In this document: piece by piece, positions 1-64,000 of the stretch
Layout of the letters: every line of letters starts with the position of its first letter
How positions within the stretch are numbered: the first letter of the stretch is position 1
NCBI GenBank assembly: GCA_965240325.2
Contig: OZ251231.1
Span: forward strand, 1,364,001 to 1,428,000
Length of the DNA stretch: 64,000 bases
DNA from: Rebecca billardiae RCC1528
Lineage: Eukaryota > Protista > Haptophyta
Direction of reading: 5' to 3'
Made by a program: the position numbers and the translations under genes
Notes under the pieces: generated by a model
What the model was told of the DNA's origin: nothing
Seen by the model: the letters and a program-made list of their open reading frames with translations, nothing else
Databases searched by the model: none

Positions 1-243
1 TGGCGGCGAGGGTGCGCACCGCGTCGATTGCCGAGGCCTGCAGCCCGGTGATCGCCGCGTCGACGCGCGCGGCGATTTCCCCACGCAGCTCCTCGCGCCA
101 CGTGGCCGCCGCTCGCGTGCAGGCAGCTGGGCGCCGCTGCGCGACCCAGGAACCGGCGCGCGTCGCAAGGCACTCCCTTGGACAGGCTCCGCAGTTGACG
201 ACCTCTTTCACCTCGGCACGTGCCTTAAGTAGCTCTCTGATCA
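1..243 (-). CDS. Partial hypothetical coding segment running off the left edge
   Basis: The minus frame reads LIRELLKARAEVKEVVNCG...WREELRGEIAARVDAAITGLQASAIDAVRTLAA without a stop. No start or homology was recognised. Confidence 0.3.
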
Positions 244-289
244 AGAGTGCCTTGCGTGCCGGGTAGCTCTCTGATCAGTAGGTTACGAC

Positions 290-391
290 GCGGTGGATTC
301 ATTCTCCTGATGGCTCATTGATGAATACCATTTGTCGTCACGAAGCGGTGGATTCGTTCTCCTGATGGCTCCTTGATGAATACCATTTGTC
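290..391. repeat. Two-copy ~55-bp tandem duplication
   Basis: GCGGTGGATTC(A/G)TTCTCCTGATGGCTC(A/C)TTGATGAA(A)TACCATTTGTC occurs twice. Confidence 0.85.
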
Positions 392-492
392 AGATGGCGA
401 CGATCAGGTAACGAGTGGTAAAGAGTCCGGTCATACGCGACCCGCTTCCTCTGCAATCCCAGCTTTCGGCATACGCGGGTACTACGATACAT

Positions 493-841
493 TATGGCCC
501 GCGGTGAAGATAAATACGATGAGAGTCGTTGCGGCGGCGAGGCCATATTTATTTATTACTATGGTCACACATGAACGAGAGGCTACCCACAATTACCCTG
601 CCTGGCGCACTTGGGCGTGGGTTTCGTTGATTCCTCTGTTCACTATTCAAGACGGCGGACGCGCCCTTTTTCGACGCTAATGCACCTGTAAGGGAGTCTC
701 AAAATCGAAACTCGGTCTCCTCCAGCCCTAAAAAATCGCCCCCCGTCCCTTTTTTCTTGATCAAAGATCTTTTTGAAACGTGGTTCGGGCCCGCTGGTGC
801 GGGCTCCACGCTGCGCGCTCCGCCCTGCACCGCGGGCCATA
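493..841. mobile_element. MITE family 1, complete copy (~350 bp)
   Basis: Perfect 14-bp terminal inverted repeat TATGGCCCGCGGTG (493-506) / CACCGCGGGCCATA (828-841). Non-coding. Homologous inverted copies lie at ~30695-31013 and ~6922-7102. Confidence 0.8.
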
Positions 842-1096
842 TATACGTAAGGTCCCCGTAACTAGTGTGACAGGCTATACGATTGTCTGTCAGTGTCTAC
901 CGGGCTGAGGGGCCGAACTCCCGTTCGTCTCTCAATCTCGATCTGACCATTCTGACCCGGTGTCTGTAGCTGAGTGTCCGCCGTATACCTTTTTCCTAGT
1001 AGCCGCCACTAGCCGTAGAACTCGAATTCACACGCACGGTTCTGAACTCTGATGGCGGGCATGCGCGATAAAGTAGCTACTCATAATCTATAGGCC

Positions 1097-1097
1097 G

Positions 1098-1176
<79 letters not shown>
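1097..1176. repeat. (CA)n(TA)n microsatellite
   Basis: Direct reading. Confidence 0.95.
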
Positions 1177-1177
<1 letters not shown>

Positions 1178-1948
1178 CTACAGTATATATATATAAGTGT
1201 ATGTCGTTATGTACATCACACGGCTTCGCGCGATGATACATCACAGATCATCAATAAAAGCGCTGCCTTGGCCACACGAACGAGCGGGGCTGAGCCTCAG
1301 GCGGGCAATGCGTGGCTCCACGTGTGTGATACTCTGTCTCTGGGTGCGAAAGCGCGTCGGGCGCGTGGGGGCGAGGCGGCGAGGCCGAGGCGCGTTTCTC
1401 GCTGTCTTTCCAGCTGACCATGCGCGCGCCCGCGCGCGCCACGCCGCACGCCCGCGCAGCTGAACTCTCGGCATGTTCGCGGGAAGTCGCTCGCCCAAGC
1501 CCTCACGCTCGCGCCGTCCATGACCATGGCCGCGCTGTGATGGCTCCGCGTGCGGAGTGCTGACTGACCGTGAGCCTCTCTCTCTCTGGCTGCGCATGAC
1601 GGCGCGGCAAGCAGCGCGCGCAGATCTGCGGGCGACGAGGCTGGGCGCCAGTCCTCGCAGTACGAGGCCGAGCGCGGACACTTCTGTTTTGCTCGCGACG
1701 AGGCTGGGCTTAGATCTGCGAGCGGCGAGTCCGCGACGATGGCGAGGTGGCATATGCTACGGGCGACGCCGCGCTCCTCTCTCGCCCGTGCTCGCAGTCG
1801 CCCTCGCGCTCCAGGCCGTCGGCCGACAGCACCCGCGGCGGCGCCGACGCGCACAGCGGCCCTCGCACTGCATCGATCGACGCGGCGGCGAGGCTGACAG
1901 ACAAAGGTCGCAATCCAGGGTGTCACGTGCCGTGGGGAGACTCTCCTT

Positions 1949-2365
1949 GTGCCCGCATTCGAGGGGAAAACGCCGAGGGCGTGCAAGGAGCGGCTGCTGC
2001 GGCTGCGGGAGGTCGTAGACAGGCTCGAGCCGCGGCTGCTCGCGACGCTCTTTCCCGCCGCCGACGCCGACGAGCTGCCGAGCTCATTCATCCGACGCTG
2101 CGCCGATCCCGCCGAGCGCGCGAGGCTGTGCGAGGCTGAGACGGGCGAGCTGCCGAGCGCGATCTCTGCGCTGCGCGCGGCCACAGCAGGGCTGCCCGAA
2201 GCGCACCGGGCGGAGGCGCTGCAGCTGCTGCGCGTCGAGTTCGACCGACACGGCGCAGCCCCCCGAGGCCGTCGATCGCGTCGATTACTCGCGCCCGCGC
2301 CGGCCGCGCCTCCTGCACGGCGACGCGCCGGGCGCGCGCATCGTCGTGATTCGCTCATTCGGTGA
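1949..2365 (+). CDS. Hypothetical helical protein (last exon or gene fragment)
   Basis: 138-aa ORF with protein-like composition (RLLRLREVVDRLEPRLLATLFP) and GC-rich third positions. No ATG start; the upstream structure is unresolved. Confidence 0.3.
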   Translation: MPAFEGKTPRACKERLLRLREVVDRLEPRLLATLFPAADADELPSSFIRRCADPAERARLCEAETGELPSAISALRAATAGLPEAHRAEALQLLRVEFDRHGAAPRGRRSRRLLAPAPAAPPARRRAGRAHRRDSLIR

Positions 2366-2521
2366 AGAACGCGACAACTACTAGCTAGGGCCGTGCGCTC
2401 TCAACTTCGTTGTTTACTACCCGAAGATCGGCGTAGCCGATCATATATATATCTATATATATATATAACCATATATATAGCTAACTACAGTAGACAGTAT
2501 TATTACCCGAGCGGTACTAGA

Positions 2522-3004
2522 TAGAGGGGTCAGAGCCCCACTGTGGGGTGTGTGGCCCAAAACCCAACTTATTTCTGTCGCCTTGCTGATTGAGATGAGG
2601 CTCTCAAACTTCGGGTCTTCGGGATGTCAATATTCGCCTGAAATGACCTGGGGGACTCAAGCTGACGATTTTTGCGAAAAAAGGTCACATACTGGAGATA
2701 TACGACCTCAATCTCGACGCGATCTCGGCAACATTCGTATAGGGGAGATACACGGTCTCCATCAAGGTGATCTCGCTATTTGCACCAGAATCGCACCGGC
2801 TAGATCACATTTTGGCAGCCTGAAATTGGCACAGGCGGATTCAATGGCGGGATTCTACACCCTGGAATTATAAGCCTTAACGCCTACTAACTAGTTAGTT
2901 CGTCCAAGTAGGCAAGTACCGATACCCGTGTGATAGTGCATGCTAAGAGATTTCGGGAGATTGTGGCACCCGGGAGTGTAACGGTCGGAGCCCTGACCCC
3001 TCTA
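2522..3004. mobile_element. hAT-like MITE (483 bp)
   Basis: TIRs TAGAGGGGTCAG (2522-2533) / CTGACCCCTCTA (2993-3004). CCCGAGCGG occurs at 3005-3013 and 2506-2514 as a candidate, slightly displaced TSD. The interior is lower in GC and non-coding. Confidence 0.6.
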
Positions 3005-3224
3005 CCCGAGCGGCGCGGCTGCTTGCCAATGCTTATGCCGCGAGTGAGACTGAGACTGTCGCGGCTGAGTCGACCGTAGTCCGATGTTGTTCACTAGAAA
3101 TAGAATCACTAGTTACCCTCGGAACTCGAGTGCAGATCGGCGTAGCCGCGATCATCATATTGTCACGGTCCTCTCATCATCACGTAACATCATCAGTATA
3201 GCAGATAGAGCTGCGCCGAATAAG

Positions 3225-4769
3225 TTATTTACGCGCCCGAAACTCGATCTGACCCAGAGTAACCACAGGGAGTAGACTCTCTGGGGGTGCAGACACTGCG
3301 ACTGCCACTGATGGATCCCAAGGCTGATGATGTTGAGCCGCCTGCGACGCTGGCATTAAGCCCGAGCCCGAGGAGACGATGAATTCTTCGCCCACAGCCA
3401 CGACAATGGGAAGCATTGGAGATACAGTCGGCTCGACTTGTAGCTCGGCCATCGTTGCATTGACAGGCTGCCGGCCAATGCTGGTGATTGCACGCGCAGC
3501 ACGTATCGGTCCATCGGCATCGCAGTGCCGTGCGCGGGGGCGCTTGCTGGGCCCGATCTGGGTGGGCATCATTGAGGCAGAGCATTTGGCCATGTGAACG
3601 CTCTTGTTGCCATGCGACAGCGAAAGCATGCCTGGGAGCTTGTGCAATGTGCACCGGCTGCCGCGCGCATCACCCGGCATGCCAAATGATGGCTTCTTTG
3701 TGCAGCCAGCCTCATCGCACCTGCGGCTCACCACGTCGACCATGCCGGCCAGCTTGTGCGCTGCGCACCGGCTGCGGCGCGCATCACCCGGCATGCCAAA
3801 TGATGGCGTCTTTGTGCAGCCAGCCTCATCGCACCTGCGGCTCACCACGTCGATCATGCCAGCCAGCTTGTGCGCGGCGCACCGGCTGCCGCGCGCAGCA
3901 CCCGGCATGCCAAAGAATGGCTGCGTCACACAGCCAGCCTCATCACATTTGCGGTTCACCACGTTGACCATGCCGGCCAGCTTGTGCGCTGCGCACCGGC
4001 TGCCGCGCTCATCACCCGGCATGCCAAAGTGTGGCTGCTTCACACAGCCAGCCTCATCGCACCTGCGGCTCACCACGTCGATCATGCCAGCCAGCTTGTG
4101 CGCGGCGCACCGGCTGCCGCGCGCAGCACCCGGCATGCCAAAGAATGGCTGCGTCACACAGCCAGCCTCATCACATTTGCGGTTCACCACGTTGACCATG
4201 CCGGCCAGCTTGTGCGCTGCGCACCGGCTGCCGCGCTCATCACCCGGCATGCCAAAGTGTGGCTGCTTCACACAGCCAGCCTCATCGCACCTGCGGCTCA
4301 CCACGTCGATCATGCCAGCCAGCTTGTGCGCGGCGCACCGGCTGCCGCGCGCAGCACCCGGCATGCCAAAGAATGGCTGCGTCACACAGCCAGCCTCATC
4401 ACATTTGCGGTTCACCACGTTGACCATGCCGGCCAGCTTGTGCGCTGCACACCGGCTGCCGCGCTCATCACCCGGCATGCCAAAGTGTGGCTGCTTCACA
4501 CAGCCAGCCTCATCGCACCTGCGGCTCACCACGTCGATCATGCCAGCCAGCTTGTGCGCGGCGCACCGGCTGGCACGCGCATCACCCGGCATGCCAAATG
4601 ATGGCTTCTTCGTGCAGCCAGCATCATCGCACCTGCGGTTCACCACGTTGACCATGCCGGCCAGCTTGTGCAATGTGCACCGGCTGGCACGCGCATCACC
4701 CGGCATGCCGAATGATGGCGTCTTTGTGCAGCCAGCCTCATCGCACCTGCGGTTCACCACATTGACCAT
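3225..4769 (-). CDS. EsV-1-7 cysteine-rich repeat protein, copy 1 (10 x 38-aa repeats plus 134-aa tail)
   Basis: Tandem 114-bp units encode RCDEAGCxxxPxFGMPGxxRxSRCxxHKLAGMxxV, matching the EsV-1-7 pattern (C-x4-C...PxF...CxxHK..GM). Confidence 0.8.
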   Translation of the reverse strand: MVNVVNRRCDEAGCTKTPSFGMPGDARASRCTLHKLAGMVNVVNRRCDDAGCTKKPSFGMPGDARASRCAAHKLAGMIDVVSRRCDEAGCVKQPHFGMPGDERGSRCAAHKLAGMVNVVNRKCDEAGCVTQPFFGMPGAARGSRCAAHKLAGMIDVVSRRCDEAGCVKQPHFGMPGDERGSRCAAHKLAGMVNVVNRKCDEAGCVTQPFFGMPGAARGSRCAAHKLAGMIDVVSRRCDEAGCVKQPHFGMPGDERGSRCAAHKLAGMVNVVNRKCDEAGCVTQPFFGMPGAARGSRCAAHKLAGMIDVVSRRCDEAGCTKTPSFGMPGDARRSRCAAHKLAGMVDVVSRRCDEAGCTKKPSFGMPGDARGSRCTLHKLPGMLSLSHGNKSVHMAKCSASMMPTQIGPSKRPRARHCDADGPIRAARAITSIGRQPVNATMAELQVEPTVSPMLPIVVAVGEEFIVSSGSGLMPASQAAQHHQPWDPSVAVAVSAPPESLLPVVTLGQIEFRARK

Positions 4770-4874
4770 CGCCGGCCAGCTTGTGCTTCATGACGCGCAC
4801 TCGGCAAGCAGAGGCCAAGTCCGGACGCGAAGCTTCCGGAGTGGGCTCGCAAGTGCATCCAGACGTGCCGCACG

Positions 4875-6529
4875 ATGTCGTCGCGAGGACGTGGTCTCAT
4901 CAGCAGCCGGTCAGGCTGCCTGGTCGCGCTGGTCTTGGGTGCGCGCGCGGAACCCGCCGCACGTCCCAGCGCACGCGCACATTCGGCACGCGCGCGTGAC
5001 TCACCACACCCGCCGCGGCCCCGCGCACTGATCTGCACGCGCTGCGCGCAGCCGCGTGGCTCGCAGTCGCAGCGGACGCGGCGCGCATGGGGCGCGTGCA
5101 TTCGCCCCGCGTGGCTCGCGTAGCCAGCGCGGTGCGAGGCGAGCGACCAGTGTGGCACACTGCACGCGCGCGGAGCGAGCGGAGCCGCCTCGCGCGCATG
5201 GCCGCCGACTATTACTCGACACTCGGCGTGGGGCGCAGCGCGGATGCGAAGGAGCTCAAGTCCGCATACCGAAAGCTCGCGCGGCAGTTCCACCCGGACG
5301 TGAACCCTTCGGACACGGCCAAGGAGAAGTTCCAGGAGATCAACCAGGCGTACGAGGTGCTCTCCAACCCGGAGATGCGCGCGCGGTATGATCAGTTCGG
5401 CGAGGCGGGCGTGAAGGGCGGCGCGGGCATGGGCGGTCCGGGCGGTCCGGGCGTCGAGTTCGACCTGGGCGACATCTTCGAGTCGTTCTTCGGTGGCGGC
5501 GGGGGCATGGGCGGCATGGGCGGGCCTGGCGGCCGCCGGCGACCGCGGGGCCCTCCGCAGGGTGCGCGCCCGCGCGCGCGCGCCCGCCGAGCACGCCCAG
5601 CCCGCAGCGCGCGCGCGCTCTCGAGGTGTCGCCGCTGAGCGCTCCGAGCGCCGCGCTCGCGCCTCGCGCCGCGCAGGCGAGGACCTGCGATTCGACCTGG
5701 AGATCGACTTTAAGACGGCGGTCTTCGGCGGGGAGCGCTCCATCCGCATCAACCACCTCGAGACGTGCGACACGTGCTCGGGCTCGGGCATCAAGCCGGG
5801 CGCGAGCGTGACGACGTGCAACACGTGCGGCGGCTCGGGCGTGACGGTGCAGGTTGTGTCGACCATCCTCGGCCGCATGCAGCAGCAGAGCACGTGCCCG
5901 GCATGCGGCGGCACGGGGCAGGAGGTCGAGGCGTACTGCGGCTCGTGCGACGGGCGCGGCGTCGTGAACAAGGCGAAGACGCTCAAGGTGAACATCCCCA
6001 AGGGCGTCGACTCGGGCCAGCGGCTGCGCGTGCGGAACGAGGGCAACGCCGCGCCCAAGGGCGGGCAGTCGGGCGACCTCTACGTGTTCATCACCGTGCA
6101 GGAGGACAAGCAGTTCCGGCGCGAGGGCGTGGACATCTACACGGAGCTCACCGTCTCGTACATCGACGCGATCCTCGGCCGGCGCGTCAAGACGCCGACG
6201 ATCGACGGCGAGGTCGAGGTCGACCTGCCGGCGGGCACGCAGCCGGGCACCACGCTGCGCATCGAGGGCAAGGGCGTGCCCAAGCTCAACTCGCCGGACG
6301 TGCGCGGGAACCAGTACATCAAGGTGATCGTCGAGATCCCGAAGAAGCTCTCGAAGCAGGTGCGCGCCCGCGCGCGCGTCCCGGCTCGTCTCCGTGCCCA
6401 CCCGCCGCCGTGCCTCACGCGCGAGGCCCCATTGCCCCTTCCGCGCGCTCCGCCCGCGCGGACGATCGCCCGCAGGAGCGCGAAGCCGTGCTCAAGCTCG
6501 ACGAGCTCGCAAAAAGCGCCGCCAGGTGA
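4875..6529 (+). CDS. dnaJ: Type I DnaJ chaperone, probably plastid-targeted; exons 4875-4938, 5052-5561, 5677-6359, 6476-6529
   Basis: J-domain with HPD, G/F region, four CxxCxGxG motifs and C-terminal domain. GT-AG introns restore the frame. The N-terminus has a hydrophobic signal followed by a basic transit-like peptide. Confidence 0.93.
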
Positions 6530-6921
6530 TCGGCTCGTGCTCACGCGCACCCATAGGGGCAGCGGCGTCCGGTGGAGGACCGGTAGTAGCGCGCCCTGTG
6601 GCGTGCCGCATTGCACTCCCGAGCGTCCCTCCGGGCACTAAAGCTCCTCGGCCGCGCACCAGCCGGGCCGCTCACCGTGACTCTGCCTGCCTCATGGCCT
6701 CGCCGCTCGCGTACGCGTGTGAGGACACCGGTCGTCCGGCTCGGGTGCTGGCGCCGATTCGACGCGCCGATTCGACACTAGAGCGGCACCTGCGAGTGCC
6801 GACGCAGCGCACCACTTTACGGATTGCATTCATGCGCACTGTGATGAAAGTAATCATTGAGAATGCACGCTTATTGCACGCGCACTCGGCGCACTACAGT
6901 ATAACTATAAGTTATATCATA

Positions 6922-7175
6922 TATGGCCCCGCCGCGGTGCAGGGCGGTGAGGGCGGAGCGCGCAGCGTGGAGGCTCACTGGAGCCCGCAGTGCGGGCCCT
7001 AACCACGTTTCAAAATAAGATCTTTGATCAAGCAGAAAAAAGGCGGACGGGGTGACGATTTTCAGGGCTGGAGGAGATGAAGGAGTTTCGAATTTTGAGA
7101 CCGCCTAGTTTTGACACTTTTAAATTCCCCTTTATAACGGGCTCCGGGTGATCAGACTGGCGGCCGAAGCCTCTG
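6922..7175. mobile_element. Degenerate relative of MITE family 1
   Basis: 6922-7102 aligns with the reverse complement of ~695-841. 7120-7175 matches the reverse complement of ~27958-28030. Confidence 0.7.
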
Positions 7176-7434
7176 ACAGCCCTACCCTGGCCAGCCCCCA
7201 ACCAACCACCACCCTCACCCAACCTCAAACCACTGACCGAGACACCTATTGCCTTGACACCACTCCACTGACTCGCCGATAACGGATAAAAGGACGCGCC
7301 GCCCACAAGTTCATATAAGTAAATAAGCGTGCCGGAGACGGAGTCGTGACGGTCAGTGACGCCCGTCCGTCCACTCACTCCACTGCAGACTCACTGCTGC
7401 TGAGTGGCCACCGGCTTTCGCTCACGCTCAGCCG

Positions 7435-7551
<117 letters not shown>

Positions 7552-8788
7552 GTGGTGTTATTGGCACAATAATCGATTGTGTCCGCTGGCGAGAAGTACG
7601 TGGCCATACTACCCGCCGATCGACTTTGCCAGCTGCGTCGTACTACAGGGCGACGATCCAATTGGCTGATGTTATCGACCTCGACGCACCGTCGAGCGCT
7701 TGCTGCAGCCGCTTGCCTCGGCACCCCGCACCTCCAGCTGTCAGCTGAGCCGGCCCCGACCGCTGGTGAAGCGCTACACCTGCTCCGGACTACAGCATGG
7801 CAGATAGTAGATACAAACGATTCATCGTTCTGGCGGAGCAACCACCACGAGCGCTCACCATTCCCGCCATAATCAGCATCATACACGCCTCTATGATGCA
7901 TCAATGACTACGAACTCGGTCGCCCAGCAATATTCCAGCTCATCGATTGGCTTTCTCATCTGCAGCCGGTCGATCATAGCTTACATTGATGGGGGCACTT
8001 GGAGTACAAATGGCCGGCAGCTGTCGTCTTCCTTCATCTTCTATATGCTTATTGGACGGTGACAAAGCTGCAGTATGCCAGCCGTGTCCGCTAATCACTG
8101 AGGCTCATCCAAGTTACCACATCAGATTCGCTCTCAGTGACACGCGCACGCAGCTCGGGCAAGCCAGCTGCCAGATTCCCTCTCCCAGCCCTCTGGCCAG
8201 CTGTCAGCTGCGTGCTGTTCGTCGCAGCAGCTGCCCTCGTGCCGAAGTGCTCGTCCCTCCGCCTCCCCTATCTCGCCCTTTTGCAGTCCTCGGGCCGACT
8301 CCTCGCTGCCTCGGTGCTGTGACTCTGCCTGCGCGGGGATCTTACGGCGTGGCGCGACGACGATCTCGCGATCCCGCCTGCTTCTGGTCGCTGCCAGTTG
8401 TGCCCCGCCACGGCAGCCTGCTGTGGGCTGCAACGTATTCTACGATGACAACGAGAAAATCCCAAGGAGTGTCTACTGTGTTATGTAAGTATGCGCCTGC
8501 CGCATCCAGGCAGTTGGTTGCGTTATGCGTACGCAATAAGGTCAAGGACACTGCTGTACGTCTTATTATATTCGCGTAAGCTAGTAATCAGTAGTACATT
8601 CGTCATTAATAACTTATATATATAATAATTGAATAATTGTCAACCGCGTTGGCGGATGACGATCACTCATTGACTCATTAATGAGGGCATGATGATGAAT
8701 GGACCGCCCGGTGACGATCATGATGTGCAGCGCTGCCGGATCCTCTGCACCCTCGGCACTCGGCAGCAGGGTCCCGCAAGCAGTCGTA

Positions 8789-10084
8789 CTACATTCCGGG
8801 CAGTCTTCGAAACTCAATCTGACCCACAGTACCCACAGGGAGCTCTGGCAGCCGCGGGAGTACCGGTGACACTGGATCCCGAGGCTGTTGGTGAGCCACC
8901 GACGACCGCAGCACCGAGCCCGAGCGCGAGGAGACGATGAATTCTTCGTCCACGGCCACGACAATGGGAAGCACTGGAGACACAGTCGGCTCGAGTTGGA
9001 GCTCGGCCGTTGTGGCATCGGCAGGCAGCCTTCCAATGCTCGTCCTTGCACGCGCAGCACGTGTAGGTCCATCGACATCGCAATGCTGAACAGAGGGGCG
9101 CTTGCTGCGGTGCTTGACATCGACCATGCCAGCCAGCTTGTGCGCTCCACACCGGCTGCCGCGCGCATCACCCGGCATGCCAAAGACTGGCACCGTTGTG
9201 CAGCCAGCCTCATCGCACATGCGGTTCTTCACGTCGACCATGCCGGCCAGCTTGTGCGCTGCGCACCGGCTGCCGCGCGCATGACCCGGCATGCCAAATG
9301 ACGGGTTCTTTGTGCAGCCAGCCTCATCGCACTTGCGGTGCCTGACATCGACCATGCCGGCCAGCTTGTGCGCTGCGCACCGGCTGCCGCGCGCATCATC
9401 TGGCATGCCAAATGATGGCTCCTTTGTGCAGCCAGCCTCATCGCACCTGCAGCTCTTCACATTGACCATGCCGGCCAGCTTGTGCGCTGCACACCGGCTG
9501 CCGCGCGCATCACCCGGCATGCCAAAGACTGGCTTCTTTGTGCAGCCAGCCTCATCGCACCTGCGGCTCTTCACATTGACCATGCCGGCCAGCTTGTGTG
9601 CGGCGCACCGGCTGCCACGCGCATCACCCGGCATGCCAAAGGCTGGCTGCGTCACGCAGCCAGCCTCATCGCACCTGTGGTTCACCACGTCGACCATGCC
9701 GGCCAGCTTGTGCGCTGCGCACCGGCTGCCGCGCGCATCATCTGGCATGCCAAATGATGGCGTCTTTGTGCAGCCAGCCTCATCGCACCTGCAGCTCTTC
9801 ACATTGACCATGCCGGCCAGCTTGTGTGCGGCGCACCGGCTGCCACGCGCATCACCCGGCATGCCAAAGGCTGGCTGCGTCACGCAGCCAGCCTCATCGC
9901 ACCTGTGGTTCACCACGTCGACCATGCCGGCCAGCTTGTGCGCTGCGCACCGGCTGCCGCGCGCATGACCCGGCATGCCAAATGATGGCCTCCTTGTGCA
10001 GCCAGCCTCATCGCACCTGCGTTTCCCCACGTCGACCATGCCGGCCAGCTTGTGCGCTCCACACCGGCTACCACAACTCGACAC
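8789..10084 (-). CDS. EsV-1-7 cysteine-rich repeat protein, copy 2 (8 full repeats, partials and tail)
   Basis: Same 38-aa repeat as copy 1. The tail is homologous to copy 1 (AELQ[LV]EPTVSP[VM]LPIVVAV.EEFIVSS...GQIEFR). The ORF begins mid-repeat. Confidence 0.78.
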   Translation of the reverse strand: MSSCGSRCGAHKLAGMVDVGKRRCDEAGCTRRPSFGMPGHARGSRCAAHKLAGMVDVVNHRCDEAGCVTQPAFGMPGDARGSRCAAHKLAGMVNVKSCRCDEAGCTKTPSFGMPDDARGSRCAAHKLAGMVDVVNHRCDEAGCVTQPAFGMPGDARGSRCAAHKLAGMVNVKSRRCDEAGCTKKPVFGMPGDARGSRCAAHKLAGMVNVKSCRCDEAGCTKEPSFGMPDDARGSRCAAHKLAGMVDVRHRKCDEAGCTKNPSFGMPGHARGSRCAAHKLAGMVDVKNRMCDEAGCTTVPVFGMPGDARGSRCGAHKLAGMVDVKHRSKRPSVQHCDVDGPTRAARARTSIGRLPADATTAELQLEPTVSPVLPIVVAVDEEFIVSSRSGSVLRSSVAHQQPRDPVSPVLPRLPELPVGTVGQIEFRRLPGM

Positions 10085-10160
10085 GGTGGGCGCTGCTGGG
10101 CACTTGGCTGGGCAGCCGTGCCCGTGTGGGCACGTTGAGCAAACGTGGTCAGGAGCAAAC

Positions 10161-10340
10161 TACAGTTTACTATGTTTTAACGTGCACACTACAGTTTACT
10201 ATGTTTTAACGTGCACACTTGGTTAAGGCGTGATTGACGCCATCCAACACTGCACAAAGACACCGCCACAAACAGACCGGCGCAGGCAGCAGGTGAGGGG
10301 CGCGTTGCCGCACCTCATCGAGGCGGCCATTGCAGCAAGC
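10161..10340. mobile_element. Dispersed repeat family 2 (TACAGTTTACTATGTTTTAACGTGCACAC end), terminal 29 bp tandemly duplicated
   Basis: The same terminus occurs in the same orientation at 12297-12396 and 28071-28206. Confidence 0.7.
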
Positions 10341-10969
10341 TGCCGCCCCGCGCTCGGAGGCACGCGCTCGGGAGCGCGCTCTGACACCACACGGGGAGGG
10401 TGCTGCACCTGGATGTTGTATCCCAGCCACCTCGAGAGTGCAGCCGCGCCAAACACCTGCCTGCGCTGTGAGCGACGCCACGTCGACTGATCGAGCCCCA
10501 GCCGAAGGGAAGAACTGGAAGATGAAGGGTGGGCAGGTCCACATGCCCGGCGTAAACTGCGCGCTGCTCGCCTGCGGAGGCAAGCAGCGCACCCCCGCCG
10601 CCTTCGCAGCAGCGGGGGCGGGGGAAAGCGGCCCCTCTCGGCTGCCGCCAGCCCCTGTCTGCCCACCTACCCCGGTTGTGGCACAGAGCCTTAGCAAAGG
10701 GACACCCGTTGACCGGTTGACAGGAGCGCTCACGAACGCGACCGGTCCCCTGTCCCCAAGGATGTCCCCTGATCAAGTCTGGACAGTGATGTCACGGACT
10801 AAAAAAAATGCGCGCGAACACTCGGAGCAGCGTCACTTTCGTCATCCATTGTTCGAACGTCTGGACCCGTCTCCGTCGTCGTCACAAACGGCCTGTCGCC
10901 TGACCACATTGCAGACATCCGGCCGTCTCCGCGCTGCGCCGCAACGACACATTCCCCGCAACGACTGCC

Positions 10970-11913
10970 ATGGGGCTCGTCATGTCCCGCTTGTACGACC
11001 GCCTGTTCATTCGCGACACGCGCATCCTGATGCTCGGTCTCGACGGCGCGGGGAAGACGACCCTGCTCTACAAGCTCAAGCTCGACGAGCTCTGCACGAC
11101 CATCCCGACCATCGGCTTCAACGTGGAGGAGGTCGCCTACCGCAACCTGAAGATGAGCGTGTGGGATGTGGGCGGGCAGGACCGCATCCGAGCGCTCTGT
11201 GCGCGCGTGCGTAGCGCTGTGCGCACTGGCAGCGCGCGAAGTAGCCGAATGTCGCGTGCTCACCGGTGCGTTGCCCGGCGCCGTCCCACCGTGCACAACG
11301 CGCGCAGGGCGGCACTACTACCGGGGCACCGACTGCCTGGTGCGCGCACGTACGCGATGCTGGCGAACACATACGCCTCGATCGCGCCTGTTGCCAACTG
11401 CCACCCATTCTCACGTGCCCCTGCGCCCACGCGCCCGCGCGTGCCCACTGCGCGCTGCCACGTCGCGCAGATCTTTGTGGTCGACGCAAACGACCGAGAT
11501 CGGCTGGCGGAGGCTGGCTCCGAGCTGCAGGGCGTGCTTGCGGACGAGACCATGGTCAACCCGCTTGTGCTCGTCTATGCCAACAAGTGCGCGCCGCACA
11601 GCCCTACACGCTGCGAGTGCGCTGGCTGAGGGCTGCCGATGCCTCGACTCATGTCTGCGCCAATGGTTCGCGTGGAACCCTCCTCCCACCGCCCGCCGCC
11701 GCGCCTGCTGCCCCGCCCATCTGCATCAGGATGGATCTGCCCAACGCGCTCTCGGCCTCGGCCATCGCAGAGGGCCTCAAGCTGCACTCGCTGAAGCACA
11801 CGTGGTACATCCAGCCCGCGAGCGCCGTGCGCGGTGAGGGCATCTTCGAGGGCCTCGAGTGGGTGAGCACACAGATCCGCAAACGTCCCAGCCAGCCTGC
11901 TCAGGCAGCCTGA
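10970..11913 (+). CDS. ARF: Arf-family small GTPase; exons 10970-11198, 11308-11339, 11471-11586, 11730-11913
   Basis: MG N-terminus, [23 protein letters not shown], spliced LWRHYY and NKMD motifs; three GT-AG introns. Confidence 0.92.
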
Positions 11914-12296
11914 GCCGGGACCGTGGTCGGTACGGTGTTGTGCTCCGCCTGCCCGCCTCCTCAGGCCTGCTCAGGCAGAGCAACCCTGGCGGGATGCGAC
12001 GGCAATCGATACTCGTCTTTGCAGTCTCGGCAGTAGCAGCCATCATCCGCCAATTCACTCTTGACTCTTCAGGCACGAGTGTCGACTGTGTCCAGTGGTC
12101 ATCAGCTGACAGGGACACAGCCTGACACTGACACACTGATGTCACCCGTGATGTGCGGTTCGGCCGGTCGATCACACTCGTCACAGCCGCCGATGAAGAA
12201 AACAAGATCGCCGGCTGAGACTGGACTACATAGCTTGCTGATGACATCTACTGCACGTCGGCGACATCGTCACTCACTCACTGCTGCTGTAATCTG

Positions 12297-12396
12297 TACA
12301 GTTTACTATGTTTTAACGTGCACACTTGGTTAAGGCGTGATTGACGCCATCCAACACTGCACAAAGACACCGCCACAAAACAGACCGGCGCAGGCA
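12297..12396. mobile_element. Dispersed repeat family 2, truncated copy
   Basis: Near-identical to 10190-10288. Confidence 0.75.
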
Positions 12397-12769
12397 CAGT
12401 ATGACTACCTGCCCGTGCGGATGCATGTGCACAGCATGGTCGTCCTGCCAGACGAAGTAGCCCGCTCAGAAAGACCTACCTATATACTATGATGTACTAC
12501 GACTACGACTACAGCATGCTTACTATTGTCCGACCCAGTTACTTATTTTTTATACGTCGGAGAGTCGGAGACGTCGGATTAATGCCGGTTGGCCACGCCA
12601 TTAAAACAGCCAGCCCGGCGTGAGCCCGATTACGAAGCTTATGATGCCAGCGGCAGCCAAGAGCTTGCCGGATGTCCACAAGCGCGCTGCGACCGGCCCA
12701 CCGCCCCGAACAGGGCAACGAACCTGCGGTGGATCGTGTTCCAGAAGGAGCTGCAGATTATTATAGCCA

Positions 12770-13498
12770 TTAGGTGGCGAGGTTCTTGCTGAAGAACTCG
12801 AACATGTCCTTCCACGCCCTCGCCGCCATCTCCTCGTTGTACGGCGGGAAGCCTGGGCCCATCTGGGCCATGCGCGCATCGAATGACTCGAAAGGCGCTG
12901 GGTCCTTGTTCAAGAATGCGTGCCCAACGTCGGAGTAGACGTTGAGATCGACGTTCTTGTTCCCGGCCTCTTCAAGCGCGGCGCACAGCTTGCGGCCAGT
13001 GTCCTGGTCAGAGAAGCCCTTGCCCTCATCCTTCTCGCCAAGGAAGAGGGCGACTGGCTTCTGCAGCTTGGCCGGCTCCGGAATGAGCTGCATATTGATG
13101 CCGTAGAAGGACGCCACGCATGAGATGTCCGCTGAGGCGTAGGCGCCGCCGAGGGCGAGCGCACCCCCCATGCAGTAGCCCACGACCCCGACGCACGGCG
13201 AGCCCTCAGCCTTGAGGTGCGCTGCGGCGTGGCCGATCTCAGCGACAGCGGCGGGGAAATCAAGGTTTGACATGAGGTGATGCGCCTCTTCCTTGTCCGC
13301 CCCGATCGTGCCCTTGTAGATATCCGGGATGAGAACCCGATAGCCAGCGGAGGCAATCCGCGCGCCGTGCTGCTGGATGATGGGCGTCACGCCCCACCAC
13401 TCCTGAATGACGATCACGGCCTTGGCGCCGGCTGGGCCGGCGACGAAGCCGGGGATAGACTTGTCGGGGCCGAACACGATCTTATCGTACGGGATCAT
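12770..13498 (-). CDS. Dienelactone hydrolase family protein
   Basis: IQEWWG, nucleophile elbow GYCMGG and GHAFLN; intronless 242-aa ORF. Confidence 0.92.
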   Translation of the reverse strand: MIPYDKIVFGPDKSIPGFVAGPAGAKAVIVIQEWWGVTPIIQQHGARIASAGYRVLIPDIYKGTIGADKEEAHHLMSNLDFPAAVAEIGHAAAHLKAEGSPCVGVVGYCMGGALALGGAYASADISCVASFYGINMQLIPEPAKLQKPVALFLGEKDEGKGFSDQDTGRKLCAALEEAGNKNVDLNVYSDVGHAFLNKDPAPFESFDARMAQMGPGFPPYNEEMAARAWKDMFEFFSKNLAT

Positions 13499-13703
13499 CG
13501 CTGCTGGGTGCGTCCTCTCCGCGTCCAGCCGCCGCCCCGCGACGGACTCTCGTCGTCCGATCGGGAAACTTGGCTCACCGAGCGATGAAGTCCGGTAGCC
13601 GAGCGGTCCACGCCCGACCGGACAGGCCGGACGTGGACGCTTTTGGCCTCCCCCCCAAATTTGCGGCGGCCGTCACGCGAACGACGAGAAACGGACTCAC
13701 AGA

Positions 13704-14661
13704 ATGCACAGCAACGTGACGATGTGGCTTCCTGCGGCGACGACGCTCGTATTCGTCTGCACATACTTCGCGTGTGCCTCCATGGCAGTGGCGAGTGGCG
13801 CGTATATTGGCGGCATGGTGAGCGCGCGCTGAGTGCGCGCCGGCTAGGTCGCCCCGGGCGCAGCATAGCGCTCCGTCGCCAACCCTCGCCCTGCGTGCGC
13901 CCTGTGTGTGCGCGCTGCATCTGCGCGCACAGGCGTGGCCCTACATCAGTGACACGGGTCGCGAGGGCCCTCGCTACTACCTCTTCGCGATCGGCCTGTC
14001 GCTCACGGCGATTGGCGTGTCTTATTCGAACTGGGTGTTCTGGCGCAGCACTTTTTCCAGCCCTGCCAAGGCTTGCTGCGCCACGGCGGACGTGTCTCTC
14101 GCGGCGGTGGTGCTCGTGGGCACGAGTGCCCCGTTCCTTATCCTGCTGGCGGTGATGTCCACCATCGAGCACCCGAGCGTGCACGACATCTCGGCGTACA
14201 TCTTCTTTGTGCTGCAGACTGTCGCCATCATCGTGCAGACGGTCGCACTGGCGCGCAGGCAATGGTCGACGCCGCGCAAGCGGAAGGCGCAGATCTTCCG
14301 GAACGTGGTCGCCTTCTGCTATTGCGTGCTCTTCCTCATCTATCTGCCCATCGGGCTCGCCATCAACTGCCCGTGGGCGCGGCTGAGCATGCGTGAATGT
14401 ATTTACGTCCAGCGCCTTGGCGAGGCGTACTGCCGCAACCTGCAGCTCGACTCGGACCCGAACCTGACCAAGCTGTGGGACTACTCCGGCTGCCCGGGCA
14501 CGAACAACATGCGCTCGGTCTCGCAGACGCTCTGCGTGATGTGCCTCGTCCTCTTCTACGGCTCGTTCACCATCAATCTCTCGGAGCCCGAAACGCCCTC
14601 GACGCTGGACGCTGGCGGTGAGCAGGGTGGTGAGGGTCGCAAGGATGGCCGCGGTCTCTAA
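13704..14661 (+). CDS. Frag1/DRAM/Sfk1 (TMEM150-like) membrane protein; intron 13818-13932
   Basis: PYISDTG signature after the first TM helix, VHDISAYIFF and about six hydrophobic helices. Confidence 0.8.
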
Positions 14662-17600
14662 TCATGCTGCATGACAAATTTCACGGTGCCGTGGGAATCA
14701 CCAGCTGAGGGCGTGACGTCTGCGACGTCCGCGACCGATTTATTATTGACAAAATAAATCTATCAGTCCGATCGCGGCGAGTGCCACTCTCCCGTTCTCC
14801 GATCACTCACGCGGCTGTCTCCGACTCCGAGTGAGTTACGGCGATCGAAAAACGAAGTATCTAGTCAGTAGACGACTAGCTAGTCGAGCTTTACCCGGAG
14901 TTATCTAGCTGACAGTACGACAGAGTTCTTATGATGCAGCTCATTGTAGTATATAAGCAGTTATAATAACGAATAATATATTATAAATAATGTGAATCAG
15001 TAATATATATATGTGGGGTTATTGGTACAATAACTGATTGTCTAAGAGGACGACAAGAACGCCGGGCGCCAGCGCCGCTCATCAGCCACATCGCCCTCTA
15101 CCAGACCATCGCCTCAAAGCGCTGCTCCCGGACAAACAGTCTGTCCGGGTTTGTCGCCGCGGAGATCTGCTGTTTCCGGCGCCCCCCGGTGGCTGCTTCG
15201 CCAGGCGCGGGCGCGCGAGATGGCTGCAGCCGGGCTCGTGGCCCTGCGTCGCCGGCGGCGGCGGCTCGCACGCGGGTGGCGCGTCGCGTGCACCGACCAA
15301 CATCTTTCGGCAACTCGGCGGTAAGCAACGCTCCGCATCGCGCCCCCTCGCGCTTCGGGCCACCGCCTCTTCTCTCTCTGTGTGCGTGCGCACCCTGTGG
15401 CTCTTCCGCACCCGCCCCGATCGCACCGTTCCCTCTTCGCCACATGCCTCCTCCTCCGTGGGTGCGCCCCCACGCGGATCGCTGCTCCATCTCTCCCGCC
15501 CTGCCTCGGGATCGCCCCGGTGCCAACGCCAGCCGGCTCCTACACAAGGACCGCTGGCGGCACACCGCGCGCCGGGCCCCGTGCGCACCCGCGGGCCATT
15601 CACAGCATCCGCAAAGGCCGTCTAGCCTTCTCCTGCTTCCGCAGCGCCGCGCCTCGGGGCCGGCTGCCTGCTATCTCTCCTATTCGGGTTCCGTCTCACT
15701 CGCACTGCCCCACCTGCCCAGCCCCCGCTGGCCGGCCCTCGTGCGTGCGCGACTCACACGTGCCTTGCCCCCTTTCCTTCCCATCACTCAATGGGATTCT
15801 CCTCCACGCGGTGCTCCCCAACACACCATGAAACGGGATCACTCACGCACCGCGTCTCGTCGACGGCGAGCGGCATGCCCACCGCATCTGCTGCCGCTCG
15901 CCAAGGCATGAGGACACGTAAATCCCACTGAGTAGGAACACACGCAGCCGCCTCGGCATCGACATGCCAGGCGGCGTGCCCACCTTCGGCCAGCAGTTGG
16001 CGTCGGCGTTCACGAGGACGGCTAGACGTGGGGTTATTGGTACAATAACTGATTGTCTAAGAGGACGACAAGAACGCCGGGCGCCAGCGCCGCTCATCAG
16101 CCACATCGCCCTCTACCAGACCATCGCCTCAAAGGGCGCTGCTCCCGGACAAACAGTCTGTCCGGGTTGTTCTGCCGCCCAGGAGATCGATTTCCGGCGC
16201 CGGCCTCTGCCGCCTGCTTCGCCAGGCGCGGCGTGCGAGATGGCTCCAGCCAAGCTCGTCCTGCGTCGCCGGCGGCGGCGGCTCGCACGCGGGTGGCGCG
16301 TCGCGTGCACCGACCAACATCTTTCGGCAACCCGCCCACCCAGGGCCCGTTGGTCTGGTGCTCGGGCGGCGGGATCACAACACCCGCCGTCCGACCGCCC
16401 GGTCTTGCGGCGCTGCACTTAGGGCTCATGTGACCCCCTGCCTCCCAACACGATTGGGTTTTTCAGGTTAGGTCCCCAGCAGTGCTGCTCCCGGGCGGTC
16501 AGGTGGAGGTTCAGTCGACGAGTCCGCAGGCGCTCAGCCTTCCGTCAGCGGACGTCCGCGCGGGATCACTCACGCACCGCGTCTCGTCGACGGCGAGCGG
16601 CATGCCCACCGCATCTGCTGCCGCTCGCCAAGGCATGAGGACACGTAAATGGGATTTTTGTTCCTCGAAACAAAGTGCGAGCGGCAGCCAGCGCTCGGGC
16701 CGAGCGCGCGGCAGGACTGGCCGCTCGACGCCGACAGACGCGCGGTGTGAGATGGATCCCGCGCGCCGGCCCGCAGAGTGAGAGCGAGCAGCATGCCAAA
16801 CCGAGGAACAGATCGATGGCGGAGGGCGCACCGCGCCGACGCAGCGGCAAAAAACGCCAGGCAACATCAAGCTGCCAACAGCAGGGGTGGGCGGGCGGGG
16901 CAGCTTGGACGACGCAGCTCGAGAGCCGCCAAGCCGCACGACAGCGAGGCACCGGAAGGACATCGTGCATAGGGCGCCTCGAAGCTGCGGGCCGCCGGAA
17001 ACGGCTGCGAAGGGCGCTCGCTGCGAGTGAGCAGGAGGCATGCAGCAGCGACGGTAACGGTTGGCTCGGCGCCTGATGGAAAACCCAGTTCACGAATTGG
17101 CCGCCCTGACCGCCATGCCAACCTTGCCTAGTGAGCTTATGGCCCAGGAGCAGCGCAGAGAGTAGGTCGTTCTAGGCCGTCGTGCGTGCACACAGAGCAC
17201 GGGCTCGAAAGTCCCTCGTGGCACGAGAAGAGGGTGGCCAAGATGGCAGCCGGACTTGAGCTCGGCCGCCTGGCTCAGGCTGAATGGCAGGCAGGTGTTG
17301 ATACGGCGCATTGCGCTCCCACCGTCCTCTTAGACAATCAGTTATTGTGCCAATAACCCCACGTCTAGCCGTCCTCGAAGCGCCTGCGCCATCCAGATGC
17401 AGTGAGGAGGCGAGGCACACGCCGGGCAGGGCGGAGCCACGCTGCGAGAGACCAGACTTTATACATATTGTATGGGATTTTTGTTCCTCGAAACAAAGTG
17501 CGAGCGGCAGCCAGCGCTCGGGCCGAGCGCGCGGCAGGACTGGCCGCTCGACGCCGACAGACGCGCGGTGTGAGATGGATCCCATTTGTGGTTGTACTGG

Positions 17601-18092
17601 TGGGTGGTCCGCACGTCGGGGTTGAAGAGGAAATCCCATACAGAAAGGTGGACGAAGTAGTGGGGAAGGCAACCAGGCGATAGGACGAGACCGGTAGTGG
17701 ATGCGGCCCACGCGCCCAGGATCGGACCCAGCCAAAGCCAAGGACGGCAGAGGCAGTTGTGCACGACGGCGACATAATGCCCAGAGCCACGAGTGCCAGC
17801 GGAGCGGGCGGGCGAGCCGGTAAATCAAACGCACGGAGCCGCGAGCGACTAGACGGCGGAGCGAGACCAAAGATGCCGCCATCGCGGGCCGTCGGCGTTT
17901 AGGAACCACCAAGCGCTCGTAGAGGCAGCTCGATGCGGGCGCCGGGGGAGGGGCGGGGAGTAGGGTGGAGGCGAGGCCACGCGAGAGCAGGGGGCGACGC
18001 GAGCGCGTGAAAGCAGCGCACGCATGCCGCTGGCTAGCGACCCCAGGGCCGCGCACGCCGACCCGCTGGCCGGAGGGGGCCGAAGGCAGCAA

Positions 18093-18802
18093 GCACGCGC
18101 GACCCGTGGGCGGCACGCGCCCACCGCGGGCCGGAGGGGGGGCCAAGGACAGCCGGCACGTGCGACCCGAGGGCCGCGCGTGCCGACCGCGGACCGGAGG
18201 GGGGGGCAAGGACAGCCGGCACGCGCGACCCGAGGGCCGCGCGTGCCGACCGCGGGCCGGGGCCAAGGACAGCCGGCACGCGCGACCCGAGGGCCGCGCG
18301 TGCCGACCGCGGGCCGGAGGGGGGGCCAAGTACAGCCGGCGCGCGCGACCCGAGGGCCGCGCGTGCCGGCCGCGGGCCGGGGCCAAGGACAGCCGGCACG
18401 CGCGACCCGAGGGCCGCGCGCGCCGACCGCGGGCCGGGGCCAAGGGACGGCCGGCACGCGCGACCCGAGGGCCGCGCGCGCCGACCGCGGGCCGGAGGGA
18501 GGCCAAGGGACGGCCGGCACGTGCGACCCGAGGGCCGCGCGCGCCGACCGCGGGCCGGGGCCAAGGGACGGCCGGCACGCGCGACCCGAGGGCCGCGCGC
18601 GCCGACCGCGGGCCGGAGGGTGGCCAAGGGACGGCCGGCACGCGCGACCCGAGGGCCGCGCGCGCCGACCGCGGGCCGGAGGGTGGCCAAGGGACGGCCG
18701 GCACGCGCGACCCGAGGGCCGCGCGCGCCGACCGCGGGCCGGGGCCAAGGGACGGCCGGCACGCGCGACCCGAGGGCCGCGCGCGCCGACCGCGGGCCGG
18801 AG
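18093..18802. repeat. GC-rich minisatellite, ~12 copies of a 57-64-bp unit
   Basis: Unit GCACGCGCGACCCGAGGGCCGCGCGYGCCGACCGCGGGCCGG(AGGGN)GGCCAAGG(G)ACRGCCG. Confidence 0.92.
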
Positions 18803-18810
18803 GTCGAGCC

Positions 18811-19143
18811 GCGCGGGCGTGAGCACGCCCCTGAGCGGGCGGGCAGCGGCGAGCGGCGGCGAGCGGAGAGCGTGCAGCGAGCACGAGGGCGCCGAGTGCG
18901 AGCGGCGCAGCCACCGTGCAGCGGGGCGACGGCGGCGGAGCGAGCCGACGAGGCAGGAGCGCGCCGCGCGTTGATGAGCGCGCGAGCAGCACGCCGTTGC
19001 CAAGCGGCGCGGGCGTGTGCACGCCCCTGCGCGGGCGAGCGGCGGCGAGCGGCGGCGTGCGGAGAGCGTGCAGCGAGCACGAGCGCGCCGAGTGCGAGCG
19101 GCGCAGCCACCGTGCCGCGGGGCGACGGCGGCGGAGCGAGCCG
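18811..19143. repeat. Two-copy direct repeat (~135 bp, period ~196)
   Basis: 18811-18947 matches 19007-19143. Confidence 0.8.
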
Positions 19144-19315
19144 GGAGCGCGCCGGCGCCGATGAGCGCGCGGGCAGCTATATATATATTATAATAATGTC
19201 TGTCGTAGTAGTTTAAGTAGTTATTCGTCGGATTTCGTCGCAGTAGAACGACGAGCAGTCGTCGCGTAGTCACGTTTATTATGACGACGAGTTCACCAGC
19301 GCATCCACTTATTCA

Positions 19316-20332
19316 TCAGCCTGGCGGTTGCTCAGTGATGAAAACATTCGTCTGGGTTGCACACGCGGCTGCGCCAACAATCCCAGAGTCATCACCCACG
19401 CGCGCGATGGCAAGGCGAGGGATGCTGTCGTCGACGGACCACCACAGCCGCCGCAAGTGCGCACGCACACGCGTCACGATGGCTTCTCCTGCGTTTGACA
19501 CGCCGCCGGCGATCACGATCACGTCTGGGTCGAGGATGCGGCACATGTTGAGCAGCCCGCGGGCGAGGTCGAGCGTCACCGTGTCGACGATGTGCTCAGC
19601 GAGCGCGTCGGTCGCGGCGGCAGCCTCAAAGACATCGGCGCAGGTGGGCGCTCGGCCGAGCGTCCGCAATCGGCTCATTCGGCTGTCGTCGTGCGGATCG
19701 GATCGCTCGAGGGCCTCCATGGCGAGCGAGGCGACGGCCGTTCCGGAGCAATACGCCTCGAGGCAGCCGGCCTGGCCGCATGCGCAGGGCCGCCCACCGA
19801 CTGGGTGAATCACGTGATGCCCGCCTTCAGCGCACCCTGGGAGCGGTCGTCCGTCGATAACGACGCCTATCCCAACACCCGTGCCGATCGTCACCATCAA
19901 GAGCGTGCGTGGTGGCTGGTCGTCACGGCCTGCGCCCACCCAGGCCTCCGCAGCGGCAGCTGCGTCTGCGTCATTGGCAACGACCGCGCGCGCCCCCTTC
20001 AGCTCTTGGACATCCGCGAGCATCTCGGCGAGTGCCACGTGGCGCCACGCGGGTAGATTCGCCGCCGCGTGCACCACGCCGCCGCGCACGACGCCTGGGC
20101 AGCCCACCCCAACGGTTGCGACTTTTGCGCCCGGGCAAATGTGCTGGACCTGCCGCATGACATCGGCGCAGCATGCGCGGATCGCACTGACGACGCGCGC
20201 GGGCGTCTTCGACTCTGGCGATCCCGTCAGCTCGGACTCGGATCGGCAGAGAAGGGCCCCAGTCGATGGGTCGACCGCACCGACCTTGACTGCAGTGCCC
20301 CCCACGTCCACGCCGATCGCCACGACCGCCAT
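19316..20332 (-). CDS. ROK-family sugar kinase (glucokinase-like)
   Basis: GVDVGGT, NDADAAA.AE..VGAG, TIGTGVG.G, EGGH and CACGQAGCLE motifs. Confidence 0.92.
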   Translation of the reverse strand: MAVVAIGVDVGGTAVKVGAVDPSTGALLCRSESELTGSPESKTPARVVSAIRACCADVMRQVQHICPGAKVATVGVGCPGVVRGGVVHAAANLPAWRHVALAEMLADVQELKGARAVVANDADAAAAAEAWVGAGRDDQPPRTLLMVTIGTGVGIGVVIDGRPLPGCAEGGHHVIHPVGGRPCACGQAGCLEAYCSGTAVASLAMEALERSDPHDDSRMSRLRTLGRAPTCADVFEAAAATDALAEHIVDTVTLDLARGLLNMCRILDPDVIVIAGGVSNAGEAIVTRVRAHLRRLWWSVDDSIPRLAIARVGDDSGIVGAAACATQTNVFITEQPPG

Positions 20333-20412
20333 CGCGAGGCAGGTCGTCTGGCAGCTGCAGTCCGGGCGATCCACACAAATGGGCCGGGAAAGTGCCGAGC
20401 GGGATCCCAAGG

Positions 20413-23400
20413 ATGGCCGAGCGCGACAGCACGAGGCGCTGCGCGAACTGCAGCGCGTCGAGCAGCGATACGAAGCTGCGCCTCTGCGCCAAGTGCCGCA
20501 GCGTCTACTTTTGCAGCCAGGCGTGCATCAAGGAGAAGTGGCCGCAGCACAAAGCTGAGTGCCGGCGTCGCGTGGCGGAGGCCGCGGCGGCGGCGGCCGC
20601 TGCTGAAAGGGCCCCCGCGCCCGCGGCCGCGCCGGTGCCCGCGGCCGCACCCGCACCCGAGTCCATCGCGAGGCACACGACTGCACGCACAGCCGCCGGT
20701 GCCACCGGTCGGGCACATGCTGCCGCGTGCGCACCCGCTGCCGGGGCGCTCGCACCTTCTCCTGCTGCTAGCGAGCGCAGAGCGGTCGCGCGCGACGTGC
20801 TCGCCGCGCTCACCTCCGACATCCTCGCAGCTGGCGCGGTGAAACCCCCTCTGCGGTGCGAAGTCGAGCTGCTCAAGCGCGCGTGCAACGCGCTCTTCAG
20901 CGCCGGCGACGCGGAGGCCGCGCTGGACGGGTACAACTTCGTCACCGGCACCTACCTGCTCGCGATGAGCCGGCTCGGCATGCGGCCGATCGCTCGGCTG
21001 GACACGCCCGAGACCGGCCCGAGCGTGTGGCTGCTGAGCGTGGGCGCGCTGGAGCCGCTGTGGGCGAGCACTCTGGCCAACCGCGTGCAGGCGCTCCTCA
21101 ACCTCGGCCGTCACGAGGAGGCGGCCGCGGGCGCCCTGCATGCGCTCCGAATGCCGGGCTGCGGAGATGGCGTGCTGGGCGAAAGCGCGCTGCGCCGCAA
21201 GCTGCTGCAGCGGCTGCGCGCGGCGCTGGCGCCGCCCTCGCAGGCGGTCATCGACGCCGCCGTCGCGGCGCACACCGCGCGTGCCGCGCGCGAAGGCGCG
21301 CCCTCGCCTCCCCGGGCTGAGACCGGCGCCGCTCTGGCGTCGATGCGCCAGGCAGCGAGCAGGCGGCGCCAGGCTGCAGCGGGCAGGGCTGGCCCCGACG
21401 CCCCGTGGAGCCGGGAGGCCGCAGCAGCCATCCTCGCGCTGTGCGACGGCCAGCCGAGCACCGCTGTCGACGTGCAGGGCGTGCTCCTCGCGGCATGCGA
21501 AGACCCCGGCCGAGACGCAATCACGCTCGGCGATCTGGTCAGCGGCGTGCGGCGGTGCTGCGGTTTCATAGTCACGGAGCGCGTCTCCCACGCCGCAGTG
21601 TTGCGTATCGCACGGCTGATGTGCCCCGCGCTCTCGCACTGCGCGGAGCGGCAGCGCGCGTTCGGCGCCGCGCTGCGCACGGCGCGCGCGGAGTACGAGG
21701 AGATCGCGAGCTGCTGCGCGCGCGTGCTGCACCCCTTCCTGATCTCGGCGGGCACGCCCGCGCTCCCGCGCACGGCGGCTGAGCGGCTCAGCTCGGCGCT
21801 CGAGACGCGCTGCCGCTGGCTGCTCAGCGGTCGGTACAGCCACGAGTCAGCGCTGTTTGCCTACTTGGTGTGCGCTGACCGGCTGCTCGGGGCGCTGCTC
21901 TCAGGGCTCAGCGACGGCGACCCGCTCTCCTCCGAGCAGTGGCTGCCCAGCGACATCGGCGCGCACGCGCTGCGCACATACATCGAGGAGCCGCGCCAAG
22001 ATGGCGCGAACACGAGCGCGGCGGTTGCGACGGTTCGGGCGGCGTGCGCGCTCGGCCTGTCAGGCGTGTCGCCCATCCGGGCGGACGGGTTTGACTGGGT
22101 GGGCACGCTGAAGTGCGCGGTCGAGCTGCTGTGGATCGCGCTCGCCGACGCGCAGCTGATCTCCTCGGCGGAGCACACGCGCCGTGTGGAGCTCGCTCGC
22201 GAGGCCCAGGGGATGCGCTACCTTGCGTGGCCGAGCGCGCTCGAGCGCACGCACAGAGCAGCCGCTGAGGTGGACACCCGCAGCCTGGCCGACGGCACGC
22301 CGCGCACGCCCGTCCCGCTGCGCCACCTCTTGACGAAGGCGGAGGAGCTCCGCGCCAAAATGCACGAGATCTGGCGGTGCCCTGAGCACGCGCCGCCGAA
22401 GCCCACGCTGCGCGAGGAAGGAGTTCTCCTGAGCCACGCGCTGTCGGAGGCGGAGGCAGCCGTGGAGGAGGCGATCAGCGCGGCAGACGCGGCGGCGGCA
22501 GCCGAGGGCGGCGGCGGGGCGGGTGGCCGTGGCGGGCGCTCCGCTGCCGACGGCCGGTCGCCGAGGGACAGGTTCAGAGCGCGCTGGTATGGCATGAGCG
22601 CTGAGCTTGTCGCTGACCCTGCACACATGGCGGCGCTCCAGGGCGAGATGGAGTCGATCGCGCGCGGCAAAGCACACCTCGCGCGCCTCGGCGGCAGTGA
22701 CAGTGGCGGCGGCGGCAGCAGCAGTGGCAGCAGCAGCGGCGCTGGGCACTCTGAGAGCCCGCTCGACCTCATCACGCGCGCGCTCGAGTGGGACGTGCTG
22801 GCGCGGCGCGCCTCGCTGCCGGCAGAGCTCCCCGTCGTCGACGAGTGCTGGTACATCAGCGTGGTGCCCGCGCAGGGGGTGAGTGCGGAGCGTCCGCAGC
22901 AGCAGCTGCCGGCGGCGGGCGGGTTCAGTCTGCAAGTGCGGTCGGCCCGTGTGTACGCGACGCGCTCGGCGCAGGTGCTGGTGAGTCGCGAGCCGCCGCC
23001 GGCGGCCCTGTCGATGCACGATGCGCGCAAGCCCTCGGAGCTGCCCAACGCGCTCGCCGTCGTGCCCGTCGCGGGCGCTGCGGTGGGCGCACGGAGCAGC
23101 GCGGCGCAGCACGCCTGGCTGTGCGCGTACGTGGCGCACGCCGCGTGCCGCGCGCTGCTCGACGCCGCGTTCGTGCGCGACGGCCTGCCTGCGCGCGTGC
23201 AGCTCGGGCCCATGGGCTGCGAGGCCCTGCACAGCGCGTTCGGCGCGGCCGATGGCGTCGGCGATGCGGGGCAACACGGCCCCGACAGCGCGACGCGCGC
23301 ACCCGGCGCAGCCTCGGCGTCGCGGCGCGCGCACGGCGGCGCGCGGCCGACCGACCGGGCCCAGCCTGGCAGCGTGACGCCGGGCGCCGCGTCTCGTCAG

Positions 23401-23523
23401 CGGCTGCGCGTCAACGCCTGGGCGCAGCGCTTCGTCGAGGAGGATCTTGGCGTGAGTACGCTCGTGCGCGCGTACGGTGGATGCATCCGCCGCAACTTGC
23501 CAACCGGCAAGGCCAGGTGCTAG
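20413..23523 (+). CDS. MYND zinc-finger protein with TPR-like helices
   Basis: N-terminal CANC...CAKCRSVYFCSQACIKEKWPQHKAEC and TPR-like NRVQALLNLGRHEEA; long open frame. Confidence 0.8.
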   Translation: MAERDSTRRCANCSASSSDTKLRLCAKCRSVYFCSQACIKEKWPQHKAECRRRVAEAAAAAAAAERAPAPAAAPVPAAAPAPESIARHTTARTAAGATGRAHAAACAPAAGALAPSPAASERRAVARDVLAALTSDILAAGAVKPPLRCEVELLKRACNALFSAGDAEAALDGYNFVTGTYLLAMSRLGMRPIARLDTPETGPSVWLLSVGALEPLWASTLANRVQALLNLGRHEEAAAGALHALRMPGCGDGVLGESALRRKLLQRLRAALAPPSQAVIDAAVAAHTARAAREGAPSPPRAETGAALASMRQAASRRRQAAAGRAGPDAPWSREAAAAILALCDGQPSTAVDVQGVLLAACEDPGRDAITLGDLVSGVRRCCGFIVTERVSHAAVLRIARLMCPALSHCAERQRAFGAALRTARAEYEEIASCCARVLHPFLISAGTPALPRTAAERLSSALETRCRWLLSGRYSHESALFAYLVCADRLLGALLSGLSDGDPLSSEQWLPSDIGAHALRTYIEEPRQDGANTSAAVATVRAACALGLSGVSPIRADGFDWVGTLKCAVELLWIALADAQLISSAEHTRRVELAREAQGMRYLAWPSALERTHRAAAEVDTRSLADGTPRTPVPLRHLLTKAEELRAKMHEIWRCPEHAPPKPTLREEGVLLSHALSEAEAAVEEAISAADAAAAAEGGGGAGGRGGRSAADGRSPRDRFRARWYGMSAELVADPAHMAALQGEMESIARGKAHLARLGGSDSGGGGSSSGSSSGAGHSESPLDLITRALEWDVLARRASLPAELPVVDECWYISVVPAQGVSAERPQQQLPAAGGFSLQVRSARVYATRSAQVLVSREPPPAALSMHDARKPSELPNALAVVPVAGAAVGARSSAAQHAWLCAYVAHAACRALLDAAFVRDGLPARVQLGPMGCEALHSAFGAADGVGDAGQHGPDSATRAPGAASASRRAHGGARPTDRAQPGSVTPGAASRQRLRVNAWAQRFVEEDLGVSTLVRAYGGCIRRNLPTGKARC

Positions 23524-23721
23524 CGGCGGACGACGGACCACGGAGGTGGGCGGTGCGGGCGCCCTGCTGAGTGTCGTCAGTCATCATCATACTGTCACAG
23601 TACTATACGTATGTCTATGATAGTACCGTGAAATCGTGAACCGGTACCGCCATAGAGTCTTTCGTTGTTTAGACCGGCAAGCGCCCGTTGGTCGCCCCCC
23701 GGAGGGTCGCAAGGCGTCACG

Positions 23722-24315
23722 ATGGTGCTCCTCACCATCCCACGGATGACGGCGGCGATAGCGCGCGGCTACCTGGCACGCAGACGGGGGAGCGTCGCGG
23801 AGGGCACCGGCTTCCACTTCCCGCACGTGCGCAGCGTGCGGCCCAGCGTTCTCTTCGACGTGGATCTATTCGGTCATATGAATAACGCCGCGTTCCTCGT
23901 GCACGCAGAAATGGCGCGCTGGGAGCTTTCTGCTGCGACCGGCCTCCTCGAGTATGCGCTTGCGCACAAGGCTTGGTTCATCGTGGGATCGGCGTCTGTG
24001 CGCTTTCGCCGAGAGCTCAAGCCATTTCAGCGGTTTGAGGTGCACTCGCAGCTGATCGACTTTGACGACCGATGGGTGACGGTGGTGCACGAGTTCCGAG
24101 GCGCGGGAGATCGCGCTTCGGACCTGCATGCGCAGGGTATCTGCCGCGCGGTGATCAAGACGTCCGGCGGCAAGACGCTGGTGCCTGGCACCGTGCTCCA
24201 GGACATCGGCGTCGACGTGGCGTCCAGGCCACCTATTCCACCCGAGTGGGCCGAGGTGATCGGCGCATCTGCGCGGCTCGACGACACCCTGCGCGAGCTG
24301 GCATCGCGGCCTTAG
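23722..24315 (+). CDS. Hotdog-fold thioesterase (4HBT/THEM6-like)
   Basis: DVDLFGHMNNAAFL...EMARW and VRFRRELKPFQRFEV motifs. Confidence 0.88.
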   Translation: MVLLTIPRMTAAIARGYLARRRGSVAEGTGFHFPHVRSVRPSVLFDVDLFGHMNNAAFLVHAEMARWELSAATGLLEYALAHKAWFIVGSASVRFRRELKPFQRFEVHSQLIDFDDRWVTVVHEFRGAGDRASDLHAQGICRAVIKTSGGKTLVPGTVLQDIGVDVASRPPIPPEWAEVIGASARLDDTLRELASRP

Positions 24316-25714
24316 CCGTCGGCTCATGGAGGCAGGCGGAGCCGGCGCGTGCCTGCCTGAGATCGGGCCAGCCGGCTGGGCCACGGTGTCGAGACGATGT
24401 GACATGCTCGACACGCGCCGTCCCCGGCATGCAAATGTCGGACAGCCGCGCGCTCACGTCTTAGGCTGGGCTGACTACCACTGCGACGTAGCCTGCGACT
24501 ACGGAGTAATCGGACAAAGGTCAGCAGCAAAGCTACTGACGACTGCATACACTTTAGTGCATACACCGGTAGCTGTGCCTGAGTTATACCCGGTGGATGG
24601 ACCAGACGACTCGATCTGCTGTTGCGCAGCTTTGACTTCGTCCGACTCCGGGCTCCGGCTCCGGTGGCACCCCCCCTAGCTCCGTAGTACGTCTTGGCCC
24701 CGAGCCGAAGTCAACCAAGCGGACCATGCAGCAGTAGAGTCCCTTCCGACCCCCGATTGACGATGACTTCAACGAGCAATGTCGCATCCGACCACCTCCC
24801 AATAGGTTCAGACACTATTTTTACTATGTAATTACCCGCCCCTTACTCAGATTTCAGCACAGCCCGGGAGCGTTCCGGACACCTGTATACATATGCGAAA
24901 ATGATATCCGGACTGGGTATTTAGTTATAGAAAATAGAATCTGAACCTATTGGAGGTGTGGCTGCTGATGATCCATCTGGCCGTAATATCGTCCAAGGCG
25001 GACCGCCTGGGGTGGGCTAGGAGCTATTGTAGATCATCAGAGGCGGCGATCCCGCCGATTGCTTGCAGTTTCAAGATGTAACGCTCCACTGACCGGACTG
25101 GGGGGGGGGTGGACCGAAGCCGGAGCCCACTACTCACTAGATATCGGCCGGGTGCACAGGCGCCGGAAAAATTACCGGCGCCGGGAATCGGCCTGTCGAA
25201 TCGGCGCTGACGAGTGAGGTCAGTCCGGTCAGTGGTGAGGCCCACTACAACTCCTAGGTCAGGGCTGGGGGTGGGATCGCACCGTGCAGGCAACGGCCTT
25301 GGTGCAGGCGTGCGGCCGCGTGCAGCAGGCGCAGCGGCACAGCTGGCGCTGCTCGGAATAATAATTCAGCTGCACGACTCGCATGCGATTGGTAATGGTA
25401 TGTTCGAGAACGGAGCGGGCGGTGGCTCTGCCACCAACGCCGACTTGTCGACGACCAGGCACTGCCGCCGACGAATCGGAAGACCTGTGCCGGCATGCCT
25501 GATAATAATGAGTAAGCTCACTGACTAACTGGAGAGCGGTGTCTTACTGGTGGGTTTGTGATGGGCGCGCGGACATCCGCGTGCCCATCGCCGCCACGGA
25601 AAATAAAAATAAGAAACAAAAGGGCGCATCAAAATGGTTTTCCTCATTTCCTGGGCAATCAAAGCGCCTATGATTGTGGCGCGTAATTACGTTCGGCCCT
25701 CGCCGCCATCAGCG

Positions 25715-27191
25715 ATGCACGCAACTCGCGGCTGCATGCGCACGTGCACCGCCGTGGCGCTCCTCGCGGGGGTGGCGTCAGCGTACGTTGCCCCGGCGAG
25801 GCATGGCGCGGCATCTAGCTCGGCCGCACGGCGTGGCTCTGCGCGCGCCGCCAGCGCGCGCGGCGTCACGCGCGTCGTGCTCGCGGCGGACGATCCGTTG
25901 CTGCTGCGCGCCGCGCGCGGCGAGCCAGTCGAGCGGCCGCCCGTGTGGATGATGCGCCAGGCGGGGCGGCATATGAAGGTGTACCGCGACCTGTGCGAGA
26001 AGTACCCCACCTTTAGGGAACGCTCGGAGATCGCCGAGGTCTCCACGCAGATCAGCCTTCAGCCGTGGGAGGCGTACAAGACCGATGGCGTCATCCTCTT
26101 CTCCGACATCCTCACGCCGCTGCCGGGCATGGGGATCGAGTTCGACATCCTGGAGAAGGCGGGCCCGAAGATCCGCGCGCTGCGCTCCGCCGCGGAGATC
26201 GAGGCCGTCCACCTCATGGACCCCGTCGAGGCGTGCCCGTTCGTGCAGCAGACGCTCGGGGACCTCCGGAAGGAGGTGGGCAACGAGGCGACTGTGCTTG
26301 GCTTCATCGGCGCGCCGTACACAATGGCGACGTACTGCATCGAGGTGCGCGCGGCCGCGCGCGCACCCGAGACCACCATCTCGACGCGCGCCGCACGGCG
26401 GCCCCCAGGCTCACGCCGGCGCCTGCCTCGCGCGCGCGCGCACGCCCCGCGCCCGCGCGCCGCACCGCGTTGTTGGCGCGCAGGGCGGGACGAGCTCCAG
26501 CTATCTCGAGATCAAGAAGATGGGGTTGCGAGAGCCCGAGCTGCTGCACAAGCTGCTCACCAAGCTCGCGGACAACCTCGCCGAGTACGCCTGCTACCAG
26601 ATCGAGTCGGGCGCGCAGACCATGCAGATGTTCGACTCGTGGGCGGGCAACCTCTCGCCGACCGACTACGACACCTTCTCGCACCCGTACCAGAAGCGGG
26701 TGGTGGAGAAGGTGAAGGCGAAGCACCCCGACGTGCCGTTCATCACGTACATCGCCAAGTCGGCGGCGCTGCTCGAGCGCATGGCGCAGAACGGCGGCGA
26801 CATCGTCTCGGTCGACTGGACCGTCCACCTGGCTGAGGCGCGCAAGAAGATGGGACCAGTCGGCGTGCAGGTGCGACCCGGGCGGCGTGCGTGCGGCGAT
26901 GCTGCGGCGCGGGGCGCTGGCCGCGATGCGCGCCGGCCGGTGTGCGCGCGCGGTGCGCTCACAGCCGCGTGTCCACTGCGCGCCGACGCCGGCGCCTGCG
27001 CCGCGCAGGGCAACCTCGACCCGGCGGTCCTGCTCGGCACGCCCGACGTGATTGTCGAGCGCACGCACGACGTGATCAAGCAGGGCGGCGGCAAGCAGCA
27101 CGTCGTCAACCTCGGCCACGGCATCGAGCCGTCCACGCCCGAGGAGAACGCTAAGCTCTTCGTCGACACGGTCAAGGCGTACCGCTACTGA
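25715..27191 (+). CDS. hemE: Uroporphyrinogen decarboxylase, plastid-targeted; introns 26345-26483 and 26871-27008
   Basis: [28 protein letters not shown] and NLGHGI motifs. The signal peptide ends ASA-Y and is followed by an Arg/Ser/Ala-rich transit peptide. Confidence 0.95.
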
Positions 27192-28070
27192 GCCGGCGGG
27201 CTCGCGGCGCGAGCGCCCTGGCCATGCGCCGGGTAGCCCTCCTGATCCGCGGTCGTATCGCCTTCAGCAGCGCCGCGCGATCGAGCAACCGCTGCGCTGC
27301 GGCCGCGAAGGTGGCCAAGTTCGCTGCCAAGACGGTCACGCCCCACGGTGTGACCAGACCAAGGCCAAGCCCGGCGTCTCGGTCGACACGCTGAGCTGCC
27401 CTTCCTGCGTCGATCTGCCAGCTCGGGCAGGAGTCGTAGGCGCACAGCGGGAGGCCAAGGCGGCAGGGTCACAGGTTACGGACGTATTACGGTCCGACGT
27501 TACGGTATTAACGGTATAGACGAACGCCAACAGGTCCAGGACCAAACGCGGCCTGCGTGCTACAGCTACTCTGCCTGCTCGCCGGACCGTCGGGCGTCGA
27601 CGAGGCGTCAGCCCGCCACTAAGCCGTAGTAGCAGCCTCGTCCTCGATCATTGCCAGCTTACTACTTATAGTACTTGCTACTACTACTTGCTACGCGAGT
27701 ACCCGGCGGATGAAACTATAGCTGGCACTCTGACTCAGCAGAGTCAGCTGCCGGGTACTCGTAACGGTACTAAACGGTGCCAACCCGCCACCGCTTTACG
27801 CCCTGTCGCCTTACCGCATACCGGCTTACGGCTTAGCCTTAGTCCGCCGTACTCCCCCGTAGTCGGACATCTCAGCATCCGATATATATTCATCAACGCC
27901 TCGACAACTTGTGCATACAGTCTTAGCAGCATATCAGTCCTCATCGGTTGGCAGGCCGGAGGCTTCGGCCGCCAGTCTGATCACGGTGATCACCTGGAGC
28001 CCGTTATAAAATATAAATAAAGGGGAATTTGAAAAGGCACTTCGCACTGGGCTAGCCGAGACTCGAGAGA

Positions 28071-28206
28071 TACAGTTTACTATGTTTTAACGTGCACACT
28101 TGGTTAAACACTGCACAAAGACACAGCCACAAATTACAAAACAAACCGGCGCAGGCAGGTGAGGGGCGCGTTGCCTCACCTCATCGAGGCGGCCATTGCA
28201 GCAAGC
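28071..28206. mobile_element. Dispersed repeat family 2, diverged copy
   Basis: Matches 10190-10340 with an internal deletion and small insertions. Confidence 0.7.
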
Positions 28207-28550
28207 GGCCACAGTTTGAGTCTACTCAGAATAAGAGACGCACACAGCTCAGGCAGGCGACAGTAGTGTCACAGTAGCTTACTGACCGGGAGCTAACTAC
28301 TGTTACTGTACCCGAATTATGCAGGAGCCGGACCGGGCTGGAGTGGGGAAGGTGGCCTGCCTCAGGTCAGGGCAGCCTCATCAGGCGAGACGACCGTTGG
28401 CTGCAGGCGGCCTTGCTTGTTGACCAGTGGCACGCAGTTGACGTTGCTGGGGCCTTTCGGGTCGACTGGCGCCGACTCGCCGAGCGCGGCGCGTTCGACC
28501 GGGCTGCGTTCTGGATCCGCGCAGAGCTAGCCGAGTCGCCGTCGCGCGGC

Positions 28551-29267
28551 ATGGAGCGCGATGCCGCTCTCGACGAGATCAACACGCTGATGCGACAGCT
28601 CCGCGCCGTACGGAAGCACGAGACACCGCCGGTGCGCAAGACAACCTTTGGCTCTACCATTCGCACGCCGCGCCTAGCTGCGCCCTCGAGTCCGGCGCCT
28701 GCCTACAACCCGCAGCCCGTCGCTCGGCGGAAGCCAAGCGCGATCATATCAAGCTCGACGCCACGGTTGGCCAGTATCGAGCTCGCCTCCGCGGACACGC
28801 CTGGGCCGGGTGCGTACGACACGCCTTCATCCATCGCTGCGTCGAGCTCGTCCCGGCGCGCTCCATCCAGCCGGAGCCCCGCCACCGCGGGCGAAGAGCG
28901 TTTCGCCCGGTCTTTTTACCGGGAGGACGACACGCCAGGGCCTACCGCATATCACCCCGAGCGTCAGGGCGCAGATTCGCGTGCGAAAGGGGTACGCATC
29001 GCGCGCTCTGGCCGGGAGCCAGGCACGTCGGCTCCAGACTCACCGGGCCCAGGAGCCTACACGCCACGCACCACGGCACATGGCTCGAGCGTCGCGTACC
29101 GGCGCCCGCAACGCCCACACTCGCGGGCTCAGCATGTGCGTTCGACCTTTGGCGGCACCTCCCCGCGCTTCCCGACGGACGCGCGCGATCTGGCCAACGT
29201 GCATCTAGGGCCAGGCTCCTACAACCCATCGGCGCCTGTCGACGCGCGACGAGTCCGAATGCGCTGA
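28551..29267 (+). CDS. SHIPPO/PGP-repeat (ODF3/STPG-like) flagellar protein
   Basis: Four spaced motifs: TPGPGAY, TPGPTAY, SPGPGAY and LGPGSY. Confidence 0.75.
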   Translation: MERDAALDEINTLMRQLRAVRKHETPPVRKTTFGSTIRTPRLAAPSSPAPAYNPQPVARRKPSAIISSSTPRLASIELASADTPGPGAYDTPSSIAASSSSRRAPSSRSPATAGEERFARSFYREDDTPGPTAYHPERQGADSRAKGVRIARSGREPGTSAPDSPGPGAYTPRTTAHGSSVAYRRPQRPHSRAQHVRSTFGGTSPRFPTDARDLANVHLGPGSYNPSAPVDARRVRMR

Positions 29268-30214
29268 GGTTCTGGTTCCAGGCCGCTCGCGATAGCGGCG
29301 CATTCGCAGCTTGCGTCTTGGCTGGCCGGGCGGCAGCCTGAGGATTCGAGTGGAGGTCCGACCGGCTCATCATCATCTCGGCCCGTCGTGGCTCTAAGAC
29401 TTAGACAATAGACTGTCTTAGTCAGTGCCGTACGGTCGTCAATATATTCCTACAGCGCGCGATTATATATATATAGCAGTGATTTATCCTATAATCAATA
29501 TATATATATATATATTGGGATTACCGCGAGCTCCGAGCGCTACCGATCGAGCCCTGCTAAAAGCTCACCGCGCGCGACAGGGGCCGCAGGACGGACGTCG
29601 CCTCACAGACGCCTCCACGGGCACGGGCTCACTAGTTGCCTCTGCAACTTGGCTCTGTCGAGCTTGTGACCAAGCCCCTGGCCCGGCCAAAGCCGCTGAT
29701 CGATCGAGCCTCGCCGATCGGTTCTTCGTATTCGTAGACGTATTCGTTTTGCCCCGAACTGAATTTCCTTCGGGCCAATCGGCGGCTGCGCTCGCGCCAG
29801 CCGTATCGCGTCGTTAACGCGACAGATCATCCGTGCGGGTGAGCAGCTTCGTCGCGGGAAGCAGCTGATATGATTCCACTTGCACTGGTGGTTGATGAAG
29901 GATCAAAGTCCAACGGCGGCAGCATGGCGGCCTGGCCGAGATGCTCGTGTGACTCGCCATCTGCTCGCCGCAGCGCGTCACGCCGGGTCGTGCAGCCCGC
30001 GTGCGCGCCGACCTGCAAAGATGTGTGCGCTCGGTATCGGTGCGTCGCCCCGCGTCTCACGCGTGCTCGCCCCCGACTTGCTCCAGCCCGCAGCCGCTGC
30101 GCGCGCGCCGCGCGCGCGCGCGCGCGCGCGCTGTCCGCGCACTGCTGCCTCGCAGCAGCCGCGCGTCCGCGCACTGCTATCTCGTAGCAGCCGCGCCACC
30201 GGTCCGCCTGCTGC

Positions 30215-30390
30215 GGCACCGGCCCTGGCACCCCGGCGACGACGCCATCTGCTGAGATGCGTGTCCCAGGTCGTGCCAGCTCATCCGCACTGCTGCTCTG
30301 CAGCAGCTGCGCCGCCGGTCTGCTTGCTGCAGCACCGGCCCTGACGCACCGGCGGCGACGCCATCTGCTGAGATGCGCGCGGCCCCAGGC
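30215..30390. repeat. Imperfect two-copy repeat
   Basis: CACCGGCCCTG...CGACGCCATCTGCTGAGATGCG...CCCAGG occurs twice, ~115 bp apart. Confidence 0.65.
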
Positions 30391-30694
30391 CGCGTCAGCT
30401 CACTCAACACAATATATATATATATGATGCCGCCGCGCCACGCTGACTACTCAGACTAGTGATAAGTGAAGCCTCTGTGACAGGCTGCCGAACTATTAAT
30501 AAAATTACGACTATATCTACCGTTGTTCATAATCGTCATCATCCGCGATTCTGCGTCAATAAACTGCAGTCTGACAGAGTGACAGTCTGTGCTGCGGCGC
30601 TCACAGTCTGACTCGAAGTCTAAAAATGTAAATACAATGCAAGTTACTCAGTCTAAATTCTAATAAATATAAAGTCAAATCGCTATATTTATTA

Positions 30695-31013
30695 ATGGCC
30701 CGCGGTGCAGGGCGGAACGCGCAGCGTGGAGCCCGCTCCGTGGGCCCTAACCACGTTTCAAAAAGATCTTTGATCAAAGAAAAAAGGGACTGGGCGGTGT
30801 TTTCCAGAGTGGAGGAGACCGAGTTTCGATTTTTTGAGACCTCCTTACGCATGGATTAGCGTCGAAAAAGGGCGCGTCCGCCGTCTTGAATAGTGAACAG
30901 AGGAATCAACGAAACCCACGCCCAAGTGTGCGAGGCAGGGTAATTGTGGGTAGACTCTCGTTAATGTAGTGTGACCATAGTTTGATAAAATATATATGGC
31001 CTCGCCGCGGCAA
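30695..31013. mobile_element. MITE family 1, inverted copy
   Basis: Reverse complement of ~528-840 with scattered substitutions. The second TIR was not found. Confidence 0.8.
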
Positions 31014-32509
31014 GATGCCAAGAACGACCGTTGACATAATCGTCCAACCAACTCCAATAGTGCGAGACATTGAAAAATACCCGCCGCAGCTATCCGTATA
31101 GTCGGAGCGGAGAGGGGGCGCGCGCGGCGCGTGTCATCCCCGCGTTTTGTACATCCGGGAGACGAGGCGTCGCGAAGGCGACCCTTTCGCGCCCCTCGCC
31201 GAGCCGACCCCCGCCGCCCGGGGGCGGGCTGCTGGGCGCACGAGCGCGAGCTGGCCACCGGCGTGAAGCCGAGGTGGAGCCAACTCGTCCTTCAGCTCGC
31301 AGGCGGCCCGGCTCCTGCGGCCGACCGCCCTGCTCGGGCATCCGCCTGCCTGCTTTGGCGGCGGAGGCAAAACCGTACGGCCTAGCCCGCCGCCGCCACG
31401 CGGCGGCCAGTCGGGGTGTCGTGTCGCGATTTGCGGGTGCGCGCCTCGCGGGGCAGGTGGCACTGTCCCGCCCGAGCGGTTCCGACCCCCGAAATTCCCT
31501 CGCAAGCGCCCGCGAACGCGGATCCTCGCCGCGGGCTCGCCGGGGCCCATGTGCGCACCCACGTGCCCCTGTCGAGCCAGTCTGGTGCGAGCACCGAAGG
31601 ATGGTGCGGGCCGGGAGGCGTGGTGCGCGACGCCACCGAGGCCGCGGGCCAGCTAGGCACCGCTTGCGCGCCCACCAGTAGCCTGTGGCCCGACCACGCG
31701 TTCAACCGTGGCACCCGATGGCAGTCACGGTGCTCTGCGCCTGCGGCTGGAGCGCGCTGTGCGCTCAGACGCGAGCGGCCGGGTAGACGCCGTGCGCACG
31801 CTCTGGCAGCTGCGGATCAGCATCCTGCGAAGCTCTGCTGCCCCCACCTGAATGCTCGCACCACCCACCACGCGGCCAGCCGGCCGCGCGCGCCGCGCGG
31901 CCACCTCACCCGACGACTGCGAGCCTTGGGATACTGCGCGTATATTGTGTGCTCAACGTGGGTGACAGCACAGCTGCGCCGCGGGCCCCCAACTACGTTG
32001 GTTCTGACGGAAGAGGACCGCGGAACGCGGTCCTATATATATATATTAACGACGTGGTATGCAACGGGCAGGCGTCCGGAGTCAGCAAGCTGTATAGCAG
32101 CAGATCGAGCAGCAGAGACAAACACCAGGATCAGCGCTCCTCGCCGTCGTCCCCCCCCCCCCCCCCCCCCCCCCCTCGTAGTCGCCCATCACTCCATCGC
32201 CGAGCGGAAGCTCGACGCACCGTCTGGCGTCGACGCGCGCGCGCCACCGCGCGGTGTATATGATACACGCATAGTATATATTCAAAAAAACGGGATGCAC
32301 TAGCTGGCCAGGGCCCGGTGGCCGGTGGCGGCCGGACGGCGCTTCGGCGGCCCCGGCCCGCCCGGGCCCCCGCTCCGGCCCGCCCGGGCCCCCTCCCCGG
32401 GCCGCCGGCCGGGGCCGGGGCCGGCCGGGCCGGGCCGCTGCCAGCCCCACCCGCGTCCCGCCCCACCGGCCGCAGGCGGTGACTGCCCGTAATAATATCA
32501 ATCACCGTA

Positions 32510-35500
32510 TCAGATGGCGAACGCACGGATCGCGTTCATGATCACCTGCATGCCACCCGTGTCCTTGTCAGTGCACATGTTCAGCCCGGCCGCCTCAAAC
32601 TCAGCTCGCTCCGGTGAGCCGGCCGGCTCCCCTGTCAGCCCGATGATCTTGCCCGCGTAGCCGCGCGCGCGCAGCTCCTGCGTGCAGCGCATGCCGTTCA
32701 TGCGCGGCATGTTGTTGTCCATCAGGATGAGCGAGAAGGGCGGCTTGCCGTCCTGCGCGCGCTGCACGACGAGCTCGATCGCGTGCTGCCCGTCATTGGC
32801 CGTCTCCCACGCCGCGCCGAGCGGCTCCATGGTGACCTGCGGGAGCGTCATCTGCAGGAACTCGTCATCCTGCGCGCGCGGCCGCGGCGGGTGGAGGCGT
32901 AGTCGAGGTTCGAGGAGCGCGCGCGGTGGGTAGGGGAGTTTGTGTGAGAGCAGGTGACGCACACGCCATCCCAGCAGACTAGGGTGCCTGCTCCGCCCCC
33001 CTCCTCTCTCCGCCCCGCGCGCGCGGAAGGGCGGGGGACGGCGCCTACGACGCAGCCCGGGGGCGCCTGCGACGCAGCGCGGCACAGCCGGTCAGTGCGA
33101 GCGCACTGCGCACCTCGACGTGGAGGCAGCAGAAATCCGGCGGGAACGTGAGCTTCTGCCCCGGCTGCCCCTCGGGCGCCTCTCCTTCTGTGAGCGGGTC
33201 GGGCGTCGGGCCCGGATGCGACTTCTTCGTCTGCTCTGTGCTCGTAGGCACCCTGTGGGCGCGTGCCGGCTCGTCAGCGGGCGGCATGGCACTCGGGGCG
33301 GTGGTCGATGATGAGCGCGCGGAAAGCTCTCGACGCGGGGTCGGTGGCCCGCTCAACGAAGCCTGAGACGCCGAGCCGAACGAGACGACGCTGGCTTGCG
33401 AGCCCGACTGTCGTACGCTGGACCTGGCACTACTCATAGCGGGGTGGTCCTTGCCGACCGACGTGGGCTTGACGTAGAGGCGCATCTCGAAGGAGGTCCC
33501 GCGACCCTCGCCCGTCGACGTGATGAGGAGCGAAGAGTCGTTGTGCAGCTTCAGCAGCGATCGTGCGATCGAGATGCCCATCCCGCTGCCGCCTGCGGCC
33601 GTGCGACGGTGCGAGCGCGAGCGCGAGCAGCAGTGGCCGCAGCAGCCAAGATACACGCAGTCAGTCAGACAGACGGACAGACAGTCAGACAGACACGCAG
33701 ACAGGCAGCAGGCAGACCGACAGACAGACAACAGGCGCAGAAACGGACAGACGCCACGCCACGAGTAGGGGATGGGGACCGGCGTGGAGGACGGGCGCAG
33801 GGGCCGCGGTCACGGTCATGTACGCGGCGCGGGGCGACGGCGCAGTCTTGACAGCCCACGCCGCGCCGCGCCGCGCCGCTTCGTACGCGGCGGCGTGCGC
33901 ACCTCGGTGCATGAGCGCGCTGCCCAGCCCCGCAAAGGTCTCCCCGGCGTTCAGCTTGGCGCACTCCTCCTGCGTCAGGCCGACGCCATCGTCGACCACG
34001 GCGATGTGCAAGCGCTCGAAGCCCTCGTCCGCGCGCTCGTTGTGCATGCTGAGCCACGCCTTGAAGTAGATCGAGTTGCCCGGGTCGGTGAACTTGATCG
34101 CGTTGCTCACGCCGTGGTTGAGGCACTGCTGCAGCCGCCACTGGTCGCCCAGCCACACGCTGCGCTCGAGCTGCTCGTCGATCGCCGCGGGCACGAGGCT
34201 CACGCCCTTCTCGCGCGCGAGCGCCTCGAAGGTGACGGCCGTGTCCTCGAGCAGCGTGCCGATGGTGAAGGGCTCGAAGATGAGCGCGATGCGACCGCTC
34301 TCGATCCGCTCGAAGTCGAGCATGTCCGAGACGATCTTCTGCAGGTGCATGGCGCAGGTGTTGAGCGCGTGCAACGCCTTGGTCACGCGCTGATCGCTGA
34401 GCACCGTCGACGGGCTGTGCGCGCCGAGGCCGACGAGCATCTGGGTCGCGCTGGTGACGGAGAGCAGCGGCGATCGCATGCCGTGCATCACCACGCGGAC
34501 CAGCCGGCTGCGCGCGCTCTGCACCTCCAGCGCGACCTTGGCCTTCTCCTTCTCGCGCTTCTGCAGCGCGCGCAGCTTGGCGGCGCGCGCCTTCTCAAAC
34601 TGGCGGTGCACGCGCCGGCGCTCCCTCTGCGCGACGAGGACGGTGCGCCGGAAGGCCCACTCGCCGCGCGCCACGCTCGCAAGCCGGCAGCGGCAGATGC
34701 TCGTCGCCAGCGCGAGCAGCACGAGCGAGCCGAACGTGTACGGGCACGAGCCCATGCTCATGTCGCCGACCGAGTGCTCGGCGAGCATGTCGAGCGCGCC
34801 GCCCGCGCCGACGGCAACGAGGAGGAAGAGGAAGTAGTACGCGGTGGTGAGCGGCACGTACGCGCTCGTGAGAGCGAGGAACGCGCCGAGTCGTAGCATC
34901 AGCGTCACCTTGGGCGCGCACGCCTCGCTCACGGCGAGCAGCTGGTGGTATCGCAGCACCAGCGCGAGCGCGACGAGCACGGCGACGCTGACCAGCTCCA
35001 TCAGCCACATCGGCCAACTGCAGAAGTGCGCGGTGCGGAAGATGAAGGCCATCTGCATGACGAGCACGATCAGCAGCATGTTCGCGCTCCAGCCGTGCAT
35101 CTCCGCGCTGATATCCTCGCCAAGGCCGTGCGAGAAGAGTGAGACGAACGAGAGCAAGTTGAAGGCGGCAAACCACGTGAGGACGTGCGACATGCACTGC
35201 CCGAGTTTGGGGTAGAATTCCTCCTTGCGATAGAGGGCCTCGACGTACGCGTCGGCGAACGAGCCAGTCCACAAGCGCTTCAGCTCGGGCAGGTCCTCGA
35301 TGCCGACGTCAAAGTCGGGCGGCATGCTCTCGTCGCGCGGGTCCGTGCTGTCCCGGGACGCCGGGGCACCTTCTTCGTCTGCTCCCGGCGCGCCTGAGTC
35401 GAGCGAGGTGGGGTCGGCGTCAGACGAGCTCTTCGTCGCGGTCGTCACCACGTCGAAGTCCTCCCGGAGCGAGTGGGCTAGCAGCGCGCGCATGTCTGCC

Positions 35501-35625
35501 GGGTCTGCCTTCTTGAGCTTGTCGGCGGGCTGGTCGAGCGCGGCCATCGCGTCGCGAGGTTTGATGGAGGTCAGCGAGCGGCGAGCCGGCGAGCGGCCGC
35601 GAAGCTGAAAGCGTGTGGAGATCAT
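32510..35625 (-). CDS. Membrane-bound hybrid histidine kinase (TM helices-HisKA-HATPase-receiver); introns 33593-33902 and 32870-33113
   Basis: H-box VMHGMRSPL, N-box SNAIKFT, G1 DDGVGL, spliced G2 GGSGMG and receiver HVEDD...LILMDNNMPRMNG; about six N-terminal TM segments. Confidence 0.9.
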
Positions 35626-36816
35626 GATCCTGCGCAAAAGCGCGTCGGCTCATCATCCATATTTCGTCCAGTCATCGATGAATGCTACGGTTCGCAATGT
35701 TTCCTGAATACAGTTTGCAAAATTCAGCGTCCTACGGCGATGGCGGTTCCATCCGTTGTTGTCCATTCTACCGTGATCAATGAGTGAATGGGTAAAAAAT
35801 GGGAATACGAATTCAAGTGTGGGTTCTGAGCTCTAGGACATCCCCCATCGGCAGTTTGTACGAAGAACAGGCGACGCACACAACCCTCACCGACCTTGCC
35901 TCCGCACCACTCTCTCCCAGGCGATCGACAGAAGGCGCTCGCGAGTTTGGTTCGCTCGAAGGCTGATGAATTCGATGAAATTAGTCAGTCGTAATTTTTA
36001 TATTACTGTCGCTTCGCCAGGATGGCGCGCACTTTTCCGGTTCGTCTTCATCCGCAAGCTCGCGGGCAGGGCACTCTTCTGCAGCTGGGGTGCACCGTGG
36101 AGTCCGCCTGAACAACAGTATCGCGGGATCGTGTCTCCTGACTGAAGGCCAGGGCGCCAGACGCAGGCGCGCATTGACTGCGTCGCATCTGAGTAGTCCC
36201 ACTGTCCTACTCCAGTAGTCACTGACGGATGCCGGCATCTAACCGCGTGGGTCAGCGGCCGCGGACGCGCCCGCCGAGGCGGGTGGGTCAGCAGGCGTGC
36301 AGATATCGGCGCTGAGGCCGGGATGGATGCATGCGCGTGCTGTTCTGCAATCTGCAGTGAGTGCGGGCCGAGCCGGGCCTGCGCCCTGCGCTCGACCGCC
36401 CGGCGCGTGGTCGCGGCACTCGTTGGGCAGTGCGCGGGGCGGCGCCCGAATTACGGCTGCAGAGTACAGTATGTGTCGGTTCAGCCCGCGCATAGCAAAT
36501 GAGCAAACGCGACCGTGTTGCAGTTCCACGACACGCTCCAGGACGCGACCCCCGCGTGCAAATGTGCGATCGACGCGCTGTCAAGGCTATCTCCCTTGGC
36601 CGGACAAACGCGCTCGGTGCGCTCCCCCGCTGGCTCGGCAAGCCATGGAGCCGATGGCTCTGGCGACTGCCTTTTGGTACGGTGCCTGTCGCGCGAGGCG
36701 AGCCGCGTGCCTTCACGTGCTGCCTGCGGCACGCCCGTTTTGCCCGGACGTTCACTGTCCGGCTCAGCCGGTGCGGCTGCAGATTAGTAAGTTACCACGA
36801 GCCTTCGGTCGTTTTC

Positions 36817-37278
36817 GGGGCGATGGCCGACGCGACGGGAGTGGTGGGTTTGGCAGTCCGCGGTGGTTATCGCGTTATGACTGCCGCGTCGCTGCTCCGC
36901 CGCCGTCCGTGCCCCTCCCCGCTAGGTGGGCATATACCTGGCCGGACGCGGGTTCGGCGCTCGCAGCGGCATCGCCGGAGTGACCGGACGGTGACGAGAT
37001 GTGAGTCGGAAGCAGCTCGCCTTTGCGGCGCGGGTACCAAGCGGAAAGTGAGCGTACCTGCAGGCGGGCCGACCCTCGGCGTGACAGGCGCACCTTCGGG
37101 GCCGGTCAGGGCAGCCCACGTCGTGCAGCCGACCGCTTCCGCCGCGACTGCCCCCCGGCGCACCCTGCCCCGGCCGACGCCTGAGCACAGCGGCCCCGCC
37201 CGGGCCCGGGGCCCCCGGGCGGCAGGCCGCGGCGGCGCCGGCACACTCACGGACAGCCAGCGGCGCTCCTCCGCCTCC
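36817..37278 (+). repeat. 462-bp direct repeat, copy 1
   Basis: Identical by eye to 41022-41483 (offset 4205; ORF translations are identical). Confidence 0.93.
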
Positions 37279-37579
37279 TTCGCTCCCCGTTCCTCGTTGT
37301 CCCCCCCTGGCGTGGTGCGCGTGCATCACGCTCGAACTCTCACGATGCTGCTTCGGCGTCCTTCTGCGGCGGCATCCGACGGTCGTGCGCACTGCGAGGC
37401 GGAGCGCGAGGTGCTGGGCACTGCCGTCCGTCGTGCTCCCTCCTCCTCATGGCCCACTGCTTTACTCGAGGGGAACGCTCAGCGCCTTCTGCTTCTCTCA
37501 TCCGCTCGTGCGCGACCACGCTTGTGCTGGGTGTCCTTCTGAGGCGTCCGGTGGCCGGGCGCACATCGGGGGGCGCACA

Positions 37580-38393
37580 TCGGGGTGGTAAGTGAGGTGC
37601 CGGTGCGCTGCCGTCCGTCGGGCGCGCTCCTCGCTCATCTCCACCTGCTTCGCTCGAGCGTGGGCGCGCTCGGCGCTGTCTGCCTCGCTCGCGCGCGAGC
37701 GCATTTTGGCGCTGGACGAGACTCGTGCGCATCCATGCTGCTTCTGCGTCCATCGGCAGCGTCCGGCGGCTGGGCGCACGGCGGGGCGGCGCCAGCGGGC
37801 GTGTGTCGGGCACGCTCCACGCTCCTCACCAGCTGCTGCGCGCTCGCGGGGGCGCGCTCAACAACACGCTCCTCACCAGCTGCTGCGCGCTCGCGGGGGC
37901 GCGCTCAACAACACCTTCTGCCCTTCGTCCGAGCTGGAGCGCATGTCGGCGGCGCGGGCAGTGAGCGCACACATGCTGCTTCGGAACGTCGGGGTGGTAA
38001 GTGAGGTGCCGGTGCGCTGCCGTCCGTCGGGCGCGCTCCTCGCTCATCTCCACCTGCTTCGCTCGAGCGTGGGCGCGCTCGGCACTGTCTACCTCGCTCG
38101 CGCGCGAGCGCATTTTGGCGCTGGACGAGACTCGTGCGCATCCATGCTGCTTCTGCGTCCATCGGCAGCGTCCGGCGGCTGGGCGCACGGCGGGGCGGCG
38201 CCAGCGGGCGTGTGTCGGGCACGCTCCACGCTCCTCACCAGCTGCTGCGCGCTCGAGGGGGTGCGCTCAACAACACGCTCCTCACCAGCTGCTGCGCGCT
38301 CGCGGGGGCGCGCTCAACAACACCTTCTGCCCTTCGTCCGAGCTGGAGCGCATGTCGGCGGCGCGGGCAGTGAGCGCACACATGCTACTTCGG
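37580..38393. repeat. 409-bp tandem duplication
   Basis: 37580-37984 matches 37989-38393 almost exactly. Confidence 0.92.
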
Positions 38394-38714
38394 CGTCCCG
38401 TTCTCGGCCATCTGTTGGGCGGCCGGCGGGGCGGCGCGTGAGGTGTCGTTGCGCTGTCGTCCGTCGGGCACACTCGTCGCTCATCACCTTCTACTTCGCT
38501 TGAGCGGAACCGCGCGCTTCATCACCTTCGATCTGCCCCCCGCTCGAGCGAGCGCGCTTCTTCGGCGCGGGCCCCTCGGGGCGCAACAGCGGAGCCGCGC
38601 GCGCTCCGCGTGTTCGCGCTCGCCGCACGCCGCTGCCGCGCTGCAAGCACGCCGCCGCCACTCGCCGCCGCACGACTCACCCTTCTCTACAGCTCGCCGT
38701 CGCTCACTCGCGCG

Positions 38715-38792
38715 TCTATCTGTCTATCTATCTGTCTATCTATCTGTCTATCTGTCTATCTGTCTATCTGTCTATCTGTCTATCTGTCTATC
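38715..38792. repeat. (TCTA/TCTG)n microsatellite
   Basis: Direct reading. Confidence 0.9.
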
Positions 38793-38845
38793 CCTCGCGC
38801 GCGCGCCGATCATCATGCGCCGATCATCGTGTGCGCACCCTATCT

Positions 38846-39340
38846 TCTCCGCGCGTCACTTGCGCCTATCTCATCTCCGCGCGTTACTTGCGCCTACTAT
38901 CTACTTCTCCGCGCGTTACTTGCGCCTGTCTCCGCGCGTCACTTGCGCCTATCTACTTCTCCGCGCGTTACTTGCGCCTACTATATCTACTTCCCCACGC
39001 GTTACTTGCGCCTGTCTCCGCGCGTTACTTGCGCCTATACCTCCTCCGCGCGTTACTTGCGCCTATACTATCTACTTCTCCGCGCGTTACTTGCGCCTGT
39101 CTCCGCGCGTTACTTGCGCCTACTATATCTTCTCCGCGCGTTTACTTGCGCCTATCTTCTCCGCGCGTTACTTGCGCCTGTCTCCGCGCGTTACTTGCGC
39201 CTACTATATCTTCTCCGCGCGTTACTTGCGCCTATCTTCTCCGCGCGTTACTTGCGCCTATCTCCTCCGCGCGTTACTTACGCCTATGCCCTCCGCGCCT
39301 ATCGTCTCCGCGCGCATCTTATTCTCCGCGCGTCACTCGC
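38846..39340. repeat. Minisatellite with constant 20-mer CTCCGCGCGTTACTTGCGCC and 3-14-nt linkers
   Basis: About 16 copies plus degenerate ones; the linkers TGT, TATCTT and TACTATCTACTT recur. Confidence 0.92.
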
Positions 39341-41021
39341 ACCTGTCTTCTCATGCGCGCGCGCCGATCATCATCATGTGCGCGCGCCGATCATCACTTC
39401 GTGCTCAGCGTAACCATCGCATCATCATCCGGGTGCCGAGCGTGCCATCATCGCACACACCTTTCGGCGCGCTTACATGGGCGTACGTGGTGTCTGTGGC
39501 CGGGGCGTGGGGGACGACGTCGTCGGCGGGCTGGCGTTGATACCCGCGCGCGCCGATCATCATTCGTGCTCCGCGCAATAACCATCATCATCATTCGGGT
39601 GCCGAGTGCGCCATCCTCGCGCGCACCTTTCGGCGCGCTTACATGGGTGTACGTGGTGTCTGTGGCCGGGGTGTCGGGGACGACGTTGTCGGCGGGCCGG
39701 CGTTGATACCTGCGCCGCGTGGCGGCTCTGGCGGATGCAGCTCTCGCCGGTCGGCTGCCACTGCAGCGGGGCGCGCGCGCTGCTGGGCGTTTTCGGGCGC
39801 GAAAAGCGACGTGGCCCGCTGGCCACCTGCGGCGCTTTCACCTGGCCTTGGTCTTCCTCGCTCGTCACCTTCTGCGTCGCTCGAGCGCGGACGCGCTCAT
39901 CATCGTCAATCACCTCCTGTCTATCGCTCGAACCGCTGCTTTCCGTTCCGTTCCGTTTCTACGCGCGTTCCTTTCCTCACGCCGAGCGTGCCTGGCCCTT
40001 CCCGCCACGCGCCACGCGTTCCTCTCCCATTCCTGTGCCATCTTCCTCACTCATCACCTCCTGCTTCGCTCGAGCGCTCGAACGTGGTCGCGTTCATCGT
40101 CAATCGCCTTGTGCCTCTCGCGCGAGCCGTTGCGGCGAATTCGTCACGCGCGCGCATGGTCATGCGCGCGCGCCGATCATCGCGTGACGATCATCATGCG
40201 CGCGCACCGACCAGCGCCGATCATCATGCGCGCGCGCCGTCATGCGCGCGCGCCGAGTATCATGCGCCGTTTATCATGCGCGCGCTCCGATCCGCCCGCG
40301 CGCGCACCGCTCATCGTGCGCGCGCACCGATCGTCATTCGTGCGCCGCACGGCCATCACCATTCGCGCACCGTGCGCGTCACCTCGCACGCCCCTTTTCG
40401 GCGCGCTTTCACGGGCGCTCGTGCGGTCTGCAGGCGCGTGGTTGACGACGTTGTCGGCAAGCCGACGTCGATACCTGCGCCTCATGTCGGCTCGGGTGTG
40501 TTCCGCGACGGCTCGGGCGCATGCGCTCTCGCCGGCCGCCGGCGGCGGCGGCGGTGCGCGCGTGCTGCTGGGCGGTTTCGTCGGGCAAGTGGACGGCGTG
40601 GCCTGCGGGTCACCTGCAGCGCTTCGCCTGGCCTGTGCCGGCGCGCGACGACGGGCGGGTTACGCCAGTGGTCCTGTGGTCCGCCGGTCGCTGCGGGCTC
40701 TCGGCGACCTCTGGCAGGGGCTGAGCGCTGGGGGGGAGGGGGGGGGGCACCCAGTCCGCCGCTCCGCGGCCTCACACCGGCGGCGTGCGGCGTGGTGGTG
40801 GGCAGGGCGCTGCGCCTCTGGGGGTCGGGGCCGGGCCTGGCCTCGGCCGCGCCGGCCGACGCCGGCCACGCCGGCGTGGCGCCTGGCGCTGCGCCTCTTT
40901 GGGCGGGCGCTGCCTCGCCGCCCTGCCCCCCCCCGTGGCGACTGGCGGCCCCAGGCAACCCCTGCATCCGCCTATCGTAAACACCGGTTCGCCAGAAGGA
41001 GCGCGACGCGCGCGCGGTTAT

Positions 41022-41483
41022 GGGGCGATGGCCGACGCGACGGGAGTGGTGGGTTTGGCAGTCCGCGGTGGTTATCGCGTTATGACTGCCGCGTCGCTGC
41101 TCCGCCGCCGTCCGTGCCCCTCCCCGCTAGGTGGGCATATACCTGGCCGGACGCGGGTTCGGCGCTCGCAGCGGCATCGCCGGAGTGACCGGACGGTGAC
41201 GAGATGTGAGTCGGAAGCAGCTCGCCTTTGCGGCGCGGGTACCAAGCGGAAAGTGAGCGTACCTGCAGGCGGGCCGACCCTCGGCGTGACAGGCGCACCT
41301 TCGGGGCCGGTCAGGGCAGCCCACGTCGTGCAGCCGACCGCTTCCGCCGCGACTGCCCCCCGGCGCACCCTGCCCCGGCCGACGCCTGAGCACAGCGGCC
41401 CCGCCCGGGCCCGGGGCCCCCGGGCGGCAGGCCGCGGCGGCGCCGGCACACTCACGGACAGCCAGCGGCGCTCCTCCGCCTCC
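41022..41483 (+). repeat. 462-bp direct repeat, copy 2
   Basis: Identical by eye to 36817-37278. Confidence 0.93.
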
Positions 41484-41558
41484 CGCCCGCCCTCCCTGGC
41501 GTGGGATCGCCGCGCTGGGGTGGGTGCGGCTTGAGTCAGCGTCCACGGGGGGGGCGAT

Positions 41559-44174
41559 GTGCTGCCGGGCGGGCGCTGCCTCGCCGCCCACAAACTTGTA
41601 AAACGGAAGGGCGACGGCCGCCCCGCCGGACTCGAGCTCCAGAGCAGACGAGTTCATTCGTCGGGGGTCATTCGTCGGGGGGAGATTTCAGATTTGAAGC
41701 CAGGACTGGTGATGAGGCGCGGGCCCGCTCCGGCGGAGCGCGCGCGCGCTCGCGCGCGCGAGGCTTCTGTGGACAAGCTGGACGTCCTTCTCGCGCAGTC
41801 GATGGCGTCCGAATCGCTGGTCATCGCACAGCTCACCGCCCAGCCCGGCGCGGCCCCGAGGAGCCGCTCGAGGCGAGGCACGCCGCAGCCGTCGCTGCGG
41901 GACGGCGCTCGCGCACGTCGGGGCAGCGCGCGGCGTGCGCGCTCGCCTGCGGCACGCTCGACCCCTCTGAGCGCCAAGCTACCATCCTCCGTCGCCCTGC
42001 CACCCCTTGCCGCGCTCACGCACCTGTCCAGAGCGCGCGCGCTGCGCTCGTCCGAGGGCGCGGGCGAGACGACACGCCGCAGACCGGCACCCGCCCGGCA
42101 GCTGTCGCCTCCGACGCCGCCGACGCCCGAGCGCGAGGCCACGGGCTCGGCTCGTTTGCGCCCGCGAGCCGTGCCGCTGCCGCTCCAGCTCGCCCAGCCC
42201 GCCGCACCCGTGTCGGCGCTGCCGCCGCCGCTGCCGCCGCGCATGCGCGAGGTGGCGGCGCGGCGCGTGCGCGCGATCGCGGCGATCCAGGTGGCTGCAC
42301 GCCGGCGGGCGGCGGCACGGGAGGCCGCGGCCCTCGCACGCGCTCGTCTGGCGGCCGTCTTCATCCAGGCGCTCATCCGGGGCAACGCTGCGCGTGGCCT
42401 GTGCTGCCGGCTGCGCGCGGCCCACGACGCAGCCGCCGCGGACGCTCGGCGCACGCGGGGACGGCGCGCGGCGGCGGCCGCCGTCCAGCGTGCGTGGCGT
42501 GCGGCGTATCGGCACGCGGCTCGCGTCGCGGAGCTGTACGCTCGGGAGCGGCGATCCGCGGGTGCACGGCTGCTCGCCGCCGTGCTCGGCTGGCGCGCTC
42601 GCCGCGCTCGCCAGGCGCAGCGGCGCGCGCGCGCGGCAGCAACCATCCAGGCAGCACACAGGGCGAACGCGGAGCGCGCGTGCGCGTGGCGCGCGCGCGA
42701 GCGCGCGGCGGCGCTCGCCGCGCGCGCGGCAGCGGGCCGCGTGCTCGGCCGCGCGCTGCGCGCATTGCTGAGCGCTCGGGCCGAGCGGCGTCGGCGGGCC
42801 ATTCTCCGGCTGCGCGCCGCATGCGTGGGCGTGCGCGCGCGGCGCGCTGCGGCCGCGGCGCGCGAGCGTGAGCGCACTCGAGCAGCCGCGCGCATCCAAG
42901 CCCATTGGCGCTGCATGTGCCGGGCGCACGCGCGCGAGCGATGGCGGCTGCTTGCCGTGGCGCAGGCCGCGGCGAGTCGAGCGTGGCGCCGGCTACGCTC
43001 ACAGCTGCACGCCACGGCCGCGCGGCGCGCGGCCGCAGCGGAGCGGCTACAAGTGCGGGCGCGAGCGCTGCGCGCCGCGCGCGCCGCCGAGCGCGCGCGC
43101 GCCGCGCGCCGGCTGCATGCCGCGCGCCCGCCGGCGGCGCGGACGATCCAGCACGCCTGGCGCGAGCAGCGCGACGTGCGACGCGCGACACGTGCCGGCG
43201 CGGCGGTCACCGTGCAGAGCGCGTGGCGGGCGGTCCGTGCGCGCGCCTGCTGCTGGCACCTGCGCACACACCTGGCAGCCACCACCGTCCAAGCCACCTT
43301 CAGAGGCAACGGCGCGCGCGCGACGGCGCTTCGGCTGCGCGCGCTGCTCGCCTCGCCCCTGCTCGGCTCGCCGCCGCCGTGTTCTCGGCGGCCGCCGTCG
43401 CGCAGTGCCGAGCTCGCGCAAGCGCATGCCGATGAGCGGCGCTCCACGCGCCTGCCGCCGCGCAGCGCCCTCAAGCAGCCGGCATCGGCAGAGCCGGGCG
43501 GCGCGGCACTCTCTGCGGCTGCGACCGCGCTGCAGGCCCGAGTGCGCGGCAACAGCGCTCGCGGCGCGTGCTCGCGCATGCGCGCGGAGGGCGGCTGCGC
43601 GGGGTCTGCGTCGTCGCCCCGCCTCGAGCGCAGCGCGCACGCCAGCTCACGCTCGGCGCGCGGCGTGGCGCGACCATCAGACGCCGTCGCGCGCCGCCTC
43701 CCCTTTACGACGCTGCCGCCGCAGCCGCCGCCGCCCGCGGCGCGAGCGCCCGCGCCTTCGAGTGCGACGGGCGACTCCGACGCTCCGGCGCCGGCGCGGC
43801 GAGTGCCTCGGAGCGGCGGGAGGGCGGGCGCGGCGAGCGAGCCCGCCACGATGCTCCCTCGACGCGCGCACGCCGTGGCAGCCGCTCCCACCGCGCACCG
43901 CCACGGGCTCGCCGACGGCGCCGCCGGCCTCGGGTCGGCAGCAGATCTGACGGACGTCGCAGCTGCCCGCCCGCCGACGGTGCGCGGTGCCAGTGGGAGT
44001 GATGGCCAGCCGAGCGACGCGCCCGCCCACCGTGCTCCGCGTCGAACGGCCTCGCCGCCGGCGCGGACGCAGCAGCAGCAGCAGAGCAGCCCAGTGACTG
44101 CGCTGATGGCGGCGCTTCGCACGGCTGCAAGCTTGCGACAGCTACTGCCCGACCACAGCGAGTGGCCTGGATGA
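41559..44174 (+). CDS. Multi-IQ-motif calmodulin-binding protein (first in-frame ATG at 41712)
   Basis: IQVAARR, IQALIRG, VQRAWR, IQAAHR, IQAHWR, IQHAWR, VQSAWR, VQATFRG and LQARVRG motifs. Confidence 0.78.
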   Translation: MLPGGRCLAAHKLVKRKGDGRPAGLELQSRRVHSSGVIRRGEISDLKPGLVMRRGPAPAERARARAREASVDKLDVLLAQSMASESLVIAQLTAQPGAAPRSRSRRGTPQPSLRDGARARRGSARRARSPAARSTPLSAKLPSSVALPPLAALTHLSRARALRSSEGAGETTRRRPAPARQLSPPTPPTPEREATGSARLRPRAVPLPLQLAQPAAPVSALPPPLPPRMREVAARRVRAIAAIQVAARRRAAAREAAALARARLAAVFIQALIRGNAARGLCCRLRAAHDAAAADARRTRGRRAAAAAVQRAWRAAYRHAARVAELYARERRSAGARLLAAVLGWRARRARQAQRRARAAATIQAAHRANAERACAWRARERAAALAARAAAGRVLGRALRALLSARAERRRRAILRLRAACVGVRARRAAAAARERERTRAAARIQAHWRCMCRAHARERWRLLAVAQAAASRAWRRLRSQLHATAARRAAAAERLQVRARALRAARAAERARAARRLHAARPPAARTIQHAWREQRDVRRATRAGAAVTVQSAWRAVRARACCWHLRTHLAATTVQATFRGNGARATALRLRALLASPLLGSPPPCSRRPPSRSAELAQAHADERRSTRLPPRSALKQPASAEPGGAALSAAATALQARVRGNSARGACSRMRAEGGCAGSASSPRLERSAHASSRSARGVARPSDAVARRLPFTTLPPQPPPPAARAPAPSSATGDSDAPAPARRVPRSGGRAGAASEPATMLPRRAHAVAAAPTAHRHGLADGAAGLGSAADLTDVAAARPPTVRGASGSDGQPSDAPAHRAPRRTASPPARTQQQQQSSPVTALMAALRTAASLRQLLPDHSEWPG

Positions 44175-44751
44175 TCGAGCGCTACTTATTTATGCTGATG
44201 ACGATGCTTATTGTACATAGTTGTACATATCGTCGTCAGACGATATATGTCGTCACGACGATCGATTAACATCAGACTATACGACACTGCCGACTGCGAC
44301 ATCCACGGACATTCCACGATCAGTGACTGAGACTGAGTGTCAGTCAGTCTGAGTGTACTATTAACTATACGCGCGCCGCTGCGAGATACCGGCGTAACTA
44401 TGCATGATGCGCGTCGTCTGCTGCTACGATATCGATCAATAATTATAAATATAAATCATCGTCGCGCCGCGAGTCATATAGTCATATGCGCGCAGCGGAG
44501 CTGAAGCTCCAAATAATGCCGCCGCATATAATCGTCATGCAAATGCTCGTCCAATAACTACCCCGCCGGCCTATATTATTATTGATGATATTAGAGTAGT
44601 TATATATTACTATAATACAGTATATATATATATATATGCTGATGCGACATGATGTCATCAGCGACATGTATACTAATAATGGCTGTAGTGACGTAGCAGT
44701 CGCGAATTGATGAGCTAATAAGTAGCACTGATTCCGAGATCGCGATAGATG

Positions 44752-44784
<33 letters not shown>

Positions 44785-44964
44785 GCCGCCGCTGATGAGT
44801 GTCACGATTTACGATGATGATGATCATGCGCGCTCATGCTCATGCTGGCTGCGCTAGTGAGTGCGTGATGATGATGTGATATGAAGATGTTGATGACGCG
44901 AGTCTCCTCCCGCCTCCGGGCGAGCCCAGCACGGAGCACCCGTCGGCTCCGCGTCTCAGGCGCG

Positions 44965-47900
44965 CTAGGGCGCCACGCCCTTGAACGGCGCGCCGCCGTT
45001 GCCGGGCGCGCCGCCGCCGCCGCTGGCGCTCGCCGCCGCGCCGCCGCTGAGCCGCGCGCGCGAGGGCTGCGTGCCAAACATGCGGGCGGAGGCGGCGCGC
45101 ATGTTGTCCATGCGCCTGGGCGGCGAGGACGGCCGCGCCGCGCCGCTCTCCTCGTCGCCGCCGCTCGGCGCCGGCGGCTTGGCGGGCTTCGCGCCCGTCT
45201 TGGCCGGCGACGTTGGCGGCGACGCCGGCACCATCTTGGTGAGTGTGGCGGCGCTGAGCCCGTCGGCGCGCGACGCGTCTCGCTGCCGCACCATGTTGCG
45301 GACGAGGCGCATGCGCACGCCGGCCGAGCGCTTGCGCAGCCGCGCGCGCCGCTGCGACTCGAGCAGCGACTCGCGCAGCGCGTGCGCCACCTCGATCGTC
45401 GACGCGTGCATGTGCACGCCCGGCCGGAGCACCGGCGGGTGCGTCTCAAAGAGCACGCGCGCGAGCCCGTCCGCGCCCCACTTGGCCGGGACGAAGGAGC
45501 GGCGGATGTGCTCCCACGGCGCGTAGAGCGGGTCGTTGGTGTCATGCAGCAGCACGGGCAGCACCGGCAGCTTGGGCGGCAGCCCGTCGCCCACCGACGA
45601 CGACGCGTCCGTGCCGTCGTCCAGCTCCTCAGAGTCCGGCTCATCGCGGATGCCCGCGACGGCGCACGCGTTGGCAAGCGTGCGCGCGAGCTGCGGCGAG
45701 CGCGGCCAGATGAGGAGCACAGGGCCGTTGGTGTGCGCCTGCTGCGGCGGCTGGGAGCCGCCACCGCCGCCGCCGCCGAAGAGCCCGCGGCCGCTCGGCG
45801 CCTCCGACCGCTTCCCGCCCGCCTTACCCGCTTTACCCAGCTCGTACGGCGCGCACGCGCGCACGGGCTTGGTCAGCAGCGCGGCGATGTGGGCGAGCGG
45901 CCTGGGCTCGGCGTTGGCGACGTGTTCCTCGTCGCGCTCCTGCGTCGTGCAGGGCGGCGCGCGGCGCGGAGGAGGGCGCGCGGTGCGCGTGCGCGTGAGC
46001 GCGTGAGCGCGCACGCGCGGGGCGGGCGGGCGGGCCGCCGCGCCGCCGCTTCGTCCGTCTCGGTCGGCGCGCGGGCGTGTGCGCGCTGCGCCGCCTTTGG
46101 CTCAAAGCGCCGCGCCGCCGCGCGGCGGCCTCGGCGCAGCGCGCCCCCGCTCTCGCGCGGCGCGGCGGGCGCGGCGGGCGCGGCTTCGCACCTCGTAAAA
46201 CTCGCAGCGCACGGCGCGCACGCCCGAGGTGAGCAGCTGCGGCACCTGCGCGGGCGGCACGACGGTGGCGTCGTCGCGCCGCGCGGACGAGTTGCCGCCG
46301 GCGATGCTCGAGCGGCGCGCGGAGACACTCGGCCGGTGCGGGCCGGCGCGGCCCGGCGGCTGCGGCGGCTGCCGCGCGCCGCCGCCACCGCCGCCGCCGC
46401 CCTTCTCGGTGGCTGCCGGCTTGTCGGCGCCGCCGCCCTGCCGCCCGCCCCCGCCGCCGGGCGCGTGCGCCGCGTGGTGCGCGCCGCCCATCAGCAGCGC
46501 CGAGAGCGTCTTCATGTCGCGCTCCTGATACGCCGCCTTGATGCGCCCGAGCCGCCGCTGGTCGGTAACCACGACGCCGTAACCGAACGCGTCCGCGCGC
46601 AGCAGCAGCAGCGAGTTGCCGCCGGGGGGCGGCGGCGCGGAGCGGCCGGGCTGCGGCACGGCGGAGCCCGGCGCGGCGAACGTCGCGAGCAGCGGGTCCT
46701 CCTCGGGCGCGAAGCTCGCGGAGAGCTCCGCGGTGAGCGGCACGAGGTGGCCGAGCTCGGGCGGCGCGTCGAGCGCCGAGCCCGCGCCGCGGCCGCGCAG
46801 CCGGTTGGCGTAGGCGGTGAGCACGCTCGCGGCGCGCGCGAGCCACGGCGCGCGGCGCCAGAGCGGCGCGAGGCGCGCGTACCGCGTCGAGACGGCGTGC
46901 ACGGGGATCGACGCGGCCGCGTCCTCGCGCAGCAGCGCGTGCTCGAGCACGGCGCGCAGCGGCGCCGCCTCCGCCTCCTCCTTGTCCGCCTTGAGCCCGA
47001 TCTGCAGCGTGCGCGCCTCGCCCTCGATCTCGCCCAGGTGCGGCTTGAGCCCGCCCGCGCGGCGCAGCAGCTGCGCGGCGCGCAGGTGCTCCGCGATCGC
47101 GAGCGCGGAGGCGGAGAGGTACGCGTCCTCATCCTCCGGCCGGCCGCCCTGCGCGTGCCACGGGATCATCGCCGCGTCCGGCACCGCGTCCAGCAGCGCC
47201 GCCGCCGCCGCCGAGCCCGACTCGGCGCACTGCGCGCGCAGCTGCTCGATGGTCACGCCGCCGCGCGAGGGCTTGGCGACGTACACCACCACCACCTTCT
47301 TGTCCGGCGCGAGCTGCGCCGCCTGCAGCTGCGCGAGCGCGCCGCCGTCGGCGGTGAAGTAGCCGTCGGAGATGAGCACGATCACCGCGCGCGCCTGGTC
47401 CATCCGCTCGCGCCATTTCTTCCCGGACTGGCCGATCACGAGGTCCGGGACGAGTGCGCTCACGCGCTCGCGCAGCTCGTTGGCGGGCTGCTGCCCCGAG
47501 TGCCACGCGTACGAGAGGAACGCGTGGCACCCGCCGGCGACCTGCTCGTCGAGCCGCGTCGCGCGCATCCGCGTCTTGTCCAGCCGGTCGCGCAGCACGG
47601 GCAGCTGCCGCTCCTGGTACGCGCGCCAGGGCAGCAGCAGCACGGCGGTGAGCAGCACGAGCACAAAGATACCGGTCAGGTACGCGCCCAGAATAGACTC
47701 GTACAGCGAGAGCCGCAGCCCGCCCTCGAACAGCGCCTTGGCCGACCACGCGTCGAAGCCGGCGCGGAGCGAGAGATTGTCCGCACCCTCCGAGCCCGCG
47801 GTCAGGTGCACGGCGAGGGCGCCCACGAGCATCAGCTGCATCGCGAGCTGCGCGACGAGGACGGGGTCGTTGTCGAGCGCGGACTGGAGCGGCCGGATCC

Positions 47901-50900
47901 GCGCGAGCACCGCGACGAACACCGACTGCACGAAGATCGCCGTGAGCAGCTGCGCGACCGACGCGTACGACGACGCGTCCGCGCCGCCGCCCGAGTTGGG
48001 CGCGGCGCCGAGCACCGCCACCCGCACCAGGATCACGCCGCCGACGAGGACGAGCTTGCGCAAAGTCTCCACCGCCTCCCACCAGACGGTGTGCGGCGCG
48101 AGCCCGACGCGGATGAACGAGAGCGGCGACTGCCCCGCCACCCACTCCGAGTCGTCCCTGAGCAGCACGCGGTAGAAGGCGTACGGCAGCGCGACCGAGT
48201 AGACAAACATCGCGATGTACGCAAACGGTAGGTACGCCTCGTGCTCGGCCGAGTCGAAGTCGACGGAGTAGTCGGACTTGAGCACGCGCTTCGGACGGCT
48301 CGCCTCGACGTCGACCGACTCCGTGTTCACCGCCGAGAAGAGCGACGCTGTCGCGGAGGGCAGGATGAGGTACGCGCTCATCAGGAACGGGCGGAGCACC
48401 GAGCCCACAAAGTCGCGCCGCTTGTCGAACAGCTTGGAGTGGTGCCGCGCGCGGTGGTACAGCTCGAAGAGGAGCCACACGCCGCCGAAGACGGAGAGCA
48501 CGCCGAGCGGCGCGAGCGCGATCCCGACCATCCCCGTGTGGTACCCCACGCCGATGCAGTTGAACCCGTTGAGGTACAGGTTGTCGAAGGCGAGCCAGCG
48601 GAAGCCGCCGAGCGTCTCGCGGAACGCGACCGGCAGCGTGACGCCGTACACGCGCTCGAGCAGCAGCGTGAGCTGCACGAACGCGAGCGTGGTGCGCGCC
48701 GCCACCTTGAACGAGACGACGACCGCGGGCGTGACCGCGCCCGCCAGCGCCACCTTGAGCTGCGTGAGCAGCTTGCGCGACGGCTTGGGCTTCTGCCCCG
48801 GCTTGTGCCCCTTCAGCCAGCGCGCGAGCGCGGCCATCTTCTCGTCCATCCGCCCGTGGAAGCTCGCGATGATCAGCACGACGCACACGAGCGAGAAGCC
48901 GATCATCAGCCCAAAGACGAGCTCCGCGCGGCGCGTCGCCGCCGGGCAGCGCGCGCATCGGTCGTCCGTGCCCATGAAGAAGCTGCGCGCGCGCGGGGGG
49001 CCGGCGGTCAGGCTCGCGATTGGCGCGCGGCCGGCGGCACGCACGCACGGCACGCGCGGCCGGCGGCACGCACGCGCTTGCCGCGCGCGCGCGCGCACCC
49101 GGGGTCGCACACTTCGCAGTACGGCCCACCGTGGTGCTCGGCGCACAGATCGCCGCTCTTGGCGCCCTTTGAGCCCGGGCACGCGCGCTCGCCGCGGCCG
49201 CACTCGCGCAGGTCTGCCGTGTCCTTGGAGTTGCGCCAGAAGCCGGGCTTCACCTCGAGCGTGGCGAGCGTCGAGCCCACCCTGTCGCACGTGACGGACG
49301 CGTTGCACGCGAAGCAGATTCGGTTCGACTCGTTGTACTTGCGCTCGTAGTACCCCTGCTGGCACACGCAGCCCGCCTCGGCGTCCGTCCCCTCAAACTC
49401 GGTCGTCATGAACGGGTCCACGTCCGTGCACTGCTGGCACACGTCGTTGTCGTCCGCGTCGTCCGCCGTGCGGAACGTGCCGATCGGGCACGGCTCGCTG
49501 CGCGAGGAGCGGCGGCGCCGACGCCGCGCGCACGCGGCGCGCGCGGGCGGCGGAGGGCGGACGCACGCTGAGCGCGAGTGCGCCCGCCGCGCGCTGGCCG
49601 CCGCCCGCCCAGAGGGGAGCACTCCACCGCGCGGCGCGGCGCGCGCACCAGGGCGTGTTGCCCGTGCGGCCGAGCCCGGGCGGGCACGAGCCTCTGTACG
49701 TGAAGAGGCCGCTCGCGAACGCGTCCTGCGCGCCCGTCTGGTTCTTGACGATCCGGATCGACGGCACGTCGGCAAAGTCGTTGGTGGGCTTGGGCGGCGC
49801 GACGCACCACGCGAACTGCGGCGAGATGATGCCGGGCTCGGCGCACGCCGCCTGCGCGCCCGTCGCCTCGTCCACCAAGAAGATGGTGATCTGGTCACAC
49901 GGCACGTCGCACGCGTCGCCAAAGTTGGCGCCCTGCAGGAAGAGCGGGCCCGGGTCGTTGGGGTTGAACTCCTGCGCGTTCAGGATGAGGTTGACGACGG
50001 CGGAGGGCGGCGGCGGCGAGGGCGGCGGCGGCGAGGGTGGCGGCGAGGGCGGCGGCGAGGGCGGCGGCGAGGGCGGCGGCGGCGAGGGCGGCGGCGAGGG
50101 CGGCGGCGAGGGCGGCGGCGAGGGCGGCGGCGAGGGCGGCGGCGGGCTCGGCGGCGGGCTCGGCGGCGGGCTCGGCGGCGGCGGGCTGGGCGGCGGCGAG
50201 GGCGGTGGCGAGGGCGGCGGCGAGGGCGGCGGCGTCGGCGGCGGCGGCGGGCTGGGCGGCGGGCTGGGCGGCGGGCTGGGCGGCGGGCTCGGCGGCGGCG
50301 AGGGCGGCGGGCTCGGCGGCGGCGAGGGCGGCGGCGGGCTGGGCGGCGGGCTGGGCGGCGGGCTGGGCGGCGGCGAGGGCGGCGGGCTGGGCGGCGGGCC
50401 GGGCGGCGGCGAGGGCGGCGGGCTGGGTGGCGGGCTGGGCGGCGGCGGGCTGGGCGGCGGGCTCGGTGGCGGCGAGGGCGGCGGGCTGGGCGGCGGCGAG
50501 GGCGGGCTGGGCGGCGGGAACGGCAGGCCGCGCGGCGGCGGCGGCGGCAGCGGCGGCGGGCTGGGCGGCGGGCTGGGCGGCGGGCTGGGCGGCGGGCTGG
50601 GCGGCGGCGGCGGCGGGCTCGGCGGCGGGCTCGGCGGCACGTTGAGCAGCGCCACATTCTGCACCGTCGCGCCCACCGCCTGCTGCAGCGCCGTGTTGTC
50701 CGTCTGCTCGACGGCCGCCACGACGTCCACCGGGTTGGGCTCGTCCGCCGGCTGGTAGATCTCGACGTCCACAACCGTCGAGCCGCCAGCGACGGCGATG
50801 ATCCGGATGCGCGTCTCGTCAAAGTCGCAGCCGCACTCGGCCGAGAGCTGCGCGTCGATGAAGGCGATCAGCGCCGCCTCCTGCGTGGCGTTCCACGTGC

Positions 50901-53900
50901 CCACGTCCACGTCGAACTCGTACGAGATGATGATGATCTCGCCCGGAGGCGGCGGCGAGGGCGGCGGGTGCGGCGGCGGGCTGGGCGGCGGCGAGGGCGG
51001 CGGGGTCGGCGGCGGCGGCGGCGAGGGCGGCGGCGAGGGCGGCGGCAGTGGCGGCAGGCTCGGCGACGGCGACGGCGGAGGGCTCGGCGGCGGCAGCGGC
51101 GGCGGGAGCGGCAGCGGCGACGGCGGTGGGTTCGGTGGCGGCGGGCTCGCGGCCGGGACGCTTGCACCCAGCTTGAGCATGTACACAGTGTCGTGGCCCG
51201 GTGCGCTCACGGCGGCGTCCGCTTGCCCGTCGCCGTCGAGGTCGCCGAGCAGCGCAGCGCCGTTGCCGAAGAAGTCGTCCGCCGAGAGCGGCGAGCCGAA
51301 GCCATCCGTCCCGTTGGTGATCAGCTCAGACTGGCGCACCGTGCCGTCCCTGCGGAGGTAGAGCACGAACGCCGAGCCCGTGTTCCCGTCGTAGTTCGGA
51401 GCTCCGACGAGCGCATCGGTGATGCCGTCGCCGTCAACGTCCTGGCCGGCAGAGACGGAGCGCCCAAAGAGGCTGACTCGGTCGAGCCCTGTCACGCCGC
51501 CTCCGGCAGTCGCCGACACCTTCTGCGCACCCTTGAGCGTGCCGTCGGCGCGGAGAAAGAGCGTGTACACCGCGCCGCGCTGCGGGGCTCCACCGTCAGC
51601 GTCGCTGCCCGCGCCGACCATCACGTCAGTCACGCCGTCGCCGTCGAGGTCGCCGTGCGAGGCGCAGCCGTCGCCAAACCCGAAGACACCGAACGGCGTG
51701 GGAGCCGCGCCATCAATCGTCGCGAGGCTGTGCACGACCTCCGACTTGACGGTGCCGTCGCTGTGGAGGAAGAGCACAAGCACGCTGTACGCACCCCCCA
51801 TACCGACGAGCGCATCTGGCACGCCGTCGCCGTCCAGGTCGCCGATGCCTGCTGCGCACGAACCGAGTCTGTCGTAGTCTTGCAGGGCGTAGCTCAGCCC
51901 GCCCTCTGTGCTCGAGATCTTGCTCGACGCCTTGAGGGTGGCGTCCGCGTGCATGAAGAGCACGTACGCCGCGCCGCGAGCAGTGCCGCCACCAAGGTCC
52001 GCAAAATCGCCGGCCATGATGTCGGGCACGCCGTCACCGTCCACATCGCCGAGCGCACCCAGACCAATGCCCAGCCAAATGCTGCCGTCGACGACGAGCT
52101 TCGTGTCAGCCTTGACGGTGCCGTTGGCGTTGAGCAGCAGCAAGAATACCTCGCCCACGGTGTCACTGCTGCCCACGAGGAGGTCGGGCACACCGTCGCC
52201 ATCAAAGTCGCCCAGCGGCTCGAGCGTGTTCCCAAACGCGCCCGCTGAGGCAGGGCCGACGAAGCCGCCTTCGGTGGGCGAGATGCGCACGACCGACGCC
52301 ACTGTCTCGGGCGGAGACGGCGGCGGGCTCGGCGGGCTCGGCGGCGGGCTTGGCGGCGGCGGGCTCGGCGGCGGGCTCGGCGGCGCCCTCGGTGGCGGCG
52401 GGCTCGCGGGCGGGACGCGAGCCCCGAGCTTGAGCATGTACACAGTCGTGTCGCCAGGTGCGCTCACGGCAGCGTCCGCTTGCCCGTCGCCGTCGAGGTC
52501 GCCGAGCAGCGCAGCGCCTGTGCCGAAGGTGTCGTCCGCAGAGAGCGGCGAGCCGAAGCCCTGTGTCCCGTTGGTGATCAGCTCAGACTGGCGCACCGTG
52601 CCGTCCCGGCGGAGGTAGAGCACTATCGCCGCGCCCGTTCGCCCGCCGTAGTGCGGAGCTCCGACGAGCGCATCGGTGATGCCGTCGCCGTCAACGTCCT
52701 GCCCGGCAGAGACGGAGGTCCCGAAGAGCATGTTCACCTGGTCGAGCCCTTCCACCGCGCCCCCCACTCTCGAGTTCGACGACACCTTCTGCACACGCTT
52801 GATCGACCCGTCGGTGCGCAGAAAGAGTGTGTACACGGCGCCGGCGCCGAGGTTTCCGACGTTGTCGCCGGTCGCTCCGACCATCACGTCAGTCACGCCG
52901 TCCCCGTCGAGATCGCCGTGCGAGGCGCACGAGCTGCCGAACGAAGACAACGAAAGCGCAGACGGGTCAATCGACGTCACGTTGTGCACCACCTCCGACT
53001 TGACGGTGCCGTCGCTGTTGAGGAAGAGCACAAGGACGCTCTCGGTCCCCAACTCACCCACGAGCGCATCGGGCACGCCGTCGCCGTCAAGGTCGCCGAG
53101 GCGTGCGACGCACGAGCCGAAAAGTCCAGAGTCCTGGAGGGCGTGGCTCAGCCCGCCCGCTGTCTCCGAGATCTTGCTCGACGCCTTGAGGGTGGCGTCG
53201 GCGTGGAGGAAGAGCACGTACGCTGCACCGCGAGCGCTGCCGCCGTCACCGAAGTCCAGTATGTCGCCGGCCATGATGTCGGCCACGCCGTCGCCGTCAA
53301 CGTCGCCGAGCGCATCCATGCCGTAGCCCAGCCAGAGACTGCCGGCGACGGCGAGCTTCGTGTCCCGCTTGACGGTGCCGTTGGCGTTGAGCAGCAGCGC
53401 ATACAGCTCGCCGCGTGGGTTGTTCGTGCCCACGAGCAGGTCGGGCACGCCGTCGGCATCAAAGTCGCCCAGCGGCGCGAGCGTGTACCCAAACGTGCCC
53501 TCCGAGGCAGGGCCGACGTAGCCGCCTTCGGTGGGCGAGATGCGCGAGAGTGACGCCACCGTCTTGGGCGGAGACGGCGGCGGGCTCGGCGGCGGGCTCG
53601 GCGGCGGGAGCGGCCTCGCGGCCGGCGGCACCGCGGCCGGCGGCACCGCGGCCGGGCTGGGTGGCAGGCTCGGCGGCGGGCTCGGCGGTGGGCTCGGCGG
53701 TGGGCTCGGTGGCGGGAGGCTCGGCGGCGGCGGGCTCGGCGGCGGGCTCGGTGGCGGGAGCGGCCCCGCGGCCGGCGGCACGGCGGCCAGGCTCGGTGGC
53801 AGGCTCGGCGGCGGGCTCGGCGGTGGGTTCGGTGGCGGGAGGCTCGGCGGCGGGCTCGGCGGCGGGCTCGGCCCCGCCGCCGGCGGCACCGCCCCCGTGC

Positions 53901-54210
53901 CGGGTGGCAGGCTCGGCGGCGGGCTCGGCGGTGGGTTCGGTGGCGGGAGGCTCGGCGGCGGGCTCGGCGGCGGGTTCGGTGGCGGGAGCGGCCCCGCGGC
54001 CGGCGGCCCCGCGGTCGTACTCGGTGGCAGGCTCGGCGGCGGGCTCGGCGGCGGGTTCGGTGGCGGGAGCGGCCCCATGGCCGGCGGCGATTGGCCCTGC
54101 GCTCCGATGACTATGGCGGCGAGGACCGTGAGCGCCGCGAGCGCCTGACGGCCACGACTGGACGGTAGCCCATGCACCAGTCTACCGCGGACGTTGTGTT
54201 CATGGCGCAT
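44965..54210 (-). CDS. Giant receptor-like protein (~2,908 aa): signal, Pro-rich, 2 x FG-GAP propeller, extensin-like stalks, Cys-rich repeats, multi-TM, TIR-like; introns 49498-49648, 48983-49098, 45940-46191
   Basis: Repeated FG...GDLDGDGVPD.LVG motifs and SPPP arrays; CP.G.F/CVCQQGYY/GPYCEVC Cys motifs; at least seven hydrophobic helices with WWEAVE..RKL; HAFLSY...AVIVLISDGY TIR-like segment. Three GT-AG introns join four ORFs in frame (8727 nt). Confidence 0.8.
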
Positions 54211-55402
54211 CAGCTCGAGGCCCTCGTCGGCAGCACCGCGCCGCGTGCACTGTCGCGTACGCGAGCGACCACAATTTTGGTCGCCCCGAGCCTTCGCTCC
54301 TGCGGAGATGCACCTCACGCGCACGGCAAAATGTTTCGCGCGGCGTGAGCGCTGCTCCGGCTCCCCACACGCTCGTCGCGCTCGCGCATCGGGGTGGAGG
54401 ACTGTGGTTGATTGATGATTGGCCCAGGCGTGCTGATCATGATTCATGAGGCTGCCGCCATATTATTCGGGCGAACAAAGAAGCGAGCGTTGAAGAGCGA
54501 GATGAGTACAGTATTGCACATAACTACTAGTATGAGATTCTTTCTTTCGTGAATAGCATATGAGCATACCTGAGATGGGTACAGTCAATATGCACCATTG
54601 GTCCGTTTTGAGTTCACACCACTTCGAGCCCATAGACGTATTTCATTACCGCTCATCAGCGGTAAAAATAAACTGTATGTAGTCTGAACACTGATTATTA
54701 TTAGACAGGTGAAACTCAGGCTTGATGGAATCGGGCGAATCCTCTCACGACGTGAACCTCGCGAGGTGGACGAGGCTGAAATTATGGCCCCTCGTCGACT
54801 TGTCGCCGACGAGAGGGCAACCTCGATCGTGATGTGCCTGGCAGCAGCCGTGCTTGCGAGCGCGCCTTGTGTACTGGGTGCGCCGTTGACCACAAACTCG
54901 GCAGCCCGCCCGGGAGGCGCGGAGGGCAGGGCCAGCAGTGTTGGGATCGTTGGCCGGTCATGCGCACGCGGAGGCTCGACCTGTTGGTCGGAGGCCGGCC
55001 TGGGCAGCGGCTGGGCGCTCATCATGATCTGAATGGCGACTCGTGCGCCGTCTGCCCGTCGTCTCCAAAGAGCTAGCATCAGTGTTGCCGCCATCAGTCC
55101 GTTGATAATACTACGACGACCGTGATGATGATCAGATCGATCGATACTGCTACTACTACTATATATATATACACGACTCGGCCGGTACAGTATACGTTAT
55201 ATATATATATACTACAGTCGGAGTCTAGCGCAGCTAGTCGCGTAGTATTGCACAGGCAGACTGGCGAAGGCCGACGAGAGCAGGCTGCATAGTGCATGCG
55301 CTGCGTGCGCCACCGCGCAGCCAATGTGAACGCAACGCCTTTTTCTCGCCCAGGCCGCGGCACGGGCACTCGGCTCTGTACATCTGCTGCAGCGCGGCGC
55401 CC

Positions 55403-58400
55403 TCACACGCGACCCAGACTGTCGCCTTCTGCGCTCGTCGATGCCGCCGCCGCCGCCGCCGCGCCCGTGCCACAGCCGCGCAGGCGGAACATGCTGCCCG
55501 ACGACGAGCTGAACGCCGCCCGCGCGGATGCTCGTGCGCGGCGTTGCGACGGGCTGAGGGTGCCCGGTCTGGGCGGTGCGTGCCCGCGCGAGGCGCGCTG
55601 CACGCGCACACGCTTGTCCACGTCACCCGCGTTGCGCGCCTCCACGCGCAGCCTCGGCGGCAGCGCGCGGCGGGCGTCCCCAGCGCCGCGCGGCGCGGGC
55701 GCCCGCTCCTCCCAAGGCAGCCAGCGGCACAGCGTGCTGTGAGTGCCGCCGATGGGCCGCAGGCTGTGCAGCACGGCCCGCACCTGCGCGTACTGCAGCT
55801 CGGAGCTGCCGTGCGGCGCGAACGGGAGCGCGATCACCTTGAGCACGTGCTCGAGCGCCGCCTGCACCTCGGGCGGCGAGATCCCGTGCCGCTCGAGGTA
55901 CGCCCAACCCTTGGCTGAGAAGACGGCTCGGCGCTGCAGCTGCTCCATCCACGCGGCGCCGTACGCGCTGAAGTCGAAGCCGCCGCCGATCGCGAGGATG
56001 GGCACGGTGTGCACGCCGAGCTTGTGCGCCAGCGCAATCGTGCACACGCTCGGCGCGTCCTCGAACAGGCCGGCGCCGAGCAGCACGAGCAGGTTGGGCG
56101 CGGACGCGAGCCGGGTCACTCGGTCGCGGACCCAAGCCTCAGCGCTGCCGAACGGGCCGGCCTCTGCTGATCCAGCGCCCTCCGCTTCCGTGCCGTCGGC
56201 CTCCGAGCCGCCGGGGCGCGGGGAGCGGCGGAAGCCGGCCGCGCTCAGGTGCGCAGCCGGCGCGAGCACGGAGCGCGCGCCCGCTGCGCCCAGGTGCGCG
56301 ACCGGCGCGAGCACGGAGCGCGCGCCGCGCTCCGCAGCGCTCGTCACCGCCGCGAGCCCGCTCGCAAAGTCGCTGCCGCGGCGCTCGGCCGCGGGCGCGC
56401 CCTCGGGCGGCGGCGGTGGCTGCAGCGGCGGCGGCGGCGGCAGCCCGTCAGGTGGGAGTGGTTCCATCGGAGGATGCCGCGGTGGCGATGGCGTCGGCGG
56501 CGCCCCCTCCGATTGCAGTGCCTCGAGCGGAGCGAGCCGCTGCGGCTGCGGCTGCGGCGGCGGCGGCGGCTGCGGCGGCGACAGCGGTGGCGGTGGCTTG
56601 AGCGGCGGCGGCGGTGCGGCCACCGCGTCAGCCGCGGGCCCCACGCACGCGCCGCACGAGGCCTCGCCGCCCTCCCCACCCTCGCCATGCCGCCGCTCCT
56701 CCTCCGGCAGCCGCCACTCGCGCTGCGAGAGCGCGAGCACGCCGCGGTACGGGGCCATCAGCCGGCGCGCGCCGTACCGGTGGTGGACGGCGAGGATGAG
56801 CTTGATCACGTGCGCGTTGCACAGGTCCCGGGGCGAGCAGACGAGCAGCGCGAGCGTCGAGCTCAGCTCGGACGGCCCGAGCGACGGCCTGATCCACCGG
56901 CGGCACACCGGCGCCGTGTTGAGCTCCAGCGGCGCGCTCGCGAGCACCTGCGCGCGCGCGTCGCTCAGAAAGTCGGCACGGAATCGCATGAGCGCGGCCG
57001 CCGCGTTTGGCTGCACAAAGTCGGAGTAGGCGGGGCGCTGGGTGCGGGGCGGCGCCGTCGTTGCGGCCCGCGCCGCCGCCGCGGGCGCGACGGCGCGCCG
57101 CCCGGCCTCCTCCGCGCCCGCGCTCTCCACCGCGAGCTCGCGCACAGCGCCGCGCGCGCTCGCTGCAGCCCGCTTTGGCCGTAGGCGCGGCCGCGTGACT
57201 GGCGACGGCCGCGGCCGCGTCAGCGAGGCCGAGCGCGGCTGCGCGGAGCCGAGCTCGATGACGCGGCGCGCGATGCGCTCGGCCTGCGCCCACTGCCGCT
57301 CCTCCGGCCCGCTCCGCTCGAACTCGAGCCTCGGCTCGAGCGCCGAGAGCGACGCCAGCGCCTCGCGCACCTGCGGCTCACTCGCGCCCGTCTGCTCGGT
57401 CACGATGCCGAGCCCTTCCGCGCCGAGGGCGGCGAGGGTGGCGGAGATGGCGTCGGCGTGGGCGGGCGGGAGGTGGAGCGGCGCGCGGCGGCACGCGGTG
57501 TCGTACATCCACACCGGCACGAGCGGCTTCCCCAGCATCCACGCCGCCACCACCTCGCACATCACCCACGGCCGGTGCAGCACGCTCGGCGAGCACAGCA
57601 GCACGACCACGCGCGAGCGCACCACCGAGCGGAGCAACTCGCTCAGGTCGACGAGGTCGTCCGAGTCGAGGAAGATGGGCACGGTGGGCGGCGCGCCCGC
57701 GCGCGCGGCCGCGCCCGACCCTTTCGCCGGCAGCACGAGCTGGCGCAGCAGGTGCTTGAGCAGCCGCGCCGCGTCGCCCTCGTCGCCCTTGTAGTGAGAC
57801 AGGAAAATGCACGGCGGCATGTTGGCCGGCGTGGCGCGCGACTCGCGCGCGTGCACGTCGGCGAGGGTGCGCGTGCGCTCGCGCACGGCGCGCGCGAGGA
57901 GCGGCGTGCACACGCACGCGCACGCGCACGCGCCCAGCGCGAGCGCGATCAGCGTGAGCGCCGGCAGCTCGGTCACCACGCGCACGCCACCCGGCTCGGC
58001 GTCGGCGGCCTCGTCGGCGCCGCTGTTGCCGCCGCCGCGGCTGTCGTCGGGCGCGGCCGCGACGTCGGGCTCGACTTCGTACTCGGCGGACCACCAGAAG
58101 CCGAGCGGCATCATCTCCCGCTCGGGCGGGTACTGGCTCTTGTCTGTCTCGAAGTGCACGAGCACGCCGCGCTGCTGCGCCGGCGGCAGCGCGCCAAACA
58201 GCGCGTGCGAGCGCACCGCCTCGGCCGCGGCGCCGCCGGGCGCGAGCAGCTCGGCCGCTCCGAGGAAGAGGGTGGTCGGGCTGGCGCAGTCGACGCCCCA
58301 GAAGCCGGGCCTGCACTCGCACTGCCCCGGCGTGCCCGTCGCGTAGATCGCGTTCGCGCACACGCCCTGGTTGCGGCACTCCTGGTCGGCGAAGCAAAAG

Positions 58401-61203
58401 TCGCCGCCTCGCCACACCAGCCCGACGTGCGTGACGGATGCGGACAGGTCGGTGACGACCGTCGCGTCGAGGAAGGGCTCGGGCCGGTAGCGCGCGGCGT
58501 CGAGCAGGCCGAAGCGGAGACCGCGGAGCGCGCGCGGCGCGCCGTCCGCGCGCGACGACGCGACCGTCGCCGGCGGCGCGATCGCCCAGCGGCAGTCGAG
58601 CGAGTGCCAGTTGGTGGCCGCGGCGGCGCCGCCCGCGGCGCGCTCGGCTGGCGGCCACGACCAGAGCTCGCCCTCGCGCGCCGTGTGCAGCACGGGCAGG
58701 CCCGGGAGGCACGCGGCGGCCCAGCAGTTGTCGCCGTACCGGCCCGCGTCGCACTCGCACGTGCCGTCCGCGCGGCACGTCCCCGCGCCGCTGCACACCT
58801 CGCCGCCCGCCGCCTGCGCGCACCCGGCGCCGCCGGCGTCGCGCGCCCAGAAGCGCGCGTCGAAGCGCGAGGGCGCCGACACCTCCGAGGCGCGCAGCGT
58901 GAGGAGCATCTCGACGCGGCCGTCGGGGCTGCCGCCGCCCGCCGCGGCGGCGATCTCGAGCTGCAGCCGCGTCGGCGAGATCGCCGTGGGCAGCTCGTGC
59001 CGCGAGAAGTTGCCCGAGAGCGAGACGACGAGCGCGTCGAGCAGCGGCGCGCGCCCCGCGTACACGTTGATGTGCGCGGCCGACGGCAGCACGTCGATGG
59101 CGTCGAAGTCGAGGACGGGGAGCGAGCCGGGCGGCGCGGAGAGGACCCAGCGGCACTCAGCCGTGCGCAGCGCCGCGTACCCCGGCAGGCTGTACGACCC
59201 GTCCGTCAGGCCGTACGCCGCCTCGCCGGGCGCGCGCCGCGCCTCGACCGTGCCCATGCACCGGCCCGCGCCGCACGCCGAGCCGTAGAAGCCGCCGTCG
59301 CACTCGCACGCGAGGCCGTCGGGCGCGCACTCGCCGTGGCCGCTGCACGAGGCGGCGCGCGAGACGCACGCGGACGCGCTCACGTTGAGCGCCACGCCCT
59401 GCTGCACCCAGCCGCCCAGCGGCTGGTACACGTGGTCGTCGAGCTGCAGCACGATCAGCAGCGGCGGCGGCGCGAGCACGGCGAGAGGCGCGAGCACCGC
59501 GCGCGAGTCCTCGCCGCGCTCGGCGGCGCGGGCGGAGATCATGCCGGTGTAGTCGGCGACGAGCGTGGCGTTGCCCGCGCGCGCCGCCTGCGCCGCCGCC
59601 CACGCCTGCGCCACGCCGTCGCGCGCCTGCTCCGCCGAGAGCTCCACGCGCGCGGCCGCGAGCGCGCCCGGTCCGGAGAAGACGCGCAGCGTGTCCGTCA
59701 GCACATCGAGCGCGAGCAGGGAGAGCTCGACGCGGACGAGGTCGGCGGCGGAGGCGCGGACGAGCACCGCGCAGGTGCGCGCGGTGCGGTTGGACGCGCT
59801 GCTCGCGAGCATCGACACCCAGTGCGCGCCGCCCACCGACGCGCCGCCCAGCTCGAGCTCGGCCACGTGCGCGCGGTTGCAGCCGGCGTCGTCGGCGCCG
59901 GCCGCCAGCGGCGCGCCCTCCGAGTCGGAGAGGCTGAGCCGCTCGAGGAGCGCGTCGGACGGCACGGGCCCGGCGAGCTCGGCCGCCTCGGGCAGCCCCT
60001 CCAGCCGCGCCTCCAGCGCGGCGCGCACCCAGCGCGCGTCAAACCAGCCGGCCACGTCCTCCCCCGCGCGCCTCGCAAGCAGCTTCTGCTCGAGGATGAA
60101 GTCGAGGACGTTGGCCGCCTCGGCGAGGAGGCCGGCGCCGAACCACGCGGCGGAGAGCTGCGTGCGCGCCGAGACGAACGTGTACTGCCGTAGCCCGATC
60201 GGCTCGTCGCGCACCATCGCGCGCGCCTCCGCCTCCTCGGCGGCGGTGAGGTTGAGCGTGCGCGCGCTCACGTTGAGCGCGCGCGCCAGCCAGCGCTGCG
60301 CGTCGACGCCCGCGCGCCGCCGCCCTGCGAGAGCGCGTCGGCGTGCCGGCGCGCGTGGACGAGCGCGGCCACGTTGAGCGCCGCGGCCCCCTCGAACACC
60401 GTCCAGCCCGCGCGCGCGCCGCCCTCCTCCTCCTCGTCCCCGCCGCCCGGCAGCTCCCACGCCATCGGCTCGACGCGCAGGCTGCGCTCCGCCGCGTCCG
60501 CGACGCGGACGAAGCGCTGGACGGCCTCGGGGTGGTCGCGGGCGAAGGCGTCGCGCGCGACGACGATGTTGAATGCGCGCCGCCCCCACGCGCCCAGCTG
60601 CCCCGACGTGATCACCACGTGCCCGCCCGCCCTGGTCACGTGCTCGAGCGCCGTGCCCCACGTGAACGCCGCGTCGATCTCGCCCTCGTCCCACGCGCGC
60701 TCGATGGCGTCGGGGTCGAGGAAGCGGATGTCGACGCGCGACGGCGGGATCGAGAGGATGTCGAGCAGGAAGAGCAGGTGGTAGTGCACCGTCGAGTGCC
60801 GGCTCACAGCCACCACCTTGCCGCTCAGGTGCGTCGGGTTGACGATGCCCGAGCCCGCGCGCGCCACGAGCGCGGACGTGCCGCCCGCCTCGGAGAGGAT
60901 GTATATGGCGGTGAAGCGCAGGCGACGCGCGGTGCCGAGCACCCACGGTGGGCTGCCCACGACCGAGATGTCCAGGTCCTCCGCCTGAAGCATCGCGTTG
61001 GCATGAGCCCCCGTCTGCATGTTGTAGAACGAGAAGCGGTACGAGTGGTTGGTGCCCTCGAAGTCGAGGAGGCGGTACGTGGCGATGGCGGCGAGCGGGG
61101 TGGTCTCGGAGAAGAAGGCGCCCACGTTCACGCGCACCACGCCCGCAAGCGCCACCGCCGGCGCGAGCAGCAGCGCCACGCCGCGCAGCATCCCACCGCG
61201 CAT
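55403..61203 (-). CDS. Single-pass receptor (~1,907 aa): signal, TauA-like substrate-binding domain, CUB-like/EGF modules, TM, TIR, degenerate second TIR; probable intron 60296-60372
   Basis: GSPP...ALVAR...LSGKVVAV...STVHYHL...AWDEGEIDAAFTW resembles TauA/SsuA. Three EGF motifs (CECDGGFYGSAC, CECDAGRYGDNC, CECRPGFWGVDC) and CUB-like CRW segments. TM at ~57896-57960, then IFLSHYK...IFLDSDDL...VVVLLCSPSVLHRPWVMCEVVAA. Confidence 0.82.
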
Positions 61204-61454
61204 GATACCCGCCCGCGGTTGGAAGGGTGTCGGACGGACAGCTGGTGAGCGCAAGGCGAGCCGAACCGACGTCGTAGAATGGCGGGCCATAATTCTACAG
61301 TACGTGTCTTCGGCGCGATCTCGATCTCACCAGCCTGAGATCGCCCTTGCCAATCTGAAATCGAGCCGGATCTCTCGGGTGGGGAAAGGGGAAGGTGTCC
61401 TGTCCAGCGGAGGACAGGGCGGTGGCAACGGCGTGCAGAACTCGGCTCTCGGCA
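61204..61454. promoter_or_regulatory. Putative bidirectional promoter
   Basis: 251-bp gap between the divergent ATGs at 61203 (-) and 61455 (+). Confidence 0.45.
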
Positions 61455-64000
61455 ATGTCGACTGCATGCGTGCACACCCTGCCCGGTGGCGGAGAATGTT
61501 CATGCGTGGCGATCTCCGTGGCCGACGGCGGCTGTCGCTGGGCTGTGGCCGTGCGCGGCGACCAATATCTTTGGCTCTACGACCTGCAGGCGGGCAAACT
61601 CGTGCGCACGATTGATGCCGGGTTTGGTGCGGGGATAACGTCTCTCGCACTCTCGAGCGCCGACGGGGGCTGGCGTTGGGTCGTGTGTGGCAATGGTCGT
61701 GGCGATCATTCTCGTAGTGGCTGGGTCTGGCTCTGGGACCTCGAGTCTTGCACGCGTGTGCTCGAGTTCGAACCTGAGTTCGATTCCAGTTGCTGCAACC
61801 GTCCATTGGGAGTGGCACGGCTGGCGATCTCTGCTGCGGACGGTGGTGCTCGATGGGCCGTTCGCTTGACAGCGCGCGAGCCGCAGTGGCTCGATTTGCA
61901 GTCGGGCGAGAGGAAGCGCATGCACCTCCCGTCTGACATGAACTGGGGGGGCAGGGACTACAAGTCGTGGTGGGGGGCGCCAGCAGGAGGACGCTGGCAG
62001 GTCCTCTGCGACCCCCACAAGAGAGACCAGCTCTCCGTCTGGGACCTGGAGCGCCTCACGCAGGTGTGCGTGATCCAGAACGACGTCAAGATGATCGCTC
62101 ATCAGGTGCCGATCTCCATCGTGGACGGGCTGTGCCGCTGGGCTGTGTCCACGTGCGAGCAGAGGCGGCTCTACTTGTGGGACCTCTCCTCGGGCGCGTG
62201 CGTGCGCTCGGTCGACGCCGACAGAGGCAGCGGCGTGACCAAGCTGACGCTCTCCGACGCCGATGGCGGCTGCCGCTGGGTGCTGTGCGGCACAGCCAAC
62301 GGCCAGTTGGGGCTGTGGGACATGCAGGCGGGCGAGTGTGTGCGCACGCTCGAGGGCCACACGGGCGCGATCACAGAGCTGCAGTTCTCGAGCGCGGACG
62401 GCGGCTGCCGCTGGGCGCTATCCGGATCGCAGGACGGCACTCTGCGGCTGTGGTCCCTCGCCATGCCCACCCGCGCTGCGCGCCCGATATGCGGGCTGCC
62501 AGTGCGACCATGTGCTGGCGTGGTCGAGGCGATGGATGCGCTGAGGTGGGCAAGCGCGCGCGCGCGCAAGGCGCTCTCGGCCGCTCTGGACACGATTCGC
62601 GCGCGCACCAACGGGAAGAGCCCGCCCGACGTCACGCTGATCAAGCGACGCGACGCGCTGCGTGCCGAGCTGTGCGCCGCCCTCGAGGCGCAGAGCGCTT
62701 CGGCGCGAGCCGCGCTCGCCGACGCGCGCGCGCAGGCGGAGGCTCTGCGAGGCGAGGCGCGCGCGCTGCTCGCCGCGCTCGAGCTGAGCGAGACGGCCGC
62801 GGAGCCGCTGGCGTCTGGGGCGACGCTGGCATCGTCGCTCTCCCTGTGCATCGGCCGCGCCATCCGCGCGCACGACCAGGCGTCAGCAGCTGACCTCGCT
62901 GGGCGTGGGGCCGTGAGGGCCGCTTGGCACGCGGTGCACGCGGCGGTGGCGCTCGCCGCAGCCGCGGCGCACACCAGTCCAGGGAACTCGGCACTCGCGT
63001 CCGCGTGGGCGCGGGCCATCCCCATACTTCACGCGGCTGTGGCAGCGCCTGCGGCTGAGGCCTCGCTCGCCGACGTAGCTCTCGCCCACGCGAGCGCGTG
63101 CGACGAGCTCGCGGCCACGGCGGACGCCGCACGCGGCCTCGCTCGCGAGGTGGCCAGCGAGGCGGAGGCGGAGCTGCGCACGGCGCGCGCGCTGCCGACG
63201 ACTGAGATCGCGCACGGCCTGGAGCTTCGCGAGAGCGAAGGCGCGGCGCGCCGAGCGAGGCGCGCGCTCCGCGACGCACGGCGCACGCTGGAGGACGCGC
63301 ACGAGGACAGCGGCGACGTCGACGCGGCGCAGCGAGCGCTCGTCGACGCACGGCGCGCCGCGCAGCGCGCGCAGCGCGTACACGAGGCAGCCGTCGCGCG
63401 CCTCTTCGAGTGGGCTGCCGGACCGTTCCCCGAGCTGCCGGGCATTCTGCCTGAGATCTTTGGCGGCGGCGGGGAGGCGCTGCCGCCGGGCGCGCGCGCC
63501 GGCCTGCTGCACGGGCGCTCGCTCGAGCAGTACGAGCGCATCACGTGGCCCGACGGCGCGGAGCCGCCGCGTGGGCGGCACGAGGTGCTGCCGTGCACGT
63601 ACGCGGCCGAGCGCGTCGTGCTCAAGGCGTACCCGCTGGCGCGCGACTCGGAGCGGCGGGCGCTGGAGCGCGAGGCGGCCATCGTGCGCGCGCACCCGCA
63701 CCCACACGTCGCGCGCGTGCACGGCGTCTTCAGCTGCGCGCCCAGCGGCGCGGCTGAGTGGCGCGCGTACGTGCAGACGCCCCTCTACTCGGGCGGCGCG
63801 CTGAGCGGCTGGCTCGAGCGCGAAGCGACAGCGCCGCCCGAGGCTGTGCGCGGCGTGGCGCCCTGCGCGCTCCTCGACCCGAGCCATGCGCGCGTCGCCA
63901 CCACGCGCGTCTGCGCGCTGCGCCACCTCGTCGCCGCGCTCGCGCATCTGCACGCGCACGGCATCGTCCACGCCGACGTCAAGCTCGAGAACGCCTTTGT
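61455..64000 (+). CDS. WD40-repeat, helical region, protein kinase (truncated by the window end; absent from the ORF track because it has no stop)
   Basis: The frame from ATG 61455 gives LWLYDL, VWLWDL, LSVWDL, LYLWDL, LGLWDM and GHTGAIT...SGSQDGTLRLW. It then gives kinase motifs VVLK, LEREAAI..HPHVARVHGVF and IVHADVKLEN (63963-63992), in the same frame. Confidence 0.85.
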   Translation, partial: MSTACVHTLPGGGECSCVAISVADGGCRWAVAVRGDQYLWLYDLQAGKLVRTIDAGFGAGITSLALSSADGGWRWVVCGNGRGDHSRSGWVWLWDLESCTRVLEFEPEFDSSCCNRPLGVARLAISAADGGARWAVRLTAREPQWLDLQSGERKRMHLPSDMNWGGRDYKSWWGAPAGGRWQVLCDPHKRDQLSVWDLERLTQVCVIQNDVKMIAHQVPISIVDGLCRWAVSTCEQRRLYLWDLSSGACVRSVDADRGSGVTKLTLSDADGGCRWVLCGTANGQLGLWDMQAGECVRTLEGHTGAITELQFSSADGGCRWALSGSQDGTLRLWSLAMPTRAARPICGLPVRPCAGVVEAMDALRWASARARKALSAALDTIRARTNGKSPPDVTLIKRRDALRAELCAALEAQSASARAALADARAQAEALRGEARALLAALELSETAAEPLASGATLASSLSLCIGRAIRAHDQASAADLAGRGAVRAAWHAVHAAVALAAAAAHTSPGNSALASAWARAIPILHAAVAAPAAEASLADVALAHASACDELAATADAARGLAREVASEAEAELRTARALPTTEIAHGLELRESEGAARRARRALRDARRTLEDAHEDSGDVDAAQRALVDARRAAQRAQRVHEAAVARLFEWAAGPFPELPGILPEIFGGGGEALPPGARAGLLHGRSLEQYERITWPDGAEPPRGRHEVLPCTYAAERVVLKAYPLARDSERRALEREAAIVRAHPHPHVARVHGVFSCAPSGAAEWRAYVQTPLYSGGALSGWLEREATAPPEAVRGVAPCALLDPSHARVATTRVCALRHLVAALAHLHAHGIVHADVKLENAF

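Follow-up and report, generated by a model that had tools for sequence, protein, structure and literature searches.

Two LRR-free receptor genes, A and B, of a GC-rich alga, probably a haptophyte, are neighbours on the minus strand towards the end of the window (the whole 64-kb stretch of DNA analysed), and a third gene, C, lies divergently on the plus strand. Gene A is assigned to 44965–54210 (ATG 54210; stop 44965–44967) on the basis of minus-strand codon-position GC periodicity throughout, overlapping or abutting open reading frames (ORFs), and putative GT–AG introns that join them in frame. Gene B (55403–61203, minus strand) is predicted to encode a type-I receptor in which a TauA-like solute-binding domain and EGF repeats are followed by one transmembrane (TM) helix and two TIR domains (TIR1 and TIR2). 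Gene C (plus strand), of which the part from 61455 to the window end (64000) is present, combines a seven-blade WD40 domain, a helical linker, and a kinase. The divergent intergenic region of B and C (61204–61454) leaves 251 bp between their start codons (ATG 61203 and ATG 61455, respectively). Genes A and B are arranged in tandem and are separated by approximately 1.2 kb of lower-GC intergenic DNA containing a TA microsatellite, and are therefore counted as separate genes. Their adjacency holds only if the FG-GAP ORF at 49396–54447 is part of gene A, which the overlapping ORFs and the putative GT–AG introns indicate.

The original prediction had described two adjacent minus-strand genes with different ectodomains, receptors without LRRs, and a WD40-protein kinase beginning 251 bp from gene B on the opposite strand. 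We find the same arrangement: Pfam and PDB matches give FG-GAP/extensin for A and TauA-like/EGF for B, the Pfam families returned for the receptors are FG-GAP, NMT1/TauA-like and EGF, with no LRR, and Pfam WD40 and Pkinase matches are found in the frame that starts at ATG 61455. Its coordinates were all recovered on re-reading, including those of the Glu of the WVMCE motif in gene B (57554–57556), the GALAQ motif in gene A (47329–47343), and the 251-bp B–C spacer. Further neighbours in the window are mixed (a histidine kinase, URO-D, and a zf-MYND protein); the region beside gene A, from 36.5 to 45 kb, consists of tandem repeats in which neither a Pfam family nor a signalling gene was found.

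Gene B: a TauA-like ectodomain and tandem TIR domains

The N-terminal part of gene B (60373–61203; all features of this gene are on the minus strand) comprises a signal peptide, recognised as a hydrophobic N-terminus, and a solute-binding domain matching PDB, TIGRFAM, and Pfam entries. The closest of these are a taurine-binding protein (PDB 6ssy; E 6e-26), TIGR01729 (E 8.2e-41; 140 bits, under the equivalog cut-off of 304), and Pfam NMT1 (E 5.7e-8). Judged by these matches, the ectodomain is homologous to TauA/SsuA and is TauA-like, rather than an equivalog. A putative 77-nt intron (60296–60372), read from the sequence, lies 3′ of the TauA-like segment; it is followed by EGF-like repeats (58724–59359; Pfam EGF_2, E 1.3e-6, three stretches) and by a single TM helix (57893–57967), located by a hydrophobicity scan.

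TIR1, together with a helical extension, occupies 57251–57850. As an isolated domain it scores 27.3 bits (E 5.7e-6) with Pfam TIR_2, for which the cut-off is 28, and the same family is matched at E ≤ 1e-3 by 64 of the 103 aligned relatives. A word-indexed homology search with the TIR region of gene B gave no match, and NCBIfam and PADLOC returned weak ThsB hits only; its relatives at E ≤ 1e-3 amount to 632 cluster representatives. The Trp and Glu of the W-x3-E motif, which belongs to helix alphaC, are invariant in the alignment of 103 sequences (A1), and the Glu that the original prediction had placed in WVMCE is read directly in the gene B ORF. The AlphaFold2 (AF2) model of TIR1 (pLDDT 86.3, pTM 0.84) has the flavodoxin-like alpha/beta TIR fold, with a Foldseek probability of 1.0 to the TIR domains of L6, RPS4, RPV1, RUN1, and SARM1. 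In VIA-align the best match is the TIR domain of human SARM1 (Z 15.2, rmsd 2.2 Å, 27% identity over 128 residues), and the structural ranking places SARM1, TIR-1, RPS4, RPV1, and RUN1 above TLR2 and MAL (Z 11.3–11.6).

The superposition on the SARM1/TIR-1 NADase domain and the retention of a catalytic-type Glu suggest that TIR1 is SARM1-like and probably enzymatic. That the TIR domains of TLR2 and MAL also align to TIR1 is what favours regarding it as a non-enzymatic scaffold of the type found in animal TLR/MyD88, which would recruit adaptors without NAD+ cleavage. We consider this unlikely, as the top structural matches are enzymatic TIRs (SARM1 and those of plant NLRs), the Glu is invariant across the 103 relatives, and the 64-kb window showed neither an adaptor gene nor one with a death domain. 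The suggestion that the TIR domains of this locus might act as a scaffold recruiting a kinase, in the manner of TLR–MyD88–IRAK, is likewise disfavoured by the greater proximity of TIR1 to enzymatic than to scaffold TIRs, and by the lack of IRAK-like character in gene C (see below).

The second TIR domain (55757–56854) was identified with the family profile A1 and is split by a Pro-rich insert of approximately 250 residues; its C-terminal half scores 49.6 bits with that profile. The catalytic Glu is absent from TIR2, the aligned position (56039–56041) being occupied by Thr. The tandem TIR arrangement is also found in three relatives of gene B (P0001, P0002, and P0004).

Taken together, these features suggest that gene B may encode a one-component chemoreceptor, in which the EGF repeats and the single TM helix would connect an external TauA-like domain to the paired TIR domains. 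The TauA-like domain probably binds a small ligand, possibly of the sulfonate type, and ligand-driven clustering would assemble TIR1 into an active oligomer that cleaves NAD+ or produces a signal nucleotide. TIR2, in which Thr replaces the Glu, would serve as an intrinsic partner in regulation or assembly.

Across bacteria, plants, and animals, immunity is tied to NAD+ signalling through TIR domains. Compared with SARM1, gene B has no ARM or SAM domains and is predicted to be membrane-anchored with an extracellular sensor. Roles for TIR domains in marine microalgae are only starting to be described, and so far concern virus resistance in Gephyrocapsa huxleyi. TM-TIR receptors are, as a class, already known from that species: cogent1101_i1, for example, has a ligand-binding/EGF ectodomain, one TM helix, and a TIR domain with a conserved Glu that resembles those of RPS4 and SARM1 (PMC12489294). 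Gene B shares with these receptors the order of ectodomain with EGF repeats, TM helix, and Glu-bearing TIR, as well as the absence of LRR and NB-ARC domains, but differs from them in its TauA-like ectodomain and in its second, Glu-less TIR; no relative above approximately 40% identity was found, and gene B is therefore not an orthologue of a G. huxleyi receptor. It is a well-supported case of a SARM1-like TIR combined with a bacterial-type small-molecule binding domain and a built-in degenerate second TIR, and suggests that algal TIR receptors may sense dissolved metabolites besides pathogens.

Gene A and its TIR-like tail

Gene A appears to be a single very large gene, whose product would be a multipass membrane glycoprotein with a tail resembling a TIR domain. 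Its ectodomain (49396–54210; all features of this gene are on the minus strand) combines a signal peptide with Pro-rich, extensin-like spacers and with FG-GAP repeats in two duplicated blocks (Pfam FG-GAP, E 8.4e-46, eight stretches; FG-GAP_3, E 8.7e-35); tandem Pro-rich repeats lie at 50009–50609 and 53575–54069. A Cys-rich exon (49094–49496) follows, flanked by putative introns at approximately 49497–49626 and 48984–49093, where the frame switches at GT...AG boundaries. A Kyte–Doolittle scan locates a multipass TM core of eight to nine hydrophobic segments (47638–48921), and the TIR-like domain (TIR-A; 46987–47556), which carries a Gln codon (47329–47331) in GALAQ, is placed directly after the last of them. 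The last exon (44965–45939) would be joined by a 252-nt intron (45940–46191; GT at 46191, AG at 45940), the removal of which eliminates an in-frame stop (46102–46104); the frame is the same on either side and coding periodicity continues. Pfam finds no family in the Cys-rich exon, in the last exon, or in the segment between TIR-A and the stop codon.

The protein may be pictured as a giant surface protein of the adhesion type, in which extensin-like stalks carry FG-GAP propellers and are followed by a Cys-rich region and the multipass core. Uncharacterised haptophyte clusters in the ESM Atlas with Ephrin_rec_like and TIR_2 domains likewise have a TIR_2 tail that comes after a Cys-rich region and membrane segments. 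Gene A differs from them in its additional FG-GAP/extensin ectodomain of approximately 1,600 residues and in its degenerate TIR; the likeness is one of architecture.

The original prediction gave both receptor genes a cytoplasmic TIR-like domain. For gene B this stands, given the confidence of the fold and the matches to solved TIRs; for gene A the case is weaker, with TIR-A below every curated threshold. Pfam TIR_2 scores 17.5–21.4 bits with TIR-A (best E 3.8e-4; cut-off 28 bits). Matches were absent from PDB sequences, PADLOC, and NCBIfam, and word-indexed homology searches, with the TM core plus tail of gene A and with TIR-A alone, found no homologue. The domain was therefore folded without an alignment, and the resulting single-sequence AF2 model has a pLDDT of 51. 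Threading TIR-A onto the alignment of the gene B family for a better model was dropped, as it would bias the fold test. GALAQ had been described as lying at the helix equivalent to that of WVMCE; the hhalign profile alignment does set its Gln opposite the Glu of gene B, though at a probability of 1.5%, which marks the alignment as weak.

On this evidence, the tail of gene A might not be a TIR at all but a generic alpha/beta segment with a chance likeness to one, in which case the locus would hold one TIR receptor. The low TIR_2 scores, the absence of matches in sequence databases, the hhalign result, and the low-confidence model all favour that possibility, as does a profile of the gene B family that performs no better on TIR-A than on shuffled sequences; a weak VWA similarity was also seen. 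We nevertheless think it improbable. No Pfam family other than TIR_2 comes close to significance, and the match covers profile positions 2–98 of 122; the language-model neighbours of TIR-A in the ESM Atlas are haptophyte TIR clusters (similarity 0.94, 172 shared features); and even the unbiased low-confidence model retrieves the plant TIRs RUN1 and L6 as its top Foldseek matches (probability 0.84–0.94, E 0.015). The position immediately after the TM core is, moreover, that of TIRs in related architectures.

With a TIR-like tail retained as the preferred reading of gene A, its relation to the TIRs of gene B was considered. A distant paralogy between the two was rejected: phmmer against 150 relatives gave no TIR-A hit, and the HMM of the gene B family scored −1.7 bits, below shuffled controls. 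By sequence comparison, then, the TIRs of genes A and B belong to different families. The catalytic Glu is replaced by Gln in TIR-A, and the motif Arg and Trp are also missing; without these three residues, invariant in the gene B family, TIR-A is most likely non-catalytic and would serve as an interaction surface.

The WD40-kinase gene and the relation between the three genes

The propeller of gene C (61455–62462, plus strand) has an ADGG(C/W)RW-type insert in each blade and matches Pfam WD40 (PF00400) at 29.7 bits (cut-off 27), along with many other beta-propeller families; the repeats are visible in the translation. An Ala-rich linker (62463–63608), helical as judged from the translation and matching no Pfam family, leads to the kinase N-lobe and catalytic loop (63609–64000), which are cut by the window end and match Pfam Pkinase at 28.3 bits (partial) and PK_Tyr_Ser-Thr at 23.6 bits. 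The Lys of VVLK is present, and HAD replaces HRD (63969–63992), making this a non-RD kinase, a type over-represented among innate-immune kinases. Its closest solved relatives are a MAPKK-like protein (PDB 9gmp; E 4.2e-9), then CAMK-type kinases. As far as the sequence up to the window end goes, with the C-lobe lying beyond it, the kinase is without IRAK/Pelle features, having a WD40 N-terminus instead of a death domain. The product of gene C would be a cytosolic WD40–linker–kinase; the gene itself is separated from the divergently oriented gene B by a short intergenic region.

We infer that no functional link joins A, B, and C, and regard it as probable that they are separate genes that are neighbours by chance, B encoding a chemoreceptor, A an adhesion-type protein, and C a cytosolic kinase. 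Two observations run against independence: the divergent spacer of 251 bp would allow B and C to share a promoter, and a Glu-bearing TIR adjoining a Glu-less TIR is the pattern of paired plant immune receptors. In the RPS4/RRS1 pair, too, the genes are adjacent and only one of the two TIRs has the Glu, and the RPS4 TIR is among the top structural matches of TIR1. Genes A and B differ from that pair, however, in having no NB-ARC or LRR domains, in lying in tandem rather than head-to-head, in the different families of their TIRs, and in the degenerate TIR present in cis in B. The predicted head-to-head pairing applies to B and C, not to A and B.

It was proposed that the locus forms a sensor/executor/kinase system. 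In its fullest form, the tails of A and B would make up a TIR heteromer, with a Glu-less sensor or regulator and a Glu-bearing executor, and the WD40-kinase, co-transcribed from a shared promoter, would act downstream or as a regulator. The Glu/Gln dichotomy between B and A, the head-to-head spacing of B and C, and the non-RD character of the kinase are in keeping with such a module, which we nonetheless judge to be quite improbable. With the Glu-less TIR2 in cis, gene B needs no partner encoded by another gene; A and B, in tandem order, are separated by intergenic DNA of their own; and the kinase of gene C has neither a death domain nor IRAK-like similarity. Furthermore, neither Pkinase nor WD40 is fused to a TIR of the gene B type in any of 62 long relatives, in which the attached domains are Ion_trans (22), cNMP_binding (15), an ammonium transporter, a sugar transporter, and PDZ. 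No death-domain TIR adaptor was found among the larger ORFs of the 64-kb window. A metagenome scan for an orthologous locus returned two weak loci and no orthologue; the contigs of relatives were single-gene and transcript-sized (1.6–3.7 kb).

A more specific version, in which A is an adhesion-type sensor whose dead TIR gates the SARM1-like, metabolite-sensing TIR enzyme of B, with the non-RD WD40-kinase as a dedicated regulator of an LRR-free, NLR-free Toll-like haptophyte circuit, is the least probable reading.

The likeness to Toll/TLR–MyD88–IRAK signalling extends to a type-I receptor with a cytoplasmic TIR (B) and a kinase gene nearby. The differences are the absence of an LRR ectodomain and of a death-domain adaptor, a WD40-linked kinase that is not of the IRAK type, and a TIR nearer to enzymatic TIRs. 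A TIR–TIR–kinase module would, if true, amount to an independent invention of Toll-like wiring; it is not supported here, and the locus is therefore best used as a source of single constructs, for NADase activity and for ligand binding.

The gene B receptor and its TIR family

Gene B, a minus-strand receptor gene, is predicted to span 55403–61203. A hydrophobic signal peptide opens its N-terminal ORF. This ORF and the main one, of 1,847 codons, overlap in different frames; a predicted 77-nt GT-AG intron (60296–60372, minus strand) would join the two exactly in frame. The solute-binding ectodomain (60373–61203, minus strand) has matches to TauA, the taurine-binding protein of E. coli (6ssy; E 6e-26), to TIGR01729 (E 8e-41, under the equivalog cut-off) and, within the N-terminal ORF, to Pfam NMT1 (E 6e-8). 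It is a bacterial-type, TauA-like taurine/sulfonate-binding domain, and gene B may encode a receptor for a dissolved sulfonate. The main ORF contains EGF_2 repeats (Pfam) and a single TM helix (57893–57967, minus strand), after which lies the first TIR domain, TIR1 (57251–57850, minus strand).

The TIR identity of gene B is strongly supported. Isolated TIR1 scores 27.3 bits against Pfam TIR_2 (cut-off 28), and 64 of 103 aligned relatives match this family. An exhaustive HMMER search of a 1.84-billion-protein library returned 632 cluster representatives at E ≤ 1e-3, from which the 103 aligned relatives were taken; no protein in the library exceeds approximately 40% identity. The AlphaFold2 model built from the 103-relative alignment (pLDDT 86.3, pTM 0.84) retrieved only TIR domains in Foldseek, plant NLR TIRs and SARM1 ranking first (probability 1.0). 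Superposition on the human SARM1 TIR with VIA-align gave a Z score of 15.2 and an rmsd of 2.2 Å at 27% identity; TLR2 (Z 11.6) and MAL (Z 11.3) came out lower than the enzymatic TIRs. The glutamate of the WVMCE motif, which the original prediction had singled out in one TIR, is Glu99 of TIR1; together with Phe60, Asp62, Arg93, Trp95 and Ala103 it is invariant across the 103 sequences.

The TIR1 family profile also scores 49.6 bits on a second, C-terminal TIR of gene B, TIR2 (55757–56854, minus strand), which carries Thr where TIR1 has the catalytic-type Glu. TIR2 is split by a Pro-rich insert of about 250 residues, which is probably disordered; a 45-bp tandem repeat lies inside it at 56234–56335. 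This tandem-TIR tail is shared by several relatives.

In G. huxleyi, genes have been described whose products combine a ligand-binding/EGF-like region outside the cell with a TM helix and a TIR inside it; their TIR keeps the Glu and is RPS4- and SARM1-TIR-like, and some of these TM-TIR genes are induced within 0.5 h after virus addition (PMC12489294). Gene B is a new, divergent member of this receptor group, in which a TauA-like sensor is combined with a tandem TIR.

Among 62 long relatives, the domains attached to the B-type TIR are Ion_trans (22) and cNMP_binding (15), with single cases of an ammonium transporter, a sugar transporter, an isochorismatase and a PDZ domain. The family is a general tail of membrane proteins. 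Often the B-type TIR forms the C-terminal end of an ion channel of voltage-gated type that also has a cyclic-nucleotide-binding domain (relatives P0001–P0150, alignment A2). Literature searches directed at TIRs in haptophytes yielded no paper on channel–TIR fusions in protists.

The TIR-like segment of gene A

Gene A, encoding a giant multipass membrane protein, is predicted from four ORFs at 44965–54210 (minus strand). Its 1,684-codon ORF combines extensin-like Pro-rich repeats with an FG-GAP block present in two copies (Pfam E 8e-46), and overlaps with a Cys-rich ORF and a 1,087-codon multipass ORF. Two short predicted GT-AG introns (about 49497–49626 and 48984–49093, minus strand) would join these in frame, whilst a third of 252 nt (45940–46191, minus strand, also GT-AG) would remove the sole in-frame stop ahead of the last ORF. 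Minus-strand coding periodicity is unbroken along the gene, and the four ORFs probably form a single gene. The FG-GAP block of about 400 residues is duplicated internally at 51150–53550 (minus strand), with SPPP-type extensin-like repeats separating and flanking both copies.

Eight to nine hydrophobic segments precede the TIR-like segment, TIR-A (46987–47556, minus strand), for which TIR_2 is the only Pfam family near significance (E 3.8e-4, 21.4 bits, profile positions 2–98 of 122). TIR-A scores 0.94 to haptophyte TIR_2 clusters in the Atlas, and language-model neighbours of both TIR-A and TIR1 are haptophyte protein clusters. Taken with the identity ceiling of about 40%, this makes the source probably a haptophyte whose close relatives are not represented by sequences in these collections. 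The single-sequence AlphaFold2 model is of low confidence (pLDDT 51); its best Foldseek matches are the RUN1 and L6 TIRs (probability 0.84–0.94). No sequence matches were found in PDB, PADLOC or NCBIfam. This evidence, consistent but weak, makes it probable that TIR-A is a TIR. Gene A resembles uncharacterised haptophyte clusters combining Ephrin_rec_like and TIR_2.

Membership of TIR-A in the B-type family was rejected, its profile score being no better than that of shuffled sequences. An hhalign alignment of low probability (1.5%) sets the Gln of GALAQ against the catalytic-type Glu; the motif's Arg and Trp are likewise missing. If a TIR, TIR-A would be non-catalytic.

Gene C and the proposed three-gene module

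Gene C starts at 61455 on the plus strand, divergently from gene B, and continues to the end of the window; the two ATGs are 251 bp apart, as in the original prediction. It encodes seven WD40 blades (61455–62462), an Ala-rich helical linker and the first ~130 residues of a kinase, including the VVLK lysine. A conserved ADGG(C/W)RW insertion recurs in every blade and makes for an unusual repeat signature. The catalytic loop (63969–63992, plus strand) has HAD for HRD (a non-RD kinase). The nearest solved structures are the MAPKK-like protein 9gmp (E 4e-9), then CAMK-type kinases; 9gmp shares the non-RD state (HGD). In the Atlas, the closest cluster (0.90) is a WD40 + Pkinase family of fungi, and no death domain or IRAK-like similarity was detected within the window.

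The observation of two TIR receptors beside a WD40-kinase was confirmed; the assignment as TIR is firm for gene B and probable for gene A. That the three genes form a functional, Toll-like sensor/executor/kinase module, as originally proposed, is not supported and is judged unlikely: every indirect test points away from it. TIR-A and the gene B TIRs are unrelated at family level, and so are not a duplicated pair; a Glu-bearing and a Glu-less TIR are already paired in cis within gene B; and neither a kinase nor a WD40 domain is attached to the B-type TIR in any of the 62 long relatives. Genes A and B are in tandem, with about 1.2 kb of lower-GC DNA containing a TA microsatellite between them. 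Other genes nearby are of mixed kinds: a histidine kinase ORF (HisKA + HATPase_c; 33688–35637, minus strand) about 9 kb from gene A, a zf-MYND protein, and a uroporphyrinogen decarboxylase (URO-D) gene (25634–27188, plus strand), whose two overlapping ORFs in different frames imply an intron. Slightly less likely still is a full LRR-free circuit, in which a dead TIR of gene A would gate the TIR enzyme of gene B with gene C as dedicated regulator.

GC content is 60–80% across the window, and the genes show strong third-codon-position GC periodicity. A non-coding tandem repeat cluster at 37580–39715 (a 409-bp unit ×2 at 98% identity, a 23-bp unit ×13 and a 166-bp unit ×2) lies within a strongly AT-skewed stretch with no Pfam-recognisable ORF.

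What the first reader, a model, noticed from the sequence alone, without database searches (positions are those of the whole stretch)
55403..61203. Bacterial TauA-like solute-binding domain used as the ligand sensor of a CUB/EGF-TM-TIR receptor
Seen: after a signal peptide comes a complete type II periplasmic-binding fold resembling taurine/sulfonate-binding TauA/SsuA. Its C-terminal helices (YTFVSARTQL...VLDFILEQK) lie in the next frame and are joined in frame by a 77-nt GT-AG intron (60296-60372). CUB-like/EGF modules, one TM, a Glu-bearing TIR and a degenerate TIR follow. Known: PBP folds serve as sensors in iGluRs and class C GPCRs; I know of no characterised PBP-TIR receptor. Inference: a small-molecule (sulfonate or osmolyte)-gated TIR enzyme, possibly sensing metabolites from lysed cells or bacteria.
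Basis: partly seen in the sequence, partly recalled or inferred. Interest (0 to 1): 0.82.

Follow-up and report, generated by a model that had tools for sequence, protein, structure and literature searches.

The report
Algal TauA-like sensor fused to TIR
A GC-rich (haptophyte-like) alga has a real gene for a single-pass surface protein that joins a bacterial-type small-molecule binding domain (nearest to the taurine binder TauA, but with a changed pocket) to an internal TIR immune-type enzyme domain. It belongs to a widespread, apparently undescribed set of marine protist receptors built on the same sensor.

Summary
The observation largely holds. On the minus strand there is a signal peptide and a full-length TauA-clade solute-binding domain. 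Its last helices lie in the next reading frame and run on without a stop into three EGF modules with CUB-like spacers, one membrane helix and a TIR domain. The TIR glutamate aligns with the catalytic Glu of SARM1.

The frame change lies within 60293-60326. The proposed 77-nt GT-AG intron fits that interval, but no RNA run was listed. A one-base indel or another splice cannot be excluded. All models give the same architecture.

The "second, degenerate TIR" is not confirmed. It is a haptophyte-typical domain of unknown fold.

The binding domain sits in a well-supported eukaryotic clade with diatom, ichthyosporean, Picozoa and ocean-metagenome proteins. These carry the same sensor and CUB/EGF stalk but other outputs (WWE-PARP, kinase-guanylate cyclase). 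That clade replaces TauA's Gln30/Glu106/Asp205 (here Phe/Ser/Asn) but keeps the backbone anion site. Taurine is therefore unlikely to be the ligand; a sulfonate-type anion without an amine is my guess.

None of the 15 long homologues scanned with Pfam carried a TIR. The scan already reported a paralogue on another piece of this genome (s1-355033). Ligand-gated TIR signalling is inference, not shown.

The parts
61138..61203 (-). Start codon and signal-peptide-like N-terminus (22 residues, basic start then an Ala/Leu/Val-rich stretch)
   Evidence: Hydrophobic window at residues 4-29. Translation checked. The GC3 coding signal rises at about 61200, favouring this ATG over the one at 61290.
60373..61137 (-).
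   Evidence: Pfam NMT1 E 5.7e-8. TIGR01729 E 8.9e-41. PDB 6ssy TauA E 6e-26. Metagenomic TauA hits at 35% identity, E 1e-30.
60293..60326 (-). Interval that must contain the change of reading frame
   Evidence: The exon-1 frame has no A/T at third codon positions from 60574 down to 60293. The long-ORF frame has none from 60325 to 60192.
60296..60372 (-).
   Evidence: GT and AG are present and the frame is restored. Its interior keeps the exon-1 codon pattern (A/T 4/8/0 at codon positions 1/2/3; about 3 nats in favour of coding). Other likely introns in the window are also short and 82-86% G+C. The end-to-end hairpin is no better than shuffles (z +0.43).
60002..60295 (-). C-terminal helices of the binding domain, in the long-ORF frame
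   Evidence: Aligns to the TauA C-terminus. On its own it hits TauA profile positions 268-334, E 1.7e-7.
59357..59899 (-). First CUB-like spacer module
   Evidence: Internal similarity to the second module (28% identity). Profile-profile match to the CUB domains of homologues, probability 62%, E 7.7e-5.
59258..59353 (-). EGF-like module 1
   Evidence: Pfam EGF_2 reports three stretches; only the best stretch's position (EGF 2) was given. Assigned here from the cysteine pattern in the checked translation.
58802..59257 (-). Second CUB-like spacer module
   Evidence: hhalign against homologues' CUB domains. The ectodomain matches Chromosphaera P0140 at E 1.3e-10.
58709..58825 (-). EGF-like module 2 (best Pfam stretch)
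   Evidence: EGF_2 E 7.5e-7, 29.8 bits against a cut-off of 22.1.
58286..58399 (-). EGF-like module 3, preceded by a shorter CUB-like remnant (58397-58720)
   Evidence: EGF_2 and EGF_TEN hits on 57830-59170. Translation checked.
57893..57967 (-). Single transmembrane helix, followed by basic residues
   Evidence: Kyte-Doolittle peak of 2.3 at residues 1054-1078. There are 7 N-x-S/T sites before it and none after it.
57302..57844 (-). Cytoplasmic TIR domain; the catalytic-position Glu codon is at 57554-57556 (Glu1191 in the 77-nt model)
   Evidence: TIR_2 E 3.4e-6, 28.0 bits equal to the cut-off; ThsB_TIR 21.0 against 21.2. PADLOC ThsB E 8e-4. Atlas TIR clusters of haptophytes score 0.95. 42% identity to the TIR of P0179. 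The profile hits 8wcf TIR at E 7e-4 and SARM1 TIR at E 3e-3 with the Glu aligned.
56387..56629 (-). Proline-rich linker
   Evidence: Translation. GC3 is ambiguous here.
55697..56209 (-).
   Evidence: Atlas: haptophyte clusters score 0.96, and one cluster that is 49% TIR_2 scores 0.93. No Pfam, PADLOC or NCBIfam hit. BLAST to TIR1 gives E 0.91. AF2 pLDDT 41.
55403..55405 (-). Stop codon of the long ORF. The coding signal already fades from about 55740, so the true 3' end is uncertain.

Best explanation
This is one gene for a type I single-pass membrane protein. From the N-terminus it has a signal peptide, an extracellular TauA-clade class II solute-binding domain, three CUB-like/EGF spacer units, one membrane helix, a cytoplasmic TIR domain with the catalytic-position glutamate, a low-complexity/proline-rich linker, and a haptophyte-typical C-terminal domain.

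The binding domain belongs to a eukaryotic receptor clade. In that clade the backbone anion site of TauA is kept (Gly61, Gly79, Ser131-Thr132, Trp176), but the side chains that hold taurine are replaced (Gln30 to Phe, Glu106 to Ser here and Gln in most relatives, Asp205 to Asn).

Most likely working (inferred, not shown): a small anionic metabolite, probably sulfonate-like and lacking a cationic amine, closes the two lobes. The change passes through the stalk and membrane helix, alters TIR self-association, and so switches on NAD+-dependent TIR signalling.
For: Shown:
- TauA homology of exon 1.
- Continuation of that homology in the long-ORF frame.
- An unbroken GC3 coding signal of 0.94-1.00 in almost every 150-nt window that switches frame only within 60293-60326 and then runs to about 55650.
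- EGF modules, membrane helix, and N-glycosylation sequons on the outer side only.
- TIR hits and the Glu aligned with SARM1.
- The query's binding domain falls in a clade of 41 rows (SH-aLRT 100) with 19 of 20 fused eukaryotic proteins, apart from 117 bacterial-type TauA.
- Those relatives carry the same sensor and CUB/EGF stalk on WWE-PARP or kinase-guanylate cyclase outputs, and come from Thalassiosira, Chromosphaera, Picozoa and ocean metagenomes.
- The pocket signature is conserved within the clade and differs from bacteria: Q-E-T-D in 46 bacterial rows, E106 in 112 of 117, against F-(Q/E/S)-T-(N/M/Q/I) in the eukaryotic clade. The residue roles come from PMC6906117.

The receptor guanylate-cyclase-like relative P0140 supports a sensor role by analogy.
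Against: - No RNA evidence. No run was listed, so splicing and expression are unproven.
- The 77 nt look coding in the exon-1 frame, so the assembly may carry an indel or the gene a recent frameshift.
- TIR support is by sequence only. The AF2 model was poor (pLDDT 52) and Foldseek gave no significant match; plant TIR domains lead the list at E 0.6-3.
- None of the 15 long homologues scanned with Pfam has a TIR, so this pairing is not shown to be conserved outside this genome.
- The ligand, the gating and the NADase activity are all inference.
Confidence: 0.6

Rival explanations
1. The frame break is real and unspliced. The locus is then either a recently frameshifted pseudogene or two separate products: a secreted TauA-like protein ending at 60268, and a downstream ORF.
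For: The exon-1 frame keeps a perfect coding-like third-position pattern through the proposed intron up to 60293. The likelihood favours coding over a uniform 84% G+C model by about 3 nats. No RNA run was listed.
Against: The TauA fold would be cut before its last helices, which are encoded in the other frame directly downstream. The downstream frame stays open for 1630 codons with GC3 near 1.0. Relatives in other protists have the same sensor-stalk order as single proteins, some from transcriptomes. GT and AG are at the right places, and other introns here are also short and GC-rich.
Confidence: 0.1
2. The protein is real but is not a ligand-gated enzyme. The binding domain serves as a capture, adhesion or dimerisation module (as amino-terminal domains do in glutamate receptors), and the TIR acts only as a protein-protein adaptor.
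For: Three of four taurine-contacting side chains are replaced. Many TIR domains act as scaffolds (established knowledge). TIR catalysis rests on one aligned Glu.
Against: The altered pocket is conserved across a deep eukaryotic clade while the backbone anion site is kept, which argues for retained ligand binding. The same sensor is wired to PARP and guanylate-cyclase catalytic outputs in relatives. The W-x-x-x-E motif of NAD-cleaving TIRs is present.
Confidence: 0.2
3. It is a taurine receptor: the domain binds taurine as bacterial TauA does.
For: TauA models score highest: TIGR01729 E 8.9e-41 against SsuA_fam 6.7e-23. The best solved match is TauA.
Against: Glu106, without which E. coli TauA shows no taurine binding, is Ser here. 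Asp205 is Asn and Gln30 is Phe. The score is far below the equivalog cut-off, 140 against 304 bits.
Confidence: 0.05

Closest known systems
Bacterial taurine-binding protein TauA (E. coli, PDB 6ssy; TIGR01729)
   Same: Same fold and clade, with a full-length match once the two frames are joined. The backbone sulfonate site (Gly61, Gly79, Ser131-Thr132) and Trp176 are kept.
   Different: It is not a free periplasmic partner of an ABC importer but the ectodomain of a eukaryotic membrane protein. Gln30, Glu106 and Asp205 are replaced by Phe, Ser and Asn. The score is below the equivalog cut-off.
Unnamed protist proteins with a TauA-like domain, CUB/EGF stalk, membrane helix and WWE-PARP or kinase-guanylate cyclase (e.g. 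Thalassiosira sp. NH16 P0167, Chromosphaera perkinsii P0140, Picozoa P0170)
   Same: The binding domain is in the same clade (SH-aLRT 100) with the same Phe30/non-Asp205 pocket signature. The order of sensor, CUB/EGF stalk and membrane helix is the same.
   Different: The cytoplasmic output here is a TIR plus a haptophyte-typical domain. None of the 15 long relatives scanned with Pfam has a TIR. Identity is only 33-38%.
Toll-like / interleukin-1 receptors and SARM1 (TIR proteins)
   Same: Single-pass receptor layout with a cytoplasmic TIR. The W-x-x-x-E motif aligns with the catalytic Glu of SARM1.
   Different: There is no LRR or Ig ectodomain; the sensor is a solute-binding domain. The TIR fold is not confirmed structurally.
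Venus-flytrap receptors (glutamate receptors, class C GPCRs, natriuretic-peptide receptor guanylate cyclases, bacterial BvgS)
   Same: The principle is the same: a periplasmic-binding-protein fold is used as the extracellular ligand sensor of a membrane signalling protein (established knowledge).
   Different: Those use type I (ANF_receptor) or SBP_bac_3 domains. This one uses the NMT1/TauA subgroup and a TIR output.
Gephyrocapsa (Emiliania) huxleyi transmembrane TIR proteins expressed in virus-resistant cells (PMC12489294)
   Same: Haptophyte proteins with an extracellular region and an intracellular TIR that keeps the glutamate. Atlas places this TIR among haptophyte TIR clusters.
   Different: That paper reports no NBS or LRR domains in its TIR genes and does not mention a solute-binding ('solute': 0 occurrences) domain. 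Orthology was not tested.

Membership tests
TauA, taurine ABC transporter substrate-binding protein (TIGR01729 equivalog) | Score at or above the curated equivalog cut-off | tested here: not met
   140.2 bits against a cut-off of 304.25 for exon 1. TauA is still the best-scoring family.
TauA, taurine ABC transporter substrate-binding protein (TIGR01729 equivalog) | Complete two-lobe class II binding-protein fold | tested here: met
   The joined protein covers positions 26-334 of a 335-position profile built from 77 TauA-like proteins. This is by sequence only; no structure model was made.
TauA, taurine ABC transporter substrate-binding protein (TIGR01729 equivalog) | Taurine-coordinating side chains Gln30, Glu106, Thr132, Asp205 (PMC6906117) | tested here: not met
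   Phe, Ser, Thr and Asn respectively. The Gln30 column was inferred from the alignment with bacterial homologues.
TauA, taurine ABC transporter substrate-binding protein (TIGR01729 equivalog) | Free periplasmic or lipoprotein partner of TauBC | tested here: not met
   It is continuous with an EGF/TM/TIR open reading frame in a eukaryotic gene.
TIR domain (Pfam TIR_2, PF13676) | Score at or above the gathering threshold | tested here: inconclusive
   28.0 bits for the isolated domain, equal to the threshold of 28. It scores 21.3 bits in the context of the 1630-aa protein. It is supported by the PDB profile hits and Atlas clusters.
TIR domain (Pfam TIR_2, PF13676) | Catalytic-position glutamate in the W-x-x-x-E helix | tested here: met
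   WVMCE aligns with WVHKE of the SARM1 TIR and WVKYE of 8wcf. It is conserved in P0179.
TIR domain (Pfam TIR_2, PF13676) | Flavodoxin-like alternating strand-helix fold | tested here: inconclusive
   The AF2 model has pLDDT 51.8 with a compatible order of strands and helices. Foldseek gave no significant match, with plant TIRs top at E 0.6-3.
TIR domain (Pfam TIR_2, PF13676) | NAD+ cleavage or TIR-TIR signalling activity | not testable with these tools
   Needs an enzyme assay.
CUB domain (PF00431) | Match to the family model | tested here: inconclusive
   No Pfam CUB hit at E up to 1. hhalign against the CUB domains of homologues gives probability 62%, E 7.7e-5, over the core C-x-W ... V-Y-x-G stretch.
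EGF-like domain (PF07974) | Score above the gathering threshold, with the cysteine pattern | tested here: met
   29.8 bits against 22.1, in three stretches.
Toll-like / IL-1 receptor family | LRR or Ig ectodomain | tested here: not met
   No LRR or Ig hit in Pfam scans of the whole protein.
Protist TauA-like sensor / CUB-EGF receptors (unnamed clade) | Binding domain inside the eukaryotic clade, with the Phe30 / non-Asp205 pocket | tested here: met
   Clade of 41 rows with SH-aLRT 100. This is a quick tree and the query's branch is long at 1.55.
Protist TauA-like sensor / CUB-EGF receptors (unnamed clade) | Homologous CUB/EGF stalk followed by one membrane helix | tested here: met
   The ectodomain matches P0140 at E 1.3e-10 and the P0075 group at E 1e-6. 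The membrane helix is shown.

The most novel reading that the evidence does not exclude
Marine protists have a family of surface receptors in which a TauA-derived pocket, retuned for an amine-free sulfonate or similar anion (for example isethionate or DHPS released by algae and bacteria), directly gates NAD+-consuming enzymes: TIR in this alga and PARP in diatoms and picoeukaryotes. This would be a metabolite-sensing route into immune or cell-death signalling with no described counterpart.
Probability: 0.25. Interest if true: 0.85.

Novelty: new variant of a known kind. Interest (0 to 1): 0.62.

Why it matters
Binding-protein folds as receptor sensors and TIR domains as immune outputs are each well known. 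A direct join of the two was not found in the papers searched.

If the join is functional, it gives a testable case of a eukaryotic cell reading a dissolved small metabolite through a TIR (and, in relatives, PARP) enzyme. Organic sulfonates are among the metabolites exchanged between marine algae and bacteria (my background knowledge, not checked here), and TIR genes of a related haptophyte respond to viral infection (PMC12489294).

The conserved but altered pocket gives a concrete starting point for ligand screens.

Tried and rejected
- RNA evidence: two run searches listed nothing.
- Word-based protein search over residues 1-1000 of the long ORF found nothing. Over the TIR it found only P0179.
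The junction lies in a loop absent from TauA and from the eukaryotic homologues.
- A donor at the GTGAGC that overlaps the stop at 60268 was rejected. All downstream AG sites give lengths divisible by three.
- The intron hairpin is no better than shuffles.
- AF2 models of the TIR and of the C-terminal domain were too poor to use. Foldseek on the TIR model was not significant.
- Atlas found nothing for the middle cytoplasmic stretch 56687-57064.
- PADLOC, NCBIfam and Pfam found nothing for the C-terminal domain.
- The metagenome locus scan returned only 35-36% identical loci, left unexamined.
- One PDB search used out-of-frame coordinates and is void.
- tblastn found no second copy of this TIR or binding domain in the window.

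Full report
**Gene layout.** The region 55403-61203 is coding on the minus strand. The ORF list shows a 340-aa ORF ending at a stop at 60268, and an overlapping 1847-aa ORF in another frame that runs to 55403. The window is 59-80% G+C.

Third-codon-position G+C is 0.94-1.00 in the first frame from about 61200 to about 60300. It is then 0.94-1.00 in the second frame in almost every 150-nt window down to about 55650. The exceptions are dips to 0.76-0.92 in the low-complexity stretch near 57300-56900 and the proline-rich stretch (56700-56330), and to 0.84 near 56250-56026. There is thus one continuous coding signal with a single frame change. It begins at the ATG at 61203 rather than at 61290.

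**The binding domain.**
- Exon 1 (60373-61203) hits Pfam NMT1 at E 5.7e-8, above the cut-off.
- It hits NCBIfam TIGR01729 (taurine ABC substrate-binding protein) at E 8.9e-41, ahead of SsuA_fam at 6.7e-23. At 140 bits it is far below the equivalog cut-off of 304.
- The only solved relative is E. coli TauA (6ssy, E 6e-26).
- Public proteins named taurine-binding proteins match at about 35% identity, E 1e-30.

**The fold continues in the other frame.** Aligned with such proteins, the TauA C-terminal helices align to the start of the long ORF. I built a profile from 77 TauA-like proteins. Exon 1 alone covers positions 25-249 of 335. The first 120 residues of the long ORF alone cover 268-334 (E 1.7e-7). 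The joined protein covers 26-334.

**The junction.**
- GT at 60372 and AG at 60296 exist, and removing 77 nt restores the frame.
- The exon-1 frame has no A/T at third positions from 60574 down to 60293. The long-ORF frame has none from 60325 to 60192. The switch therefore lies within 60293-60326.
- The 77 nt keep the exon-1 codon pattern (A/T counts 4/8/0 at codon positions 1/2/3). They fit a coding model about 3 nats better than a uniform 84% G+C model.
- Against that, other likely introns in the window are also short and 82-86% G+C.
- The intron's hairpin is no better than shuffles.
- Homology cannot choose among 435 alternative introns. The junction lies in a loop that TauA and the eukaryotic homologues lack.
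- An 11-mer, CGCTCAACGTG, occurs at 60370-60380 and 60269-60279, 101 nt apart. Removing 101 nt would also restore the frame, but without canonical ends.
- No RNA run was listed.

My reading is that the 77-nt intron is the most economical canonical model. A one-base assembly indel or another splice remains possible. All of these give the same architecture.

**The rest of the protein.**
- Pfam finds EGF_2 in three stretches.
- The spacer modules show the CUB core pattern. They match the CUB domains of homologues at hhalign probability 62%, E 7.7e-5. Pfam itself finds no CUB.
- One strong hydrophobic helix lies at residues 1054-1078.
- There are seven N-x-S/T sites before that helix and none after it.

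**The TIR domain.**
- The cytoplasmic domain at 57302-57844 scores TIR_2 at 28.0 bits (equal to the cut-off) and ThsB_TIR at 21.0. PADLOC ThsB gives E 8e-4.
- It lies next to haptophyte TIR clusters in the Atlas (score 0.95).
- It is 42% identical to a TIR-like segment of P0179, an ion-channel/cyclic-nucleotide-binding protein.
- A profile of the two sequences hits solved TIR domains: 8wcf at E 7e-4 and SARM1 at E 3e-3. Its WVMCE aligns with WVHKE of SARM1, which I recall as holding the catalytic Glu642.
- The AF2 model was poor (pLDDT 52). Foldseek gave nothing significant, although plant TIR domains lead the list.

**The C-terminal domain.** The domain at 55697-56209 resembles haptophyte clusters without a name (0.96) and one cluster that is half TIR_2 (0.93). 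It has no family hit, only E 0.91 similarity to the first TIR, and a poor model. 'Degenerate TIR' is therefore unproven. Coding signal fades from about 55740, so the 3' end is uncertain.

**Relatives.**
- An exhaustive search with exon 1 found 1581 proteins at E up to 0.001. Among the best 150 were many long ones.
- Pfam shows a recurring design of an N-terminal TauA-like domain followed by CUB and EGF. Several long relatives also show a TM-like segment (Pfam TM_ErbB1 hits below threshold in P0050 and P0167).
- The outputs vary: WWE plus PARP (P0050, P0167, P0170, P0202, P0208), WWE alone detected (P0095), or protein kinase plus guanylate cyclase (P0140). P0060 has an unrecognised C-terminus.
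- P0053, with ankyrin repeats and no CUB/EGF stalk, nests among bacterial-type TauA in the tree and is not counted in this design.
- Named sources are Thalassiosira sp. NH16 (MMETSP transcriptome), Chromosphaera perkinsii, Picozoa single-cell genomes and TARA/JGI metagenomes.
- In a quick maximum-likelihood tree of 158 binding domains, the query sits in a clade of 41 rows (SH-aLRT 100). That clade holds 19 of 20 fused eukaryotic proteins and is separate from 117 bacterial-type proteins. The query's branch is long, so its exact place inside the clade is unsure.
- None of the 15 long relatives scanned with Pfam has a TIR, and the window TIR matched none of the 178 proteins held (phmmer, E up to 1).
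- The scan's own notes report a paralogue with the same pairing elsewhere in this genome (s1-355033). I could not inspect it.

**The pocket.** In E. coli TauA the sulfonate is held by Gln30 and by the backbone of Gly61, Gly79 and Thr132. The amine is held by Glu106, Thr132 and Asp205. Glu106Ala abolishes binding (PMC6906117). Paper numbering equals chain index plus 21, which I checked on six residues against the alignment.
- The query has Phe, Gly, Gly, Ser, Thr and Asn at positions 30, 61, 79, 106, 132 and 205, and it keeps Trp176.
- Among the bacterial-type rows, 46 are Q-E-T-D. Glu106 is present in 112 of 117 and Asp205 in 87 of 117.
- In the eukaryotic clade, position 30 is Phe in almost all rows and never Gln. 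Position 106 is Gln, Glu or Ser. Position 205 is Asn, Met, Gln or Ile, and Asp only once.
- The pocket is therefore retuned and conserved rather than decayed. The anion site stays while the amine-binding acids are neutralised. A sulfonate-like ligand without an amine is a reasonable guess, but it is only a guess.

**Mechanism and comparison.**
- Shown: the architecture, the clade and the pocket pattern.
- Inferred: ligand-induced closure of the binding domain controls TIR association and NAD+-dependent signalling. This is by analogy with Venus-flytrap receptors and receptor guanylate cyclases, and with the guanylate-cyclase and PARP relatives found here.
- Both TIR and PARP use NAD+, which may be more than coincidence.
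- Six literature searches found no description of such a receptor.
- A 2025 study of Gephyrocapsa huxleyi describes transmembrane TIR proteins with the conserved Glu in virus-resistant cells, but no solute-binding domain.

**Verdict.** I rate this a new variant of known kinds, real as a gene, with function untested. Interest is 0.62.

**Surroundings.** Downstream on the same strand lies a giant FG-GAP/extensin-like gene, said in earlier notes to carry an unrelated TIR. tblastn finds no similarity to this TIR. Upstream, head to head on the plus strand, is a gene with a kinase-like catalytic-loop motif; no family scan was run on it.

Noticed in passing
window 44951-54447, minus strand: The neighbouring giant gene (proline-rich/extensin-like plus FG-GAP-like repeats) changes its best GC3 frame twice, near 49600 and near 49090. 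The intervals are only tens of bases wide, so the 1684-aa ORF's last ~200 nt are probably read out of frame. These are either very short GC-rich introns or assembly indels.
   Followed up: partly
window 61861-63990, plus strand: This gene lies head to head with the receptor. The frame with GC3 0.95 at 63451-63990 encodes a kinase-like catalytic-loop motif (HADVKLE); no family scan was run. Earlier scan notes call it a WD40-kinase.
   Followed up: partly
window 60370-60380, 60269-60279 and 59381-59391, minus strand: The 11-mer CGCTCAACGTG occurs three times in this gene (0.04 expected by chance). Each copy encodes Ala-Leu-Asn-Val in the local frame. Two copies flank the frame-change region 101 nt apart, and removing 101 nt would also restore the frame.
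   Followed up: partly
window 5500-5660, 26350-26420 and 26860-26990: Gaps between coding runs (likely introns) are short and 82-86% G+C, and two of the three show GTGCG-type donors and CAG acceptors. Composition alone therefore cannot separate introns from exons in this genome.
   Followed up: partly
P0179 (Logan contig, 1004 aa): An ion-transport (PF00520) plus cyclic-nucleotide-binding (PF00027) protein carries a C-terminal segment 42% identical to this TIR, including the W-x-x-x-E motif. This is another unusual TIR fusion.
   Followed up: partly
P0050, P0167, P0170, P0202, P0208: The commonest output on the TauA-like/CUB/EGF receptor stalk in other protists is WWE plus a PARP catalytic domain. 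Like TIR, PARP is an NAD+-using enzyme.
   Followed up: partly
P0189 and P0193 (JGI metagenomes): In these relatives, a fragment of an ANF_receptor (type I binding-protein) domain precedes the TauA-like domain. This suggests receptors with two different binding-protein sensors in tandem.
   Followed up: no
window 55403-55740, minus strand: The last ~110 codons of the long ORF lose the GC3 signal and read as Arg/Ala-rich low-complexity sequence. The true C-terminus may be set by an unrecognised terminal intron.
   Followed up: partly
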